Part shown: positions 1 to 64,000 of the stretch, one piece after another
Layout: every line of letters starts with the position of its first letter
Numbering within the stretch: position 1 is the stretch's first letter
DNA from: Mizuhopecten yessoensis
Lineage: Eukaryota
Length of the DNA stretch: 64,000 nt
Direction: 5' to 3'
NCBI RefSeq assembly: GCF_002113885.1
Contig: NW_018480074.1
Coordinates: 124,001 to 188,000 of the forward strand
Made by a program: the position numbers and the translations under genes
Notes under the pieces: generated by a model
Database searches by the model: none
Seen by the model: only the letters and a program-made list of their open reading frames with translations
Told to the model about the DNA's origin: nothing

Positions 1-767
1 ATATATATGTCATGATATATTATTTAATATTATCAGGAAATATGAAGCTTTTTCATTTTTTTATTTAAACTTCTTTGAATGCTTATTTTTAACTATCCTG
101 TAAACATTTTTATGTTTTATTTATTGTATTTTATTTGAAATTAACTGAACTCAAATTATTCTTAATGCCGTTTGAAATATTGTAACATTTGGTCATTTGG
201 AACTGAAGACATGACATCGTAAGTCTAAAACACAGATCGTTAACTGAATGTGAAAATTATCTTTATGATTGATATATTATGTAACATTTTTTAGGACATT
301 ATGAAATAAATTAGTGTTTGAGAAGTGTAGTTTAAAGTAGTGTTGAGAAACAGAGATACAGTATGTAAAATATAGGGATATAATATAATCCAATGAGGAT
401 TACTCATACACGTTTTTTTGGCCCCTTGATTTCCAGGTTTCTCCTGTCAGATGAAATGTTGGTTCAAAACCTTGTGTATTATAGTGTGAACAGCTATTGA
501 TGACCTTTCACCCAAAGTGGTGGTTGACAATGATTGACAGGTTGAAGGTCAAGAAATACTGAAAAGATCTTTATAAAATTTCATGTCTCCTTCGTCTTTC
601 ATTGTGCCAGTTGTATTTTGATACTGATTGCAAGAAAAAGATGGCTGCCACACAGCAGTCCTTGGTGTAGACAATAAATGTTTGCTGTTGTTATTTTTGT
701 CAAAATAATGTGTCCGTTTTATATACTACATGTACACATGAAGTAAAGTGTTTATAATGATTGACAG

Positions 768-3700
768 GTCGATTGACATGTGCCTGGACAATGAGGTGGA
801 GAGGATCCACGCCATCAAGTTGGTACGGAGGATAGCACAGCTGGCTCCCCACAAACTCACCTGCTCCCTCATCTACCCACTTGTCGCCATTGGTAATGAT
901 GGGGCGAGTGAAAGAGACCGCATGGTTCGAGTTTGTCTGTCCACTATTTGTGAAATAGGTAAATATTTATTACCCAGTAACTTTTTTGTTTCTTTTATGT
1001 TGGTTTCTGTCATATATAAACCAGATTAATAATTCATTAAAAATAGATACATTATTGTATTTGGGGAAGAAAAAAACCATGTTCTCATTTTTTTTTGATG
1101 AGTTGAATTTAGAATATAGAAAATTATTTGAGTCACAAGTACCATTAAATATTTCATAACAGGTGGAATCCTAGCCAAAACAAGGATGATTTATAGACTG
1201 AGTTCTTCATCAATATCATTGAAGGACAGAGATAAAATATTACTGATTTAGATTTGTTACTTAAAATATGTACAGAGAATCTAATCCACTTGTTTAATTT
1301 TGGAGGAAAGTCAAACTCAACACTTGTAAGTTAAAGACTTGGTTCAGTAGCTGTATTTTCGTTTTTTTCAAATGTTTGTGCATATGTTCGTAAATCAATA
1401 ATTTTGTTTTGTATGTTGGTTTTGTAGCATTCCTGAACCCAGAACTGGTTGCCAAATGTGGTGGTGTTGGGAGTATCCTGAGGGCGGCTCTCGACTGTCA
1501 CCAATACCCAAGGATCAACGAAAGTCTTGTCTGCACAATACTGCACCTTCTCAACCATCCACGCACACGGCACCTCATCAAGTTCAATACCGATTTAGAG
1601 GTAAGTTGATGTAGAGGCGGCGATGGTTAAACTAGATAAATGATGCTTCTAAAACTGTTAAAGGAAGATCTATTACTAACTTGTAGTATGTTTTGATCAC
1701 CTACGTTTGCCAAGTAGAATTTATGCAAAAACTACTACTAAAATAGATTTAAATTATACAACCCTGTATTACACTTTCAGCAATTGTTAGCACCATTCAC
1801 AGACTGCCATTACCGGTACAGTGGAGCGGAGACCTCGGATCACTCCGGGTAAGATCAGATCGTTTATACACAGTAACAGCATCACCTACTCCGGGTAAGA
1901 TCAGATTGTTTATACACAGTAACAGCATCACCTACTCCGGGTAAGATCAGATCATTTATACACAGTAACAGCATCACCTACTCCGGGTAAGATCAGATCG
2001 TTTATACACAGTAACAGCATCACCTACTCCAGGTAAGATCAGATCGTTTATACACAGTAACAGCATCACCTAACGTATGTATGCTATGAAATTCAATCCA
2101 ATCCTTATTTCAGTGTTTCATCTGTTAAGTTTTCCTACTCCTATACTTACACTGATACACAAGCCAATGGTAGGGACATTTAAAAATGATTTCGCTCTGA
2201 AGGTATTTATTAAATAATGTTGGTGGTTTCGATAATTAGACTTTTTAATAATAGTTTTAAACACAAAAGTGTTTATAGCTGATGAATACATGTTAGTTTG
2301 TCCTTGTTTTTGCAGAGAGGATAAAGAAAACCGATTTTCTGCCAGCAAGATGGCTATAGTGTCCATTATGAGATCTTGGCCAGGCAAGTAATCAGTGTTT
2401 TTAAGAAAATTTGATTTACATGATGATCACACATGTATTGATAAATCTGCATATGATGAATCTCATATCCTATACTATCTAAATATAATTTAATTGGACT
2501 CAGAATTTCTGGACACATTGAAAGACCCAAAGTTTCTTAGTAATAAAATGGGAAGCTACCCATACAGATGAAGTACTTCTTCAGCCAATAGTAAATTTAA
2601 TACAACACATTTATAGCGAACAATTTGCACCAAAATAGTGATGGAATAAAGAAAGAAAATTGTTGAAAAATTGTCATTATTTAACCACATGCATGTTTGG
2701 TTTACATTAGTGGTTCAATGGATTGTATGTTGAAATGTTTATTAGGGCTTTGGTAGAGGAGTTGTATAGTTTATTTTTCAACAAAAATTTCCTATTTGTA
2801 GGCATAATAAGATTTTGTCGACCAGATGGAAGTGGCCTTCAGTCCTTAGTAGGAATATTATACCTGCCGTATTATGAGATTAGGGTAAGTCACTGTCATT
2901 TTAGTTCTCTAATTCTTTTTAATTTTATTGAAAACAACAAAGTTTAGAAACTATAAAAACAAAGATAAAAATTGAGATACAGACATGCTTTAATGAGGGT
3001 GGTAGATTTAGAGGCTAATCCAAATTAAATTAATGTATTTAAAAAAAAATTGGTGTTGAAGGTGGGATATAGGAGGGCACTTTTTTGTGACCCCATATAT
3101 CCCATGGATTATTTGCCCCCTGTCCTCACTATGTTTGTTACAATCACTTTGCATCCCATCACCAATATATTATTAATACAAGTGCCTCCCTCCCATCTCT
3201 TTCTCCTCCCACCTCTATCTGGATGGCCCTAACCTAGTTCTCAAAACCATCTTTTGAATATTTCAATTGGTATTTTTATGATCTATAAAATGTGTGATAC
3301 AATTGCCACAGTTATGCAGTGTGAAATTGAACATCTCCTATCTATATTGCTTATTGCATACAAATATATATTGCCACTATTATTTACAATTGTGTGAACG
3401 GTCTATTTACTTTGTCATTTCAGCAAGGAATTGTTGAAATTCTTTATGATTTATTCCGTCTTCAAATACCGGAGTGGACAGACAACTTCTCCACTGCCTT
3501 GCTCAGTGTTGGTAAGTAGTCTATAGAATTACACACTAAGAATGAATTCTGATTTGTAAAGCGCTCATAATTACAAATATGTGTTGCTGATGGACTCCAC
3601 AATTTGTATTTTACTGTTAACAGCAAGGACAACAGCCTTACATTTTATGATACCCATTTCTGATTAAATTTGATCAAAGCTTAAGGGGTGACATACTGAA

Positions 3701-6700
3701 GAATTGCTGAGTGAGAAGAAGAAAGAATAATTGTAATTCATTTAAAGATGTTGATTATTTTTTTCTGACAAAAAGTTATTTCTTTTGTACAGTAAAGAAA
3801 TTTTAATCAAAAAGATTTCCCCCCCAAAAAATAGGGTAGAATCAAGTAAATATGTGTCAGGATCAGACAGGAATAGGACCGAATTTCATATTAAGGGAAA
3901 TGCTAGTTAAACAGCTGATCATTTTCTTTATTGGAAGCCGCGGTTAAAAAGATAACATTAAATGGCTTTTGATTACAGATCCTTCCATGATGCGAGACAG
4001 CTGGCGACTGACAGATGGATTCATATGTGAGGAGGGACGATCAGTATTACCACACATGGCCAAAATAAGGTCAGTGTTAAATATGTCTATAAATGATACA
4101 TACATATATTAAACATACATTACAAAGGTTACACATTTTATACTCAAGTTGTTTTAAGTCAATTTTTTTCTATCTTTGTATATGTAATATTCATTTGTAG
4201 TACTTTTCAGTACAAAAAAATGTGTTGAACTTTTTGTATTTAATTGTGTTACAGACCTTATCTTGTTTTAACCTTAATTTCATGCTCAAATTATTTTTAG
4301 GCAGTGCTTTCTATCTATGTACATGTATAATATATATAAAAAGTACAGCTATTTAGGAACAAACAAAAATAATGATTTTTTTGTAATTAATTGTGTTTCA
4401 GACCTAACCTTGTAGAAAATCATTTAGCCCTCCTGTTGTCTGCATGGATTGGTGCTGGCATCTTAGATGTAAGTAACACTGTACAACCTAACCTCATATG
4501 AGACAAGGCATCAGGAACAAGGCATCAGAATGCATACAGCCTAACCTGAAATAAAACAATCAGGAACAGTTAACTACCTTACTATTCCTTGGATTTGATT
4601 GATTTGAAAAAGTGATATCACTGACACCATTAGACTGCTAGATCTCTTTGGAAAAAATTGTTGATCAACATGCTTAATTTTTTATTTTTTTTTCTGGATA
4701 TTTTATTTTATTTTATTTGACTTTCATTTTATCAAACAATCTTCATAATTCTTCTTTTACAAAAAGTTCTGGTAAAATCTATAATAGATTTATAACTATT
4801 CACTATGTATCAATACTATTTTGTGATGAGATCCTTGCCTTTTAGGCTCTGGTGGAGGTAGTTATCAGCAGTGAAGATCAGCTGTTTGTACGGACCACCA
4901 TTCTGCTCGGCCAACTGATGCACATGGTAAGTCCCCTTGTAGAAAATGTTACTTATCATATTCTATGTCAATTGGTTATCCTGGATGAAAAATAACCTGG
5001 TTTTTCTCTTTGCCTGAAAAAGTATGATTTGGGGATCCATGTTCCACTGCCAAAAACTGCAGCTATGCATTGGCAATTTATTTTCCCAGCAAGATTACAA
5101 TTCATTTCAGACAAGAAAACTGTATGAACTGTATATAAACTGTTTGCGGAACTTATATGAAATAGAAAAAAATCAATGTGTTCTGAGTGCAAAAAAGCAA
5201 TTAAGCCAGACAAATTTGATTCCTGGATCCTTCGATCGTTACACTTTTGCTCTAACCAAGTGAGCTACATTGTCAACAGTAGAATCAAGGTCCAATTGCA
5301 AAACAGTTATATACAAACTAAAAATAAAGAGGAATTACTGTATATACAAAAAGCTTCAGTGGATTCCTCTAGTGTTTTGCCTGCAGGGGGACAAGGACCC
5401 TTAATTCTTTAACCTGTAGTTGGACAAGGACCCTTAATTCTTTAGTCTGTAGTGGGACAAGGACCCGTAATTCGTTCGCCTGTATCGGGACAAGGACCCA
5501 TAATTCTTTAGCCTGTAGTGGGACAAGGACCCTTAATTCTTTAGTCTGTAGTGGGACAAGAACCCTTAATTCTTTAGTCTGTAGTGGGACAAGGACCCAT
5601 AATTCATTCGCTTGTATTGGGACAAGGACCCATAATTCTTTAGCCTGTAGTTGGACAAGGACCCTTAATTCTTTAGTCTGTAGTGGGACAAGGACCCATA
5701 ATTCGTTCGCCTGTATCGGGACAAGGACCCTTAATTCTTTAGCCTGTAATGGGACAAGGACCCTTAATTCTTTAGTCTGTAGTGGGACAAGGACCAATAA
5801 TTCGTTCGCCTGTATCGGGACAAGGACCCTTAATTCTTTAGCCTGTATCGGGACAAGGACCCATAATTCTTTAGCCTGTAGTGGGACAAGGACCCTTAAT
5901 TCTTTCGCCTGTAGTGGGACAAGGACCCATAATTCGTTCGCCTGTATCGGGACAAGGACCCATAATTCTTTAGCCTGTATCGGGACAAGGACCCATAATT
6001 CTTTAGCCTGTAGTGTGACAAGGACCCTTAATTCTTTCGCCTGTAGTGGGACAAGGACCCTTAATTCTTTAGTCTGTAGTGGGACAAGGACCCTTAATTC
6101 TTTTGCCTGTAGTGGGACAAGGACCCATAATTCTTTCACCTGTAGTGGGACAAAGACCCTTAATTCTTTAGTCTGTAGTGGGACAAGGACCCATAATTCG
6201 TTCGCCTGTATCGGGACAAGGACCCATAAATCTTTCACCTGTAGTGTGACAAGGACCCTTAATTCTTTTGCCTGTAGTGGGACAAGGACCCTTAATTCTT
6301 TAGCCTGTAGTGGGACAAAGACCCTTAATTCTTTAGTCTGTAGTGGGACAAAGATCCTTAATTCTTTAGTCTGTAGTGGGACAAAGATCCATAATTCTTT
6401 CGCCTGTAGTGGGACAAGGACCCTTAATTCTTAGGCTGTAGTGGGACAAGGACCCATAATTCTTTAGTCTGTAGTAGGACAAGGACCCATAATACCTTAG
6501 TCTGTAGTAGGTCAAGGATCCATAATTCTTTCGCCTGTAGTGGGACAAGGACCCTTAATTCTTTAGTCTGTAGTGGGACAAGGACCCGTAATTCTTTAGT
6601 CTGTAGTAGGACAAGGACCCTTAATTCTTTAGTCTGTAGTGGGACAAGGACCCATAATTCTTTCGCCTGTAGTGGGACAATTGCAAGGACCCATAATTCT

Positions 6701-9700
6701 TTAGTCTGTAGTAGGACAAGGACCCATAATTCCTTAGTCTGTAGTAGGACAAGGATCCATAATTCTTTCGCCTGTAGTGGGTCAAGGACCCTTAATTCTT
6801 TAGCCTGTAGTGGGACAAGGACCCATAATTCTTTCGCCTGTAGTGGTACAAGGACCCTTAATTCTTTAGTCTGTAGTGGGACAAGGACCCATAATTCTTT
6901 AGTCTGTAGTGGGATAAGGACCCTTAATTCTTTAGTCTGTAGTGGGACAAGGACCCATAATTCTTTCGCCTGTAGTGGGACAAGGACCCATAATTCTTTA
7001 GTCTGTAGTGGGACAAGGACCCTTAATTCGTTCGTCTGTAGTGGGACAAGGACCCATAATTCTTTCGCCTGTAGTGGGACAAGGACCCATAATTCGTTCG
7101 CCTGTAGTGGGACAAGGACCCTTAATTCTTTAGTCTGTAGTGGGACAAGGACCCTTAATTCTTTAGTTTGTAGTGGGACAAGGACCCATAATTTGTTCGC
7201 CTGTAGTGGGACAAGGACCCAAAATTCTTTGGTCTGTAGTGGGACAAGGACCCTTAATTTGTTCGCCTGTAGTGGGACAAGGACCCATAATTCTTTCGCC
7301 TGTAGTGGGACAAGGACCCATAATTCGTTTGCCTGTAGTGGGACAAGGACCCTTAATTCTATAGTCTGTAGTGGGACAAGGATCCTTAATTCTTTAGCCT
7401 TTAGTGGGACAAGGATCCTTAATTCTTTAGCCTGTAGTGGGACAAAGATCCTTAATTCTTTAGCCTGTAGTGGGACAAAGACCCTTAATTCTTTAGTCTG
7501 TAGTGGGACAAAGATCCTTAATTCTTTAGTCTGTAGTGGGACAAGGACCCATAATTCTTTAGCCTGTAGCGGGACAAGGATTCTTAATGCTTTACTGTGC
7601 AGTATGACACGCCCGTCTATTTATTAGCCCTAAAGACCTCTTCTGTGTTGATGGTCTGTTTAGAGCTCAATAATTGATTAAGCTGTTGGACCATATAAAA
7701 CAAAACACATGTAAGTATTGAATGTTTGGTTGCTGTACATTGTGTGTGAGTTAATTCTGTGATTTTGCGACAGGCCAGCACCCTGTTACCTAACGAGTGT
7801 AGCCACCACAGCCACTGTCTTCCTACTCTCATGGCCATGGCCTCTGCTGCAAACATTCCTCAGCAGCAACAGCAGTAAGTCTCACACCCTCTCTATAGAT
7901 GTGATGGAAAAATAGGTTTCATGTAGACCAGTACTTAATTAGTTTTCCTTACACAATGATTTGATTGAATAGTGTATGCTACATATTTGGATACTGTGCA
8001 AATAATCAAAAGGAATTCTGCTACAGGCATGATGCCTATATAAGCCCTTCCTTAGAGGTGAACTATTTTGTCTGCCGGATAACTGAACTACTCAGTAGTG
8101 AAGCGGACATAAAAACACACAAAAAAAGAAGCAAACAAACAGCTGCAGTTGTACTATATTAATCAGTATCTTAAGTATGTCACTACGTCTAAGACAAGGG
8201 TATCCAAAAGTCATTGGTTCAGAGACTGAGTAATATCACTTAGATAATGTCTTGATTAATAACGAGAGTTTTTTCCTATATGCCTGTTGAAAAGATTGTG
8301 TCTAGCAGAGTCGGCTGATCTGACGGACTGACAAAAGCACTGTTATTCATAACATTTCCTTCTCTTAGCCAAAGATGCATTTTCACCCTACCTAACTGTA
8401 TGTATTTGTTTTCCCCACAGTCGAGCATGTAATGCTGTGTCTTACCTTGACCGGTTACATTCCATGAAGAAACGAGGTATAGTGCCATGTAGTTTGTACC
8501 TGGACCATCTCATAAAGAACATGGGGGGCCGGAAATCACCGTTCTCCAAACACTTCCACCAAAACAAGAATAGGCTCAACTCCTACTATATCAACAAGGT
8601 AACAAAGTGTTAATTAAGAGCACTCTTATCCTAATAACATTCCAATCAAATGAAACCTTAATTGTTACCATGGACTCAAGACCAAAAGCAATTAATAAAG
8701 CCTCCTCCCAACTTTGGGGGGGGGGCTTATTTGTGGTAAAATACGGTATGCAAATCTCCTTAATGGATCATCTTTTTTTCATCTTTTTATTGTGACTTGA
8801 AATATTTTGATTAGATTGGAACTAGTATGCTCAGATTCCATGTTTGATGAGATTTTGTTTATAATGACTGGCAATAAGCTTGTTGATCGTAAAGTTTTTT
8901 TGTAATGACGTGGTGTAAGCTTGTTGATCGTAGAATTTGTTTATAATGACGTTGAATAAGCCTGTTGATCGTAAAGTTTTTTTGTAATGACGTGGAGAAA
9001 GCTTGTTGATCGTAGAATTTGTTTATAATGACGGGCAATAAGCTTGTTGATCGTAAAGTTTGTTTATAATGACGTGGAATAAGCCTGTTGATCGTAAAGT
9101 TTGTTTGTAATGACGTGGAGTAAGCTTGTTGATCGTAAAGTTTGTTTATAATGACGTGGAGTAAGCCTGTTGTTCGTAAAGTTTGTTTATAATGACGTGG
9201 AGTAAGCCTGTTGATCGTAAAGTTTGTTTATAATGACGTGTAGTAAGCTTGTTGATCGTAAAGTTTGTTTTGTTTCGTGCCCAGCTGTCGTCAGAAGACA
9301 TGGTGATGCAGACTATAAAGGACTCACAGGTTCTGTATACCAAAGACAACTTTACTTGGGACTGGGACCTGATAGCCTCGATCCTTAAGGTAAGAGTAAG
9401 GCTGATACTCAACATGTGATTGTGTCCTGACAGTCTTAATCCTCAGGGTAAGAGTAAGGCTGATATTCAACCTGTGATTGAGTCCTGATAGTCTTAATCC
9501 TTGCGTTATGAGTAAGGCTGATATTCAACCTGTGATTGAGTCCTGATAGTCTTAATCCTTGCGTTATGAGTAAGGCTGATACTCAACCTGGGTCTTTGTC
9601 CATCAGCTGTATGCAGAAAATATTAAAGATATTTAGGGAGATGTTATGCAATTGATTGATCCTGCGATAAGTGTATAGTTTGGTGAATTAAATAAATGCT

Positions 9701-12700
9701 GATTGGGAACAATGAATCGACTTATAATGCTTTGCCATGTGTGATAATGAGTCTCAAAAGTTTTTATTTTTGTAACTGGCTGTATGTCTACCAAGTCCAC
9801 ATAGATTTTCATCCATTTGGAAAGTGACTCAAATAGTAACTGACAAACCAAGCGATGCATTTTTTATTTAATTTTCTGTTTCAGTGGCCACTTGATAAAC
9901 AGAAGAAGCTGGATGAACAGATGCTATCCCGGTAAGTGGTCACCAGTAGTATAACTTGCTAAATTAGCAATAAGTCATTTGTAAAACCTAATCCAGTTGT
10001 ATTTTCATTTTCACATATCCAATTTATCTTGTTGAATGACCTAATAAGGTAGGTTTTCTCTGACTGTTGTTTTGTTTATTGTTGTATGGCCCACCCACAA
10101 TTTAAGTAATTAAAGGCCATTCTAGATCTCTGACAATTGAAAACAGCACTAGATTGTTATTACACACCTGTACCTATCATAGGTACACCTGTCTCTAACA
10201 TGATTAAAGTATATCAACCAAACCATAGAATTATTTCATTTAAACAATTCGTTTTCTTTTTAGAAAATGTAAGTTACATTATAGTACTTGTAATCTGATT
10301 ACTGTTCCTTTTACAGGTTTATGAAGCGATTGATATACTTTTTCAAGCCCACCAACCATTTGTTTTCTCGTCTGGAAGTTGGACACAAGTTGGCTACTAA
10401 GATTGCTCATGCAGGTTGTCTACTGATGGAGTTTTTAATGGAGTGTGGGCAGGTAGGCATGATCAACGATGTAACATCGCTGTGATTCACTTTACACAAT
10501 GAATTTTATTTCAAAAGTTATCAGAAGCCCTAACAAGCTTTTATCTTAAGCTGTAATAATTTATCATCTTAAGCTTTAACAAGTTATCATATTAAGCTCT
10601 AACAAGTTATCATTTTAAGATCTAGCAAGTTTCCATCATCTTAAGCTCAAACAATTCAAAGTTATCATCTTAATCTCTAACAAGTTATCATCTGAAGCTC
10701 TTACAAGTTATCATCTTAAACTCTAACAAGTTAGCATATTAAGCTTAGCAAGTTATCATCTTAAGCTCTTACAAGTTATCATCTTAAGCTCTTACAAGTT
10801 ATCATCTTAGACTCTATGGAGTAGTCATATTCAACTCTAGCAAGTTATCATCTTAAGCTTTATCAAACAAATTATCGTTAAAAATTATCTTCAACTTAAT
10901 TACTAACAAGTTGTCCTCTGAAAATCAGTAAAAAAGTATCAGAAACTTTTTACAAATTATCATCTGAAGATTTTACAAGATATCATGGTATTAGCTTCAA
11001 CTCTAATGAGTAGTTATCATCTTGAACTCTAACATGGTACCATGAGCTCTAACTAGTATCTACATTTCACTGTAACTGTGATATAATGTATTGTGCTTTA
11101 TTTATTTTAAATGTTTTAAATATCCTTTATCCACATTTGATAATATTTGTGAATCTTAATATTGAAATATATGCATTGTTTAAGTAACTGTCCAATGTCT
11201 GGATAACAGTGAAGTATTGATCCCAAAGACTCTGAAAAACAAGGGTCACATTTGTGTATTCTGGGTGAAACGTTTCAGGTAGTGCAGAAATATTCCAGGA
11301 TTAACGAACACGCTTGGACAGAACTGTATGCAGAGCTAAAAAATGCACAGTTTCGGAGAATAAATAACAATATAATGAAAATAATATGTCCTTCTCTCAC
11401 GCATCTACTAAATTATATAATGTATCTTAAAATCAAAATGTGGGTTGGCCTTGTTTTAAAATGAAATAAGGCAAGCCAGCAATAGTCAGCATTTTAGTTT
11501 TGGTCTGGCGCATCTGGCCCTGTCAATCTACACCTGCCGAATATTCCGGAGGTCAGCTTCGGTTCAGATCTGAGCCGGTCGTTTTCTTCCAGATACGCAA
11601 AAGGGGTTAAGATTGTATCTTCCTGTTGCTATAGAGATATGTGTTACTGTGTTGTAGGAGGATGTTAAGAAACACTTTGTAGACTTGATCAATGACATAG
11701 GGCAGTGTTTGTCAGAGGTGAGTTCCAGATAGTTATTTTATCAATCTAACGTTTTATCAACTTTTCAAATTGAACATTATAATCTACAAGCTAATGTAAC
11801 TGAATATTACAATACCGTACATGAATCTTACAAACAGTCATCTATGCATTACGGAATTTTGTAGTCTGTACATTCTAGTGTTATTAAATATTATGATCTA
11901 CATACAGTATACTGTAAATAGTCATTTAGAAAATGGAAATAGTTTACAAATGTAATAATTCAGAAATACCAATGACATACTACTCAAAGTAAAACAGACA
12001 TTTTACATGTATGTATCTGTTTTCTTCTCTCTCACCTAGGTTGGGAGCCAGCACCTTGCTGCAGAGGCTGTTCTCAGTCCTAGTAATACCATCAACACAT
12101 GTAGCCAATTTTACTTCCTGTTCCTAGGAAAGATCTCGGTCACCGCCAAAGGTGACAAACTCCTGGAGAAATGTGGCATCTATCAATAGTAAGTTTTGCA
12201 CAGAATATTGGTGCGACATCTAGTAGTAGTAGTAACTATTGGGTCATTTTTCAGTCCAGGATCAGAGGAATTCGGCATTCAACAATTGTGAGCTTCGAGT
12301 TAGGTGTGAAGAGGATGTGTACATGTTAGGTGATTTAGTAATTAAGTGTAGGGCTAATGATTTTTTTTATCTGTTCTGATTTTAAAACTATCGACCTGTA
12401 GGTACTTTGTTGTGTGATCTGAGAGTTTTGTGGTTCTTCTTCAGTTTGTTGGACATTGTGAGTGTGGCACCCCAAGACAGCTTTGTGAAGCTGACGGTAT
12501 CTTGTCTAAGCTACAGTCAGGAGGGCAACTGTAGGGCGATACTGACCAAGGCTCTCTGCGCTTCTACAGAGGTAAGTGTCTATGTAGATCATAAATCAGC
12601 ATATGGTTTGATAAGTTCTTACAATATATCATATGAAGAAGCAGTATGCTGTGTAGTGGGAATGTCTTGCCTTTTTTGCCCTCTGGAGTTAGGACAGATT

Positions 12701-15700
12701 CATCACTACAGTGAATATTAGTCAACAACATAATTTACATAGTATTTAAATGAAAATGGTGTAATCAACACCAGGGGATTTGGATTTCAAAGGTGAAGGG
12801 CGAAAGTTTAAAAATAAATAAAAATCCAGTATACAGTATTAATTATATTGAGTGAAGATTTTATATATCAGGTACGCAGCTGCCTATAGGCTAGTCTGCA
12901 GATGAATCTACAACGTTTTCAAACAGGAAAATACTGCTTCTTCCAGTCAGATAATCACTAATCACCCTTCAACAGTAAAATCCATATTCATTCAGTGTGA
13001 ATATCATCCTTCACATGGAAATAATGCTACCATGATGAATTCGCCCTCATTGCATAGGATGAAAAAGTCAAAATGTTATTTGCGGCGCACAAGTTCACAG
13101 TATCCTCTTATTATTTCTTATACTTCAATATTTGTTCACAGAATTTTGATAAAAACATTTTTTATCAAAATTTGTGAAAAATATGCTGCTTTGCATGGTT
13201 TTTAGTAAGAACAGGCAGCAGGCCAAAATGACTGGTTCAGTTCCGATTTTGACTTATTCAAATCACCTTTATCATTTATCTCATATGTAATTTTACAAAT
13301 GTTGGTTAGTAAAAATTGTCATTCGGTCTGTTCAAATAGAGGTTATTGCCTGCTTTTGTATTAATCTTGTGTTTAAATATCTGGTTAATTGGTCACTTGA
13401 TATCATTTGTGGGTTTCGGCCACGTTGTGGAATAGCTTACCATCTGCTATTAGAAAGTCAAATACCCTGGCCAAGTTCAAGAGGGACATCAAAACTCACC
13501 TCTTCATGTCTGCATTTTAGAATCCTTGCAAAGGAGTCATGTAAATACCACCCTTTATTTGTTCAATTATGTGCACATTGCTTGCTTAAATGTATAAAGG
13601 TGATTGTTAGCCTTTGTTTTTTGTTTCACAATTATAACTATTACTATTATCCATATGTTGTAAAGGCGCTTTAGAGTAATTTTACAAATTATATAGGGCG
13701 CTATAGAAATGATGTATATTATTATTTAATAGGTTAATTTCTATGTCACGGTCAGAAGATTGAGACCTGACTTTTATACGATTGTACCATTGATTTTATT
13801 ACAGAGTGCTCGTATGTACTGTACAAAGTTCCTGCGGGTGTTACTGCGCGTGAGGGTTCCTGGCTTCAGTACATGGGGAATGGAACTCCTGACCACACAG
13901 TTATATGACCAGAGTCGAAACATCTCTCTTGCTGCTCTCGGGGTCATGGAGGAGGCCTGTGAGATTGATGTAAGTGTTACGGATCTGGACTGGATAATTT
14001 CCTGTCTAGTGAAATATTGATGAAATACACAAATATTTGTCATCTTTTATGATAAAGGCATAAATTTATCATAAATCTGGAATAACGAAGAAATCTGAAA
14101 TAACGAAGAAATACACTTTCAGAAAATCAAAAGTAAACTGGAAACACCACGTCTGTATCATAAACTTATTATTCTGACACTTTAATTGTATAAATGTTGA
14201 AGTTGGTATATTATGTAAACATTGTCTAGTGGAGAAAAGTTTTATTTATCTAAGTAAAGTCAACTAGTGAACTAGTCGAGCCGACTTTGTTCATATTTTT
14301 AGGGATTGATATTACAGGGATGAACAGAAAACATTTTAATAAAGTTTTGGGATTCACGGTAGCAGGCATGGCCTCTGATTTCACGGTAGCAGGCATGGCC
14401 TCTGATTTCATGGTATCAGGCATGGCATCTGATTTCACGGTAGCAGGCATGGCCTCTGTTTTAACGGTAGCAGGCATGGCCTCTGATTTCACGGTAGCAG
14501 GCATGGCCTCTGATTTCACGCTGGCAGGCATGGCCTCTGATTTCCAGTAACAGGCATGGCCTCTGATTTCATGGTAGCAGGCATGACCTTACTCCAACAA
14601 TGTTAGAGGTTTTACACGGCGAAAAACTTTTGACAGGCGCCGCGTAACCTCTAACTGCCCATAGCTGATTTTCCCAATGCTGACAATCACATTTTCAAAG
14701 TTCGGATTAAGAAAGAGTATATCGTGTTTACATACATTTAAATGGTCAAAAGGGTCCAATAAATATTCCTTTCCATAAATCCATGATTATATGAGAAAAA
14801 TTTCATGTCAAAGACATAAATAATGAGTTTTTCCTCATTCGAAGCGAAGCAGACAGCATTTGCCATGATTTTTCCGGTTAATACAAAAATGGATTACATG
14901 TAATGTTTCACAAGCGGAATACAAACAAACTCCGTATCATTTCGTTCCGTTTGAAATCCCCCTGATATTTTGTATTAATCCAGAAGCCATGTTTTAAATG
15001 TAGGTCAGAGATGTGCTACAACGACATGGACATGTATTTTGAGTGTTCTATTCCGTAATATACTATACATTTGTGTCTGTGACATATATATGAGATCTAT
15101 ATTATATAAACCGTGAGTAGACATCGTTGTCATGAACTGTTAACCACTTATGTGAGTTTTTCAAGCCGATTTTGTTCCGCCCGGATTTCGGGCAGAAACT
15201 GCATCAAAGAATTAGTGCTTCGGAAATGAGAGGTCGCAGTCGGCAAAATCATATACGATTGAAAAAAGGCCGACCAGATGCCTCTCATGTTATGGGAGTA
15301 GCATGACCTCTGATTTCACGGTAGCAGGCATGGCCTCTGATTTCACGGTAGCAGGCATGGCCTCTGATTTCACGATAGCAGGCATGGCCTCTGATTTCAC
15401 TGTAGCAGGCATGGCCTCTGATTTCACGGTAGCAGGCATGGCCTCTGATTTCACGGTAGCAGGCATGGCCTCTGATTTGTTACAGTTATGTCCCAATTAA
15501 GTTGAGATCTATTGGGAGGATTTTAAGGCATCTTCTGTAAGGCATCATTCGTGACTACAGGGATAGTTTGGGGTACATGTGTAAGAGTCTCTATAACAGT
15601 TAGTACTTGTTGTGTTTGTGTAACTCCAACAGCATCTGCAATGACCCTGTCCCTTGCTGTTTCTGAAACTTCAGATTTCTGAATGTCCTTATTTTAATCA

Positions 15701-18700
15701 CTTTGCAAATACTGTATTTGTTTGAGGCAGTATAACTTTCATAGAGGAATCTGGAGAGCTTGATACATCCGAAAAAATGCTCTGATAGTGAAAGAAGAAA
15801 AGCTATGTAATATACAATGTTGTTTAATATCAACACAGCAGTCATAAGACAACCAAAATAACACGCTCTGACATTGTTTTTCAGACATGCCTGAATTCGT
15901 TAATCAAGTTGCGACCCTCGTGTCTACATCTGGGAGAGAAGGGTCGCTTAGTCACCTGTAGGTTCATGTCAACATCACGCGGATTCCGTAATCTGATGGA
16001 TGCCAACTATGTATCTAATGAACTGGAGATTTGGGAAAAGGTAAGATATTCTCCGATAAGGATTACAGGATAAACTTAACGTGATATCATACTCCACCGA
16101 TAATTCACATGTGTACCAGAGGTATATATAAACAACTATATCATCAATGTGGTTGTTTATAAAGCTTATTCCTACTGTGCTAATAATTTCCATTATTATG
16201 TCTGGTAATTTATATTACTAAGTCAAAGAAAATGGTTTATTATTAAGTTTACTTTATATCTGCATTGAAGATTATGGATTTTTTTTTAATTAGGTTTAAT
16301 TTGTAGGTATTGTAGCTTGCTAAAATATTCTACCATTTATTCTGCAGACGTTTAACATCAAGTATGTGAGCATTGTAGACGAACTGTTAAATGAAGCTCT
16401 CACAACCTATGAAAAGACGTATGAAGGATCCTTTTCACGGAGGTCAAGTAGAAAGTAAGTTTTGCTGGTTTTAAATACTACACAATGTATTGAATCAGAT
16501 TCATCAGTTTGGAAATAGGTAATATCAAAATTTTAATTTGCACAAATAATGTACATGCTCTTCTGATAAATTGAACATTAATGAATATGCAATAAAATCC
16601 TGTTAGAAAAGTCAAATCTCCTACTTCTTTGAGAGAAGAAAAATTGTGGTCGCAACTGTTAAAGTTTTTGAAGTCTGAGATAAAAAAAAAAATGTAAAAT
16701 TTCCCTTGTACAGTGTTGATAAACTATTTTCAATAACATTGAACTATTTTGCAGACGTCCCAGCAAAGATGCATTCCTGCCAGTTCATTTGTATGGTCAG
16801 CTCACACAGACCAAAGAAGGCTTTCAGCTGTTACGACAACAGGTGACTTGTTCAATGATACTCATATCTATGCCTCTGATACTTTTTCAGTGTTAAATTT
16901 GAAACTTATTAGCCATTTGTAATTTATGATTGAAATCGTTATGATAAATAGATTTCATTTACAAGTGGTGATACAACATATTGATAAATTAATCATAATC
17001 GTTTAAAACTATTGTTCTGTATTTGCTATAGGAATGTATAGAAGAATATTTCCAATGTATCCGCTGCCAAGAGTTGATGACAGATGAAGATAATACAAAA
17101 CTGAAGACTGCCCTTTGGGCTGTGGTATGTATTTGCTGGAAAACAAATCTTATAATGAATTTAATTTTTATAAATTTAGTTTTGCTCAACTGGATCTGAG
17201 TTATCGTCTCATACCCTGACCAAAATAAAAAAACTATTTACTAAATTTACAGTATTTTTCTGTTAATTGGTCATAACTATTTTGTTTATTAATCTGATCA
17301 GCGAACACAAATTTCATTTTCAAAACATATTAACTTGTGATCGGTTCAATAAATGCAACAGTCTGAAATTGGCATAAGCTTTTATTAACACTGCCCATAT
17401 CTACTGTTAATGACATCTGACACACAATTGTGTTTGTTCGCGGAAAATTTGCACAACCCGCACACATGTATTGTTGTCAACATCATGGAATCTTGTCACA
17501 TTCTATAGTCAGGTTATGAGATAATAATTCCAGTTTATGGGAACAATGGTTATTGAGTGAATGTTAGTTTAGACTAAATGAAATTGATGTACTGGTACCT
17601 ATATACTTTTATATACACTCTCCTGAATCTCTACCAAAATAATTGTGCTAATTACTAAGTACAATGTTAGTTTTCCTGGAATATAAATGTTGTTCCCAGT
17701 GTTGAGATACTAAACACCATGCCTGAATATTTAACCTTGCTTGGTAGGGCCACATTGGAAGTTCTACATGGGGTGTTAACTGGCTAGACGAGGAACGCCT
17801 GTTTTCTGAAGTCATACGGCTAGCTGAGGAGTGCGGAGTGTTCTCTATCAGAGGGTAAGATATATGTTGCATGCATAAATATGTACTAAATTTGTAAACG
17901 GTGGAAAATTTCAGTCATAAACAGTAGAATATGCCTAGAATCAACATGCTTGTATAAATGTATTGCAAAAGTTTGCCAATCTGGGAAATTTTGTCCCTTG
18001 CCAAGGATTTGTTCATGTCTAATATACATTGAACTTTGCATATAGTGAGCTACTTAGGGTTTGTGGGGTTCATGATAAAAGTGTTTTACGTTTTCTGTTA
18101 CTTCAGAGTTTCTAATTATTTTAACTGTAAACTGGCAATATAAATTAATTTCATCTGAGCCCCTTTTGTGTTTCTCATTGCAGGACAGCCTTCTACGTGC
18201 TGGGATTGCTGGCCAGTACACGGGAGGGGGCGGAACTCCTTACTCAACTTGGCTGGGAGTCGTGTTGGCACTCGCGTGGTGAACTATGGCCAGTGGTTGA
18301 GGATCGTGCAGAGATGCTAACAGACTTGGACGATGCATCAGAAAGTGTGTTAAGCTTTGGCAGCACGTCCAGATCTGAGTTAGAATACCGCACGAGTATA
18401 CACTCCCCCGGCATAGCCTCCAACAGTCTGTTCTTTATTGCAGAAGAGGAAAAGTCTTTGTTCAGTGACGGAGATAAACTGCCTTGTGATAACAACCGTA
18501 ACATAGACACCACGAACATTCCAGACAACCCTCAGGCGGCCATTATCCGCAGTAAAACACTTCCATTTGAGTCTCCCACCTACAGAAGGTATAACAGCCT
18601 GCCTTTACAACCTAAATCTGTCAAAAGTTTCTCCAGAAGCAGTAAACAGCGAGATCGAACATTTAGTGATGATTCTGATAAAAGGGTGGGCCAAAATGTT

Positions 18701-21700
18701 GCTCTTTCACCAGTGTCGCCTTCAGAATTCCTACCTTTGACTGAGGAGTTTGCCTCCCAAAACCAGAGCACCTCAATTTCCCCCAAGGGAAATAACTCTG
18801 AGGAGTCCACTGTTATACCTGTGATATGTTTGCCTGATGAATCCTCAGAGCCTGAACCTGTGACAACAGAAAAGGAGGAAAGTGTTAAGGACAAAGAGGT
18901 CACAGACTCAAAAGTCATTTTACGACAAGAAACATTTGACAAATGTAAAGTGGCAAAGCGTTCACCTATATTCCGAGATGGCAGGAGCAGTAGTAGTGAA
19001 AGTTCTCGGTCAAGTAAAAACCGTGCAGATAGCTTCAATACAGACTCCACAACCAGTGGTGTTAGTTCATGTGAGTCAGGACCCAACACCTATATCTCCT
19101 CCGAGGGTGTGTCACTCAGTCCAATAGCTAGCTCTACCTCCCTCAACACTGTTGGAGTCAAGTCTCAGCAGGGCTCCTCCCTCGAAACCAAAGACCTCAT
19201 CCACCCGTCCACTGTGAGGAGAAAGTCTATGAATCTTAACCGTGTTCCTAGCTTAAGAAAGTTGCAGAGTAACCCAGCATATGGAATTCTGTCATCATCA
19301 CGGATGGAAGGACTGACATCTGAGAATGCCATAATGTACACTTCTAGTAGAGATGCATATGGTTATGCCACATGGCGGTCAATCAAGCGTCAGCGTACAG
19401 TCAGCTCTGACCTTGACTCTGACCTTGGCATCAGTAACCTGTATGACGAGGAGGGCACAACAGGCACTCTTAGTCGGAAGTCAAGTGTGGATTCTAAATT
19501 AAGTCTTGACCTTTTTGGCGGGACAGCCAGTAGACTGAGGTAGGCTCTACACCAATATAGTCTAACATTAGAATCTATCTGATGTGGATGTACGAAATAG
19601 GGAATTCTATCTGAAGGTGTAGATTGGGGTCAGAACCAAGACCTTGCCAAGGTTTTGAGCTCAAATTCTACACCCATATTTCCTATCTTATCTAAAAAAA
19701 GATTGATACTGTAAAAGATTACCAAAAATACTCATGGAAAGTATGGAAAATTCTAGTGTAATCTCTTTTAAGTTTATACCTATCATCTACTTCACCTATA
19801 AATGAATATATATTCATGCATGGATTTTTTTTGCTTTTATTTTCTCAATGAGTATTTCCAATCCGCAAAAATTTCCAGTTTACAGTATACTGAAAGTATA
19901 CTTAAACATTAAAGAGGTTTGATAAAGACTTCACCGCAAGTTTATTCAATTAGAAATTGTTTATTTCTATCAGGCAATGTTAGATACCTACTGTGTTTTG
20001 GTGGTAGGTTCTTTCGCTGTCCAACATGTCAATTTAATGACGTCTCATATTAAATCATAATGCATAATGTTTGGGAATGTCAGTCGCTTTTTTTACAAAA
20101 CCTTTTGAACTCAAAGTTGTTTTTATGTAGTTGGTAGTCAAGATTTAGGAAAAAAGTACTTCCCAAACTAGGGCTAACCAAGTACACTTATTCGGGATAG
20201 AGTTATCTATCTTTTATATCTATAGCTTTTTTTACGTTTTCTACTTTTTACAGTTTGGGAATGACGAGAAATGCTAGCGGAGTATCCCTGTGCGAGATGG
20301 ATGGGCGCCCATCCAGCCCTATGGGTGCCATGCCAAAAGCGTCATTACAGAAGCGTCGACCACACACAGGAGAGTCGGAATTTGTAGGACTTACCTTACC
20401 TGTTGATATCAACATGATGTTTGAGGTTAGCCTTTCTGACATAACTGACCTTGTTTGTTTCAACAGTCAGTGCTAAAAACATTGTAATTTAAACCTGTAA
20501 ACAAAATGTCCCATTTACAGTCTCGGTGAAACTGTAGATACTGTTGCCAGATATTCAGTCCTAGCAAAGTATTTCAGAAGAAATGGCAGAAGTTAAAACG
20601 TTTTTACATTAATTAAAAATTCTTGTTACACTAGGGGATAGACCCATAATTATACCATATAGCTCTTAAGTTTATTTGGTCAAATTTTCCTACTGTTGTA
20701 CCCAGACTAAGCTTCTTGGTCGCTTTGGTTTATCGCGATCCAAAAGGTTGAACTGGTTGGACTAGAGTTGTTCGTTTATGAAATAAGGTCGGACCTAGTA
20801 ATCTGATGCTGTTTTCAGACGAGCCTTGACAAAGCCTTGCAAGCTAGGCCTGCATAAATATTTGCAGGTCCCCCAGGATATGTACCAAAAAATGTTACAT
20901 TTACTTAAAATTAGTAAAAACAGATGAACTGGTTGTAGCGCATAGACAAACAGGCCACTGGTGTTTTATTTTGTCATATTGCTTATAAACCTTTCATTTA
21001 TGTTGATTGCCACATTGGTGTGTATATTGACAATTGTATATAGTGTGTTGGTCCCAGCAGAATGTATAGACAGTGAATATAGTTAAAATAGAATCCTGGT
21101 GAAATATCAGTTAACTTCTACCTGTCAATGACACAGGTACGCGAAGGGGAGGACAAACGTTCACAGTCGGGCGTATTTGACCGGACAGAGGACATTCAAA
21201 CAAGTCGCAGCAGAAAGGTGTCATGTAAGTCAACTCCCCCTGCAAAACATTATTTTATACGTTCTTTGTAACACGAAGACTTTCCAGTGTGGTACTTCAA
21301 TATGTATTGAAATTTGCATTTAGTTGCAATAATATTATTGTTTGCATTCAAATACCTTTACATCTGTTCTATCTCAAAAACATTTTTGTTTATGGATAAT
21401 AGAGCAAAATCTTTTATATGCATGTTCAATGTGCTTCCAGTTACTCAGAAACATTAAGATACATGTACTTAATCTCAAAGAAATCCAACATAAGAAATGT
21501 TTCCAATCTTGAAATAAAACATCAATTGATGACTCACATGTGTTGTTGATTTCAAATAACACCTTTTGAAACGGAAAGGTAAAAAATTACATCCTTAGTC
21601 TCTGACCTGGGATACAAAACCACATATCACAAGAAGTTTTGGGAAGGCCTACATTTAAAATTTCAAGCTTGACTTATCCTTGCATTGTAGGATTGAAACA

Positions 21701-24700
21701 TGACTCCGAAAACACTGAATTTATATTCATTAAAATATTGTATTCTATAAATTATTTAACAGATAAGTGAATAAAAGATCTATTGATTTATTTCTAGCAT
21801 CTGGCAAGAGGTCTAGAACTACATCGTCATCAACTGCCAGGGGTGACGGAATCATCGGGTCTGATCACAACATGTCTGTCTGTGTGGCCTGTTACAGACT
21901 TCAAATGATAGGACAGACAGATGGGCAGGGGGACAAAGAAGATGGTATGTATTGAATTGATTGGAATATTTGAAAGGGTGATAATAGAATTTTCAAAATA
22001 TCCACATTCCAACTGTCATTGGACAAAATGTCGTCCGTCATTCGTCAACTTTTCCCTTTAAACGTTACTTGTCCTTTACGACTCGGATGATTTTGACAAA
22101 ATTTGATCTGGAGCATCATTGGCCAAAGAGATCTCAGTTTTGTATAAACGGAGGGTATGGCCCGCCCCTCTGACCCCAGAGGGAATAGGGGGAAAATAGG
22201 TAAATCTTCAAAAATCTTCTGTTAACCAATAGAAGGATTTTGACCAAATTTGTTCTAGAGCATCTTTCGACAAAAGGGCCTCAAGTTTGTATAAACGGAG
22301 GGTGTGGCTCCCCTGGGGGCAGAGGGGCGGTGTGCAATAGGGGAAATAGAGGAATATTTTTCTCCTACTCTACAAGTGAAAGGATTTAAACCAAATGCAG
22401 TCTGATGCATGTTTAGGGGCTGAGGTGTGTGGGCCCTCTTCTTTAGGGCAGAGGAGTGGGGCCCAATAGGGGAAACAGAGAGAAAAATATATTCCCCTTC
22501 TATATAAATGAAGGGATTTAAAACCAAATGTGGTCTGAAGCATGCTTAGAGTAAAATAACTGTATAAATTGAGGCTTTTTTTAATGAAGGGATCTTTGGG
22601 AAAAGTTACATGTAGTTCTTCTTGCAACTTTGCTTCTTGTACTCTTTTGATAAACCTGTATGGTACTCCGCAGGTTTTAAATTGAAAATGAAATACCAGG
22701 TGAGCTGTTAAGGCCCCTGGGCCTATTGTTTTTAAGTGGGTATAAAGAGCTTTTAGAAATATAATCAATCATAACATGCAAATGTACTTTCGCTGTGGTG
22801 ATTAGTTAGAAGCTTCACATGCACCTGTTTGTAGGTATACCTGATGCAGACTTTGAGTCGGACGGCCAAGGTAGTGTTACTGTGATCGAGCGTGAGGACG
22901 ACCCAGGCAGTTTACTGGAGGCGGTCAAACAACAGAAAGGTGACCGACGGACTCGCCTCGACAGTCTCAACGAGCTGTCGTCTGCCACTCCTGGAAGCAT
23001 GACCAGCTATACTAGTACTGACTCTCGTATGTTTCTCTTGCCTCCTGCTCTTCTGTTGCTTCTCCAGAATATCACATTAATGTTTTTGAGGATAATGGTG
23101 GGTGTAAACCCAAGTAGCCAGTAAAAAAAATATTAAAATGTTGTGTACATAATCCTGAACATGGGCTAACACACTGATAAAGCATGGTGATTGTTACATT
23201 GATCCAAAGTTCATATGACCTTGTTCATAAAATAACGTGGTTAAAAATTGTTTTTTGATTAAAATATGATTGTTTATAAATATTTCTAGGTCATAATGGT
23301 GAAGTGAATCTTTCATTGGAAAAAAACAAATTAGTGTAAAATAAGGCTGTGTCGATAATTTATTAAATGCAACATTTTGACATTCATTCTGTAAAAAATA
23401 TTGCATTCCTTGTTAAATTTTATTGGAAAGTAACGGATTGAATTTAGAAAATATTTAAGGTTTTTGAGAGATCTTTTGAGGGTAAGAATAACATTTTCGA
23501 TCATGTGATATCTGGATTTCACTTTCCTTTGGCCTGTAAGTTTTGAAACTAGTTGAGATGTTTTTTGAGCCATTATACATTTGTTTATCAAATCGGAACA
23601 GATTGACTGGTTTCATCACTTTCATTAAATGGGCTTAATTGTTCTTTCTGTGCACTTAACTTTGTTTTTTTCATTACTTCTGGCATTTTCTCATGTATAT
23701 ATACTTGGAGCACTTACTCGTGAAAAACATGTAATCAGATTCTAAATCTATTTTTTTGTTCTAAGGATATTCATTTCATGATTAATCACAAGCCATATAT
23801 TTGTTTTTATAGATATCATTCATTCACAAAATCTTTATACCTATATATGTATCATTAAGTGGATTTCTTCTATCATATATTGTATGTGTCATATATTCGA
23901 TATATTGTACATTTTAATATACATTGTTTTTTTTCTTTTTAAATAAAAGATGCATGGTTTATTTAGGAAAGTACATCATTATTATTCGCTCGTTTTTAGT
24001 CGTCATATTTCAAAAATAATATCAATACTAAAATTGCTCTTATTTATTTCCATGTCGACAAACGTTTATATTTTGTAGATATCAGGAATTTCCTTTATAT
24101 GATTAATTGAATTTGCTCATAAGACAAACTTTAGAATTATTTTTTTCCATGCACAATTAATCTTCACAAAGTCACCTTTCCATTGTGTATAAACAATTAA
24201 GAACCAAAATAGCATGGTACAAAAATTGGTGATCAAAGTTTTCACACAAATTGTTTTAGTTTGTGTGAAAACTTTGATCACCAATTTTTGCAATATGTAG
24301 AATCTAACTTTTCACTGTAACAGCAATTTTGCTTATTCAAAATATGGCTAATATCAATTTTGCACACAGAAACAGTTACATGTGACTATTATTCATTACA
24401 CTGGCCATGCTAACACGAAGCTGCTGTGACTATTGTGTAATATTTTATAAGTGTTAAACTTGCGTCCTGTATTTTGACTGATAAGAGTGTTTTTTTGTTT
24501 GTAAATAAGATTACTCTCCTGTTTTTTGACTGAGGTTAGATATGACTGCTAATCTACATTGTTGACATGGCTATATCTATATATACTACAGTTGAACCTC
24601 GTTATCTCGAATTCTTATAACTCTTATTAACTCTTTTAAGTATTTCTCCGGCCCCGGCCAAATCTCTTCTTTATCTTAGTAAATAAAACTCTGACAATTT

Positions 24701-27700
24701 GAACCCTTTAAACTTGGTAAACTCGGATACCTCGAAGTAAGATATTGGTTTCAACAGCGTTAATCCAACATCAAAACATCGTTTACTTCATAGTGTTCGA
24801 ATTTCATACAAATACAAAACAAAACTACGGCATCTTGCCATTCCCCGTTTATGAACATCTTTTGTGAGAAGACTAGAAGTCTAGCATGAAATTGGTAAAA
24901 ACATTTTATGATAAAGCTTAAGAATGTAAAGTGTGCAGACTATCAAAACCATGATGTTCCTAAGAAAAAACAAACTTCATCAATGTTGATCAACAGTATT
25001 CTGTACTACCTGCGAGTCCCTTTAATGATTTGTAATGTTACACCAAACCTGACGACAGCCCAAACCCGAAAATTGGTCACAAAGCGTGGTCATTCATAAA
25101 AGAGTTCCACAATTAAAATCACAACATAGGACAGTTTCACAGGTTCTTGTTTTTACAGGAGCCAGTATGGCTTTGAAAGTCGATCAAGAGGTTTTAAGAA
25201 CAATATGGTAATTACTGTTGATTACATGGATTTGAGGAGGTGTCAGGTGTCATTGGCTTTAATGAATCAATGTATTATATGTACAATAGAATTTGTTAGA
25301 GTGTGTTTTCATTTAAAGAATCAACTGTGCGTACCCTCCATTACAGTGATTTGTTTTAGACTTGCGCAATTACATTTCCGCATTGTATAGTACGAGGTCG
25401 GAGACATCGGGATTGTTCGATTTTTAAATGTAACACTTCAGAGGTAAATCTTGACGGTCTTACAAATACAAATGCAGATCTGGAAAGACTTTGCTAAGAC
25501 TAGCCAAAAACAACATTTAATCACTAGGCCCGTCCATATTTCGTGACAAATTCACAATATGGTCCAACCGTTTTGATCGCATTAAACGAAAATACGTTTT
25601 TCGGAAATAACTTACTCTTTTTTTGTAAGCGTGTTTATTGTAAAATAACATACCTGTATTTGTTATATTGATTGTGTATATCATTCATCAATTGATTATA
25701 AGCATTGGCTATTAATACATATTGCTAATGCTATGTCCAAACAGCAAATTTCATACCAAATATATGAACCCGCATAACTAGAATACTCGGATAACTCGAA
25801 GTTTTCCTACGACCCCGTCGACTTCGAGATAAGGAGGTTCAACTGTATGGTATTTGCTTCTCTTAGTTCTGCACTCTATCTCTGGGCCTACAGTCTGTTC
25901 TCTGTTTGATGTCCGTTCTCTGTGTGGCAATTGTTCTCTGTATGATATCTCTTTTCTGTATGACACCTGTTGTCTGTAGTGTCTGTTCTGTGTGGTGTCT
26001 GTTCTCTGTGTGGCAACCGTTCTCTTTATGACATCTGTTCTGTGTAGTGTCTGTTGTCTGTAGTGTCTGTTCTGTGTGGTTACTGTTCTGGGTAGTGTCT
26101 GTTCTGTGTGGTGTCTGTCCTGTGTGGTGTCTGTTCTCTGTGTGGTCACTGTTCTCTTTATGACATCTGTTCTGTGTAGTGTCTGTTCTGTGGTGTCTGT
26201 TCTGTGTGGTGTCTATTCTCTGTATAGTGTCTGTTCTGTGTATTGTCTGTTCTGTGTAGTGTCTGTTCTGTTTAGTGTCTGTTCTGTGTTGTGTCTGTTC
26301 TGTGTAGTGTCTGCTCTGTATGGTGTCTGTTCTCTGTGTGGTAACTGCTCTCTTTATGACATCTGTTCTGTGTAGTGTCTGTTGTCTGTAGTGTCTGTTA
26401 TGTGTGGTGTCTGTTCTCTGTGTGGTACCTGTTCTCTGTATGACACCTGTTGTCTGTAGTGTCTGGTCTGTGTGGTGTCTGTTCTGTGTGGTGTGTGGTG
26501 TGTGTTCTGTGTAGGTTCTGTTATGTTTGGTGTCTGTTCTGTGTGGTTACTGTTCGTTGTCTGTAGTGTAGTGTCTGTTCTGTGTAGTGTCTTTTCTGTG
26601 GTGTCTGTTCTGTGTGGTGTCTGTTCTCTGCGTGGTAACTGTTCTCTGTATGACATCTGTTGTCTGTAGTGTATTGTCTGTTCTGTGTAGTGTCTGTTCT
26701 GAGTAGTGTCTGTTCTGTGTGGTGTCTAATCTCTGTGTAGTGTCTGTTCTGTGTAGGGTCTGTTCTGTGTGGTGTCTGTTCTGTATGGTGTCTTGTTCTG
26801 TGGTGTCTGTTCTGTGTGGTGTCTGTTCTGTATGGTGTCTTGTTCTGTGGTGTCTGTTCTGTGTGGTGTCTGTTCTCTGCGTGGTAACTGTTCTCTGTAT
26901 GACATCTGTTGTCTGTAGTGTAGTGTCTGTTCTGTGTAGTGTCTTTTCTGTGGTGTCTGTTCTGTGTGGTGTCTATTCTCTGTGTAGTGTCTATTCTGTG
27001 TAGTGTCTGTTCTGTGTAGTCTCTGTTCTGTGTAGTGTCTGTTCTGTGGTGTCTGTTCTGTGTGGTGTCTGTTCTCTGTGTGGTCACTGTTCTCTTTATG
27101 ACATCTGTTCTGTGTAGTGTCTGTTGTCTGTAGTGTCTGTTGTCTGTAGTGTCTGTTCTCTGTGGTTACTGTTCTGTGTTGTGTCTGTTCTGTGTGTTGT
27201 GTGGTGTCTGTTCTGTGTAGTGTCTGGTCTGTGTGGTGTCTGTTCTGTGTGGTGTGTAGTGTCTGTTCTGTGTAGGTTCTGTTATGTTTGGTGTCTGCTC
27301 TGTGTGGTTACTGTTCTGTGTGGTGTCTGTTCTGTGTTGTGTCTGTTCTGTGTGTTGTGTGGTGTCTGTTCTGTGTGGTGTGTAGTGTCTGTTCTGTGTA
27401 GGTTCTGTTATGTTTGGTGTCTGCTCTGTGTGGTTACTGTTCTGTGTGGTGTCTGTTCTGTGTGGGGTGTGGTGTCTGTTCTGTGTAGGTTCTGTTATGT
27501 TTGGTGTCTGCTCTGTGTGGTTACTGTTCTGTGTGGTGTCTGTTCTGTGTAATGTCTGTTCTGTGTGGGGTCTGTTCTCTGTGTGGTAACTGTTCTCTTT
27601 ATGACATGTGTGGTGTCTGTCCTGTGTAGTGTCTGTTCTGTGTGGTGTCTATTCTCTGTATAGTGTCTGTTCTGTGTATTGTCTGTTCTGTGTGGTGTCT

Positions 27701-30700
27701 GTTCTGTGTTGTGTCTGTTCTGTGTAGTGTCTGTTCTGAGTAGTGTCTGTTCTGTGTGGTGTCTAATCTCTGTGTAGTGTCTGTTCTGTGTAGGGTCTGT
27801 TCTGTGTGGTGTCTGTTCTGTGTTGTGTCTGTTCTGTGTAGTGTCTGCTCTGTGAAGTGTCTGTTCTGTGTAGTGTCTGTTCTGAGTAGTGTCTGTTCTG
27901 TGTGGTGTCTAATCTCTGTGTAGTGTCTGTTCTGTGTAGTTTCTGGGCTGTGTAGTGTCTGTTCTGTGTGGTGTCTTTTCTCTGTGTGGTAACTGTTCTC
28001 TGTATGTCACCTGTTGTCTGTAGTGTCTGTTCTGTGTTGTGTCTGCTCTGTGTGGTGTGTGGTGTCTGTTCTGAGTAGGTTCTGTTATGTTTGGTGTCTG
28101 TTCTGTGTTGTGTGTGGTGTCTGTTCTGTGTAGGTTCTGTTATGTTTGGTGGCTTTTCTGTGTGGTTACTGTTCTGTGTAGTGTCTGCTCTGTGTAGGGT
28201 CTGCTCTGTGTGTGGTAACTGTTCTCTGTATGATCTCTGTTGTCTGTAGTGCCTGTTCTGTGGGGTCTGTTCTGTGTGGTGTCTATTCTCTGTATAGTGT
28301 CTGTTCTGTGTATTGTCTGTTCTGTGTGGTGTCTGTTCTCCGTGTGGTAACTGTTCTCTGTATGACACATGTTGTCTGTAGTGTCTGTTCTGTGTTGTGT
28401 CTGCTCTGTGTGGTGTGTGGTGTCTGTTCTGTGTAGTGTCTGGTCTGTGTGGTGTCTGTTCTGTGTGGTGTGTAGTGTCTGTTCTGTGTGGTGTCTGTGC
28501 TGTGTAGTGTCTGTTCTGTGTAGTGTCTTTTCTGTGGTGTCTGTTCTGTGTGGTGTCTATTTTCTGTGTAGTGTCTGTTCTGTGTAGTGTCTGTTCTGTG
28601 TGGTGTCTGTTCTGTGTGGTGTGTGGTGTCTGTTCTGTGTAGGTTCTGTTATGTTTGGTGTCTGTTCTGTGTGGTTACTGTTCTGTGTAGTGTCTGTTCT
28701 GTGTGGTGTCTGTTCTGTGTGGTTACTGTTCTGTGTAGTGTCTGTTCTGTGTAGTGTCTGTTCTGTGTGGTTACTGTTCTGTGTGGTTACTGTTCTATGT
28801 AGTGCCTGTTCTGTATGGTGTCTGTTCTCTGTGTGGTAACTGTTCTCTTTATGACATCTGTTGTCTGTAGTGTATGTTGTCTGTAGTGTCTGTTGTCTGT
28901 AGTGTCTGTTCTGTGTGGTGTCTGTTCTGTATGGTGTCTGTTCTGTGTAGTGTCTGTTCTCTGTGGTTACTGTTCTGTGTAGTGTCTGTTCTGTGTGTTG
29001 TCTGTTCTGTGTGGTTACTGTTCTGTGTGGTGTCTGTTCTGTGTGGTTACTGTTCTGTGTAGCGTCTGTTCTGTGTAATGTCTGTTCTGTGTGGAGTCTG
29101 TTCTCTGTGTAGTAACTGTTCTCTTTATGACATCTGTTGTCTGTAGTGTCTGTTCTCTGTGGTTACTGTTATGTGTAGTGTCTGTTCTGTGTGGTGTCTG
29201 TTTTGTGTAGTGTCTGTTCTGTGTAGTGTCAGTTCTCTGTGTGGTAACTGTTCTCTTTATGACATGTAGTGTCTGTTCTGTGTGGTGTCTGTTCTCTGTG
29301 GGGTAACTGTTCTCTTTATGACATCTGTTCTGTGTAGTGTCTGTTCTGTGTTGTGTCTGTTCTGTGGGGTTACTGTTCTGTGTAGTGTCTGTTCTGCGTG
29401 GTGTCTGTTCTGTGTTGTGTCTGTTCTGTGTGGGGTGTGGTGTCTGTTCTGTGTAGGTTCTGTTATGTGTAGTGTCTGTTCTGTGTAGTGTCTGTTGTGT
29501 ATGGTGTCTGTTCTCTGTGTGGTAACTGTTCTTTTTATGACATCTGTTGTCTGTAGTGTCTGTTCTCTGTGGTTACTGTTCTGTGTAGGGTCTGTTCTGT
29601 GTAATGCCTGATCTGTGTGGTGTCTGTTCTCTGTGTAGTAACTGTTCTCTTTATGACATCTGTTGTCTGTAGTGTCGGTTGTCTGTAGTGTCTGTTGTCT
29701 GTAGTGTCTGGTCTCTGTGGTTACTGTTCTGTGTAGTGTCTGTTCTGCGTAATGTCTGTTCTGTGTGGTGTCTGTTCTCTGGGTAGTAACTGTTCTCTTT
29801 ATGACATCTGTTGTCTGGAGTGTCTGTTGTCTGTAGTGTCTGTTCTCTGTGGTTACTGTTCTGTGTGGTGTCTGTTCTGTGTAATGTCTGTTCTGTGTGG
29901 TGGCTGTTCTCTGTGTAGTAACTGTTCTCTTTATGACATCTGTTGTCTGGAGTGTCTGTTGTCTGTAGTGTCTGTTCTCTGTGGTTACTGTTATGTGTAG
30001 TGTCTGTTCTGTGTGGTGTCTGTTTTGTGTAGTGTCTGTTCTGTTTAGTGTCTGTTCTGTTTGGTGTCTGTTCTCTGTGTAGTAACTGTTCTCTTTATGA
30101 CATCTGTTGTCTGTAGTGTATGTTGTCTGTAGTGTCTGTTCTCTGTGGTTACTGTTCTGTGTAGGGTCTGTTCTGTGTAATGTCTGGTCTGTGTGGTGTC
30201 TGTTCTCTGTGTAGTAACTGTTCTCTTTATGACATCTGTTGTCTGTAGTGTATGTTGTCTGTAGTGTCTGTTCTCTGTGGTTACTGTTCTGTGTGGTGTC
30301 TGTTCTGTGTAATGTCTGTTCTGTGTGGTATCTGTTCTCTGTGTAGTAACTGTTCTCTTTATGACATCTGTTGTCTGGAGTGTCTGTTGTCTGTAGTGTC
30401 TGTTGTCTGTAGTGTCTCTTCTCTGTGGTTACTGTTCTGTGTAGTGGCTGTTCTGTGTAATGTCTGTTCTGTGTGGTGTCCGTTCTCTGTGTAGTAACTG
30501 TTCTCTTTATGACATCTGTTGTCTGTAGTGTCTGTTGTCTGTCGTGTCTGTTCTCTGTGGTTACTGTTCTGTGTAGTGTCTGTTCTGTGTGGTGTCTGTT
30601 GTCTGTAGTGTCTGTTCTGTGTGGTTACTGTTCTCTGTATGATATCTGTTCTTTCTGTGATATCTGGCATAATAGTTTCTTCTTTATAATCATGTTTGTC

Positions 30701-33700
30701 ATGCAGTGTACTGGTGTCCTGCTCTATAATTTTCTACTTCATCCCACAATCTCTGTCTTGTTTTTGTACATAGACCAGCCTCATGCATCGTGGAAAAGTT
30801 CAAAATATTCATTCATGTTTACTAGATATCTGCATTGTCATCTATATATCAAATATATATACGTGTATTGTCACATATGTAAGATATCCATATTTTTATA
30901 TATATTAGATATATATATTATCTTACATATATTCTCAAAGTTATTCATTGCCATACTTGTAAGATGGTTTCCTGTACTAAGTTATCCTGCTTGACTGCTT
31001 TTTGCTCGACTAAACTGTCGGGAGCCTTTAAGAAAAATAACCAATACTTAAAAATATTTCATTGAAAGTTTGAATTTCTAATTTATTTATTAGTCATCCG
31101 CTATGTCGTTTACAATCTCTGTTTTAACCAAAATATATGAAATGTTTGCATCAGACAGTGTACATTATATCAAAACCAGTAAAATAATTTGAAAGGATTT
31201 ATGGAAAATCGGTTAAAAAATATGATATTTTTAAAATAGAATAATATTTTCTTTATCCTAACTTGAAATCCTTAGTTGAGTTTATGCAAACACATATTTT
31301 AGTCACACTGACATAACCACCAATCTGTGTGTCCCACTATCCAGTCAGTAGGCAGGACAGATCTAGGCAGGACAATTTCCCTTTTTTATGCCCACGCCAA
31401 AAAATTCTGTGCATATAGTGTTGCCCATGTCTGTCTGTTTCATAATGACATCATCTCGCTACATTTTGCAGTCAAGGTCACTTGATATAATGTATTAATA
31501 GAAAAATCTTGCCATGTAAATCTGATCTAAGTGATTATTAAATGATTACCATAAATCCCCTCTATAACGGTAGCTCTTACATAGACTAGCTGTAAATATT
31601 ACTAAAGCTCCTGTAAACAGTATTGTAGACTATGCAAAGATAACTTTCACAATTTCTTTTTTTATTTTCACAGCAACCAAGAAGATGTCATTTGATAGCA
31701 TTCATGGCCGTGCTCTCATCAGACAAGAGGTCCGAAAACTGGTCACCAACCTCAGCAGCTCTGTAGGAGTCAAGGGGTCAGAACAGGGACTTTTGGGGTA
31801 AGTTAGTCAAAGCAAAACCACTTTATGTTTTTTCTTTGAAGTGTATCTAAAATATACTAATAGCAGTAATTCGTGTCTGAAGTTGCATGCCTTGTCCTGA
31901 AATGTATGAGCGTATATCATTGCCCATGTCTGAATGTCACCATGTTACTGCATACACTTCTCCCTTTGCTGTGACATACAGACAACACCTATCAAAGTAA
32001 TCCTACACAAATACCTTGAACAAGTTCACCTTTCACGGTCCTCAATCCAAGGTCGGGGTCATTGTTACATTGAATAGAAAATCTTTTGAAATTGAAGGAG
32101 CTCTATATATATAAATATAATTTTGTTATAACAGCAGTAAATTGATCCTTACAGACGAAGAAAAATACTTAAAAAAGAAAAGATCTTGACAACATGTCAT
32201 TGGCGCTTTCATCTCATCAAACATACATTTTTACAGGGCTCAAAAGGAGAAATAAGGGGTAAATCTTTAAAAGATTACTTTTCCAGTAATAGTTCTATAT
32301 ACATGTTATATGAAATAACAGATTCCTTGACCAAAGAGAATCAGTGTTGTGTCCCTTAGGACAGAGGGTCATGGTTCAAAATGCAAAATAAGGGTAAATC
32401 TTTAAAAAAAAAATATAAAAAATAATAATACATCTTTACTACCTCAAAGGGAATTTTTTTCAACCTAATTTCTTATAAACGATCTCTAGGCCAAGGGAGC
32501 TCAATTTTGTATAAATGACCTCTTGTATAACAGCACTGTTATTTGAATTGTCACATTTGAACCATGAGCATAAAAAATAAAATTATAATTACTGGTAAAA
32601 AGGAAATTTCAAAGTTGTAGGTTTGTTACAACCCTCAAACGGTGGTACTAATTAACTTATATAAAATCCATATTGAGATTTAATGTTGAATTGTATATCA
32701 AAATGTTCATGACATGTTTTTATTTCAAAGTTGTATTATGTTTGACAACACATGTTTTTCTTTTCTGTCATAACATTGTATATTTCCAAAGTTTATTTAC
32801 ATTAGTTGTGTAGACACACACTTAACCATTACACATACAACTGATGGTTCTACATGTACGAACACGAAGTGCCCACTTGTGTAACAATGTGTCAAAAAAC
32901 TCTTTCAGGTTGAAGCAGAAGTTTCCCAAAGTTTTCCAAGATATTTGTTTTTACTCTGAGGTAAGCCACATCATGACTGTCTGTTCCTTCCGACTGACTG
33001 CACGAAGATTTATACAGGAGCTCTTTGACGAGTTTGACATTTCCAAGGTAACCAGCCTATGTTATATCACCATATTGTATGAATTAGTCGATGTAAGATT
33101 TTTAAGGATTTAAATTCTAATTTTGTATTATTGAAATCGATACAGTGAAAGTGTAAATTTTTGCATGTGGAAATATTTGCATTATTTCTCTTTAAACTGT
33201 TCGCAGTGTGGAAGTTTTTGCTTTGGCAACAGTTCGGATATCTATATATTCTACATATCTAGAGCTATAATCTAAATAATCTATTTGCATGAGGATATTT
33301 TTGTACTAATTTATGCAACGTGTAAAACGTGACTATTTCCAATCCACCAAAATTTCCTCTTCAAAAGTATTTCGTTTTTTATTTGTATCTATTATACTGT
33401 TATGGATTTTTTTTATTGCTTCATGTTGTAAAAACATACAATAATCATGAAATTTTATAAAACATGGAACTGTTTCAACAGATTTGATATTAACCCTTTC
33501 ACCACTGTAGACCATAATGGACTCATCCATATCAATGCATGATAGAGTCTACTAAAGTTACATAGGGGTGAAAGGGTTAAAGAATAACAATTACACATCA
33601 CACCATGTTATTAGGTAAAAAATGTATTTATCCCCTCTCAAGCTGGATAAGAATGTCTTGCTTTTGTGATCTATGACGTTAATGTAAATGTTGTAGCTAC

Positions 33701-33807
33701 TGGAAGAAGCCAGGTGCATTCTGGGTGTTGTCGTGGAAACAGAGAGCACAGGACCAGTAACCAACAAACAAGACACCCTGGACAGTGTGTGGGAAAACAT
33801 ATTCTGA
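768..33807 (+). CDS. RICTOR: Rapamycin-insensitive companion of mTOR (mTORC2 subunit); 5' exons lie upstream of the window
   Basis: 31 phase-consistent exons: 768-958, 1428-1600, 1781-1848, 2316-2383, 2802-2884, 3424-3511, 3979-4069, 4402-4468, 4846-4926, 7774-7874, 8421-8598, 9285-9389, 9885-9931, 10317-10452, 11658-11717, 12040-12188, 12445-12571, 13805-13969, 15885-16040, 16348-16454, 16755-16842, 17032-17124, 17748-17854, 18184-19539, 20254-20425, 21137-21224, 21798-21944, 22835-23026, 31674-31797, 32909-33047, 33697-33807 (TGA). Recognisable RICTOR motifs: NEVERIHAIKLVRR, LLNHPRTR, LLAPFTD, MRSWPGII, PVHLYGQL, KTALWAVGHIGSS, FVGLTLPVDI, FRLTARRFIQELF. Confidence 0.96.
1842..2071 (+). repeat. 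46-bp tandem repeat x5 starting in a RICTOR exon end and containing its 5' splice site
   Basis: Unit actccgggtaagatcagatcgtttatacacagtaacagcatcacct at 1842, 1888, 1934, 1980, 2026. Confidence 0.95.
5380..7595. repeat. 33-bp intronic minisatellite, about 67 copies
   Basis: Unit gcctgtagtgggacaaggacccttaattcttta with a few variant positions; no unique spacers. Confidence 0.97.
8853..9270. repeat. 41-bp minisatellite, about 10 copies, abutting a RICTOR acceptor
   Basis: Unit tttgtttataatgacgtggagtaagcttgttgatcgtaaag; ends about 14 nt before exon 9285. Confidence 0.93.
9368..9590 (+). repeat. 58-bp tandem repeat x4 spanning a RICTOR exon end and donor
   Basis: Units start at 9368, 9426, 9484, 9542 (cctgatag...gagtaaggctgata.tcaac.tgtgattg.gt). 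Confidence 0.9.
10515..11050. repeat. Degenerate ~23-bp minisatellite
   Basis: Recurring caagttatcatcttaagctct(a/t)a units. Confidence 0.85.
14351..15478. repeat. 27-bp minisatellite interrupted by a transposon
   Basis: Unit gatttcacggtagcaggcatggcctct at 14351-14589 and 15301-15478. Confidence 0.95.
14590..15300. mobile_element. 711-bp non-autonomous DNA transposon with 9-bp TSD (Mutator-like by TSD length)
   Basis: TSD gcatgacct at 14581-14589 and 15301-15309; imperfect 20-bp TIRs tactccaacaatgttagagg / cctctcatgttatgggagta (15/20 match); no ORF of 60 aa or more inside. Confidence 0.85.
18184..19539 (+). CDS. RICTOR: RICTOR large exon encoding the Ser-rich disordered phosphorylation region
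   Basis: 1356-nt exon (cag|GACAGCC ... CTGAG|gtaggc) matching the 448-aa ORF; starts with conserved GTAFYVLGLLAST...LGW, then low-complexity Ser-rich sequence. Confidence 0.93.
19707..19887. mobile_element. Decayed TA-flanked MITE
   Basis: Ends tactgtaaa ... tttacagta are inverted repeats including a TA duplication; interior degenerate. Confidence 0.45.
22030..22731 (+). mobile_element. Helentron-associated (HINE/DINE-like) non-autonomous element, 5' end eroded
   Basis: gtcgtccgtc start, internal ~147-bp tandem repeats (gattttgac.aaatttg at 22089 and 22236), 3' ccaggtgagc followed by hairpin ggcccctgggcc and a T-run; same 3' architecture as 44083-44618. Confidence 0.75.
24220..24290. repeat. 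Perfect 31-bp inverted repeat with 9-nt loop
   Basis: caaaaattggtgatcaaagttttcacacaaa (24220-24250) / tttgtgtgaaaactttgatcaccaatttttg (24260-24290). Confidence 0.95.
24589..25845. mobile_element. Non-autonomous Tc1/mariner-pogo (Tigger-like) element, 1257 bp
   Basis: 23-bp TIRs cagttgaacctcgttatctcgaa / ttcgagataaggaggttcaactg (22/23 match); TA duplication on both sides; no transposase ORF. Confidence 0.9.
25870..30665. repeat. 4.8-kb TG-rich satellite built from a ~16-bp unit with a local 132-bp higher-order repeat
   Basis: Base unit tgtctgttctgtgt(a/g)g; marker gtagtaactgttctctttatgacatc recurs at 29783/29915 and 30079/30211/30343 (132-bp spacing). Confidence 0.96.
33494..33576. mobile_element. 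83-bp piggyBac-like MITE, copy 1 (last RICTOR intron)
   Basis: TTAA|ccctttcacc ... ggtgaaaggg|TTAA; close match to the copy at 36590. Confidence 0.85.
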
Positions 33808-34018
33808 AATGTCTTAAAAACAAATGAAGACAACCCTGGATTGTGGAAATAATGCCTAGAAATGTCTTTCGTAAGACACATCAGAGAGTATGGGAAAACA
33901 TATTCTGAAATGTCTTAAAAACAAATGAAGACAACCCTGGATTGTGGAAATCATGCCTAGAAACGTCTAACGTAGGACAAACCAGACAGTATCGGAAAAC
34001 ATATTCTGAAATGTCTTC
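33775..34018 (+). repeat. 101-bp tandem repeat (~2.4 copies) containing the RICTOR stop codon
   Basis: t(g/c)ggaaaacatattctgaaatgtctt at 33790, 33891, 33992. Confidence 0.9.
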
Positions 34019-35769
34019 CAGAAAGAAAACAAAACGGCCTGCAAACAAGATACTCTATGTAAAGTGTAGGAAAGCTTTAAGGGAAAAATGGTTGTCCTAT
34101 ATTATGTGAAAGTCTGGTAAATGTTTGTCTTACAGTTCAGACTTATTGGATAGCACCACTTAGTGGAAAACATTTCCAAAATGTCAAACACATGAACATC
34201 TCTGGCATGTGATTAAGCACGCCTGGTACTCGACACCCAGAGAATAGACACGACAGTGGGTACCATGGTGTGTGAAAATATTAGAGAAGATGAATTTAAG
34301 AGTGGAAGGAATCTTTTGAAGTTTCTAATTCAAGTAAATGTTGTATTTCAAGATTATGTCTAAAACCACTGTAATATTCAAGTAAAGTGCTTTGTGTTAA
34401 GGTGTTATTTGAGATTAAGGTGTATTAATGAACATGTTATCTTTGTAAAGCCCTGAGGCAAATACTGGTACAGGCACCACTCAGCCGTGTTTTAGCCTCA
34501 GAAAATGACGGTTACTGTATATTTATGTAGATTTAATACAAGATGGACAAAATACAACCATCAAAGGTTTTGGAGTGATATCTAGTAATTATGATCAATA
34601 CCCAGTTACTATCAGTTGTGTAGTAATTTACTGCAACAAATCCAGGATATGGCTTTAACCATGCAATGATGCACTGTTCCAAAAGACTAAGATGAACTAG
34701 TATTGACCATAAAACAGGAACTAGATTATATTTCTCATGCCTGTACTACACGAAAGTTCTAATACTCCTTCAGCACAGCATAGAGTTAACCTGCCATGGA
34801 CCTCCAAATTCCCTTATACACAATTACAAGTAATACTTTAATTGCTTTGATTTACTATTGTTCCTATACAAAAGTCAATTTATTACGTATTAAGTTTTTA
34901 CAGACGGAAGTAAATTATTGTGCTGGATGTTTCTTAAATAAGACGTACCAGTAATGCACAGGAAAGAAAATCTTAAAAATCAAGTATTTCATGAAATATC
35001 ATAGGTTAGAGAAACAAGAAATGAAGTTTAATTATGTGTTTTTTTCTCATGATAGTGTTCAAGGGTGTAGATTTCAATTAACCTTGTGTCAGGAACAGTT
35101 TACTATGAAAATAAATAGGTTAGGCTGGTAGAACTTTTCTAATTCTACCTTCTTTACTCTTAAATATGAAATGTACATCCCTGGTGTTCACATTCTAGAT
35201 ATGCTGTTAAATAATGCTTTACTGAAATTTGTGTATATATGTCAGAATATATTAATGTTCGAGTATATTCACTTGAATCAATCATGAAATTATTACCGCC
35301 ATTCAAATGTCCTCGATCACCGTCCTGTACGAGTGACAAAAATGTATTTTACAGGTAAGCACGAAGTATTGTTCACCTAGATTCTCTGTGTCCATCCAGT
35401 TATATAGGAAATACTACTGACACAATATATAGGGCTGCTATGTTTTACACTTGTTGCTAAAGGATGTGTCGTCGTGCAACTTAGTTGTAAACGGAATACA
35501 TCCATCTATCCCCATCCCACCGAATGGTAACGTCTTCTAAAGTGCAATATTCAATATTTCCTGACGCTTAGACAATGCATTATATGCATAAATGAATGAT
35601 CTTGTGTATTTTTTATAAATGATTATAAAGGAATGTTTTTGTAATTAAACTTAAGTACCATAAGGTTGAGTGAAATTGATCAAGTATGTGTGATAAATGA
35701 ATATGACATGTGAACACTAATCATGTAGGATGACTATACACCAACATTACCATAAACATACACATGCAT

Positions 35770-36115
35770 ACATGTAGTACTGTATTACATCCATGTAGTA
35801 CTGTATAACATCCATGTAGTTCTGTATTACATACATGTAGTACTGTATTACATCCATTTAGTAGTGTATTACACCCATGTAGTACTGAATTACATACATG
35901 TAGTATTGTGTTACATCCATGTAGTACTGTATTACATACATGTAGTACTGTATTACATACATGTAGTACTGTATTACATCCATGCAGTACTGTATTACAT
36001 CCATGTAGTACTGTATTACATCCATGAAGTACTGTATTGCATCCATGTATTACTGTATTACATACATGCAGTACTGTATTACATACATGCAGTACTGTAT
36101 TACATCCATTGTACA
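35770..36115. repeat. 21-bp minisatellite with internal dyad symmetry
   Basis: Unit catgtagtactgtattacat(c/a), about 16 copies. Confidence 0.93.
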
Positions 36116-36589
36116 TGTATGTGTGCTGTGTATTGAACACAAAAGTGCTAGTCACGTTATTTCATGATCTGACCCGGCATCCTTGTAGTATATCTAGCTT
36201 AAGCTCTAGTCAAAAACTCATTCATCCCTGAAGACACATTTCAGCTCTCCAAATTCACAGGTTGGAATAGTCCAATCAAGGTTAACAAGTTAATATTTGG
36301 TGTAAGCAGTCTGCCAAAATTTGTATATGGTAAATTAGAAGCAGATCTAGAGCTAGTGATGTGATCAGTATGCTAATTTGTTATACTCTAAATTAGGAGC
36401 AGAGGTCACTGTGTAACTCTTTTGATACTTCAGTAGGTATTTTCAGAATGTTTTGTCACTAAAAAGTGTCTATGTTAGCAAGTTTCCACTATATGAACAT
36501 GTGGAATTGATTAGTCTTTGATGATATAAGTCCTTCTTCCCTATTGGTCAGTAGGTTGTAGTTGGTAAGCAGGAAAGTTACCTACTTAA

Positions 36590-36675
36590 CCCTTTCATCA
36601 CTGTAGACCATAATGGACTCATCCAGATCAATGCATGGTAGAGTCTACTAAAATAATTATATAGGTGTGAAAGGG
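36590..36675. mobile_element. 86-bp piggyBac-like MITE, copy 2
   Basis: TTAA|ccctttcatc ... tgtgaaaggg|TTAA; shares interior ctgtagaccataatggactcatcca with copy 1. Confidence 0.85.
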
Positions 36676-38427
36676 TTAAATGACACATCAATGATCCTAA
36701 TTCAGGAAAAATTTAATCACCTAGGAAGAAGGCTAGAATTTCCAAACACAAATGATGGCCGTGTTCACCTTCTGTTGTGTTCTTATTGGTGATAGTGCTA
36801 GAATTTTTAATATGGTACAGTTTAGTATTTGTTTGGCTGGAAGCTGAAATATTCTACCAAAATCAAAGATTTTTTTCCACAATATACAGATTTTGATAGA
36901 GGAATAACTTGAATTTTGACATCATGTTAACCCAAACACTTTGTGTAGAAAACTAATGTGATCTGTATAAACGTGCTTGTGTTAAAAATCAATTTCCTTA
37001 GGCTTTATAATCTTATCTTAACTGACAATGTTTATTAATTGTACTAAATACTGATCTTTTGGAAATTTTCTAAAGAAAGTGGTGTGTTCAGAGCTTCCAA
37101 TGTTAAATCATGATCCTGTGCTATTTCATCGTGCTCGATATCTATTAAAAAGTGCCATAGTCCGGTATGGATTTGTACTTAATGTGTTATGTTGTAAATG
37201 TGATGATTTGTTTAATAGTCTCAGAGAAACTGTGTATTGATGAAGAATATCAACAAGAACATGACCAAAACTACATGTAAGACATGGACAAAACAAAGAG
37301 GTGACGAAATCGTTATCTCCGTATTCAACCATGTTTCTCAACTCTCAAAGTCTGTATATGTTTTGTAATATATGGTACCTGCTATATCTGTAGGTGTATG
37401 TTGTCAGGAAAAGGTCCTATTGTAATAGGTTGATGTAGTCCTAGTGCTTAGTTGATACTTGTGGAGTCGGAACACAGTATGGCCAGTATTGAAGAATGAA
37501 ATGTAATTAAATGTACGTTTCTTTTATATGTTAAAATGTAATAGATGTGAATTCAATGCTCTTGTTTGTAATTAAATATAAATTATATGTTTTGTTTCCT
37601 CTCGGTGTGTACATATTTTAAAGAGTATAACTGTATGTGTAATTCTCGGAGTATACACATTTTACAGAGTATATCTGTATGTTTGTAATCTTGGTGAAAG
37701 GATTTGTATGTTTGCTTTTTATGTGCTCCAGTCCAAATATTTTGCAATTCCTGCAGCCTATATGTGTTAATGCTATAATAAGCAGAGATTGTATGTGATA
37801 GCACTTGCATGATGGATCAAACCATTTTATTTATACTGTTAAGTTTGTCAGACACCGACTGTTATGTTGTCGGCACACTGTTGTGTAATATTCACAATAC
37901 AGAGAAATGAGAGTCAAGGAATAAAGATAAAATGAAAATATGAGCTGTTTTTAGTGTGTCTTGTGTATAATGGTTAGTTACTAAATGGGTTGGATAGAAG
38001 GTAGTCTGGTATGAGCAAAATAGAATCTGTCACCTCTGTGATCGAGTATAGGCTCAACTTGTATATCTTAAACAGATAGAAAGTGTTTGCAAATCAATTT
38101 CTATTCCTATTAAGGACAGAGATAAAGGTGCCCTATAGTGATCATGGAAGATGTCCGTCTAAATTTTCTCAGAAACCAAGATTTAAATTTCTGAAACTCG
38201 TGTTGATACTAGTATACTTACATGTGCACTAGAGGGTTGAACAATTTCCTAAGGTCCAGGTCACTGTTATTATAAAAAGAATAGAATATTATTGATTACA
38301 AAGGTAAACTGATTTTTCTTTCCTCCCTGTCAATTATGGCACTGAAAAACTCAGATGTCAGAGTGCGAATAACCTGTTGTCAGTTGATGAAGGTGCCTGC
38401 CATACTGGCTCATGTGTAGTTGGAGCA

Positions 38428-38746
38428 GAAAATGCACGGCCAGAGCAGGGTTTGAACCCAGGATCTTCCGAACTGTAGACTGATGCTCTACCAATTGAGT
38501 TACCTTGTCGCTGACAATCGCCCCGGTCCAGTTCTGCTACATTCTTCCCTCCTTTATCTAAGGCTTTGCCCCTGAAGACAACTATTTACAAAATGCAACC
38601 CATGCAGGGTCGGGTATCAGGTCAAGCATTCAGAAAAATGCACGGCCAGAACAGGGTTTGAACCCTACCTTCCAGACTCTAGATTGGCGCTCTACCAGTT
38701 GATTTACCTAGTCACTAATGATCGACCAAGTCAAATTCTGCTACAT
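38428..38746 (-). mobile_element. Two tandem tRNA-like SINE heads about 206 bp apart
   Basis: On - strand: A-box-like taactcaattgg / taaatcaactgg then B-box ggttcaaacc, each followed by ctggccgtgcatttt; stems degenerate. Confidence 0.7.
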
Positions 38747-39484
38747 ATGATTTGTCAGAATAAGATATTCTTTAATTTCTGTTGAATATAATATGTAGGG
38801 TATTATGGTACTACAAAATCCAGTGACATCCAATCTATAAGATAGCGCCGTGATTTCAATTAAATTTATAATGGCATTGCAAGCACTGGTACAACTTGGT
38901 TTTCCTACTGGAGAAAATGGCTGCCATAGCCAGGATTCCGATTGGTTAAATTGTTCTTGATATTGTTTGATTTTTTTATCACATTTAGTATGCAGGTGTT
39001 TTATGTTAAAGCAAACACTACTCATTTTTGCACCATAACTCTGAAATTGCTGCCGTTATATTTGAAGTTTACATTCTTATGTACTCTTCTTATTTTTCTC
39101 TTTCATACAATAGAGGCTTTCTACACAGAAAACTCTTTTCTTTTTCATTTCGTAGAATACATAGACATAGATGTAGGAAGGATAAAGATTAAAACTCTTT
39201 CACCATTTATGATAGGCTTCTTATATTTTCAGTCAGGTTGATGCAAGTTTGGACACAGCACCTGAGAAGTTCACCAGGGAACAAGCTCAGTAGTATCCAT
39301 CACAAATACATAACAGAGAAAACAAAACAAAAAATACTGTACAGATTTTATTTTTGAAATGTCAAGAAACATTCAACATTAATCAGTCATAAAACTTACT
39401 ACAGATGTACCATTAAATAGTGTGATGTCGTAGTAGTTCAAATGTCAGCACTCGAAACACATTTATAAAGTCTTCAGTCTTTAT

Positions 39485-42463
39485 CTAGGGTCCTGAATCT
39501 ACTGCCCTACTCATGGCCTCGTAACAAGACACTGCAATCTGGGCCTCAACTTTGCCTCTCTCTGTTGATGCAGCTTGGGCGTTCTTTTGAGCCTCAGCCA
39601 ATCCAGCCTTTATGGCCTTTATGAAAATAAAAAAGTGGAAAACTTAAAACAATAAAAACAATGAAGCAAAAAATTCATACATGAAATTAAGAAACAATTC
39701 ATGAAAGTGATATTAATTATATTTAATAATGTGAGTTAATTCTCGAGTGTCATATTCCACAAGCTTCTTCAAAATCATTTGGGAAGAAACACAGGTCTAG
39801 ATGGATATCAAATATAATGAGTTTTCTCTGACTTTATTTCATATTGAAGATGAACAAACAAATAACACATGAGCTAGTTATGACACCAGATTTATAAGGT
39901 GTGGTATATTTTTTTTTTAACTCTGTGCTTGTTTTTTTTAATAATTCTTGATAATATTACCATGAAAAAATCTGCTCTGTCTAATGGATATAAAATGGAA
40001 TTTGATTTAAACATATTTTATCTGTCATAAAACAAAAAAGGATCAGGTACTAGTTATTTCCACTTAGAAACACCTTCTCTACAATGGAATCAATCATGAC
40101 TCAATGATATCCCTAAACATATATCTTTACAAATCAAGCACTACCAACTTATCCCTATAAATCACTCCTCTTTTTGATGACTACAAGTGACAACAATTCA
40201 GTAAGCAGGCATCCCTCCGTCTTGAAAAAAGTATGTCCCTTGGTTAAATATAACAAGATACAAGGGGCATCTTTGTTACAAAAAGCGACTGGTTTATCTA
40301 CTTTTAAAAATTTAATATTTTGGGCGGATTATACCTATCAGACTTGGAAATGTTACAGTCCAACATTTTCTAGCAATCAATATGTGATATAAAAGCTGTC
40401 ATTGTTGAAATGTAACCTTAACAGTTCAGAATGCTAAATTTCAATATTGTTTCGCTTGAATTATATAAAACACTACATTGCTAGTTGTGTTATTGTCACT
40501 ATCCCAATCTAAGGAGAAGCCACTGCATTCTTACCTGACTATCAAGATTCTCCAAAGGATAGGCCTCCTCAGCCAAAATTTGAACTGTTGAGTCCTTGTT
40601 AATTGTGACTGACCCACTGCTCACTGGAAAGCAATGACAACAGGTTAAACAAGTTTATAAAATGTTCAACCTCTTCTATTAATATTTGAATGTGTTAATA
40701 GCTACCAGGATTTAATTCTTATGATTCGGGTAATCACCAGCAAAAATGGCAATATTGTAGCAAATATCATATTTAGATGACTTTATGATAAATGTAACAT
40801 ATGACAGCATGGAAGAATATGATTGAAACACCAGGTAATACTTATAAGATGTCCACACTGAAAATCCATCAATTGTTACTTTATAGTTCAATTTTTGCAA
40901 AGGAACGCTGTGAATGTTTAGTATGTGATCGCAAAACATAAAGTAAATGGCAAATGATTCACGCTTTTAGTAAGACTTATTTAAAATCAATGAAACAAAA
41001 AAAAGAAAGTTAAATGTTATAATAGAATCGTAAAATGGTTATAAAAAACAAACGAGTACCCAGAAAATTACAAATTTATGAATATTTGTATTAATAACTA
41101 TACTAACTAAACAATATATAATTGTCCTGTGTATTGTACATGTATTACACAAGAATGTAGTTACCAAAGAATTTTTTTGTTGTGCCAGACTCTTCTATTA
41201 CTGACATAACTCCTGGCTGAAGGACGGTGACCAAAGGTACATGAGTGGGTAGGATACCAAATGTTTCGTTCAAGCCTGGCACATCCACTTGTTTCACATT
41301 TTGGCTATTGTAATATATCTGGGGAAAAACACATTTATTAAAATCAGTTAGTCATTGAAGCTGAAAGTGAAAGGTAAAAAACTTAAGGTAAAAAACTTTC
41401 AATTGAGATTTTAAAAAAAAGTTTTACTTTTTTCTGGTTTTAAGATTTTTTTATCTCAATTAAAAGCTTTTAACTTGCAGTCAGCATTGAAGACACAGTT
41501 AAATTATAATGTCATATTGTGTATATTTTTGAGATAAACATCAGAATATTAGGAGGCACAGTAATCTATAGCTAGTGGAAGGACGTCAGGCTCCTGACCC
41601 GAAGTGTCTCAGGTTCGAGTCCTGTCGTGGCACTGTGTTGTATTCTTCAACAAGACACTATACTCTGCTTGTCCCAGTCTACTCAGCTGTAAATGAGTAA
41701 GTGGTTGGGCAGTTCTGGAATTGTTGAGAAAGTTAGAAAGGCCCAATAACCACGGATAAGAATTTGTGAACTGCTTTGAGACAACCTAGGTTGTGAAAAA
41801 GCGGTAAATAAGAGCCTCAAGTTGTTATTATTAACATTTTAGAAGGAAGGCCAGTGACTTTTCTACTTCCTTTCCACAGGGCCCTGTGCTTGTTGAATCA
41901 TGATTTTGGGAAATAAAGTGATTTTTTGGAATTTATTTTTGGAGAGAGAAAAAACAGCAAAAATTATCTGGGGGAATAAAGGCCCCAACTTAACTTTTAA
42001 TTAATCACTGAAGGATAGCATTTTGTACTCATACCATTCATGCGTTCACCCCATTCCCTACTGTAAAAAAAAATTGAGAAGTCTGAACACACAGATACTC
42101 TCTGTAGTCGAATTGAGTCTGGTCATAAACTGGTCCCATAAAGAAGATTGTACTTATTGAAGAATAAAATTATCATCTAAAAGTCAGACACATGTGTTAT
42201 TCAACTATGAGTCCGAATATGCCTGTTGTACTCTACTTCCCGTAAGGTGTTACTACTGTACTCAGCCAGTAACGTTCTTGACCGGCGACTTGATTCAGAC
42301 GAGAGGACAAACGTTTAAAACGGGTTAAAAAGCTTACAGCATTTGGTGAGGCGAATGAGAATGGCATATCGGCATATCCTCTGTTAGTTGGCGCAGATGC
42401 AATCACTCTGCTGCATTGTCTCGCCAAAACAGGCGCCTTCCAAAGTTGCCGAAACAGAGCCAT
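39485..42463 (-). CDS. ATP5F1D: ATP synthase F1 subunit delta, mitochondrial precursor (166 aa)
   Basis: Exons 42463-42338, 41318-41165, 40623-40535, 39616-39485 total 501 nt. Arg-rich presequence MALFRQLWKAPVLARQCSR..RGYA; motifs FSFASP, VKQVDVP...FGILPTHVP...LQPGV, FFVSSGSVTINKDSTVQILAEEA, VEAQIAV; AATAAA on - strand at 39348-39353. Confidence 0.97.
41552..41832 (+). mobile_element. tRNA-derived CORE-type SINE with L2-like 3' tail in ATP5F1D intron 1
   Basis: A box tagctagtgg, B box ggttcgagtcc, CORE-like tgttgtattcttcaacaagacact...actcagctgtaaatgagta, tail ctgctttgag...aaaagcggtaaataag...ttattatt. Confidence 0.75.
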
Positions 42464-42478
42464 GTTGATCTTGACCTA

Positions 42479-42487
42479 AAGATGGCG
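42479..42487 (-). promoter_or_regulatory. YY1-type motif CGCCATCTT just upstream of the ATP5F1D start codon
   Basis: aagatggcg on + strand, 16-24 nt 5' of the ATG on - strand; typical position for housekeeping-gene promoters. Confidence 0.5.
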
Positions 42488-44082
42488 AAGGTGAGTCTAT
42501 CAAGGGAAATAACTCTATTTTCTGCGTTAGAGGAAGCATGATACTAATAATTCGCTAGACTAATTGACGGTGGAAAAAAATCGTTTTGACTGTTATTATC
42601 ATTTACTGGTAAAGTAAAGTATGAATAAATAACGAAAAATTAAAAAATCTCCATCTTAACCTTAAACTAAGACAATTTTTATTTATTTATTTTTTAAATA
42701 AAAGTAAGCAGTTTTACCTCCATTAACATTAGCTCCCAGGAGCTATTAAACCTGACTAATATTATAAGAATATACGAAATTGTAAAAAATGACCAATTTG
42801 GCGGCCATTTTGAAAATGTGTATTACTTGCGCCTCACGAAAGACCAAAATTCACCTTTTTTGACACTAGTTTGATAACTTAAATCGTCATTGTGTCGCCA
42901 TTTTTAAGGAGGCTCCACCCTTTCGCAATAAGACAGCAGAATTCAATGAGTTTCAAATAATGTTTATGTCACTATGTAGAAATCATTTTAGGAAAAATCC
43001 AAGCTTTCCGATAAACTTGGGATTTTTTTTGATTTTTTTTTACCGAAAAATTGAATTTGTGGTCGAATTCAACACTTTCACATTTTTTGAGTGTGTGGCA
43101 TTGTTCAAAACTAGTACAACAATAAGATAATGAAAAGAAACATTGCTTATCAACACTGCACATATTTTATTTATCATAAAATATCTACAACATGTTACAA
43201 AAAGCGTTTTTTTATTGAAATTGTATCGATAAAAGTGACTAAATACAAGCCAACTGCAAACAGGACACATAATTTCATACAAAAAGGGTGTCTACCTTGA
43301 AAACAATCGGAAGTGTTCAGAGGGATAGAATTTACAATGACACTTATTTTCTTTTCTTTTTACCAAAAACGACGGAAATAAATTAAATTCCTATATTTAA
43401 TTGTCAATTTACTGTTCTTTTTATTGAAAAAAATGACTCTCAATCATGTACATTTTGGACTTCATTCCATAGCCCGCTTACGCATGATATATTTACATGT
43501 CAGGTACATAGGTAACCATAGCCTATCGCATGGTATGCAGTTATCACGTGCACTCACATGCACTTGCAATTTATAGGGATCTTGATATTTTACAAACTAC
43601 TATTTTCACAGAGTTATTGTAATTGCATTTGTGAAACGATTTATCTGACAGAGCGTAATTCGCTCGACAACAAAAGTCGTAGCGACCAAGAGCTTGCGAA
43701 CTACTGTTAGCACGTGATACGTGCAGGTGAGGTCGGTAAACAAAACACGTAAGTCTAGATCTGCATTCCATGCGCCTCATATACGACCTTCTTGAAGTCG
43801 TCTGATCTTATGTCTGTGTCTTCCCATGAGTTAATTAATGTCTTTGTATCAGAAGCTTTATTTCTGAAGTAGGTGTGATTACACATTTCCAAGTTAAGTC
43901 TCGATATCGGCTGTTGACATATTATCGTCGCGCATGTGTACTATTGTTTATCCGGTGTTACTATAATTTACGCTACGGTAATGGCATGCCCGATACGCAA
44001 TACGGAAATGACGACACGAAAATACGACAAGAAAAGCATGTGTATTACGAAGGGTGGGAAGTCCTTAATAGTAGTAAGTTTA

Positions 44083-44618
44083 TTTTTAGGTCACCTGAGC
44101 TTTAGCTCTAGTGACCTATTAATTGCTATCTGTCTTCTTCCGTCGTCGTCCATTAACATTTTACATTTTCAAATTAAGCTGAAATACTGTCAAAGATATT
44201 TCATTTATACTTCATGGGAATGTTACTGACAACTCCCTGACCAAGTGTTGTTATTTTTCGGGTCGATCAGAAATCCAATATGGCCGCCACGGCTGCCATT
44301 TGGAAAAAAATATTTCAAACTTAAGTCAAGTTCTTCTGGGCCGATTTAACTGAAACTTGGTAGGAATGATCATCTCATGGTCCTGACAAAGTGTTGTTAT
44401 TTTTCGGGTCGATCACAAAAGCAATATAGCCGCTAGGGCCGGCCATTTAAAAAAAAACTATTTCAAACTTAAAGGCAAGTTCTACTGGGTCAATTTAACT
44501 GAAACTTGGTAGGAATGATCAACTTACGTTCTTGACAAAGTGTTGTTATTTTTGGGGTCACACCAAAAAATAATACTGTAGGACCCAGGTGACCGTTAAG
44601 GCCCATGGTCCTCTTGTT
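44083..44618 (+). mobile_element. Complete Helentron-associated (HINE) element with internal tandem repeats
   Basis: 5' tttttaggtcacctg with local inverted gtgacct, ccgtcgtcgtcc tract, ~146-149-bp internal repeats (x2.3), 3' sub-terminal caggtgacc, hairpin ggcccatggtcc, ending ttgtt. Confidence 0.85.
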
Positions 44619-45405
44619 GCTGTAAAACTTTAATATGTTCAACATGATGAAAATAATGAGTATTTTTCATTAGAAAATAAGGGGTAGGGGTTACTTAAAT
44701 CGTTTTTCTGAGATATAAAAATAAGATTAAGAAATTTTACTTTTACTTTAAGTTACAAGAAAAGTCTATTTTCATCAATTCTGCAAACATTCATACATAT
44801 ATGATAACACACTTGGAAGACATTGTATGAAATTGTTCTGCAAATGGTCAAAACTAAAACATCACTTAAAATCACATATTATGTTAACTTGGTATCTTTG
44901 ACCGATCATAGCAAAAAAACGAACACACGGACATATATTTCTATTTCAACAAAAATAAAACTTCTATATTTTCAACAGAAGTGTAGAAGAAGGCAATGGC
45001 TAATTTAGCACTTTCGAGGTTATGGTCAATATTCTGGTAAGGATCAGGAATTTTCTCAGAAGAAAATAATTTCAAGATCGTATGTCTCTACAAAGGACTA
45101 AGGGAACTATAAATGTTTTATCGCACCAAACGGCTAAACGACTGGCACTATGTTACTATCTGTTAATGACTCGTCAGTCCCGATAAATGTTAACAAGAAT
45201 GAGTACCTGGTATTTGCCTGTTTTACTGTGACTCTTTGTTTTCATATCTCCCATGTTTCTGTTGATATTTTCTTTACGCTAATATTTGAGTTAACTCGTT
45301 AAATCGTTAGCTTATCTCATTCTCTACTATTTTTTTTTTTTTTTTTTTATACATAAACAACTTCCAAAATATGAGAGAGCAATCATGTGCATATTTTAAG
45401 ATAAG

Positions 45406-46397
45406 TTAGTCCTCTTCGTGCTGGGTTGCACATATGGCCACCACCAGATATTTCCATTTCTGACTGTCTTGGGACCACTGGTGTATTTGTCCCCATGTCC
45501 AGTCTTTATCGTTTAGCTCTTTCTCAACAGACCGTTTCAAGGTTTCCTTTGGTCTCCCTCTCTTTCTTTTTCCTGGTGGTGTCCATCTCATTGGTACCCT
45601 AGGGATGGAGTCTGGGTGCATTCTGGAGACATGTCCAATCTACCTCCATCTCATTGCTACCCTAGGGATGGAGTCTGGGTGCATTCTGGAGACATGTCCG
45701 ATCCACCTCCATCTCCTTCGCTTGACTTCTTGTGAAAGAGGAATGATATTTGTCCTCTGATACATCTCCTCGTTTGAGATGGTCTGTGGCCAGAATTCCG
45801 CGGACGCATCGAGTTTGAAAGACATTCAATTTGTTGTTAATAGCACTTGTTGTCTTCCAGGATTCTGCGCCATACCAATTTGGTGTTGGTGCTGATCTTG
45901 GTGGACTTCCAAATTTTCCTGAGTGATGAAAATGCTCCTCTGGCCTTTGAAATGCGAGCTTGTACATCAATATCAGAATTACCATCTGCCGGGATTTGCT
46001 TCCTAGGTAGACAAATTCGTTCATTTCCTCGATGTTTAATGGATTTATCGGACCTGGACTGGCATTGATGTTAAGTCCTATCTGTTTTGCTGTTGTAGCC
46101 AGGTGGTTGGTTTTGCCTTGTATATCTTGATATCGATGACAGCAGCATGATATCGTCTGCGAAATCTAGATCTTCCAGCATCTCTCCAAATGTCCAACTA
46201 ATCCCTCTATTTGTGTTCCTGGTGGTCTCTTTCATTATCCAGTCTATACAAAATGTGAAGAGTAGCGGGGAAAGCAAACACCCCTGTTTTACCCCTGTCC
46301 GCAGTGTGATCGCCTCTGTTAGCCTTGATCCACATATCACTCTTACATTGAAGTCAGCATACAGCATCCTTATGATGGAGATGAGTCTATTGTCCAT
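45406..46397 (-). mobile_element. 5'-truncated, frameshifted non-LTR retrotransposon (RTE-type reverse transcriptase remnant)
   Basis: Broken ORFs with GVKQGCLLSPLLF, LEDLDFADDI, FVYLGS, YGAESW, RRRWRWIGHV, GKRKRGRPK; internal 63-bp tandem duplication at 45581/45644. Confidence 0.92.
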
Positions 46398-47701
46398 ATT
46401 AAAAAAGGATTAATAAAAACAAACATAATAAACAAATTAAACAATATAAAATAACTTTAGGAATTCATCTTTATTTCAAAACAACAAAATAACATCGAAG
46501 TCCGTGTAGAGATGCACGTTTTCTTTGAGTATTTCAGACATTTAAGTAATTCCGTTTTATGATGATTTTGGATTCTTAAAAACAGACAAAACATTTAAGT
46601 CTATTGTAGAAAGTTTCACATCAGATAGTTCATCATGGCGACAGCAACAATCAGTGAGTTAATTAATCTATTTTTGCACTTTAGAATAAAAAGAAGCCTG
46701 CTTTGGTTACATCATTTAAGCATTTTTTTTCTTCAAAGGTGAAAAGAAATGGTACCATGAAAGTGAACGACAATGTAGAATTATACGAGTATTTGATCAA
46801 TGAATCATTCAAAGTAACTGCGGACAAGAAAATGTATTTTTCTTACTGGATTTAATTATCAGATTCGTTAAATCATAATTACGTTCAGGGCTCGTATTCA
46901 TGACACCGTTCTCGTGCCCAAAGTGCCCAAACTCTGATTCTGTGCTCAAGCCCAACATCTTGTTCCGGCGATTAACTCATAACAACTCACGCCTGGTCAA
47001 TGGTTTGGGCGAATGTTTGGGAGACTTGAAGTCGAATTTCGTTTTTGGCGTAAGCACTTGACTTTTTCACCGTGTCACACGATTTTACCATGTTACAAGA
47101 AAGTTGGTTAGAGTACAGAAACCATGCAGGAACGTTAATTGTTCCCCCCCNATTTTATATAGGGTTACAAGCTTACTTAATTCTTATACAAAAAAATGAA
47201 ACTACGCTTGAATATAATACTTTAAAAAAATATGGATCTATGAATGAAAAATGGAAATATATGAAACAGTCTAAGTATACAGAAAGAGATCTCACAACAC
47301 TCAAATATAACGAATTAATATCTTCACCAGAACAGCTAATGTCAACGTAAGCTGAGATATCTTGCAACCTCGTTATAAGTACATATGCCATATGATATCT
47401 ACACAAGATAAGCAAGAACACATAAGATCTCATGTCCTTCTTGTAAGGAAAACTTTTTTTTTTCACACACGATAAGCGAACCATTTTAACCATTAAAACT
47501 ATTTTTATACCAATATAAGTGCATTATTTGATCACCTTTATCAGTGGGGTTAGCTTACACGTAAATGTTTTCCCTAAAAAGAACCATAATTTCTTTCGAA
47601 GTATAGGTGTTATATTCACAGGTAAGATATTATAAGATTCAAAACATGAATATTTCATTTATTTTGTTTCAAAATATCGTAGTATTAATATCGTTCGATT
47701 T

Positions 47702-50700
47702 TTATGTTAGTTCATGATCGTCCTTGACAAAAGTCACGTTCATTTCATCTTTCTTAATTTTCTTTTCCCTGTAGCTGCGAAATAGTGTCACTATCACAGC
47801 ACCAAGGACCAGTCCTGGGAGGAACACACCGAACGCCACACCCACAAACGCACCTGTAAAATAGGTGAGCATGCATATTGTAAATTAGTATCGCATCCAT
47901 GTAACTAACAAATTTCTGGAATAAAACTTAAATTTATTTGAAATAATGTCTCCCTTCGTAAGGTTTAAATCTTAAATAATACCAGATTATATAATTTACC
48001 ATTATAACACAACATATACTGACAAGGTTTGTGGCAGATACTTAAATGCACTGTCTTTTTCTCGGTTATAGAAACAAAGTTTGAATATTTGATCATTCAA
48101 ACAGTAGAACCATCGTACTTATGCTAGATTTCGCTGTGAAAATGCTCATCTGTGCTAATACTAGACTCACCTTTAAAAATACTAGACTAGCTTGTGCTAA
48201 CACTAACCTCACATGTATAACACTAGAATCCCCTGTACAAACACTACACTCACCTGTACAGACACAAGGCTCACCTGTGCAAACACGAGACCCACCTTAA
48301 CAAACACTAGACATACCTGTTGAAAACCCTAGACTCACCTTTATAAACACTAGAATCACATGTACTTACACTAGACTCACATGTACAAACACTAGTCCGA
48401 TATGTACTAACACTAGACTCACCTGTAAAAACACTAGACCGATCTGTACTAACACTAAACTCGCATGTACAAACACTAGACTCACCTTTTCCAATTCTAG
48501 ACTTACCTGTACAACAATAGAATACTAGAATCGCTTTCAAAACACTACGTTAGGCTCACCTGTACAAACACCAGACTCACCTTTATAAACACTACCCTAA
48601 GCTGTTTAAACATTTGACTCACCTGTACCAACACTTTACTCCCTCGCTTAAACAGAAGACGCTCTTTTACAAACCATAAACTCACCTGCGCTAGCATTAG
48701 ACGAGGAGCTGTCAGTCTTGGAAGCAGATTGACCACATCCTGTACCCGGGTTATTACCGGGATTGTAAGGTCGAATGGTCGGCATATTACTTGAAGGTGT
48801 CATTCCAGGGAAAAATCGTCCTGTAAACATGTAAATATAATTAGATTAATAGGGATACTTGATGTACAATGAAAAATCGACAACGGAGTAACAAGAAATG
48901 TTGGTCAAGTCAAATTACAATTTAGAATATTGTTCGATCTGTGTTGAATTTCCCCTCTCGTTCCAGAGCGAAAAGAGAGAAAATAATACTGGGTGAATAT
49001 GTCTCATTTTACAGTATATAACATACTAGATTAAAACTTATCTTAATTAAAATTACTACTCTATTAGTCTATTACTAGAGTAAATTCTATACACATACAG
49101 AATGGATTCTATAGTACTTACTAGTATAAAGACTACAGTTGGCACTGGCGACTACCGATCCTGGAGGAGCCTGCTTTGGTTGTGGGTTATGAAGCATACA
49201 TGTGCTTGTGTTGCTACAGAAGTCGAAACTATGGCAGTTTATGGACTGTTCTTCCACACAGGACTTGGCACATTGTTCAACCGATATCCCTCTGAACAGT
49301 AAAGCTGGGCCGTAATTCATCTGCTTTCCTTCATTCTTCTTGAAATCAAATAAGTACTTCTCTGCCATGAAAAAATATCCACAGTGGGAAGTTACATACA
49401 CAAACATATCTACTTTACGAGGAATCGTTTCAAAGCTTAAAAGCATTAGTTATACTTTCCGAGAAAGGGAGCAGTCTTACTGGTATGTGGGATTTACAAA
49501 TATCAACTAGACCGTTAAACACTTTTTTTTATGAAAAGTGAATACCTAGCAAATCACAGAAAAAATATAGCACACAATAAATTTACAATTAACAATGTTT
49601 TATATAATTAAATGATCCAAATCTATATAAGACTAAGAAAAAAAAACTTCTGCATATTAAGGAGAAATAAAAAAGAACTGATCAACGATCTCTGGTTTAA
49701 GGCTGCAATTAACGTTAATACATTGTGATATGTATTTACTCACTCGAGTAGTGGTTACATTGAGGCGATGTCGTGAGGAAAGAGTCGGGGACATCCAGTG
49801 TGTGTTTTCTTCTCAGTAAACATGACTTGGAGCTGGCACAATAGTCAAATGACTTACACAATAGACTCGTAGTACATCTCTGGGCACACAAGTTGTTCGT
49901 TTTAACAGTTAGCGCGTTTGTGGCTGTCATTTTAAACACCATTCCTGGTAACTCGTCATAATTGTCTAAATACTGACCTGAAAGAAATTCCACCCAATTG
50001 ACAACTTACAGTAATTAAGCACATCTGATACTGTATTAAAACTAGATCTTTCTCTTAATATTTTGTTTATATAAGGACGAATGCTGAATTCTAAAAACTG
50101 TTGAAAAATGGCAATGCCATCGATATTGTATAACAGGAAAATGTCGCCCTTAACCGGTAAATACATTTATGCCTGATGTTAATTTCGCCCTTCACACTTC
50201 ATTACTCTATATTGTTTGCCATGTCTTAATATTCACTGTCACGATAAATTTGAAATTGAAAGAAGGCAAAACAAGCAAAAGGATATACTGCGTCGAAAAC
50301 CTTTTCGTATTAAGTAATGTGTATCCCTTGTGTACGTACGTGAAAAGAGATCACAGGCAGAACTGTACTTGACTTGTTGGAGGTTTTCGTCAGGATGTGT
50401 GGCACTAAGTAAGCAGGTCTCCGAGTTATAACAGTAGCTAAATGACTGACAGTCGAATAAATCCTCCCCGAGACACGCTGCAGCACAGTCGTCCACGGCC
50501 AACCGAGTCTCTTGACCGTCACCTGATCCCGACAGAATGCTGTTCTTCATCTGATGGAATCTACTGAGGATCCGTCCTTTAAATAAATTAATTTTACATA
50601 TTTTAAACCACGGGCCTTTTCTTTTACGTGGAACGACTCAGCAATGATGTGCTTTTAAATGTAATATAAATAAATGTATAAAAGAAAATGAAATAAATAA

Positions 50701-53700
50701 ATTTATAGAAAGAAATGACATGAATAGCAACAAACTTTTCAACAATTGCATAGTTTTGGACTACTAGACTATAACATTTGTTTTGATAAAATGTTACAAT
50801 GAAAATAAGATAAGGGAAAATAGTTGAAAGTAGGTCAAATGGTTTTTTCATGCACTTTAATTGTTTGAAAATATGAATATATGTCATACTCTCGTTTGAA
50901 GACAAATTCTTACATGCAAAACCGGGTTGACATTTTTCTAAATTTATCTTGGGAAATGATAATTGATAAGTTTACGATTAACTCTTTGCATTTGCACCTA
51001 CACAACATTAAAACTGCCTACATCGCAAGGGACCTTTAGGATTAACATTACTTTCAAGCTTTCCCTGTTTTATGAAACAGCGAAACATTCTTATTATTTA
51101 AATAGAATACGATCTTCCGTTTTCGGCTCTCAAATAATAGATTTGAAGGCAGTAACATCCTTATTTTCTTGTCAAAAATATATCCTTTGTTGATTTGATA
51201 AATCTATGTTAAGTTCTAACGATCTCTGATCAAAACGACAAAACAATTCTTACCACCATTTTGTTACTCTTTATACAATGTTTCCCTTTTTGTTACAAAA
51301 AAAGTGTAATTTTTACAGAATTCAAGCCTTCCTTGTCAATATTGATATGTTCATTCAGTCACTTTTGGTAAGAAAAAAATCGCATGGTTTTGAACTTCAA
51401 TTCAATTAGTGAAAAACAGGGTGTTTTGAATTAAGTAGCTTATTATTGTGTTTCAACTATTGGTCAAATACAGTTAGCCAACCTCCCCTGCTCTGCTTTA
51501 TAAATCTGATTAAAAGAATAAGAAATGAAAATTAAGTATCAAACATATCAACAAGTGATGATGTTACCTGTTTGTTGTTGACCATTAGGCCGTACAATGT
51601 CGTCACGGATTGAAGACGCAGAAAATATTTTGGCCTAGCAAAAAAAAAAAAAAAATAGGTCAGCGCTCAGGTAAAAGTGAAGACATTGAAAGAATTAATC
51701 ATGAAGTAGTTTGCCACAAACAATGTGCATTTTTATATTCAAAATAGGCAAACTACCATTCGTACATTTGTCCTGATATACATATTTAATTATTAATTCG
51801 TACATACAGTTGTTTATATTTTCATATGTCCATTAGATAGTTTACATTAAATTAGAACCAGATAAGACAATTCTATTTTCAATATCGAGTAAATATCGTA
51901 ACTATATTACTGCTCAATGATAAAGTTTGTACTATGGCCTTTAATTTGATATATAGTGATAGACATTTATAATGTTGTAGGTGATATGGTGCCTAAGGTA
52001 ACGTATTTGTGTGAGAATATGACTGGTTTACCGTTACCATTTCACCATTGGGGATGGTGACGTTAAACTTCCCTGAGTAAACAACGTTCTTTAGTCTGGT
52101 GTAAGCTTGCTGTATGCTAGGAATAGAAACCGTACTGGCCTGGACAGTTTCTACAACATCAAAGTTGCAATGTGAACATGTATAAGGCCATTTAATGCAC
52201 ATACATATAATATATATATGAATTGGGTAAATGTCTATCGATCATACAACTCTACCAACGAGTTATTTCGGAATAGAATGAAAATCCATTTACCAAGTAA
52301 GTCAACTCTTGACAACGTGGAGCAGTGATAATGAATGTATTACTAAAGCAGCACTACCATGTGAAATTGTGAAGTACATGTGTATAACATGTGATAACAT
52401 ACGTATGCAAAGTACAATTTACTGGAGTATTGTTGACAGTATTAAAACATACAAACTAGAGTAACGATGATAGCATTGTGAAGTATAACGTAATGGCGTA
52501 TTGGGGTGAAGTATAACCGTAAACGTACATATTTAAGCGGTACCCTAATTTTAGCGCTTTCTTTTTCATGGTTTAAATATTGCACTTAATTAAGATTGAA
52601 GTTTCTGAATACAGTTTTCAATTGCATATATTATGAGTGTGCCAATTCACCAATGTGATCATACCCTAAAAATGGAGTCCGCTAAAATAACTACATTTGA
52701 GTTACTTTAGGGGATAGTAGGGATGGCAATAATGCGTAGAATTACTAACTGGAAACGTGATGACAGTTTGAAAAGTATTGCTCACAGTAGAAGTGATTGC
52801 AGTATTATGAAGTATAACTTACTGTCGAAGTGATATGAAGAATTACTTACTTGAATAGTGATAACAGACTGTTCTGACGTTGACCTTCGCTCCGTCCTGA
52901 CTATGATTTTTGTTGAGGAAACAATAGTTGGCCTGGGGGCAGTAGTCAAAACTATTGCAAGGGAAGCTGCTGAGAGAGCTACAGAGGTCAGCGCAGCTTT
53001 TCACCGTACCGATATTAGGGAAATTGGCATCAGACTTGTGGGGTGAGAATGTTCCCGGCACCAACGTGAAATCATCTATAATAAAAAAAAAAAAAAATGA
53101 TGTCAGCTACTGGTAATTACACTTTTATCAGTCCGTTTTGTAGTGATCTACTACAACGAGGTAATGACACATTTGATAAAATTCTAACGGTAGAGTTAGA
53201 TCTACTAGGACGACAGATATATGATACCTAGAACAATACAAGGGTAAGTAATTTTGTTTTCGTCCTTGGCCGGTAATGACAAGAATAAATGACGTGAAGG
53301 TCAATCAAATACTCAAATAACTGTTTAACCCTCCATCCCTAGTCACTTCTTGTTTACCCAGGAAAGGGTTCCTGCCGAGGAGAGTGCTTGTGACGTAGAT
53401 ATTGTCGTCATCATAATCCACCTGTGTTCCCTGGAAACGGATGACGGATGCATTGGTGCACTCAGACATTTTTATCTGGGACATCAGCTGGAATATTTTG
53501 CTGTAGATATCCAAGAATGGATGGAATTTACCTACAACACAGCACACCAGATCATGAAGAGTATTCTTGGATACATTAAACTTAAAATCAGTAATTAAAA
53601 TGATACATGGGGAATTTTGCTTCATCTGTAAAAAGGCATTAATGAACAGTTCCGCATAAAAATAATTGACTGATTTTATCTTATGTAAATTTCTTTTGTT

Positions 53701-56700
53701 ACAAAACCGCATTATTCGAAATGACAAATTATTTCAAGTCCATTTCTAGAGCTAGGCCATTTAGTTTATTTCTCTTTAACCGTATGTTTAGTGACAAACG
53801 GGCCTTTAATAAAGATAGTTGTGAGCATTCACAACCCCAAAAGTCGTGTTACGAGTTTAAACAGAGAGCCGTGCGACTAAGATTAACAAATGAACTTTAT
53901 TTCAGCAGCAATTCTGAACATATAGTGTTATAAATTATACTGACTTGTTCGTTTTGATTACAATGGCTACAACTTGCCAAGCTCATTTATAAAAACGAAT
54001 TAAAACATTTTTGTAAAATAAATTTATCAATCTAAGTCTATTTGCACAAAAATGCACAAGTCTATGGTGAGAAAGTGCGTGCAAAGTTTCATGGAATAGG
54101 CCAAGGACATAAACGGTAACCTGGAGAAAACTGTGTTAAATACAGATGAATTCACTACCTACTATTTGTATACTTTGTGTATAATTGTTAAATATGATTG
54201 ATTTAAAAATATTTACAATAATAATTCAGCAATGAGAAGTACGGAGAGACCGACAAGAAGCAGTGCAGTGCAGACAATGTTCAGTCACTATGCACTGCAG
54301 GATAGGAGACCAATGCAAGGCTGTGGTAATATATATCAAACATGGTCGCTCTGAGGAAACCAATGCAAAGCTTTAGTGTTTGGAAGATAGATAACTGGAG
54401 TACTGGAAAAAATCAAAGAAAGTTTGTTCTTGGTGTCTTGGATGATAAATGGAGGACTGGAGGAAAGCAATGCGACGCTGCAGTGATTTAGATGCTATAG
54501 TGTAAATGTGCTTGGTGAAGATATGATTCTGAAGGTGAGTTACTAGTCATAAGACGAACTGACCAGGAAATTGAATTTGAAAATGGCGTTGATTGGCTTC
54601 ACTGAAACATTTTCTGATATCAAAGACAGAAAGATCTGGGTGTGACACTTCCTCAAAGTCAAAGAAGTCATATGCAATAAATAGACTTTGCTGTGAAGAG
54701 AAAAAAACCATAAACCATACAATTCATCGTAGTAAAACTCAAACTTGATGTAAACCAAGGTTGTACATATATATACTGGATATAAATTAGGGACTCACGT
54801 AAATTATCAATTGTAGTTTTGATAGGGTTTAAGTAGACATAATACCCGCGGCTTTGAAAACGAGTAACAAGCGTGAATATACGTTCCCGGTAAATCATCT
54901 ACTAGTATAACGTCGATTTCATTTGACTTTATCTTAATTCAACACTAATGACCTTGACGCAACCTAGAATAACTGGTGTGATCTTGGTGTAACACCCATG
55001 CTAAATAATCTGTAAATGTCCACATCTTTCACGTGCACATATTACTTTTGAAACAGGATGAGGATCATGGACCGAACAAATATTTTGGTCTTTAATTCCT
55101 TCAACTTTTCAAATTAAACTCCGGACTCTATTTATAAGAGTTTTGTTCAGAGCTTTGTTTCCTGGTCCAATACCTTCTATCCACTAGTAAATATACTCTC
55201 TGTGAACCGACATCAAAACGCGTCTTGTCTAGTTCAATCCCTTATACTAGACAGGAAAGTTAACAGTTGACTAGTCTTATTTAACTTTCCCGGGTACATG
55301 CAGATGAGGATATATTTTTTTATCATAATATCACTGGATTTTTATTAACATTGTTCTGCTGATATCGTTGGCGATAAATGAATGATAATTGAATATCTCT
55401 TATGAATGACATTTTTTTATCATTATTGTTAATGAAATCACATTTTTTTTTTGAGCACAAGTATTTTTTTGACGAGTACAAGTGATTTTATATGAGAACA
55501 AAATGTAGCATTCTCAGCTGTGTTCTTAGTTCTCATTACAATCAACAATATTCAAACGAACTCTCTGAATCCGCAAATCTCTAAATGATGTCCAGGGGGG
55601 AGGGGGGGGGGGACTCCCTGAACCCCCCTTCACAACCCCTAGTAAACACGTATCTTAAACCAGCCTGATAGTAAATATATATGTGCGGATATGTACAGAA
55701 GAGCATTAGGACCACGTAGAAAAAGATATTAAGTCGAAGTCTCGAGTTAGTCAAAATTTCGAGTTATCTTGAAATCTCGACTTACTCGAAATTTTGATGT
55801 AGTTACACGAAAAACATCTAAATGTGTTTGTTATTCTACGTAGCCCTGAGATTCTTCAGTAGTTATCTTTGTTTTATGTTGCATGCTATAATCCCAATTT
55901 AATAATACAGTATTATATATTTAAGAGATACTTCTGACTGCAATTAACCTGCTACAAGTAATGCATCATGGAGATCTCTATTACATTGGTCTTATTATAC
56001 ACACGAGTTTTTACCTGCATTATTGTCATCTCCATGCGGACAGGTTGAGAAAACGTCAGATCCCTGGAATCCTCTGGCACTTCCGTCCAGCCACCCTACG
56101 GATAAACGGTGCTTTTTCAAGTTAAGACCATCTATTTCCACATCATTACAGAGCAGTAATATTTACTTCCGGTTATTAAAACGTCAATTGCATTATGACA
56201 TATATCATAAATATCCGTGATGACTGGCCGGAAATGTTTTATTTCGATTGGAGACACATTCACGATACTATGATTTGTTATATGTGAGACTTACACATGG
56301 TTAGAAGTAAATTTTGGTAACTTCAATCATAGTGTGGTTGCAGAGGGCTACACACGTTTAATAATATTAGTGTTAAGCTAATTACAACCATACTCATGTT
56401 GTTGCAACTAAAAGGCAGTTTAGTCCCTTATGCTTTTCAAATTATTGTTTTTTGATACTCTAAGGCGATTCTGAGTCTCGTACTCAGTTGTGCTTTGCCA
56501 ATCATACTTCGTTGAAACTTCAAAATCGAAGTTTTGAAAACATGATTGCTTTACACACCAAGAAGACCAAAATTTGAAAAATATAAGATATGATATAACA
56601 ATGTATTTATAAATGCAATGTAATACAAATTTCTATCCTAGTGCTCAACGGTTGAGCTTAACGGAAATTTGCACTAGCTGAACCATTAACAAACGACTAA

Positions 56701-59700
56701 ATAAGTTACACCCTATTGTAAATTAACATCGTAGTCACCGAGGGTTACCGTAACATTTATCACCACATTTAGCACGGTTCATAACAAACATACTTAATTG
56801 ATTATTAATTTGAAATTCTTTTTGAGTTATTCCACCCTTTTTGACACCTAGCTTCAGCGATGGGTTCTAGAATCAGCTGTATGGCGCAGTAAAAATCATG
56901 TATTGGCATACTGTATTAATTTCCAAATTTTATAGGGATCCATATTTTTTTGTTACATTCATCTTCTGAGACATACAATGTAACCGCATTGTTTTCGTCG
57001 TATTTGAGACATTTAAAACTTATTCGCAAATCATAGGATTTGCTAGAGTGTATTGTTAACGGGCTTCTGATATTTTTACATAGAGTGATATTATTTCTCT
57101 TAGTGTGAAACTGATATTGGGATTAACATTTCCTGCTGAACATTTCTAATACAAAATTTCCATTTCAGAAATAGGGAAGCCTTGCTGATATTTACCTCGA
57201 GGAAGAAGTACCTGATGAGAGCTGTGTTGTTGGTAAAAGACAGTCCTGGCATACCGAAGTTCTGAACGAGGATTTCGTAACCACTACAAAGTTGGCCTCG
57301 AATAGATTTCTGGAGAAAAAAATGTTTGGTTTACTTACATCAATTTCAGTCATTACCATATGATCATACTGTTCTTCGGAATCTGTTAGCGTATATTTTA
57401 CAATAAACTTCCCTCGGAATAGTATAAATATATACATGCTATTAAATGTACGACAAAATTTATAAATCGTCGTTTAAAACATGCAGCCTGGAAAATTGAC
57501 AACAGAGCTTACCTCAGCCAAGTACATGCACTTTAATACATGTGAACAATTAAAAATACTTATCTCAAAAAGATTAATGATTATTCAATATAGATTACAC
57601 CTGACTCACTCAATTACCTGTCCGATAAATTTGTAGTTATTAGATATATGGAAAAATTCAAGTGGGCTCTTCATCTGCACAACATACGCTCCATTTTTCA
57701 GGGCGACCTTTGGATCTACTTCACTGTCAATACCGGCGGATCCAATGGGTGCCACGGTACAGTTCTCAAAGTCCCTATCAATAGTATAGGCCACACCTGC
57801 AAAGTGGTGAAAAGGAGTAAATAGGAGCCTCAGTACTCCACACCTGCAATATGGGGTTCAGATGCTTGTATTAAAGGGAGAATGGGAGACATGGTACATT
57901 CTTGTAAATCCTTGTGTTATTTTGCCAAACCTCTAATAATGCTAAAATGTTTGATATAAAAGTATAAATTGGAGCAGTATACATTCTTGCAAAACCCTAA
58001 AGTATTGGCAAAGCTAGTGGTGAAAAATTGGTATTGAAAGAATGAATGGGATCTACGGTACAGTTTTGTGAAACTCTGTGATGAAGGCCACATAGGTTAT
58101 AAGGTAGCAATGTACAGTAAAAATGGCCTAAAATAAAGGGCATGTCTCAGATAAACATGGATAGTGGAATCATCCTGCGAAACACACCTACTAACAAATA
58201 TATATTTATAAACTGCATTTTTGATATATATTTTTGAGAAGTATGATTTTTTCAAGTAGTTAATATTACCTACTCGGTAAGAGAAATACTCAAGTTTTAG
58301 CATAGGTAATCCGGTGGATTTTCCAATTCATTTACGCAGAGTACAAAAATAGACTTCATGAAAAGCTAGCTTTTGGTGTGCCCACGTAGTCCACTTCATC
58401 ATGTATATACCAATTTTAGTGCTGATTTTTGTTAACATTTTGAGAAATGTAATATTACAGGGGCTATTCATTATACAAAAATATCACTCATGGCCACTGT
58501 CACTACTATGCACTGCTACCTAAAGCTTAAACTGTGATACGGACCTGTGTTGAAGTCATGTATGAGTGTCATCGGGTTGGTGGAGTAAAACGGCGGTGTT
58601 GGCTTGTAGGATTGATGGTAATCATATCGTACAAATTTGTAAGAGGAATCGTACCAAACCTGCAAAGATTTAGTCGACTGTTTTAATTCGGAGGTCTTTG
58701 ATTACAATTAGAAATCGTCCAATTAATTCCTGTTTATATTTGGTCGGGTTTGGTACACCTAAAAGAACGTTCTCGGTCTTCAAAGTCAGATTTATCAAAT
58801 AAAAAAGTTAAAACATTAATACATAATGCTAAAAAATAATCTTTTACCTTGAAATATTGAATAATTTGGAGAAGAACCAAACATTAACTATTTGTTGTTA
58901 TTTTATGTCTTATGAATCAAACAAAACTACAATCGATAGCAGCTTTTCACACCTTCAATTGTCCTTACATACACCACAGTAAATCAATTTCTTAATAATA
59001 AAAAAATGTTACTGCAACTATCACATATACGACTTCTTGATTTCTCAAGTTCAAGCCACCCTGTGTTGATTATACCTTCTCCCTAATCCTCCCGAAACGT
59101 CAACGCAAATTTCGTTTATTTTCAAAAATGTATATAACTTCCATACCCTTGACTATATTCACATTTTTGTCTAAGAGAAAGACAAAGATTTAAGAATTCA
59201 AATTGGAACGAAATGCACACGTCTAACAGCGTATATTTTGCTTATTGAAATTCGAGATTTTCATAATGCTACTATCAAATACTCTTCATAAGAGCATATG
59301 TCTATGATGTAATTTTGGTTTATGCTTGCATACATTGAAACAAGAATAACAATGGAGACATTCTTGTTAAATTCAACTTACCTTGGAACTGTATACCTCG
59401 GCTATGCTTGGTATTGTGACTTCCTGGCTGTAGGAGAACTGACCCGATAGCTTGGGCATTGCTACAGGGGTGATCAGCCCTTAAGTAAAAACAGAGAATA
59501 CCAAAGTGTCAACAAAACTCAAAGTTGATGAAGACAGTTGATGCAACAAAACCCAAAAGAACACAAATTAGCATAATAACGAAATGAACATTCCCAACGC
59601 CCAAATGAATCATGATGGCGACTTCAACTTTCCCATAACATTCCTCATACAGCATCATTCGATTCCTGTATTGTACGTTCGTCAGCATATATAATGAAAT

Positions 59701-62700
59701 TGTGTTTTTCGGAGCAAACTCGTGAATATATCTGCAACAAACATCAAAGATAGGCAAAGCAGGAATAGTACTATCAAGAAAGGAAGATGTTACGGTTGGA
59801 AAATCAAAATCGTCACTCTTATACAGCTTACTAGTAAGCCGTCCCTTTTGGTCGTGTTGTAAGTCAGTGGTAGAAGAGTGGGTATTACCCTTGATTTAAA
59901 GTTCAGGAGAGTGAATACCATCTACGTAATTAATAAATTTCTTGTTATTTAAAAAAACAATCCATCAAAATTGAAGGACTTTGGTCTTTGTAACTTGATA
60001 AAAGAGCTAAGTTTTCAGTTAAATAATGTTAATATGTTATTGATATAAAACTTCGGACGTTAAACTGAGGCTTTAAGGGACATACAATGGTAGATATTAT
60101 TGATATAAAGGGTTCAATACTCACCTTGTATGACCTGTGTATCCACGGCCTCGTATTCAACCATCTTCAAAAAGACAGTAAACATAATTGAAGACGTTTC
60201 AATTCATTCAAAATTGAAAATGTCGTTAAAATCACGAATATTTATTCATCCCAGTCTCTACAACATGAATTGTAAATTGATACAGTGACCAAGACGGGAC
60301 GATAATATGTAACCCAATAAACGAAATACAACTTTCTTGCAAAAAGGTAAACGTTTCGCAACGTTTTAACGATGTGTCTATTAAGTCAACATAACGAAAT
60401 CAACTATACTCTCTAATCAGATACACGCTTACTATCATATTTTATTAAGTGTCCTACCTGACTATTATCCTCTTCTACCTGAAACATCAATTCCTGGTTG
60501 TAAACAGCAATGCGGAGGGCAGCATATGCATCCAGTATAGTTACCTCAGGTCGACGTGGGGCATTCACATTTCCTGGAATATATGTTTTCTTAATTGAGA
60601 AAATACAGAGACTAGTGTTATGTTATCAATTTTGAATTTTTGGTATAACACTTTCAATTTTGTTTTAAATAGTTGTTGAAGTACGATTTGCGACATGTCT
60701 TACTGACATGAAAGGATCACATCACCTCAATTCGATTTACTTCTTAATATTGTGAGTGGATCATATAACGAGTTTCTTTTGAGAAATAGAAACAAGGATT
60801 TTAGACGTGTTTAACAAAAGAAGTGGAATCAAATGATCTGTTTCTGTAACAATCCTATATAACATATCATAACACCTTGTGGGTTAACAGTTGATTTCAA
60901 GCCTTTTGTTGATTTCTTTCATCTTCTTCAGTACAGGCACACTGACGCACATAGAAGCAAATGTATCAGGAATTGTGGGTGGGTTTGATGGACGATATTG
61001 GAATATTGATGGACAAATATCATTTGAGTATAAAGAGCAGAGTCTCTGGTGAGTCCTTACTTGAGTAATGAGAGCAAGGACTCTGGATGAGTACTGCTGT
61101 CCCGTCACCAATATGGCTGCGGCTGAGACGACATGAGCCACTGTCCATAGGACAGAAATCGAAACTATTACACGTGATATTTTTCAGGTCCACACAGAAG
61201 TCAGCACACTCCATAGGAGAGGTAGTTTTGGGAATCACCATATCGTCGTGTTTCTCAATCTCCCGCCCAGTAATGTATGTGAACTGAGCTGAAATGTAAA
61301 TCCTGGAATTATTCATAGGTATTACAATGTTTCCTCCCCACGTTTTGGACTGTATTGCATACCAGCACTATTAACGATAATTTGGTTACGTTACTTTATG
61401 GTAGGTTATCCATTTTGCAACTGGTTGCTAGTGTCCAGAGTGTATATAATACAAAATTAATTAACCTTTCGTTCCTTTTTTTCTTTTAAAAATCAAAATT
61501 TAAAAAAAAAAAAAAATCAAATTTCGTCTGGTTTTCATTGAAATTGTACCATATGCCTAGTAACTGTCCCCTATAACATTCATGTTCACCAAGCGTAAAA
61601 TTAATCCCTCAGTGAGATAGATTCTCTCTTCACAAGTTAAATTCAAACTTACAAAAGTCTTTATCGCACTTCACAATGGAAATACTCAGTAATCAGTGTA
61701 CTTATATACTTTGTAGCGATCAATTTGGGCTAATTACGGAAGCCGAAAAGTCAACTACGGCAAGCAGTTTCTGGTATATAGAAATCACGTGCTGTATTTT
61801 CGCCGTTGAAGGTGCATCAACACCTTTAATGTATGACTTTATAGTTGAAATAGTAGTTAGATAGAACGTTTGTGAATTTAGTATATAATATTTGCTAATA
61901 TCAGGCTATACGCCGTTTCCCAAAGTATAAATAAAAAACAGAAATAAAATTTGTTCGTTTTCGGTTTATTGGATAAAGTTGTGGAAAACGTCAAATATCA
62001 ATTTTACTCTCTTTCTCCTGGTTTAGCCCTTTGGTTTTTCCTAGAAATATAGTGGGAATGTTGAATTAAGCCTGTATTAATATAAGCCCATTAAGAGGAG
62101 TCATTATGTTCACTTCTTACCTGTAGCTGGAGTCCGGTCCAGCAATGTGGCAAATAGAAACACGTCACCTACGTCGCGTTCGACAAAGACATCTTGGACC
62201 CGTATAGGCGAAACACTCATTTTCTCTGCCATGAGTAACCGTGTCTTCAGTTTAAATATATCGGCTGTATCCTGGTTATATAAAGCTGCAGAAAAGATAT
62301 AAATGATCAATATTAAAAGTTAAAAAATAAAAGCAAAATTTTATAAATTAAAACTGATATCTTTACGCGGCCTGAACCAGTTACTGTGATGTGCTTACCG
62401 TTTGTCTTTAATGGACTAGATAAGCCAGTATAACATTGAAATATAATCACGTTCGTCTAATCTACTGATCAATGCCCTTTTTATTTCAACATTTGACAAA
62501 CACAGCAACTTTAACGTTGTTAAAAGTGCCCTAAACGATACCCTGTACCTCAAAATTACAAGTCTCTGCAATATGCAATCTCAAAGAAATGGTATATACA
62601 TATTGTATTGTTAATAATAAATAAGTACACTGGTGGTATTGACCAATCAAACCGGTTCATCTTATTCATTGCATCCAAACTATCGCTCATTTTAATATGC

Positions 62701-62992
62701 AATATCTACATGGAAACAGGTTTAAAAACTTTTCAATATTCAATAACTACATACTTTGGAAGTAATCTTTGTTAGAATTTAATATTCATATACATCCAAA
62801 GGAATGGTAACTAATGTTGATTTTCTAACATATAACTTGATTTTAAGCATTGTATTTTAAATACGCACCTGGGAAGCGGATGTTGAATTGAAATTTAGAT
62901 TCGGGTGGATAACAGGATGAGATTTGGTATGAGGAGAGGTCTGCATGTTGATTGTCAAAGTCTATAATGTTGTAAACTCGGTAGAAATCAGC
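47702..62992 (-). CDS. Uncharacterised type I membrane glycoprotein with five PAN/apple domains, ependymin/LolA-like and SEA-like regions (5' part outside window)
   Basis: 20 phase-consistent exons: 62992-62869, 62285-62121, 61288-61061 (PAN), 60573-60458, 60164-60125, 59479-59382, 58659-58545, 57796-57618, 57309-57196, 56095-56015, 54690-54564, 53531-53358, 53075-52851 (PAN), 52150-52038, 51634-51568, 50576-50340 (PAN), 49977-49744 (PAN), 49361-49122 (PAN), 48820-48686 (S/T/P stalk), 47853-47702 (TM GAFVGVAFGVFLPGLVLGAVIVTLF, short tail, TAA). PAN signature C-A-x-x-C...C-x-S-F-(D/S)-(Y/F)-C...C-x-L...C-x-x-(Y/F). AATAAA on - strand at 47658-47663. Confidence 0.88.
48145..48690 (-). repeat. 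Degenerate 21-bp tandem repeat made of splice-donor copies, last intron of the PAN gene
   Basis: Sense-strand unit gtttgtacagGTGAGTctagt, in register with the true donor after 48686. Confidence 0.88.
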
Positions 62993-64000
62993 CTGTAAGG
63001 ATAAAATGAGTTCTGTTATTGCAATCAGTTATACCAATATATTTACAGTTGCTCAATTGCAATGCATTGAGAAGGCAAATGTTGACAACATTTGCTATTG
63101 TTACGTCATCAATCTCTTGTGACGTCATCAATTTCGTTGATGTCAACACTTAACTTCCTGTTCAAATAACGGTTCGAAATAACTAAATCAAGCGTAACTA
63201 CTCTATCAAAATGTAAATGTATATAATGAATATCTTAGCAAATGTTATTATAGCCCTATAACACACATTTATATTGCTGACAAACTCACATAAAGCCCTG
63301 TCGTGCTTTCTTAAGTTTTTCATGAATATCTAAGTGTGTTATAGGACCATAACAACATTTGCTAAAACATCCATTGCTTAAGTGTGTGTATAATGCTTCT
63401 ACATATTTTCAAATGTGTTTTGACCGCAAAGTCTTTCAAATGATCAGAAACGTTATTGGTAATTTGACATGTAGTATTAAAAAGAAATAACAAATACATA
63501 ATTGCATAATTTAATCAAAATTAGTAGCTAGTGTATTGTCATGCGATTTTAAATAATCTTTTAGTCTTGTGACCCTAAACATAAATGCATGTTCCAGTAC
63601 ATTGACACCTAGATGTTATGGCAAAGAGCATTTGACGTTACATCTATTAATAATAGTACTATAAATATTTCAATATTCATTAGTAATGATCTTAACAAGC
63701 ACGTCCATACCTGACTGTCATCACTGATATGACACACTCATTAAAAAATATATACACCTATCATACATAGGTTAATTATTATGAGTCATGTTAAGCATAT
63801 AAAATATATAATAAAAATTACAAACCGTGCGATGCTTAAGATACATTCAAATCATTGGCACGTCAGAAAGGCGAGGATTTATTACGCTTGCACAGACGGA
63901 AAGTAAACAAGAGTACCGCGAGCTGGAACAATACACGCCCGTCGAATGCCATATAGTGTTATACACTTTCTTACATTGAAATAAGATCTGCATCATGTAA

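Follow-up and report, generated by a model that had tools for sequence, protein, structure and literature searches.

What is encoded on the minus strand between positions 47702 and 62992 of the 64,000-nucleotide stretch of Mizuhopecten yessoensis DNA analysed here (the window), and what might the product bind? An earlier note, made from the letters alone, had pointed to a receptor-like protein carrying an ependymin/LolA-like domain. EPDRs are described as soluble, mostly single-domain and dimeric proteins of about 200-213 aa (PMC6280359, PMC6363788), and their biochemical role is still unclear despite crystal structures with a LolA-type lipid groove (PMC6363788). The locus, LOC110443619, is a real, transcribed gene coding for a large membrane protein of the cell-surface type.

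Gene model and transcript support

The interval holds 20 GT-AG coding exons of LOC110443619, all on the minus strand, whose coordinates we obtained by threading the public RefSeq product (isoform X2, here P0051) onto the genomic DNA; P0051 also served for the whole-protein analyses. The product, of 1,428 aa, threads with zero mismatches into 30 GT-AG exons, with reading frame and intron phases unbroken over all of them, and the 20 inside the window are exons 11-30, that is, the 3′ two-thirds of the gene. Both limits are exact coding boundaries: the stop codon finishes at 47702, and a coding exon with a clean AG acceptor before it opens at 62992. The earlier note had not recognised that the gene begins beyond 62992, and had passed over two linker exons (60125-60164 and 51568-51634). 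LOC110443619 extends about 11 kb past the window end, where it encodes the signal peptide, on an exon of that part, and two additional LolA-like domains, A and B, the last exon of B (exon 11) lying inside the window. The exon for the first residues (M, E) was not located by threading and is placed further upstream. One N is present in the sequence, at 47151. The exons are as follows.

62869..62992, minus: exon 11, aa 442-482; closes LolA-like domain B, with conserved C-terminal Cys C468 and strand FNIRFP; threading, clean AG acceptor and GT donor; paralogous to exon 21
62121..62285, minus: exon 12, aa 483-537, X1a; first half of a split alpha/beta domain (long helix and beta-hairpin); phase 1-1, 165 nt; by homology to the modelled X2a; a transcript loose end at 61291 enters it
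61061..61288, minus: exon 13, aa 538-613, PAN/apple 1; one symmetric phase-1 exon, 228 nt, six Cys; transcript joints; alone matches only PAN_4, E 0.0043
60458..60573, minus: exon 14, aa 614-652, X1b; remaining half of the same alpha/beta domain, with helix AYAALRIAVY; transcript, threading; homologue P0002 aligns
60125..60164, minus: exon 15, aa 653-665; 40-nt micro-exon linker; transcript joints (two runs) and threading
59382..59479, minus: exon 16, aa 666-698, domain C exon 1; LSGQFSYSQE; transcript, threading, AF2 model
58545..58659, minus: exon 17, aa 699-736, domain C exon 2; VWYDSSYKFVRYDY; YD..R motif; transcript, threading
57618..57796, minus: exon 18, aa 737-796, domain C exon 3; invariant Cys C749 (ENCTV); transcript, threading; query of the exhaustive search
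57196..57309, minus: exon 19, aa 797-834, domain C exon 4; IRGQLC, C804; transcript, threading
56015..56095, minus: exon 20, aa 835-861, domain C exon 5; PVRME; transcript, threading
54564..54690, minus: exon 21, aa 862-903, domain C exon 6; YDFFDFE..DLSVFDIRKC, C889, then FQIQFP; threading; a transcript loose end at 56015 enters it
53358..53531, minus: exon 22, aa 904-961, X2a; helix and beta-hairpin; phase 1-1, 174 nt; modelled, threading
52851..53075, minus: exon 23, aa 962-1036, PAN/apple 2; a symmetric phase-1 exon that interrupts the X2 domain
52038..52150, minus: exon 24, aa 1037-1074, X2b; helix AYTRLKNVVY; completes the split domain; modelled, threading
51568..51634, minus: exon 25, aa 1075-1096; short linker; threading
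50340..50576, minus: exon 26, aa 1097-1175, PAN/apple 3; phase 1-1; PAN_1 E 1.1e-9; threading
49744..49977, minus: exon 27, aa 1176-1253, PAN/apple 4; phase 1-1; PAN_1 E 9e-9; threading
49122..49361, minus: exon 28, aa 1254-1333, PAN/apple 5; phase 1-1; PAN_1 E 1.8e-8; threading
48686..48820, minus: exon 29, aa 1334-1378; Ser/Pro/Gly-rich stalk; phase 1-1; threading
47702..47853, minus: exon 30, aa 1379-1428 and stop; single TM helix, 25-aa cytoplasmic tail, stop codon 47702-47704; threading

Eight exons are joined in spliced transcript contigs from two studies (X8, as a single 4,901-nt contig, and X11), and the gaps between them all end in CT..AC, which is GT..AG on the minus strand. The 4,901-nt contig covers PAN1, X1b, the micro-exon and C1-C5 and continues into X1a and C6; the joints 59478/60124 and 60164/60458, found in two runs, confirm the micro-exon. 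The last intron contains a minisatellite of 21-nt units that carry a splice donor and might give rise to isoforms differing in stalk length. Run X2 appeared unspliced or genomic. In raw RNA run X20 no reads fell on the exons, only on an intronic repeat, so expression of LOC110443619 appears to be restricted.

Domain architecture and internal duplication

The product is a type I membrane glycoprotein with three ependymin/LolA-fold and five apple domains. Its order can be given with little doubt: signal peptide, LolA-like domains A and B, an alpha/beta domain split by PAN1, LolA-like domain C, another alpha/beta domain, this one interrupted by PAN2, then PAN3-5, stalk, TM helix and 25-aa tail. 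The sole Kyte-Doolittle window above 1.6 in P0051, at aa 1376-1406, is the TM helix, which is kept together with the short tail across the family from chiton to bivalves, and the protein carries 18 N-glycosylation sequons. We found no signalling domain in the tail, which is short and motif-less. PAN_1, run on the whole of P0051, matches five stretches (E 4.4e-35), the number that the earlier note had given, and the assignment to PAN/apple (Pfam PF00024) rests on PAN_1 scores above threshold, the conserved Cys pattern and the fold. The succession of PAN domains, stalk, TM helix and tail is likewise as it had been read.

All the motifs quoted in that reading (YNIIDFD..FNIRFP, YDFFDFE..FQIQFP, SPIRVQD..TLLDR, SVIRFQG..TLLGR, LSGQFSYSQE, VWYDSSYKFVRYDY, AYTIDRDFENCTV, IRGQLC and PVRME) lie on the minus strand, and the internal duplication that it drew from them is real and bigger than described. 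A cassette of nine exons (six LolA-like exons, X-a, PAN and X-b) is present twice, with matching exon sizes and with intron phases that agree except at the first exon, and LolA-like domain B matches domain C at E 3e-42. The block of LolA-like domain, X-a, PAN and X-b is an ancient 9-exon duplication.

The LolA-like domains

A single ependymin/LolA-like domain had been proposed; the fold is upheld by AF2 modelling and structure comparison, and the number is not, as there are three, two of them from exons beyond the window end. The predicted structure is a curved antiparallel beta-sheet half-barrel of the LolA type, and an hhalign comparison shows the homology of domain A with B/C at a probability of 99.1% (E 1.6e-18). 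Pfam Ependymin (PF00811) reaches 16.6 bits on P0051, under the cut-off of 32.3, so that the domain is a distant relative and its pocket may be altered. Sub-threshold Ependymin matches occur in five family members, the best being P0006 with 26.3 bits, and when every exon was searched singly none gave a Pfam match to Ependymin. PDB profile searches with two-sequence exon profiles returned nothing at E <= 10. With a 76-sequence domain profile EPDR1 was matched at a non-significant E of 0.24 and a BRICHOS motif at E 0.16. BRICHOS (PF04089) was rejected: the likeness is at motif level (Bri2 BRICHOS E 0.16 over 41 residues; a sub-threshold Pfam match in the paralogue P0001), and the whole domain folds as EPDR-like beta structure. 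VioE, an enzyme, is an equally good structural match.

In the profile alignment (E only 0.24) the YD..R motif of exon 17 aligns with YD...R of EPDR1, which we take to be D70/R77, numbered from the construct offset. D70 and R77 are, with W151, P174, F191 and F204, the conserved positions of the LolA/EPDR superfamily in EPDR1 (PMC6363788); at W151, P174, F191 and F204 the comparison gave no dependable alignment. The Cys after the IHDFN..Y.ID motif also aligns with EPDR1, in that same E 0.24 alignment. The conserved Cys of EPDRs lie at alignment positions 23, 94, 148/107 and 186, including a C113/C210-type pair, and the four of domain B (C244, C328, C383, C468) have a spacing like this four-Cys profile (PMC6280359). 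Domains A and C, in contrast to the four Cys of EPDRs, have three each, A (C25, C109, C168) missing the C-terminal one and C (C749, C804, C889) the N-terminal one; of these Cys only the central one was tool-aligned to EPDR1.

The split alpha/beta domains

A small alpha/beta sandwich is split by PAN1 (X1) and again by PAN2 (X2). The locus thereby gives a clear example of domain-in-domain insertion, a symmetric phase-1 PAN exon lying between two alpha/beta halves twice over. The earlier note had called such regions SEA-like, a description that our results do not support. SEA (PF01390) gave no match at E <= 1 on P0051 or the X exons, and the resemblance stays at noise level. No G-S pair of the SEA-type G/SVVV autoproteolysis site occurs in X1a or X2a of P0051, and a loose GS[VIL][VIL] string is present in only 6 of 74 family modules. 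The juxtamembrane alpha/beta sandwiches with which we compared the X domains were MUC16 SEA, the IA-2 ectodomain, the Trop2 C-domain and the SorCS2 membrane-proximal domain.

Distribution of the family

The domain assignment is not new, as the family is already in Pfam as catalogue entries without an attached function: PF25898 (LolA_2nd_metazoa) and PF25899 (DUF7959) are precomputed on P0051 in newer releases, PF25898 also on all large relatives. If PF25899 corresponds to domain A, covering aa 37-237, DUF7959 would be LolA-like too, judging by the hhalign comparison of A with B/C. The nearest ESM Atlas clusters, with TM 0.81-0.84 by query, are molluscan and bear the name 'Metazoan 2nd LolA-like/PAN domain-containing protein'; the nearest-structure clusters carry PF25898 in 95-100%. 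An arthropod cluster named 'Apple domain-containing' also appears among the Atlas matches and is a candidate for a wider distribution. Our literature search returned no functional study of the family, no paper on PF25898/PF25899 or the locus names, and none pairing ependymin with an apple domain.

About 30 proteins from many molluscs, 1.2-1.5 thousand aa long, show the same complete architecture, and the family is conserved in bivalves, gastropods and a chiton; some database relatives are fragments. All named members are molluscan, as found by an exhaustive search with one 59-aa exon and word-indexed searches with P0002 and the family profile, whose sensitivity outside molluscs is bounded by the short query and the word index. 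Two large matches with PKD or FG-GAP repeats look unrelated. The scallop genome yielded three loci, and the bivalve members form two ancient clades with 45-48% identity between orders.

Comparison with known proteins

Whereas EPDR1, MERP and fish ependymins (PF00811) stand alone, the scallop protein has three such domains in one membrane-anchored chain, plus apple domains. A precedent is given by the secreted eukaryotic EPDR/LolA-like and cathepsin fusions (CfaD-like; PMC6363788), which appear among the structural neighbours and likewise join such a domain to other modules; they differ in having a papain-type protease partner, one EPDR domain and no TM helix, where the scallop protein has apple domains and an anchor. 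To bacterial LolA/LolB, LprG/LprF/LppX, RseB/MucB and VioE there is no detectable sequence relationship; these bacterial proteins are without disulfides (PMC6363788) and have their place of action in the periplasm or cell envelope, VioE being an enzyme. None of the PAN proteins compared (HGF N, plasminogen PAN, factor XI/prekallikrein apple, MIC4/SML-2) combines PAN with LolA-like domains, and in the scallop protein, unlike in those, two PAN domains are inserted inside another domain.

Proposed function

PAN/apple domains bind proteins or carbohydrates, and the matches to those found here include HGF N, which binds heparin, and two galactose-binding lectins, SML-2 and MIC4. Among LolA-fold proteins, acyl chains and glycolipids serve as ligands, EPDR1 binds PEG/lipid and a sponge EPDR binds carotenoids (PMC6363788, PMC10470211). 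In the latter the carotenoids sit at the dimer interface, outside the pocket (PMC10470211), so that a protein with this fold need not use its pocket. As the likeliest role we infer, at slightly under an even chance, that of a membrane-tethered protein which binds hydrophobic ligands. The protein would sit at the cell surface or cycle through endosomes, up to three LolA-type pockets would hold lipids or lipid-like molecules, and the apple domains might attach to glycans or partner proteins, thereby positioning the molecule. With a tail this short and motif-less, its part would be that of a receptor for capture, presentation or transfer, or of a co-receptor, and not that of a signalling enzyme. 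We hold the whole statement, architecture and function together, to be somewhat more probable than its contrary.

The best-surviving alternative, though an unlikely one, is a structural, matrix or adhesion protein whose ectodomain, perhaps after shedding at the stalk, becomes part of an extracellular matrix, for instance shell matrix, periostracum, byssus or mucus, its domains serving as protein-protein modules and not as lipid carriers. Shell-matrix proteomes of molluscs repeatedly contain single-domain EPDRs (PMC3374290, PMC2989941, PMC6003135), and apple domains typical of adhesion, the 18 sequons and the mucin-like stalk fit such a protein; the conservation of TM helix and short tail from chiton to bivalves, however, argues for a membrane-anchored role, and the literature search found the locus names in no paper. 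A little less probable again is an innate-immune pattern-recognition receptor whose pockets bind the acyl chains of microbial lipoproteins or LPS and whose apple domains bind microbial glycans. The bacterial relatives LolA, LprG and RseB bind such ligands (PMC6363788), and molluscs, to which all finds of the family have so far been confined, depend on innate immunity. Three scallop loci and two ancient bivalve clades at 45-48% identity between orders are nevertheless unlike the fast-expanding families of immune receptors, and the tail lacks a signalling domain. A carotenoid pigment binder, by analogy with the sponge ependymin-related blue carotenoprotein, is improbable: EPD-BCP1 is a soluble heterodimer with pigment at its interface, whereas the scallop protein is membrane-anchored and multi-domain, and nothing in the present analysis links it to colour. 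That neighbouring LolA-like and PAN receptor genes were falsely fused in annotation, as sometimes happens in large multi-exon predictions and as the fragmentary relatives might suggest, is essentially refuted by the 4,901-nt contig linking PAN1 to C5 and reaching X1a and C6, by the continuous frame and phases of all 30 exons and by the recurrence of the architecture in other molluscs.

Within the preferred reading, that of a tethered binder of hydrophobic ligands, a more specific picture can be drawn, which we consider a long shot. Bacterial LolA hands its cargo to LolB mouth-to-mouth, and by analogy the three tethered LolA-like domains might form a relay passing hydrophobic cargo between an extracellular carrier and the plasma membrane, in either direction, with the apple-split alpha/beta modules as spacers and docking sites. 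If true, duplication of a LolA-X(PAN) exon cassette would have produced a eukaryotic lipid-transfer device with several pockets and a membrane anchor, and the ependymin fold, long unexplained, would gain a testable transport role.

Significance

The significance is limited by a domain assignment that is already public (PF25898, PF25899) and a functional role that is here inferred. What the locus represents is a mollusc-wide family in which three LolA-like domains are placed on a membrane anchor beside five apple domains. Because the family is conserved from chitons to bivalves, its function appears to have been under long-term selection. A tethered receptor lends itself to localisation, to knock-down and to pull-down together with its ligand, and the family may therefore offer a useful handle on the animal ligands of this fold.

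Gene Structure of LOC110443619

Translation of the window revealed, on the minus strand between 47702 and 62992, a chain of stop-free segments with AG/GT borders in which all the motifs quoted in an earlier note on this DNA are present. The first in-window exon starts at 62992 and is preceded by a clean acceptor, so we examined the next 20 kb of the contig past the window end (stretches L003 and L004; the assembly comprises 987,588,634 bases in 82,659 contigs, and the window is G000:C76747:124001-188000). Two more exon sets of the same kind were found in L003, one of them paralogous, exon by exon, to the in-window set (VWYDEAYRLVRLDY vs. VWYDSSYKFVRYDY, 54% identity across the exon). P0051, the RefSeq product of LOC110443619 (an "uncharacterized protein" of Mizuhopecten yessoensis, isoform X2, 1,428 aa), threads through 30 GT-AG coding exons without mismatch, starting at residue 3 and ending with the stop codon (47702-47704); the exon for its first two residues was not found in the threading and lies further upstream. 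All whole-protein results below refer to this public product. The motifs and coordinates of the earlier gene model were exact, but its extent was not, as the gene is larger and continues upstream into L003 and L004.

Features of P0051 (minus strand; residues, feature, location of the coding exons)
N-terminus, signal peptide, upstream (L004)
aa 37-237, LolA-like domain A, upstream (L003)
aa 238-482, LolA-like domain B, L003 with the last exon in the window
aa 483-537, X1a, first half of a small alpha/beta domain split by PAN1, window
aa 538-613, PAN1, window
aa 614-652, X1b, second half of that domain, window
aa 653-665, micro-exon linker, window
aa 666-902, LolA-like domain C, window
aa 903-961, X2a, first half of the domain split by PAN2, window
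aa 962-1036, PAN2, window
aa 1037-1074, X2b, second half of that domain, window
aa 1075-1096, linker exon, window
aa 1097-1333, PAN3-5, window
aa 1334-1378, Ser/Pro/Gly stalk, window
about aa 1379-1403, TM helix, window
aa 1404-1428, cytoplasmic tail of 25 aa, window

P0051 is a glycoprotein of the secretory pathway that crosses the membrane once and has three LolA-type and five apple domains. It has 18 N-glycosylation sequons, and the TM helix is its sole strongly hydrophobic window. This helix and a short acidic/hydrophobic tail are kept across the family, in whose conserved tail there is no canonical YxxPhi or dileucine motif. Each of the five PAN domains is encoded by one symmetric phase-1 exon of 225-240 nt, and the X1a, X2a, and stalk exons are likewise phase 1-1. 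A cassette of six LolA-like exons, X-a, PAN, and X-b is present in two copies whose exons correspond in size (123/112/179/111/87/124/165/228/116 nt in the first and 98/115/179/114/81/127/174/225/113 nt in the second) and whose intron phases agree, those of the first exon excepted. Domains B and C align with an E of 3e-42, and the internally duplicated multi-exon module noticed previously is thus confirmed and enlarged to nine exons.

Several repeats were noted in the gene and elsewhere in the window. The last intron, between the stalk and TM exons, holds a 21-nt minisatellite (48145-48635, about 23 copies, 67% matches) whose unit carries on the minus strand CAG/GTGAG, the donor with which the stalk exon closes at 48686; given the 21-nt period, a later candidate donor would lengthen the stalk by whole 7-aa steps. 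The introns following the signal-peptide exon contain long tandem arrays (L003:7569-9599 and L004:1603-2885) that lack stops in several frames and in translation repeat peptides such as PVDVFRSTVCCIDQLTFLG and NMNIHILIF. In the intron upstream of exon 11 lies a dispersed element (about 63053-63381, roughly 330 bp) that at least 40 other genomic places match with 79-85% identity; a portion of it matches in the inverted orientation too, as in a MITE-like element. Downstream of the gene, open frames on the minus strand at 45665-46409 translate into peptides that resemble reverse transcriptase but are interrupted by frame breaks; this is probably the remnant of a retroelement. Finally, at 25967-30638, about 285 copies of a 16-nt unit (CTGTTCTGTGTGGTGT; 75% matches) are arrayed in tandem over 4.7 kb, and to them this block owes its extreme skews in GC and AT.

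The LolA-Like and Split Domains

Pfam scans of single exons returned PAN matches, and Ependymin matched none of the exons scanned; in P0051 (16.6 bits against a cut-off of 32.3) and in four relatives, it was found below threshold. The profile A3, built from 76 B/C domain sequences, had no more than three PDB matches at E ≤ 10: two to EPDR1, at a non-significant E of 0.24, with the N-terminal half in register, including YD..R and the invariant Cys, and one to the Bri2 BRICHOS domain (E 0.16, over a 41-residue motif). At this level the case for ependymin/LolA kinship is weak but consistent. The matter is settled by structure. An AlphaFold2 model of domain C (P0051:666-902), built with A3, is nearly all beta (pLDDT 89.1, pTM 0.84), and in Foldseek the first 14 PDB places all went to human, mouse, or frog EPDR1 (E 1.7e-8 to 9.4e-7, TM 0.58-0.69 by target), ahead of sponge EPD-BCP1, VioE, LolA, and LprF. 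By hhalign, domain A is a homologue of B/C (probability 99.1%, E 1.6e-18, 189 columns). Taken with the matches of the domain C model, this homology shows that P0051 has three LolA/EPDR-fold domains. The central proposal of the earlier note, an ependymin/LolA-like domain, was therefore correct.

The conserved cysteines of domain B (C244, C328, C383, and C468) are spaced like the four-Cys profile of PMC6280359, while domain A lacks the C-terminal and domain C the N-terminal Cys of the EPDR pattern; overall, the cysteines appear to follow this pattern in a diverged form. By analogy with EPDR pairing, one conserved cysteine in each of domains A (C109, L003) and C (C804, window exon 19) misses its usual partner; the two may be free or joined as an inter-domain disulfide. 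A motif resembling the BRICHOS core, IHDFNTG..Y.ID....C, was also observed at aa 726-752 (window exons 17-18) and at the equivalent place in domain B. Pfam BRICHOS is sub-threshold in the paralogue P0001, and the clam relative P0058 carries PF04089 in its precomputed annotation. Because the fold is EPDR-like, we set BRICHOS identity aside as a local resemblance.

In the model of P0051:903-1075 (pLDDT 87.4), a long helix and a beta-hairpin precede the PAN domain and another helix comes after it; PAN2 is thus inserted within a small alpha/beta domain. Because the modelled construct cut off the putative first strand and confidence in the last one is low, a sandwich topology is what we infer for this domain. 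The SEA-like domains proposed earlier are not supported: SEA had no Pfam match, and X1a and X2a of P0051 both lack a G-S pair, which leaves no G/SVVV-type site; of 74 family modules, only 6 have a loose GS[VIL][VIL] string.

Relatives and Expression

An exhaustive representative search with one 59-aa exon (57618-57796 region) gave 40 matches, about half of them proteins of about 850-1,450 aa, from bivalves and gastropods, most matching the exon twice and publicly named "uncharacterized" or "Apple domain-containing." A word-indexed search with the closest relative, P0002, returned P0051, and a chiton protein was also found. Within the limited sensitivity of a short query and a word index, the named family members were all molluscan: bivalves (including Mytilus and Solemya), gastropods, and the chiton Liolophura. 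The same assembly holds on another contig the paralogue P0001 (LOC110457136; 74-97% per exon match, mostly ≥85%) and a third copy at G000:C1999:808102-824445 (45-51% match to P0001 in two exons). In a quick maximum-likelihood tree, rooted at the midpoint and with SH-aLRT as the sole support measure, gastropods stand apart from two well-supported bivalve clades. One joins LOC110443619 to orthologues from scallop, oyster, pearl oyster, and an ark-clam-like group as well as to two heterodont sequences (Mya and Mactra); the second contains LOC110457136.

Transcript runs from two studies (X8 and X11) yielded contigs joining PAN1, X1b, the 40-nt micro-exon, and C1-C5, with loose ends extending into X1a and C6; the skipped stretches all end CT..AC, that is, GT..AG on the minus strand. 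The X8 transcript is a single contig of 4,901 nt (depth 35). Raw RNA run X20 had zero exon reads, so expression of LOC110443619 is not ubiquitous. The repeat at 58108-58475, in the intron between exons 17 and 18, is covered very deeply in each of the four runs, with a summed contig word depth of up to about 2,500, and shows numerous loose ends; it looks like a transcribed dispersed repeat separate from the gene's own expression.

Novelty and Possible Function

At the level of domains, the proposal is already catalogued publicly: the precomputed annotation of P0051 lists PF25898 and PF25899, for which the ESM Atlas gives the names LolA_2nd_metazoa and DUF7959, and UniRef names one family fragment "LolA-like domain-containing protein." The nearest ESM Atlas clusters are molluscan "Metazoan 2nd LolA-like/PAN domain-containing" proteins (TM 0.81-0.84 by query); a chordate Ependymin cluster scores TM 0.60/0.65, and an arthropod "Apple domain-containing" cluster (TM 0.74) is a candidate lead outside molluscs. 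Our literature search found no functional study of the family.

PAN/apple domains bind proteins or sugars, and P0051 itself appears to carry neither a catalytic nor a signalling domain. The ligands of LolA-fold proteins are acyl chains, glycolipids, or further hydrophobic molecules; the hydrophobic groove of EPDR1 is deep, and this protein binds anionic liposomes (PMC6363788). Carotenoids are bound by an EPDR from a sponge (PMC10470211). As rival explanations, P0051 could serve in a matrix or in adhesion, recognise microbial lipids in innate immunity, or bind pigment. The 4.9-kb transcript and the conservation of the entire architecture essentially exclude an artefact of gene fusion. Whereas the EPDRs of PMC6280359 and PMC6363788 are soluble and mostly single-domain, P0051 has tandem domains, a membrane anchor, and apple domains, an arrangement that is new relative to them. 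We propose that P0051, tethered to the membrane, would bind hydrophobic ligands or serve as a station for their transfer, and that its apple domains would position it.
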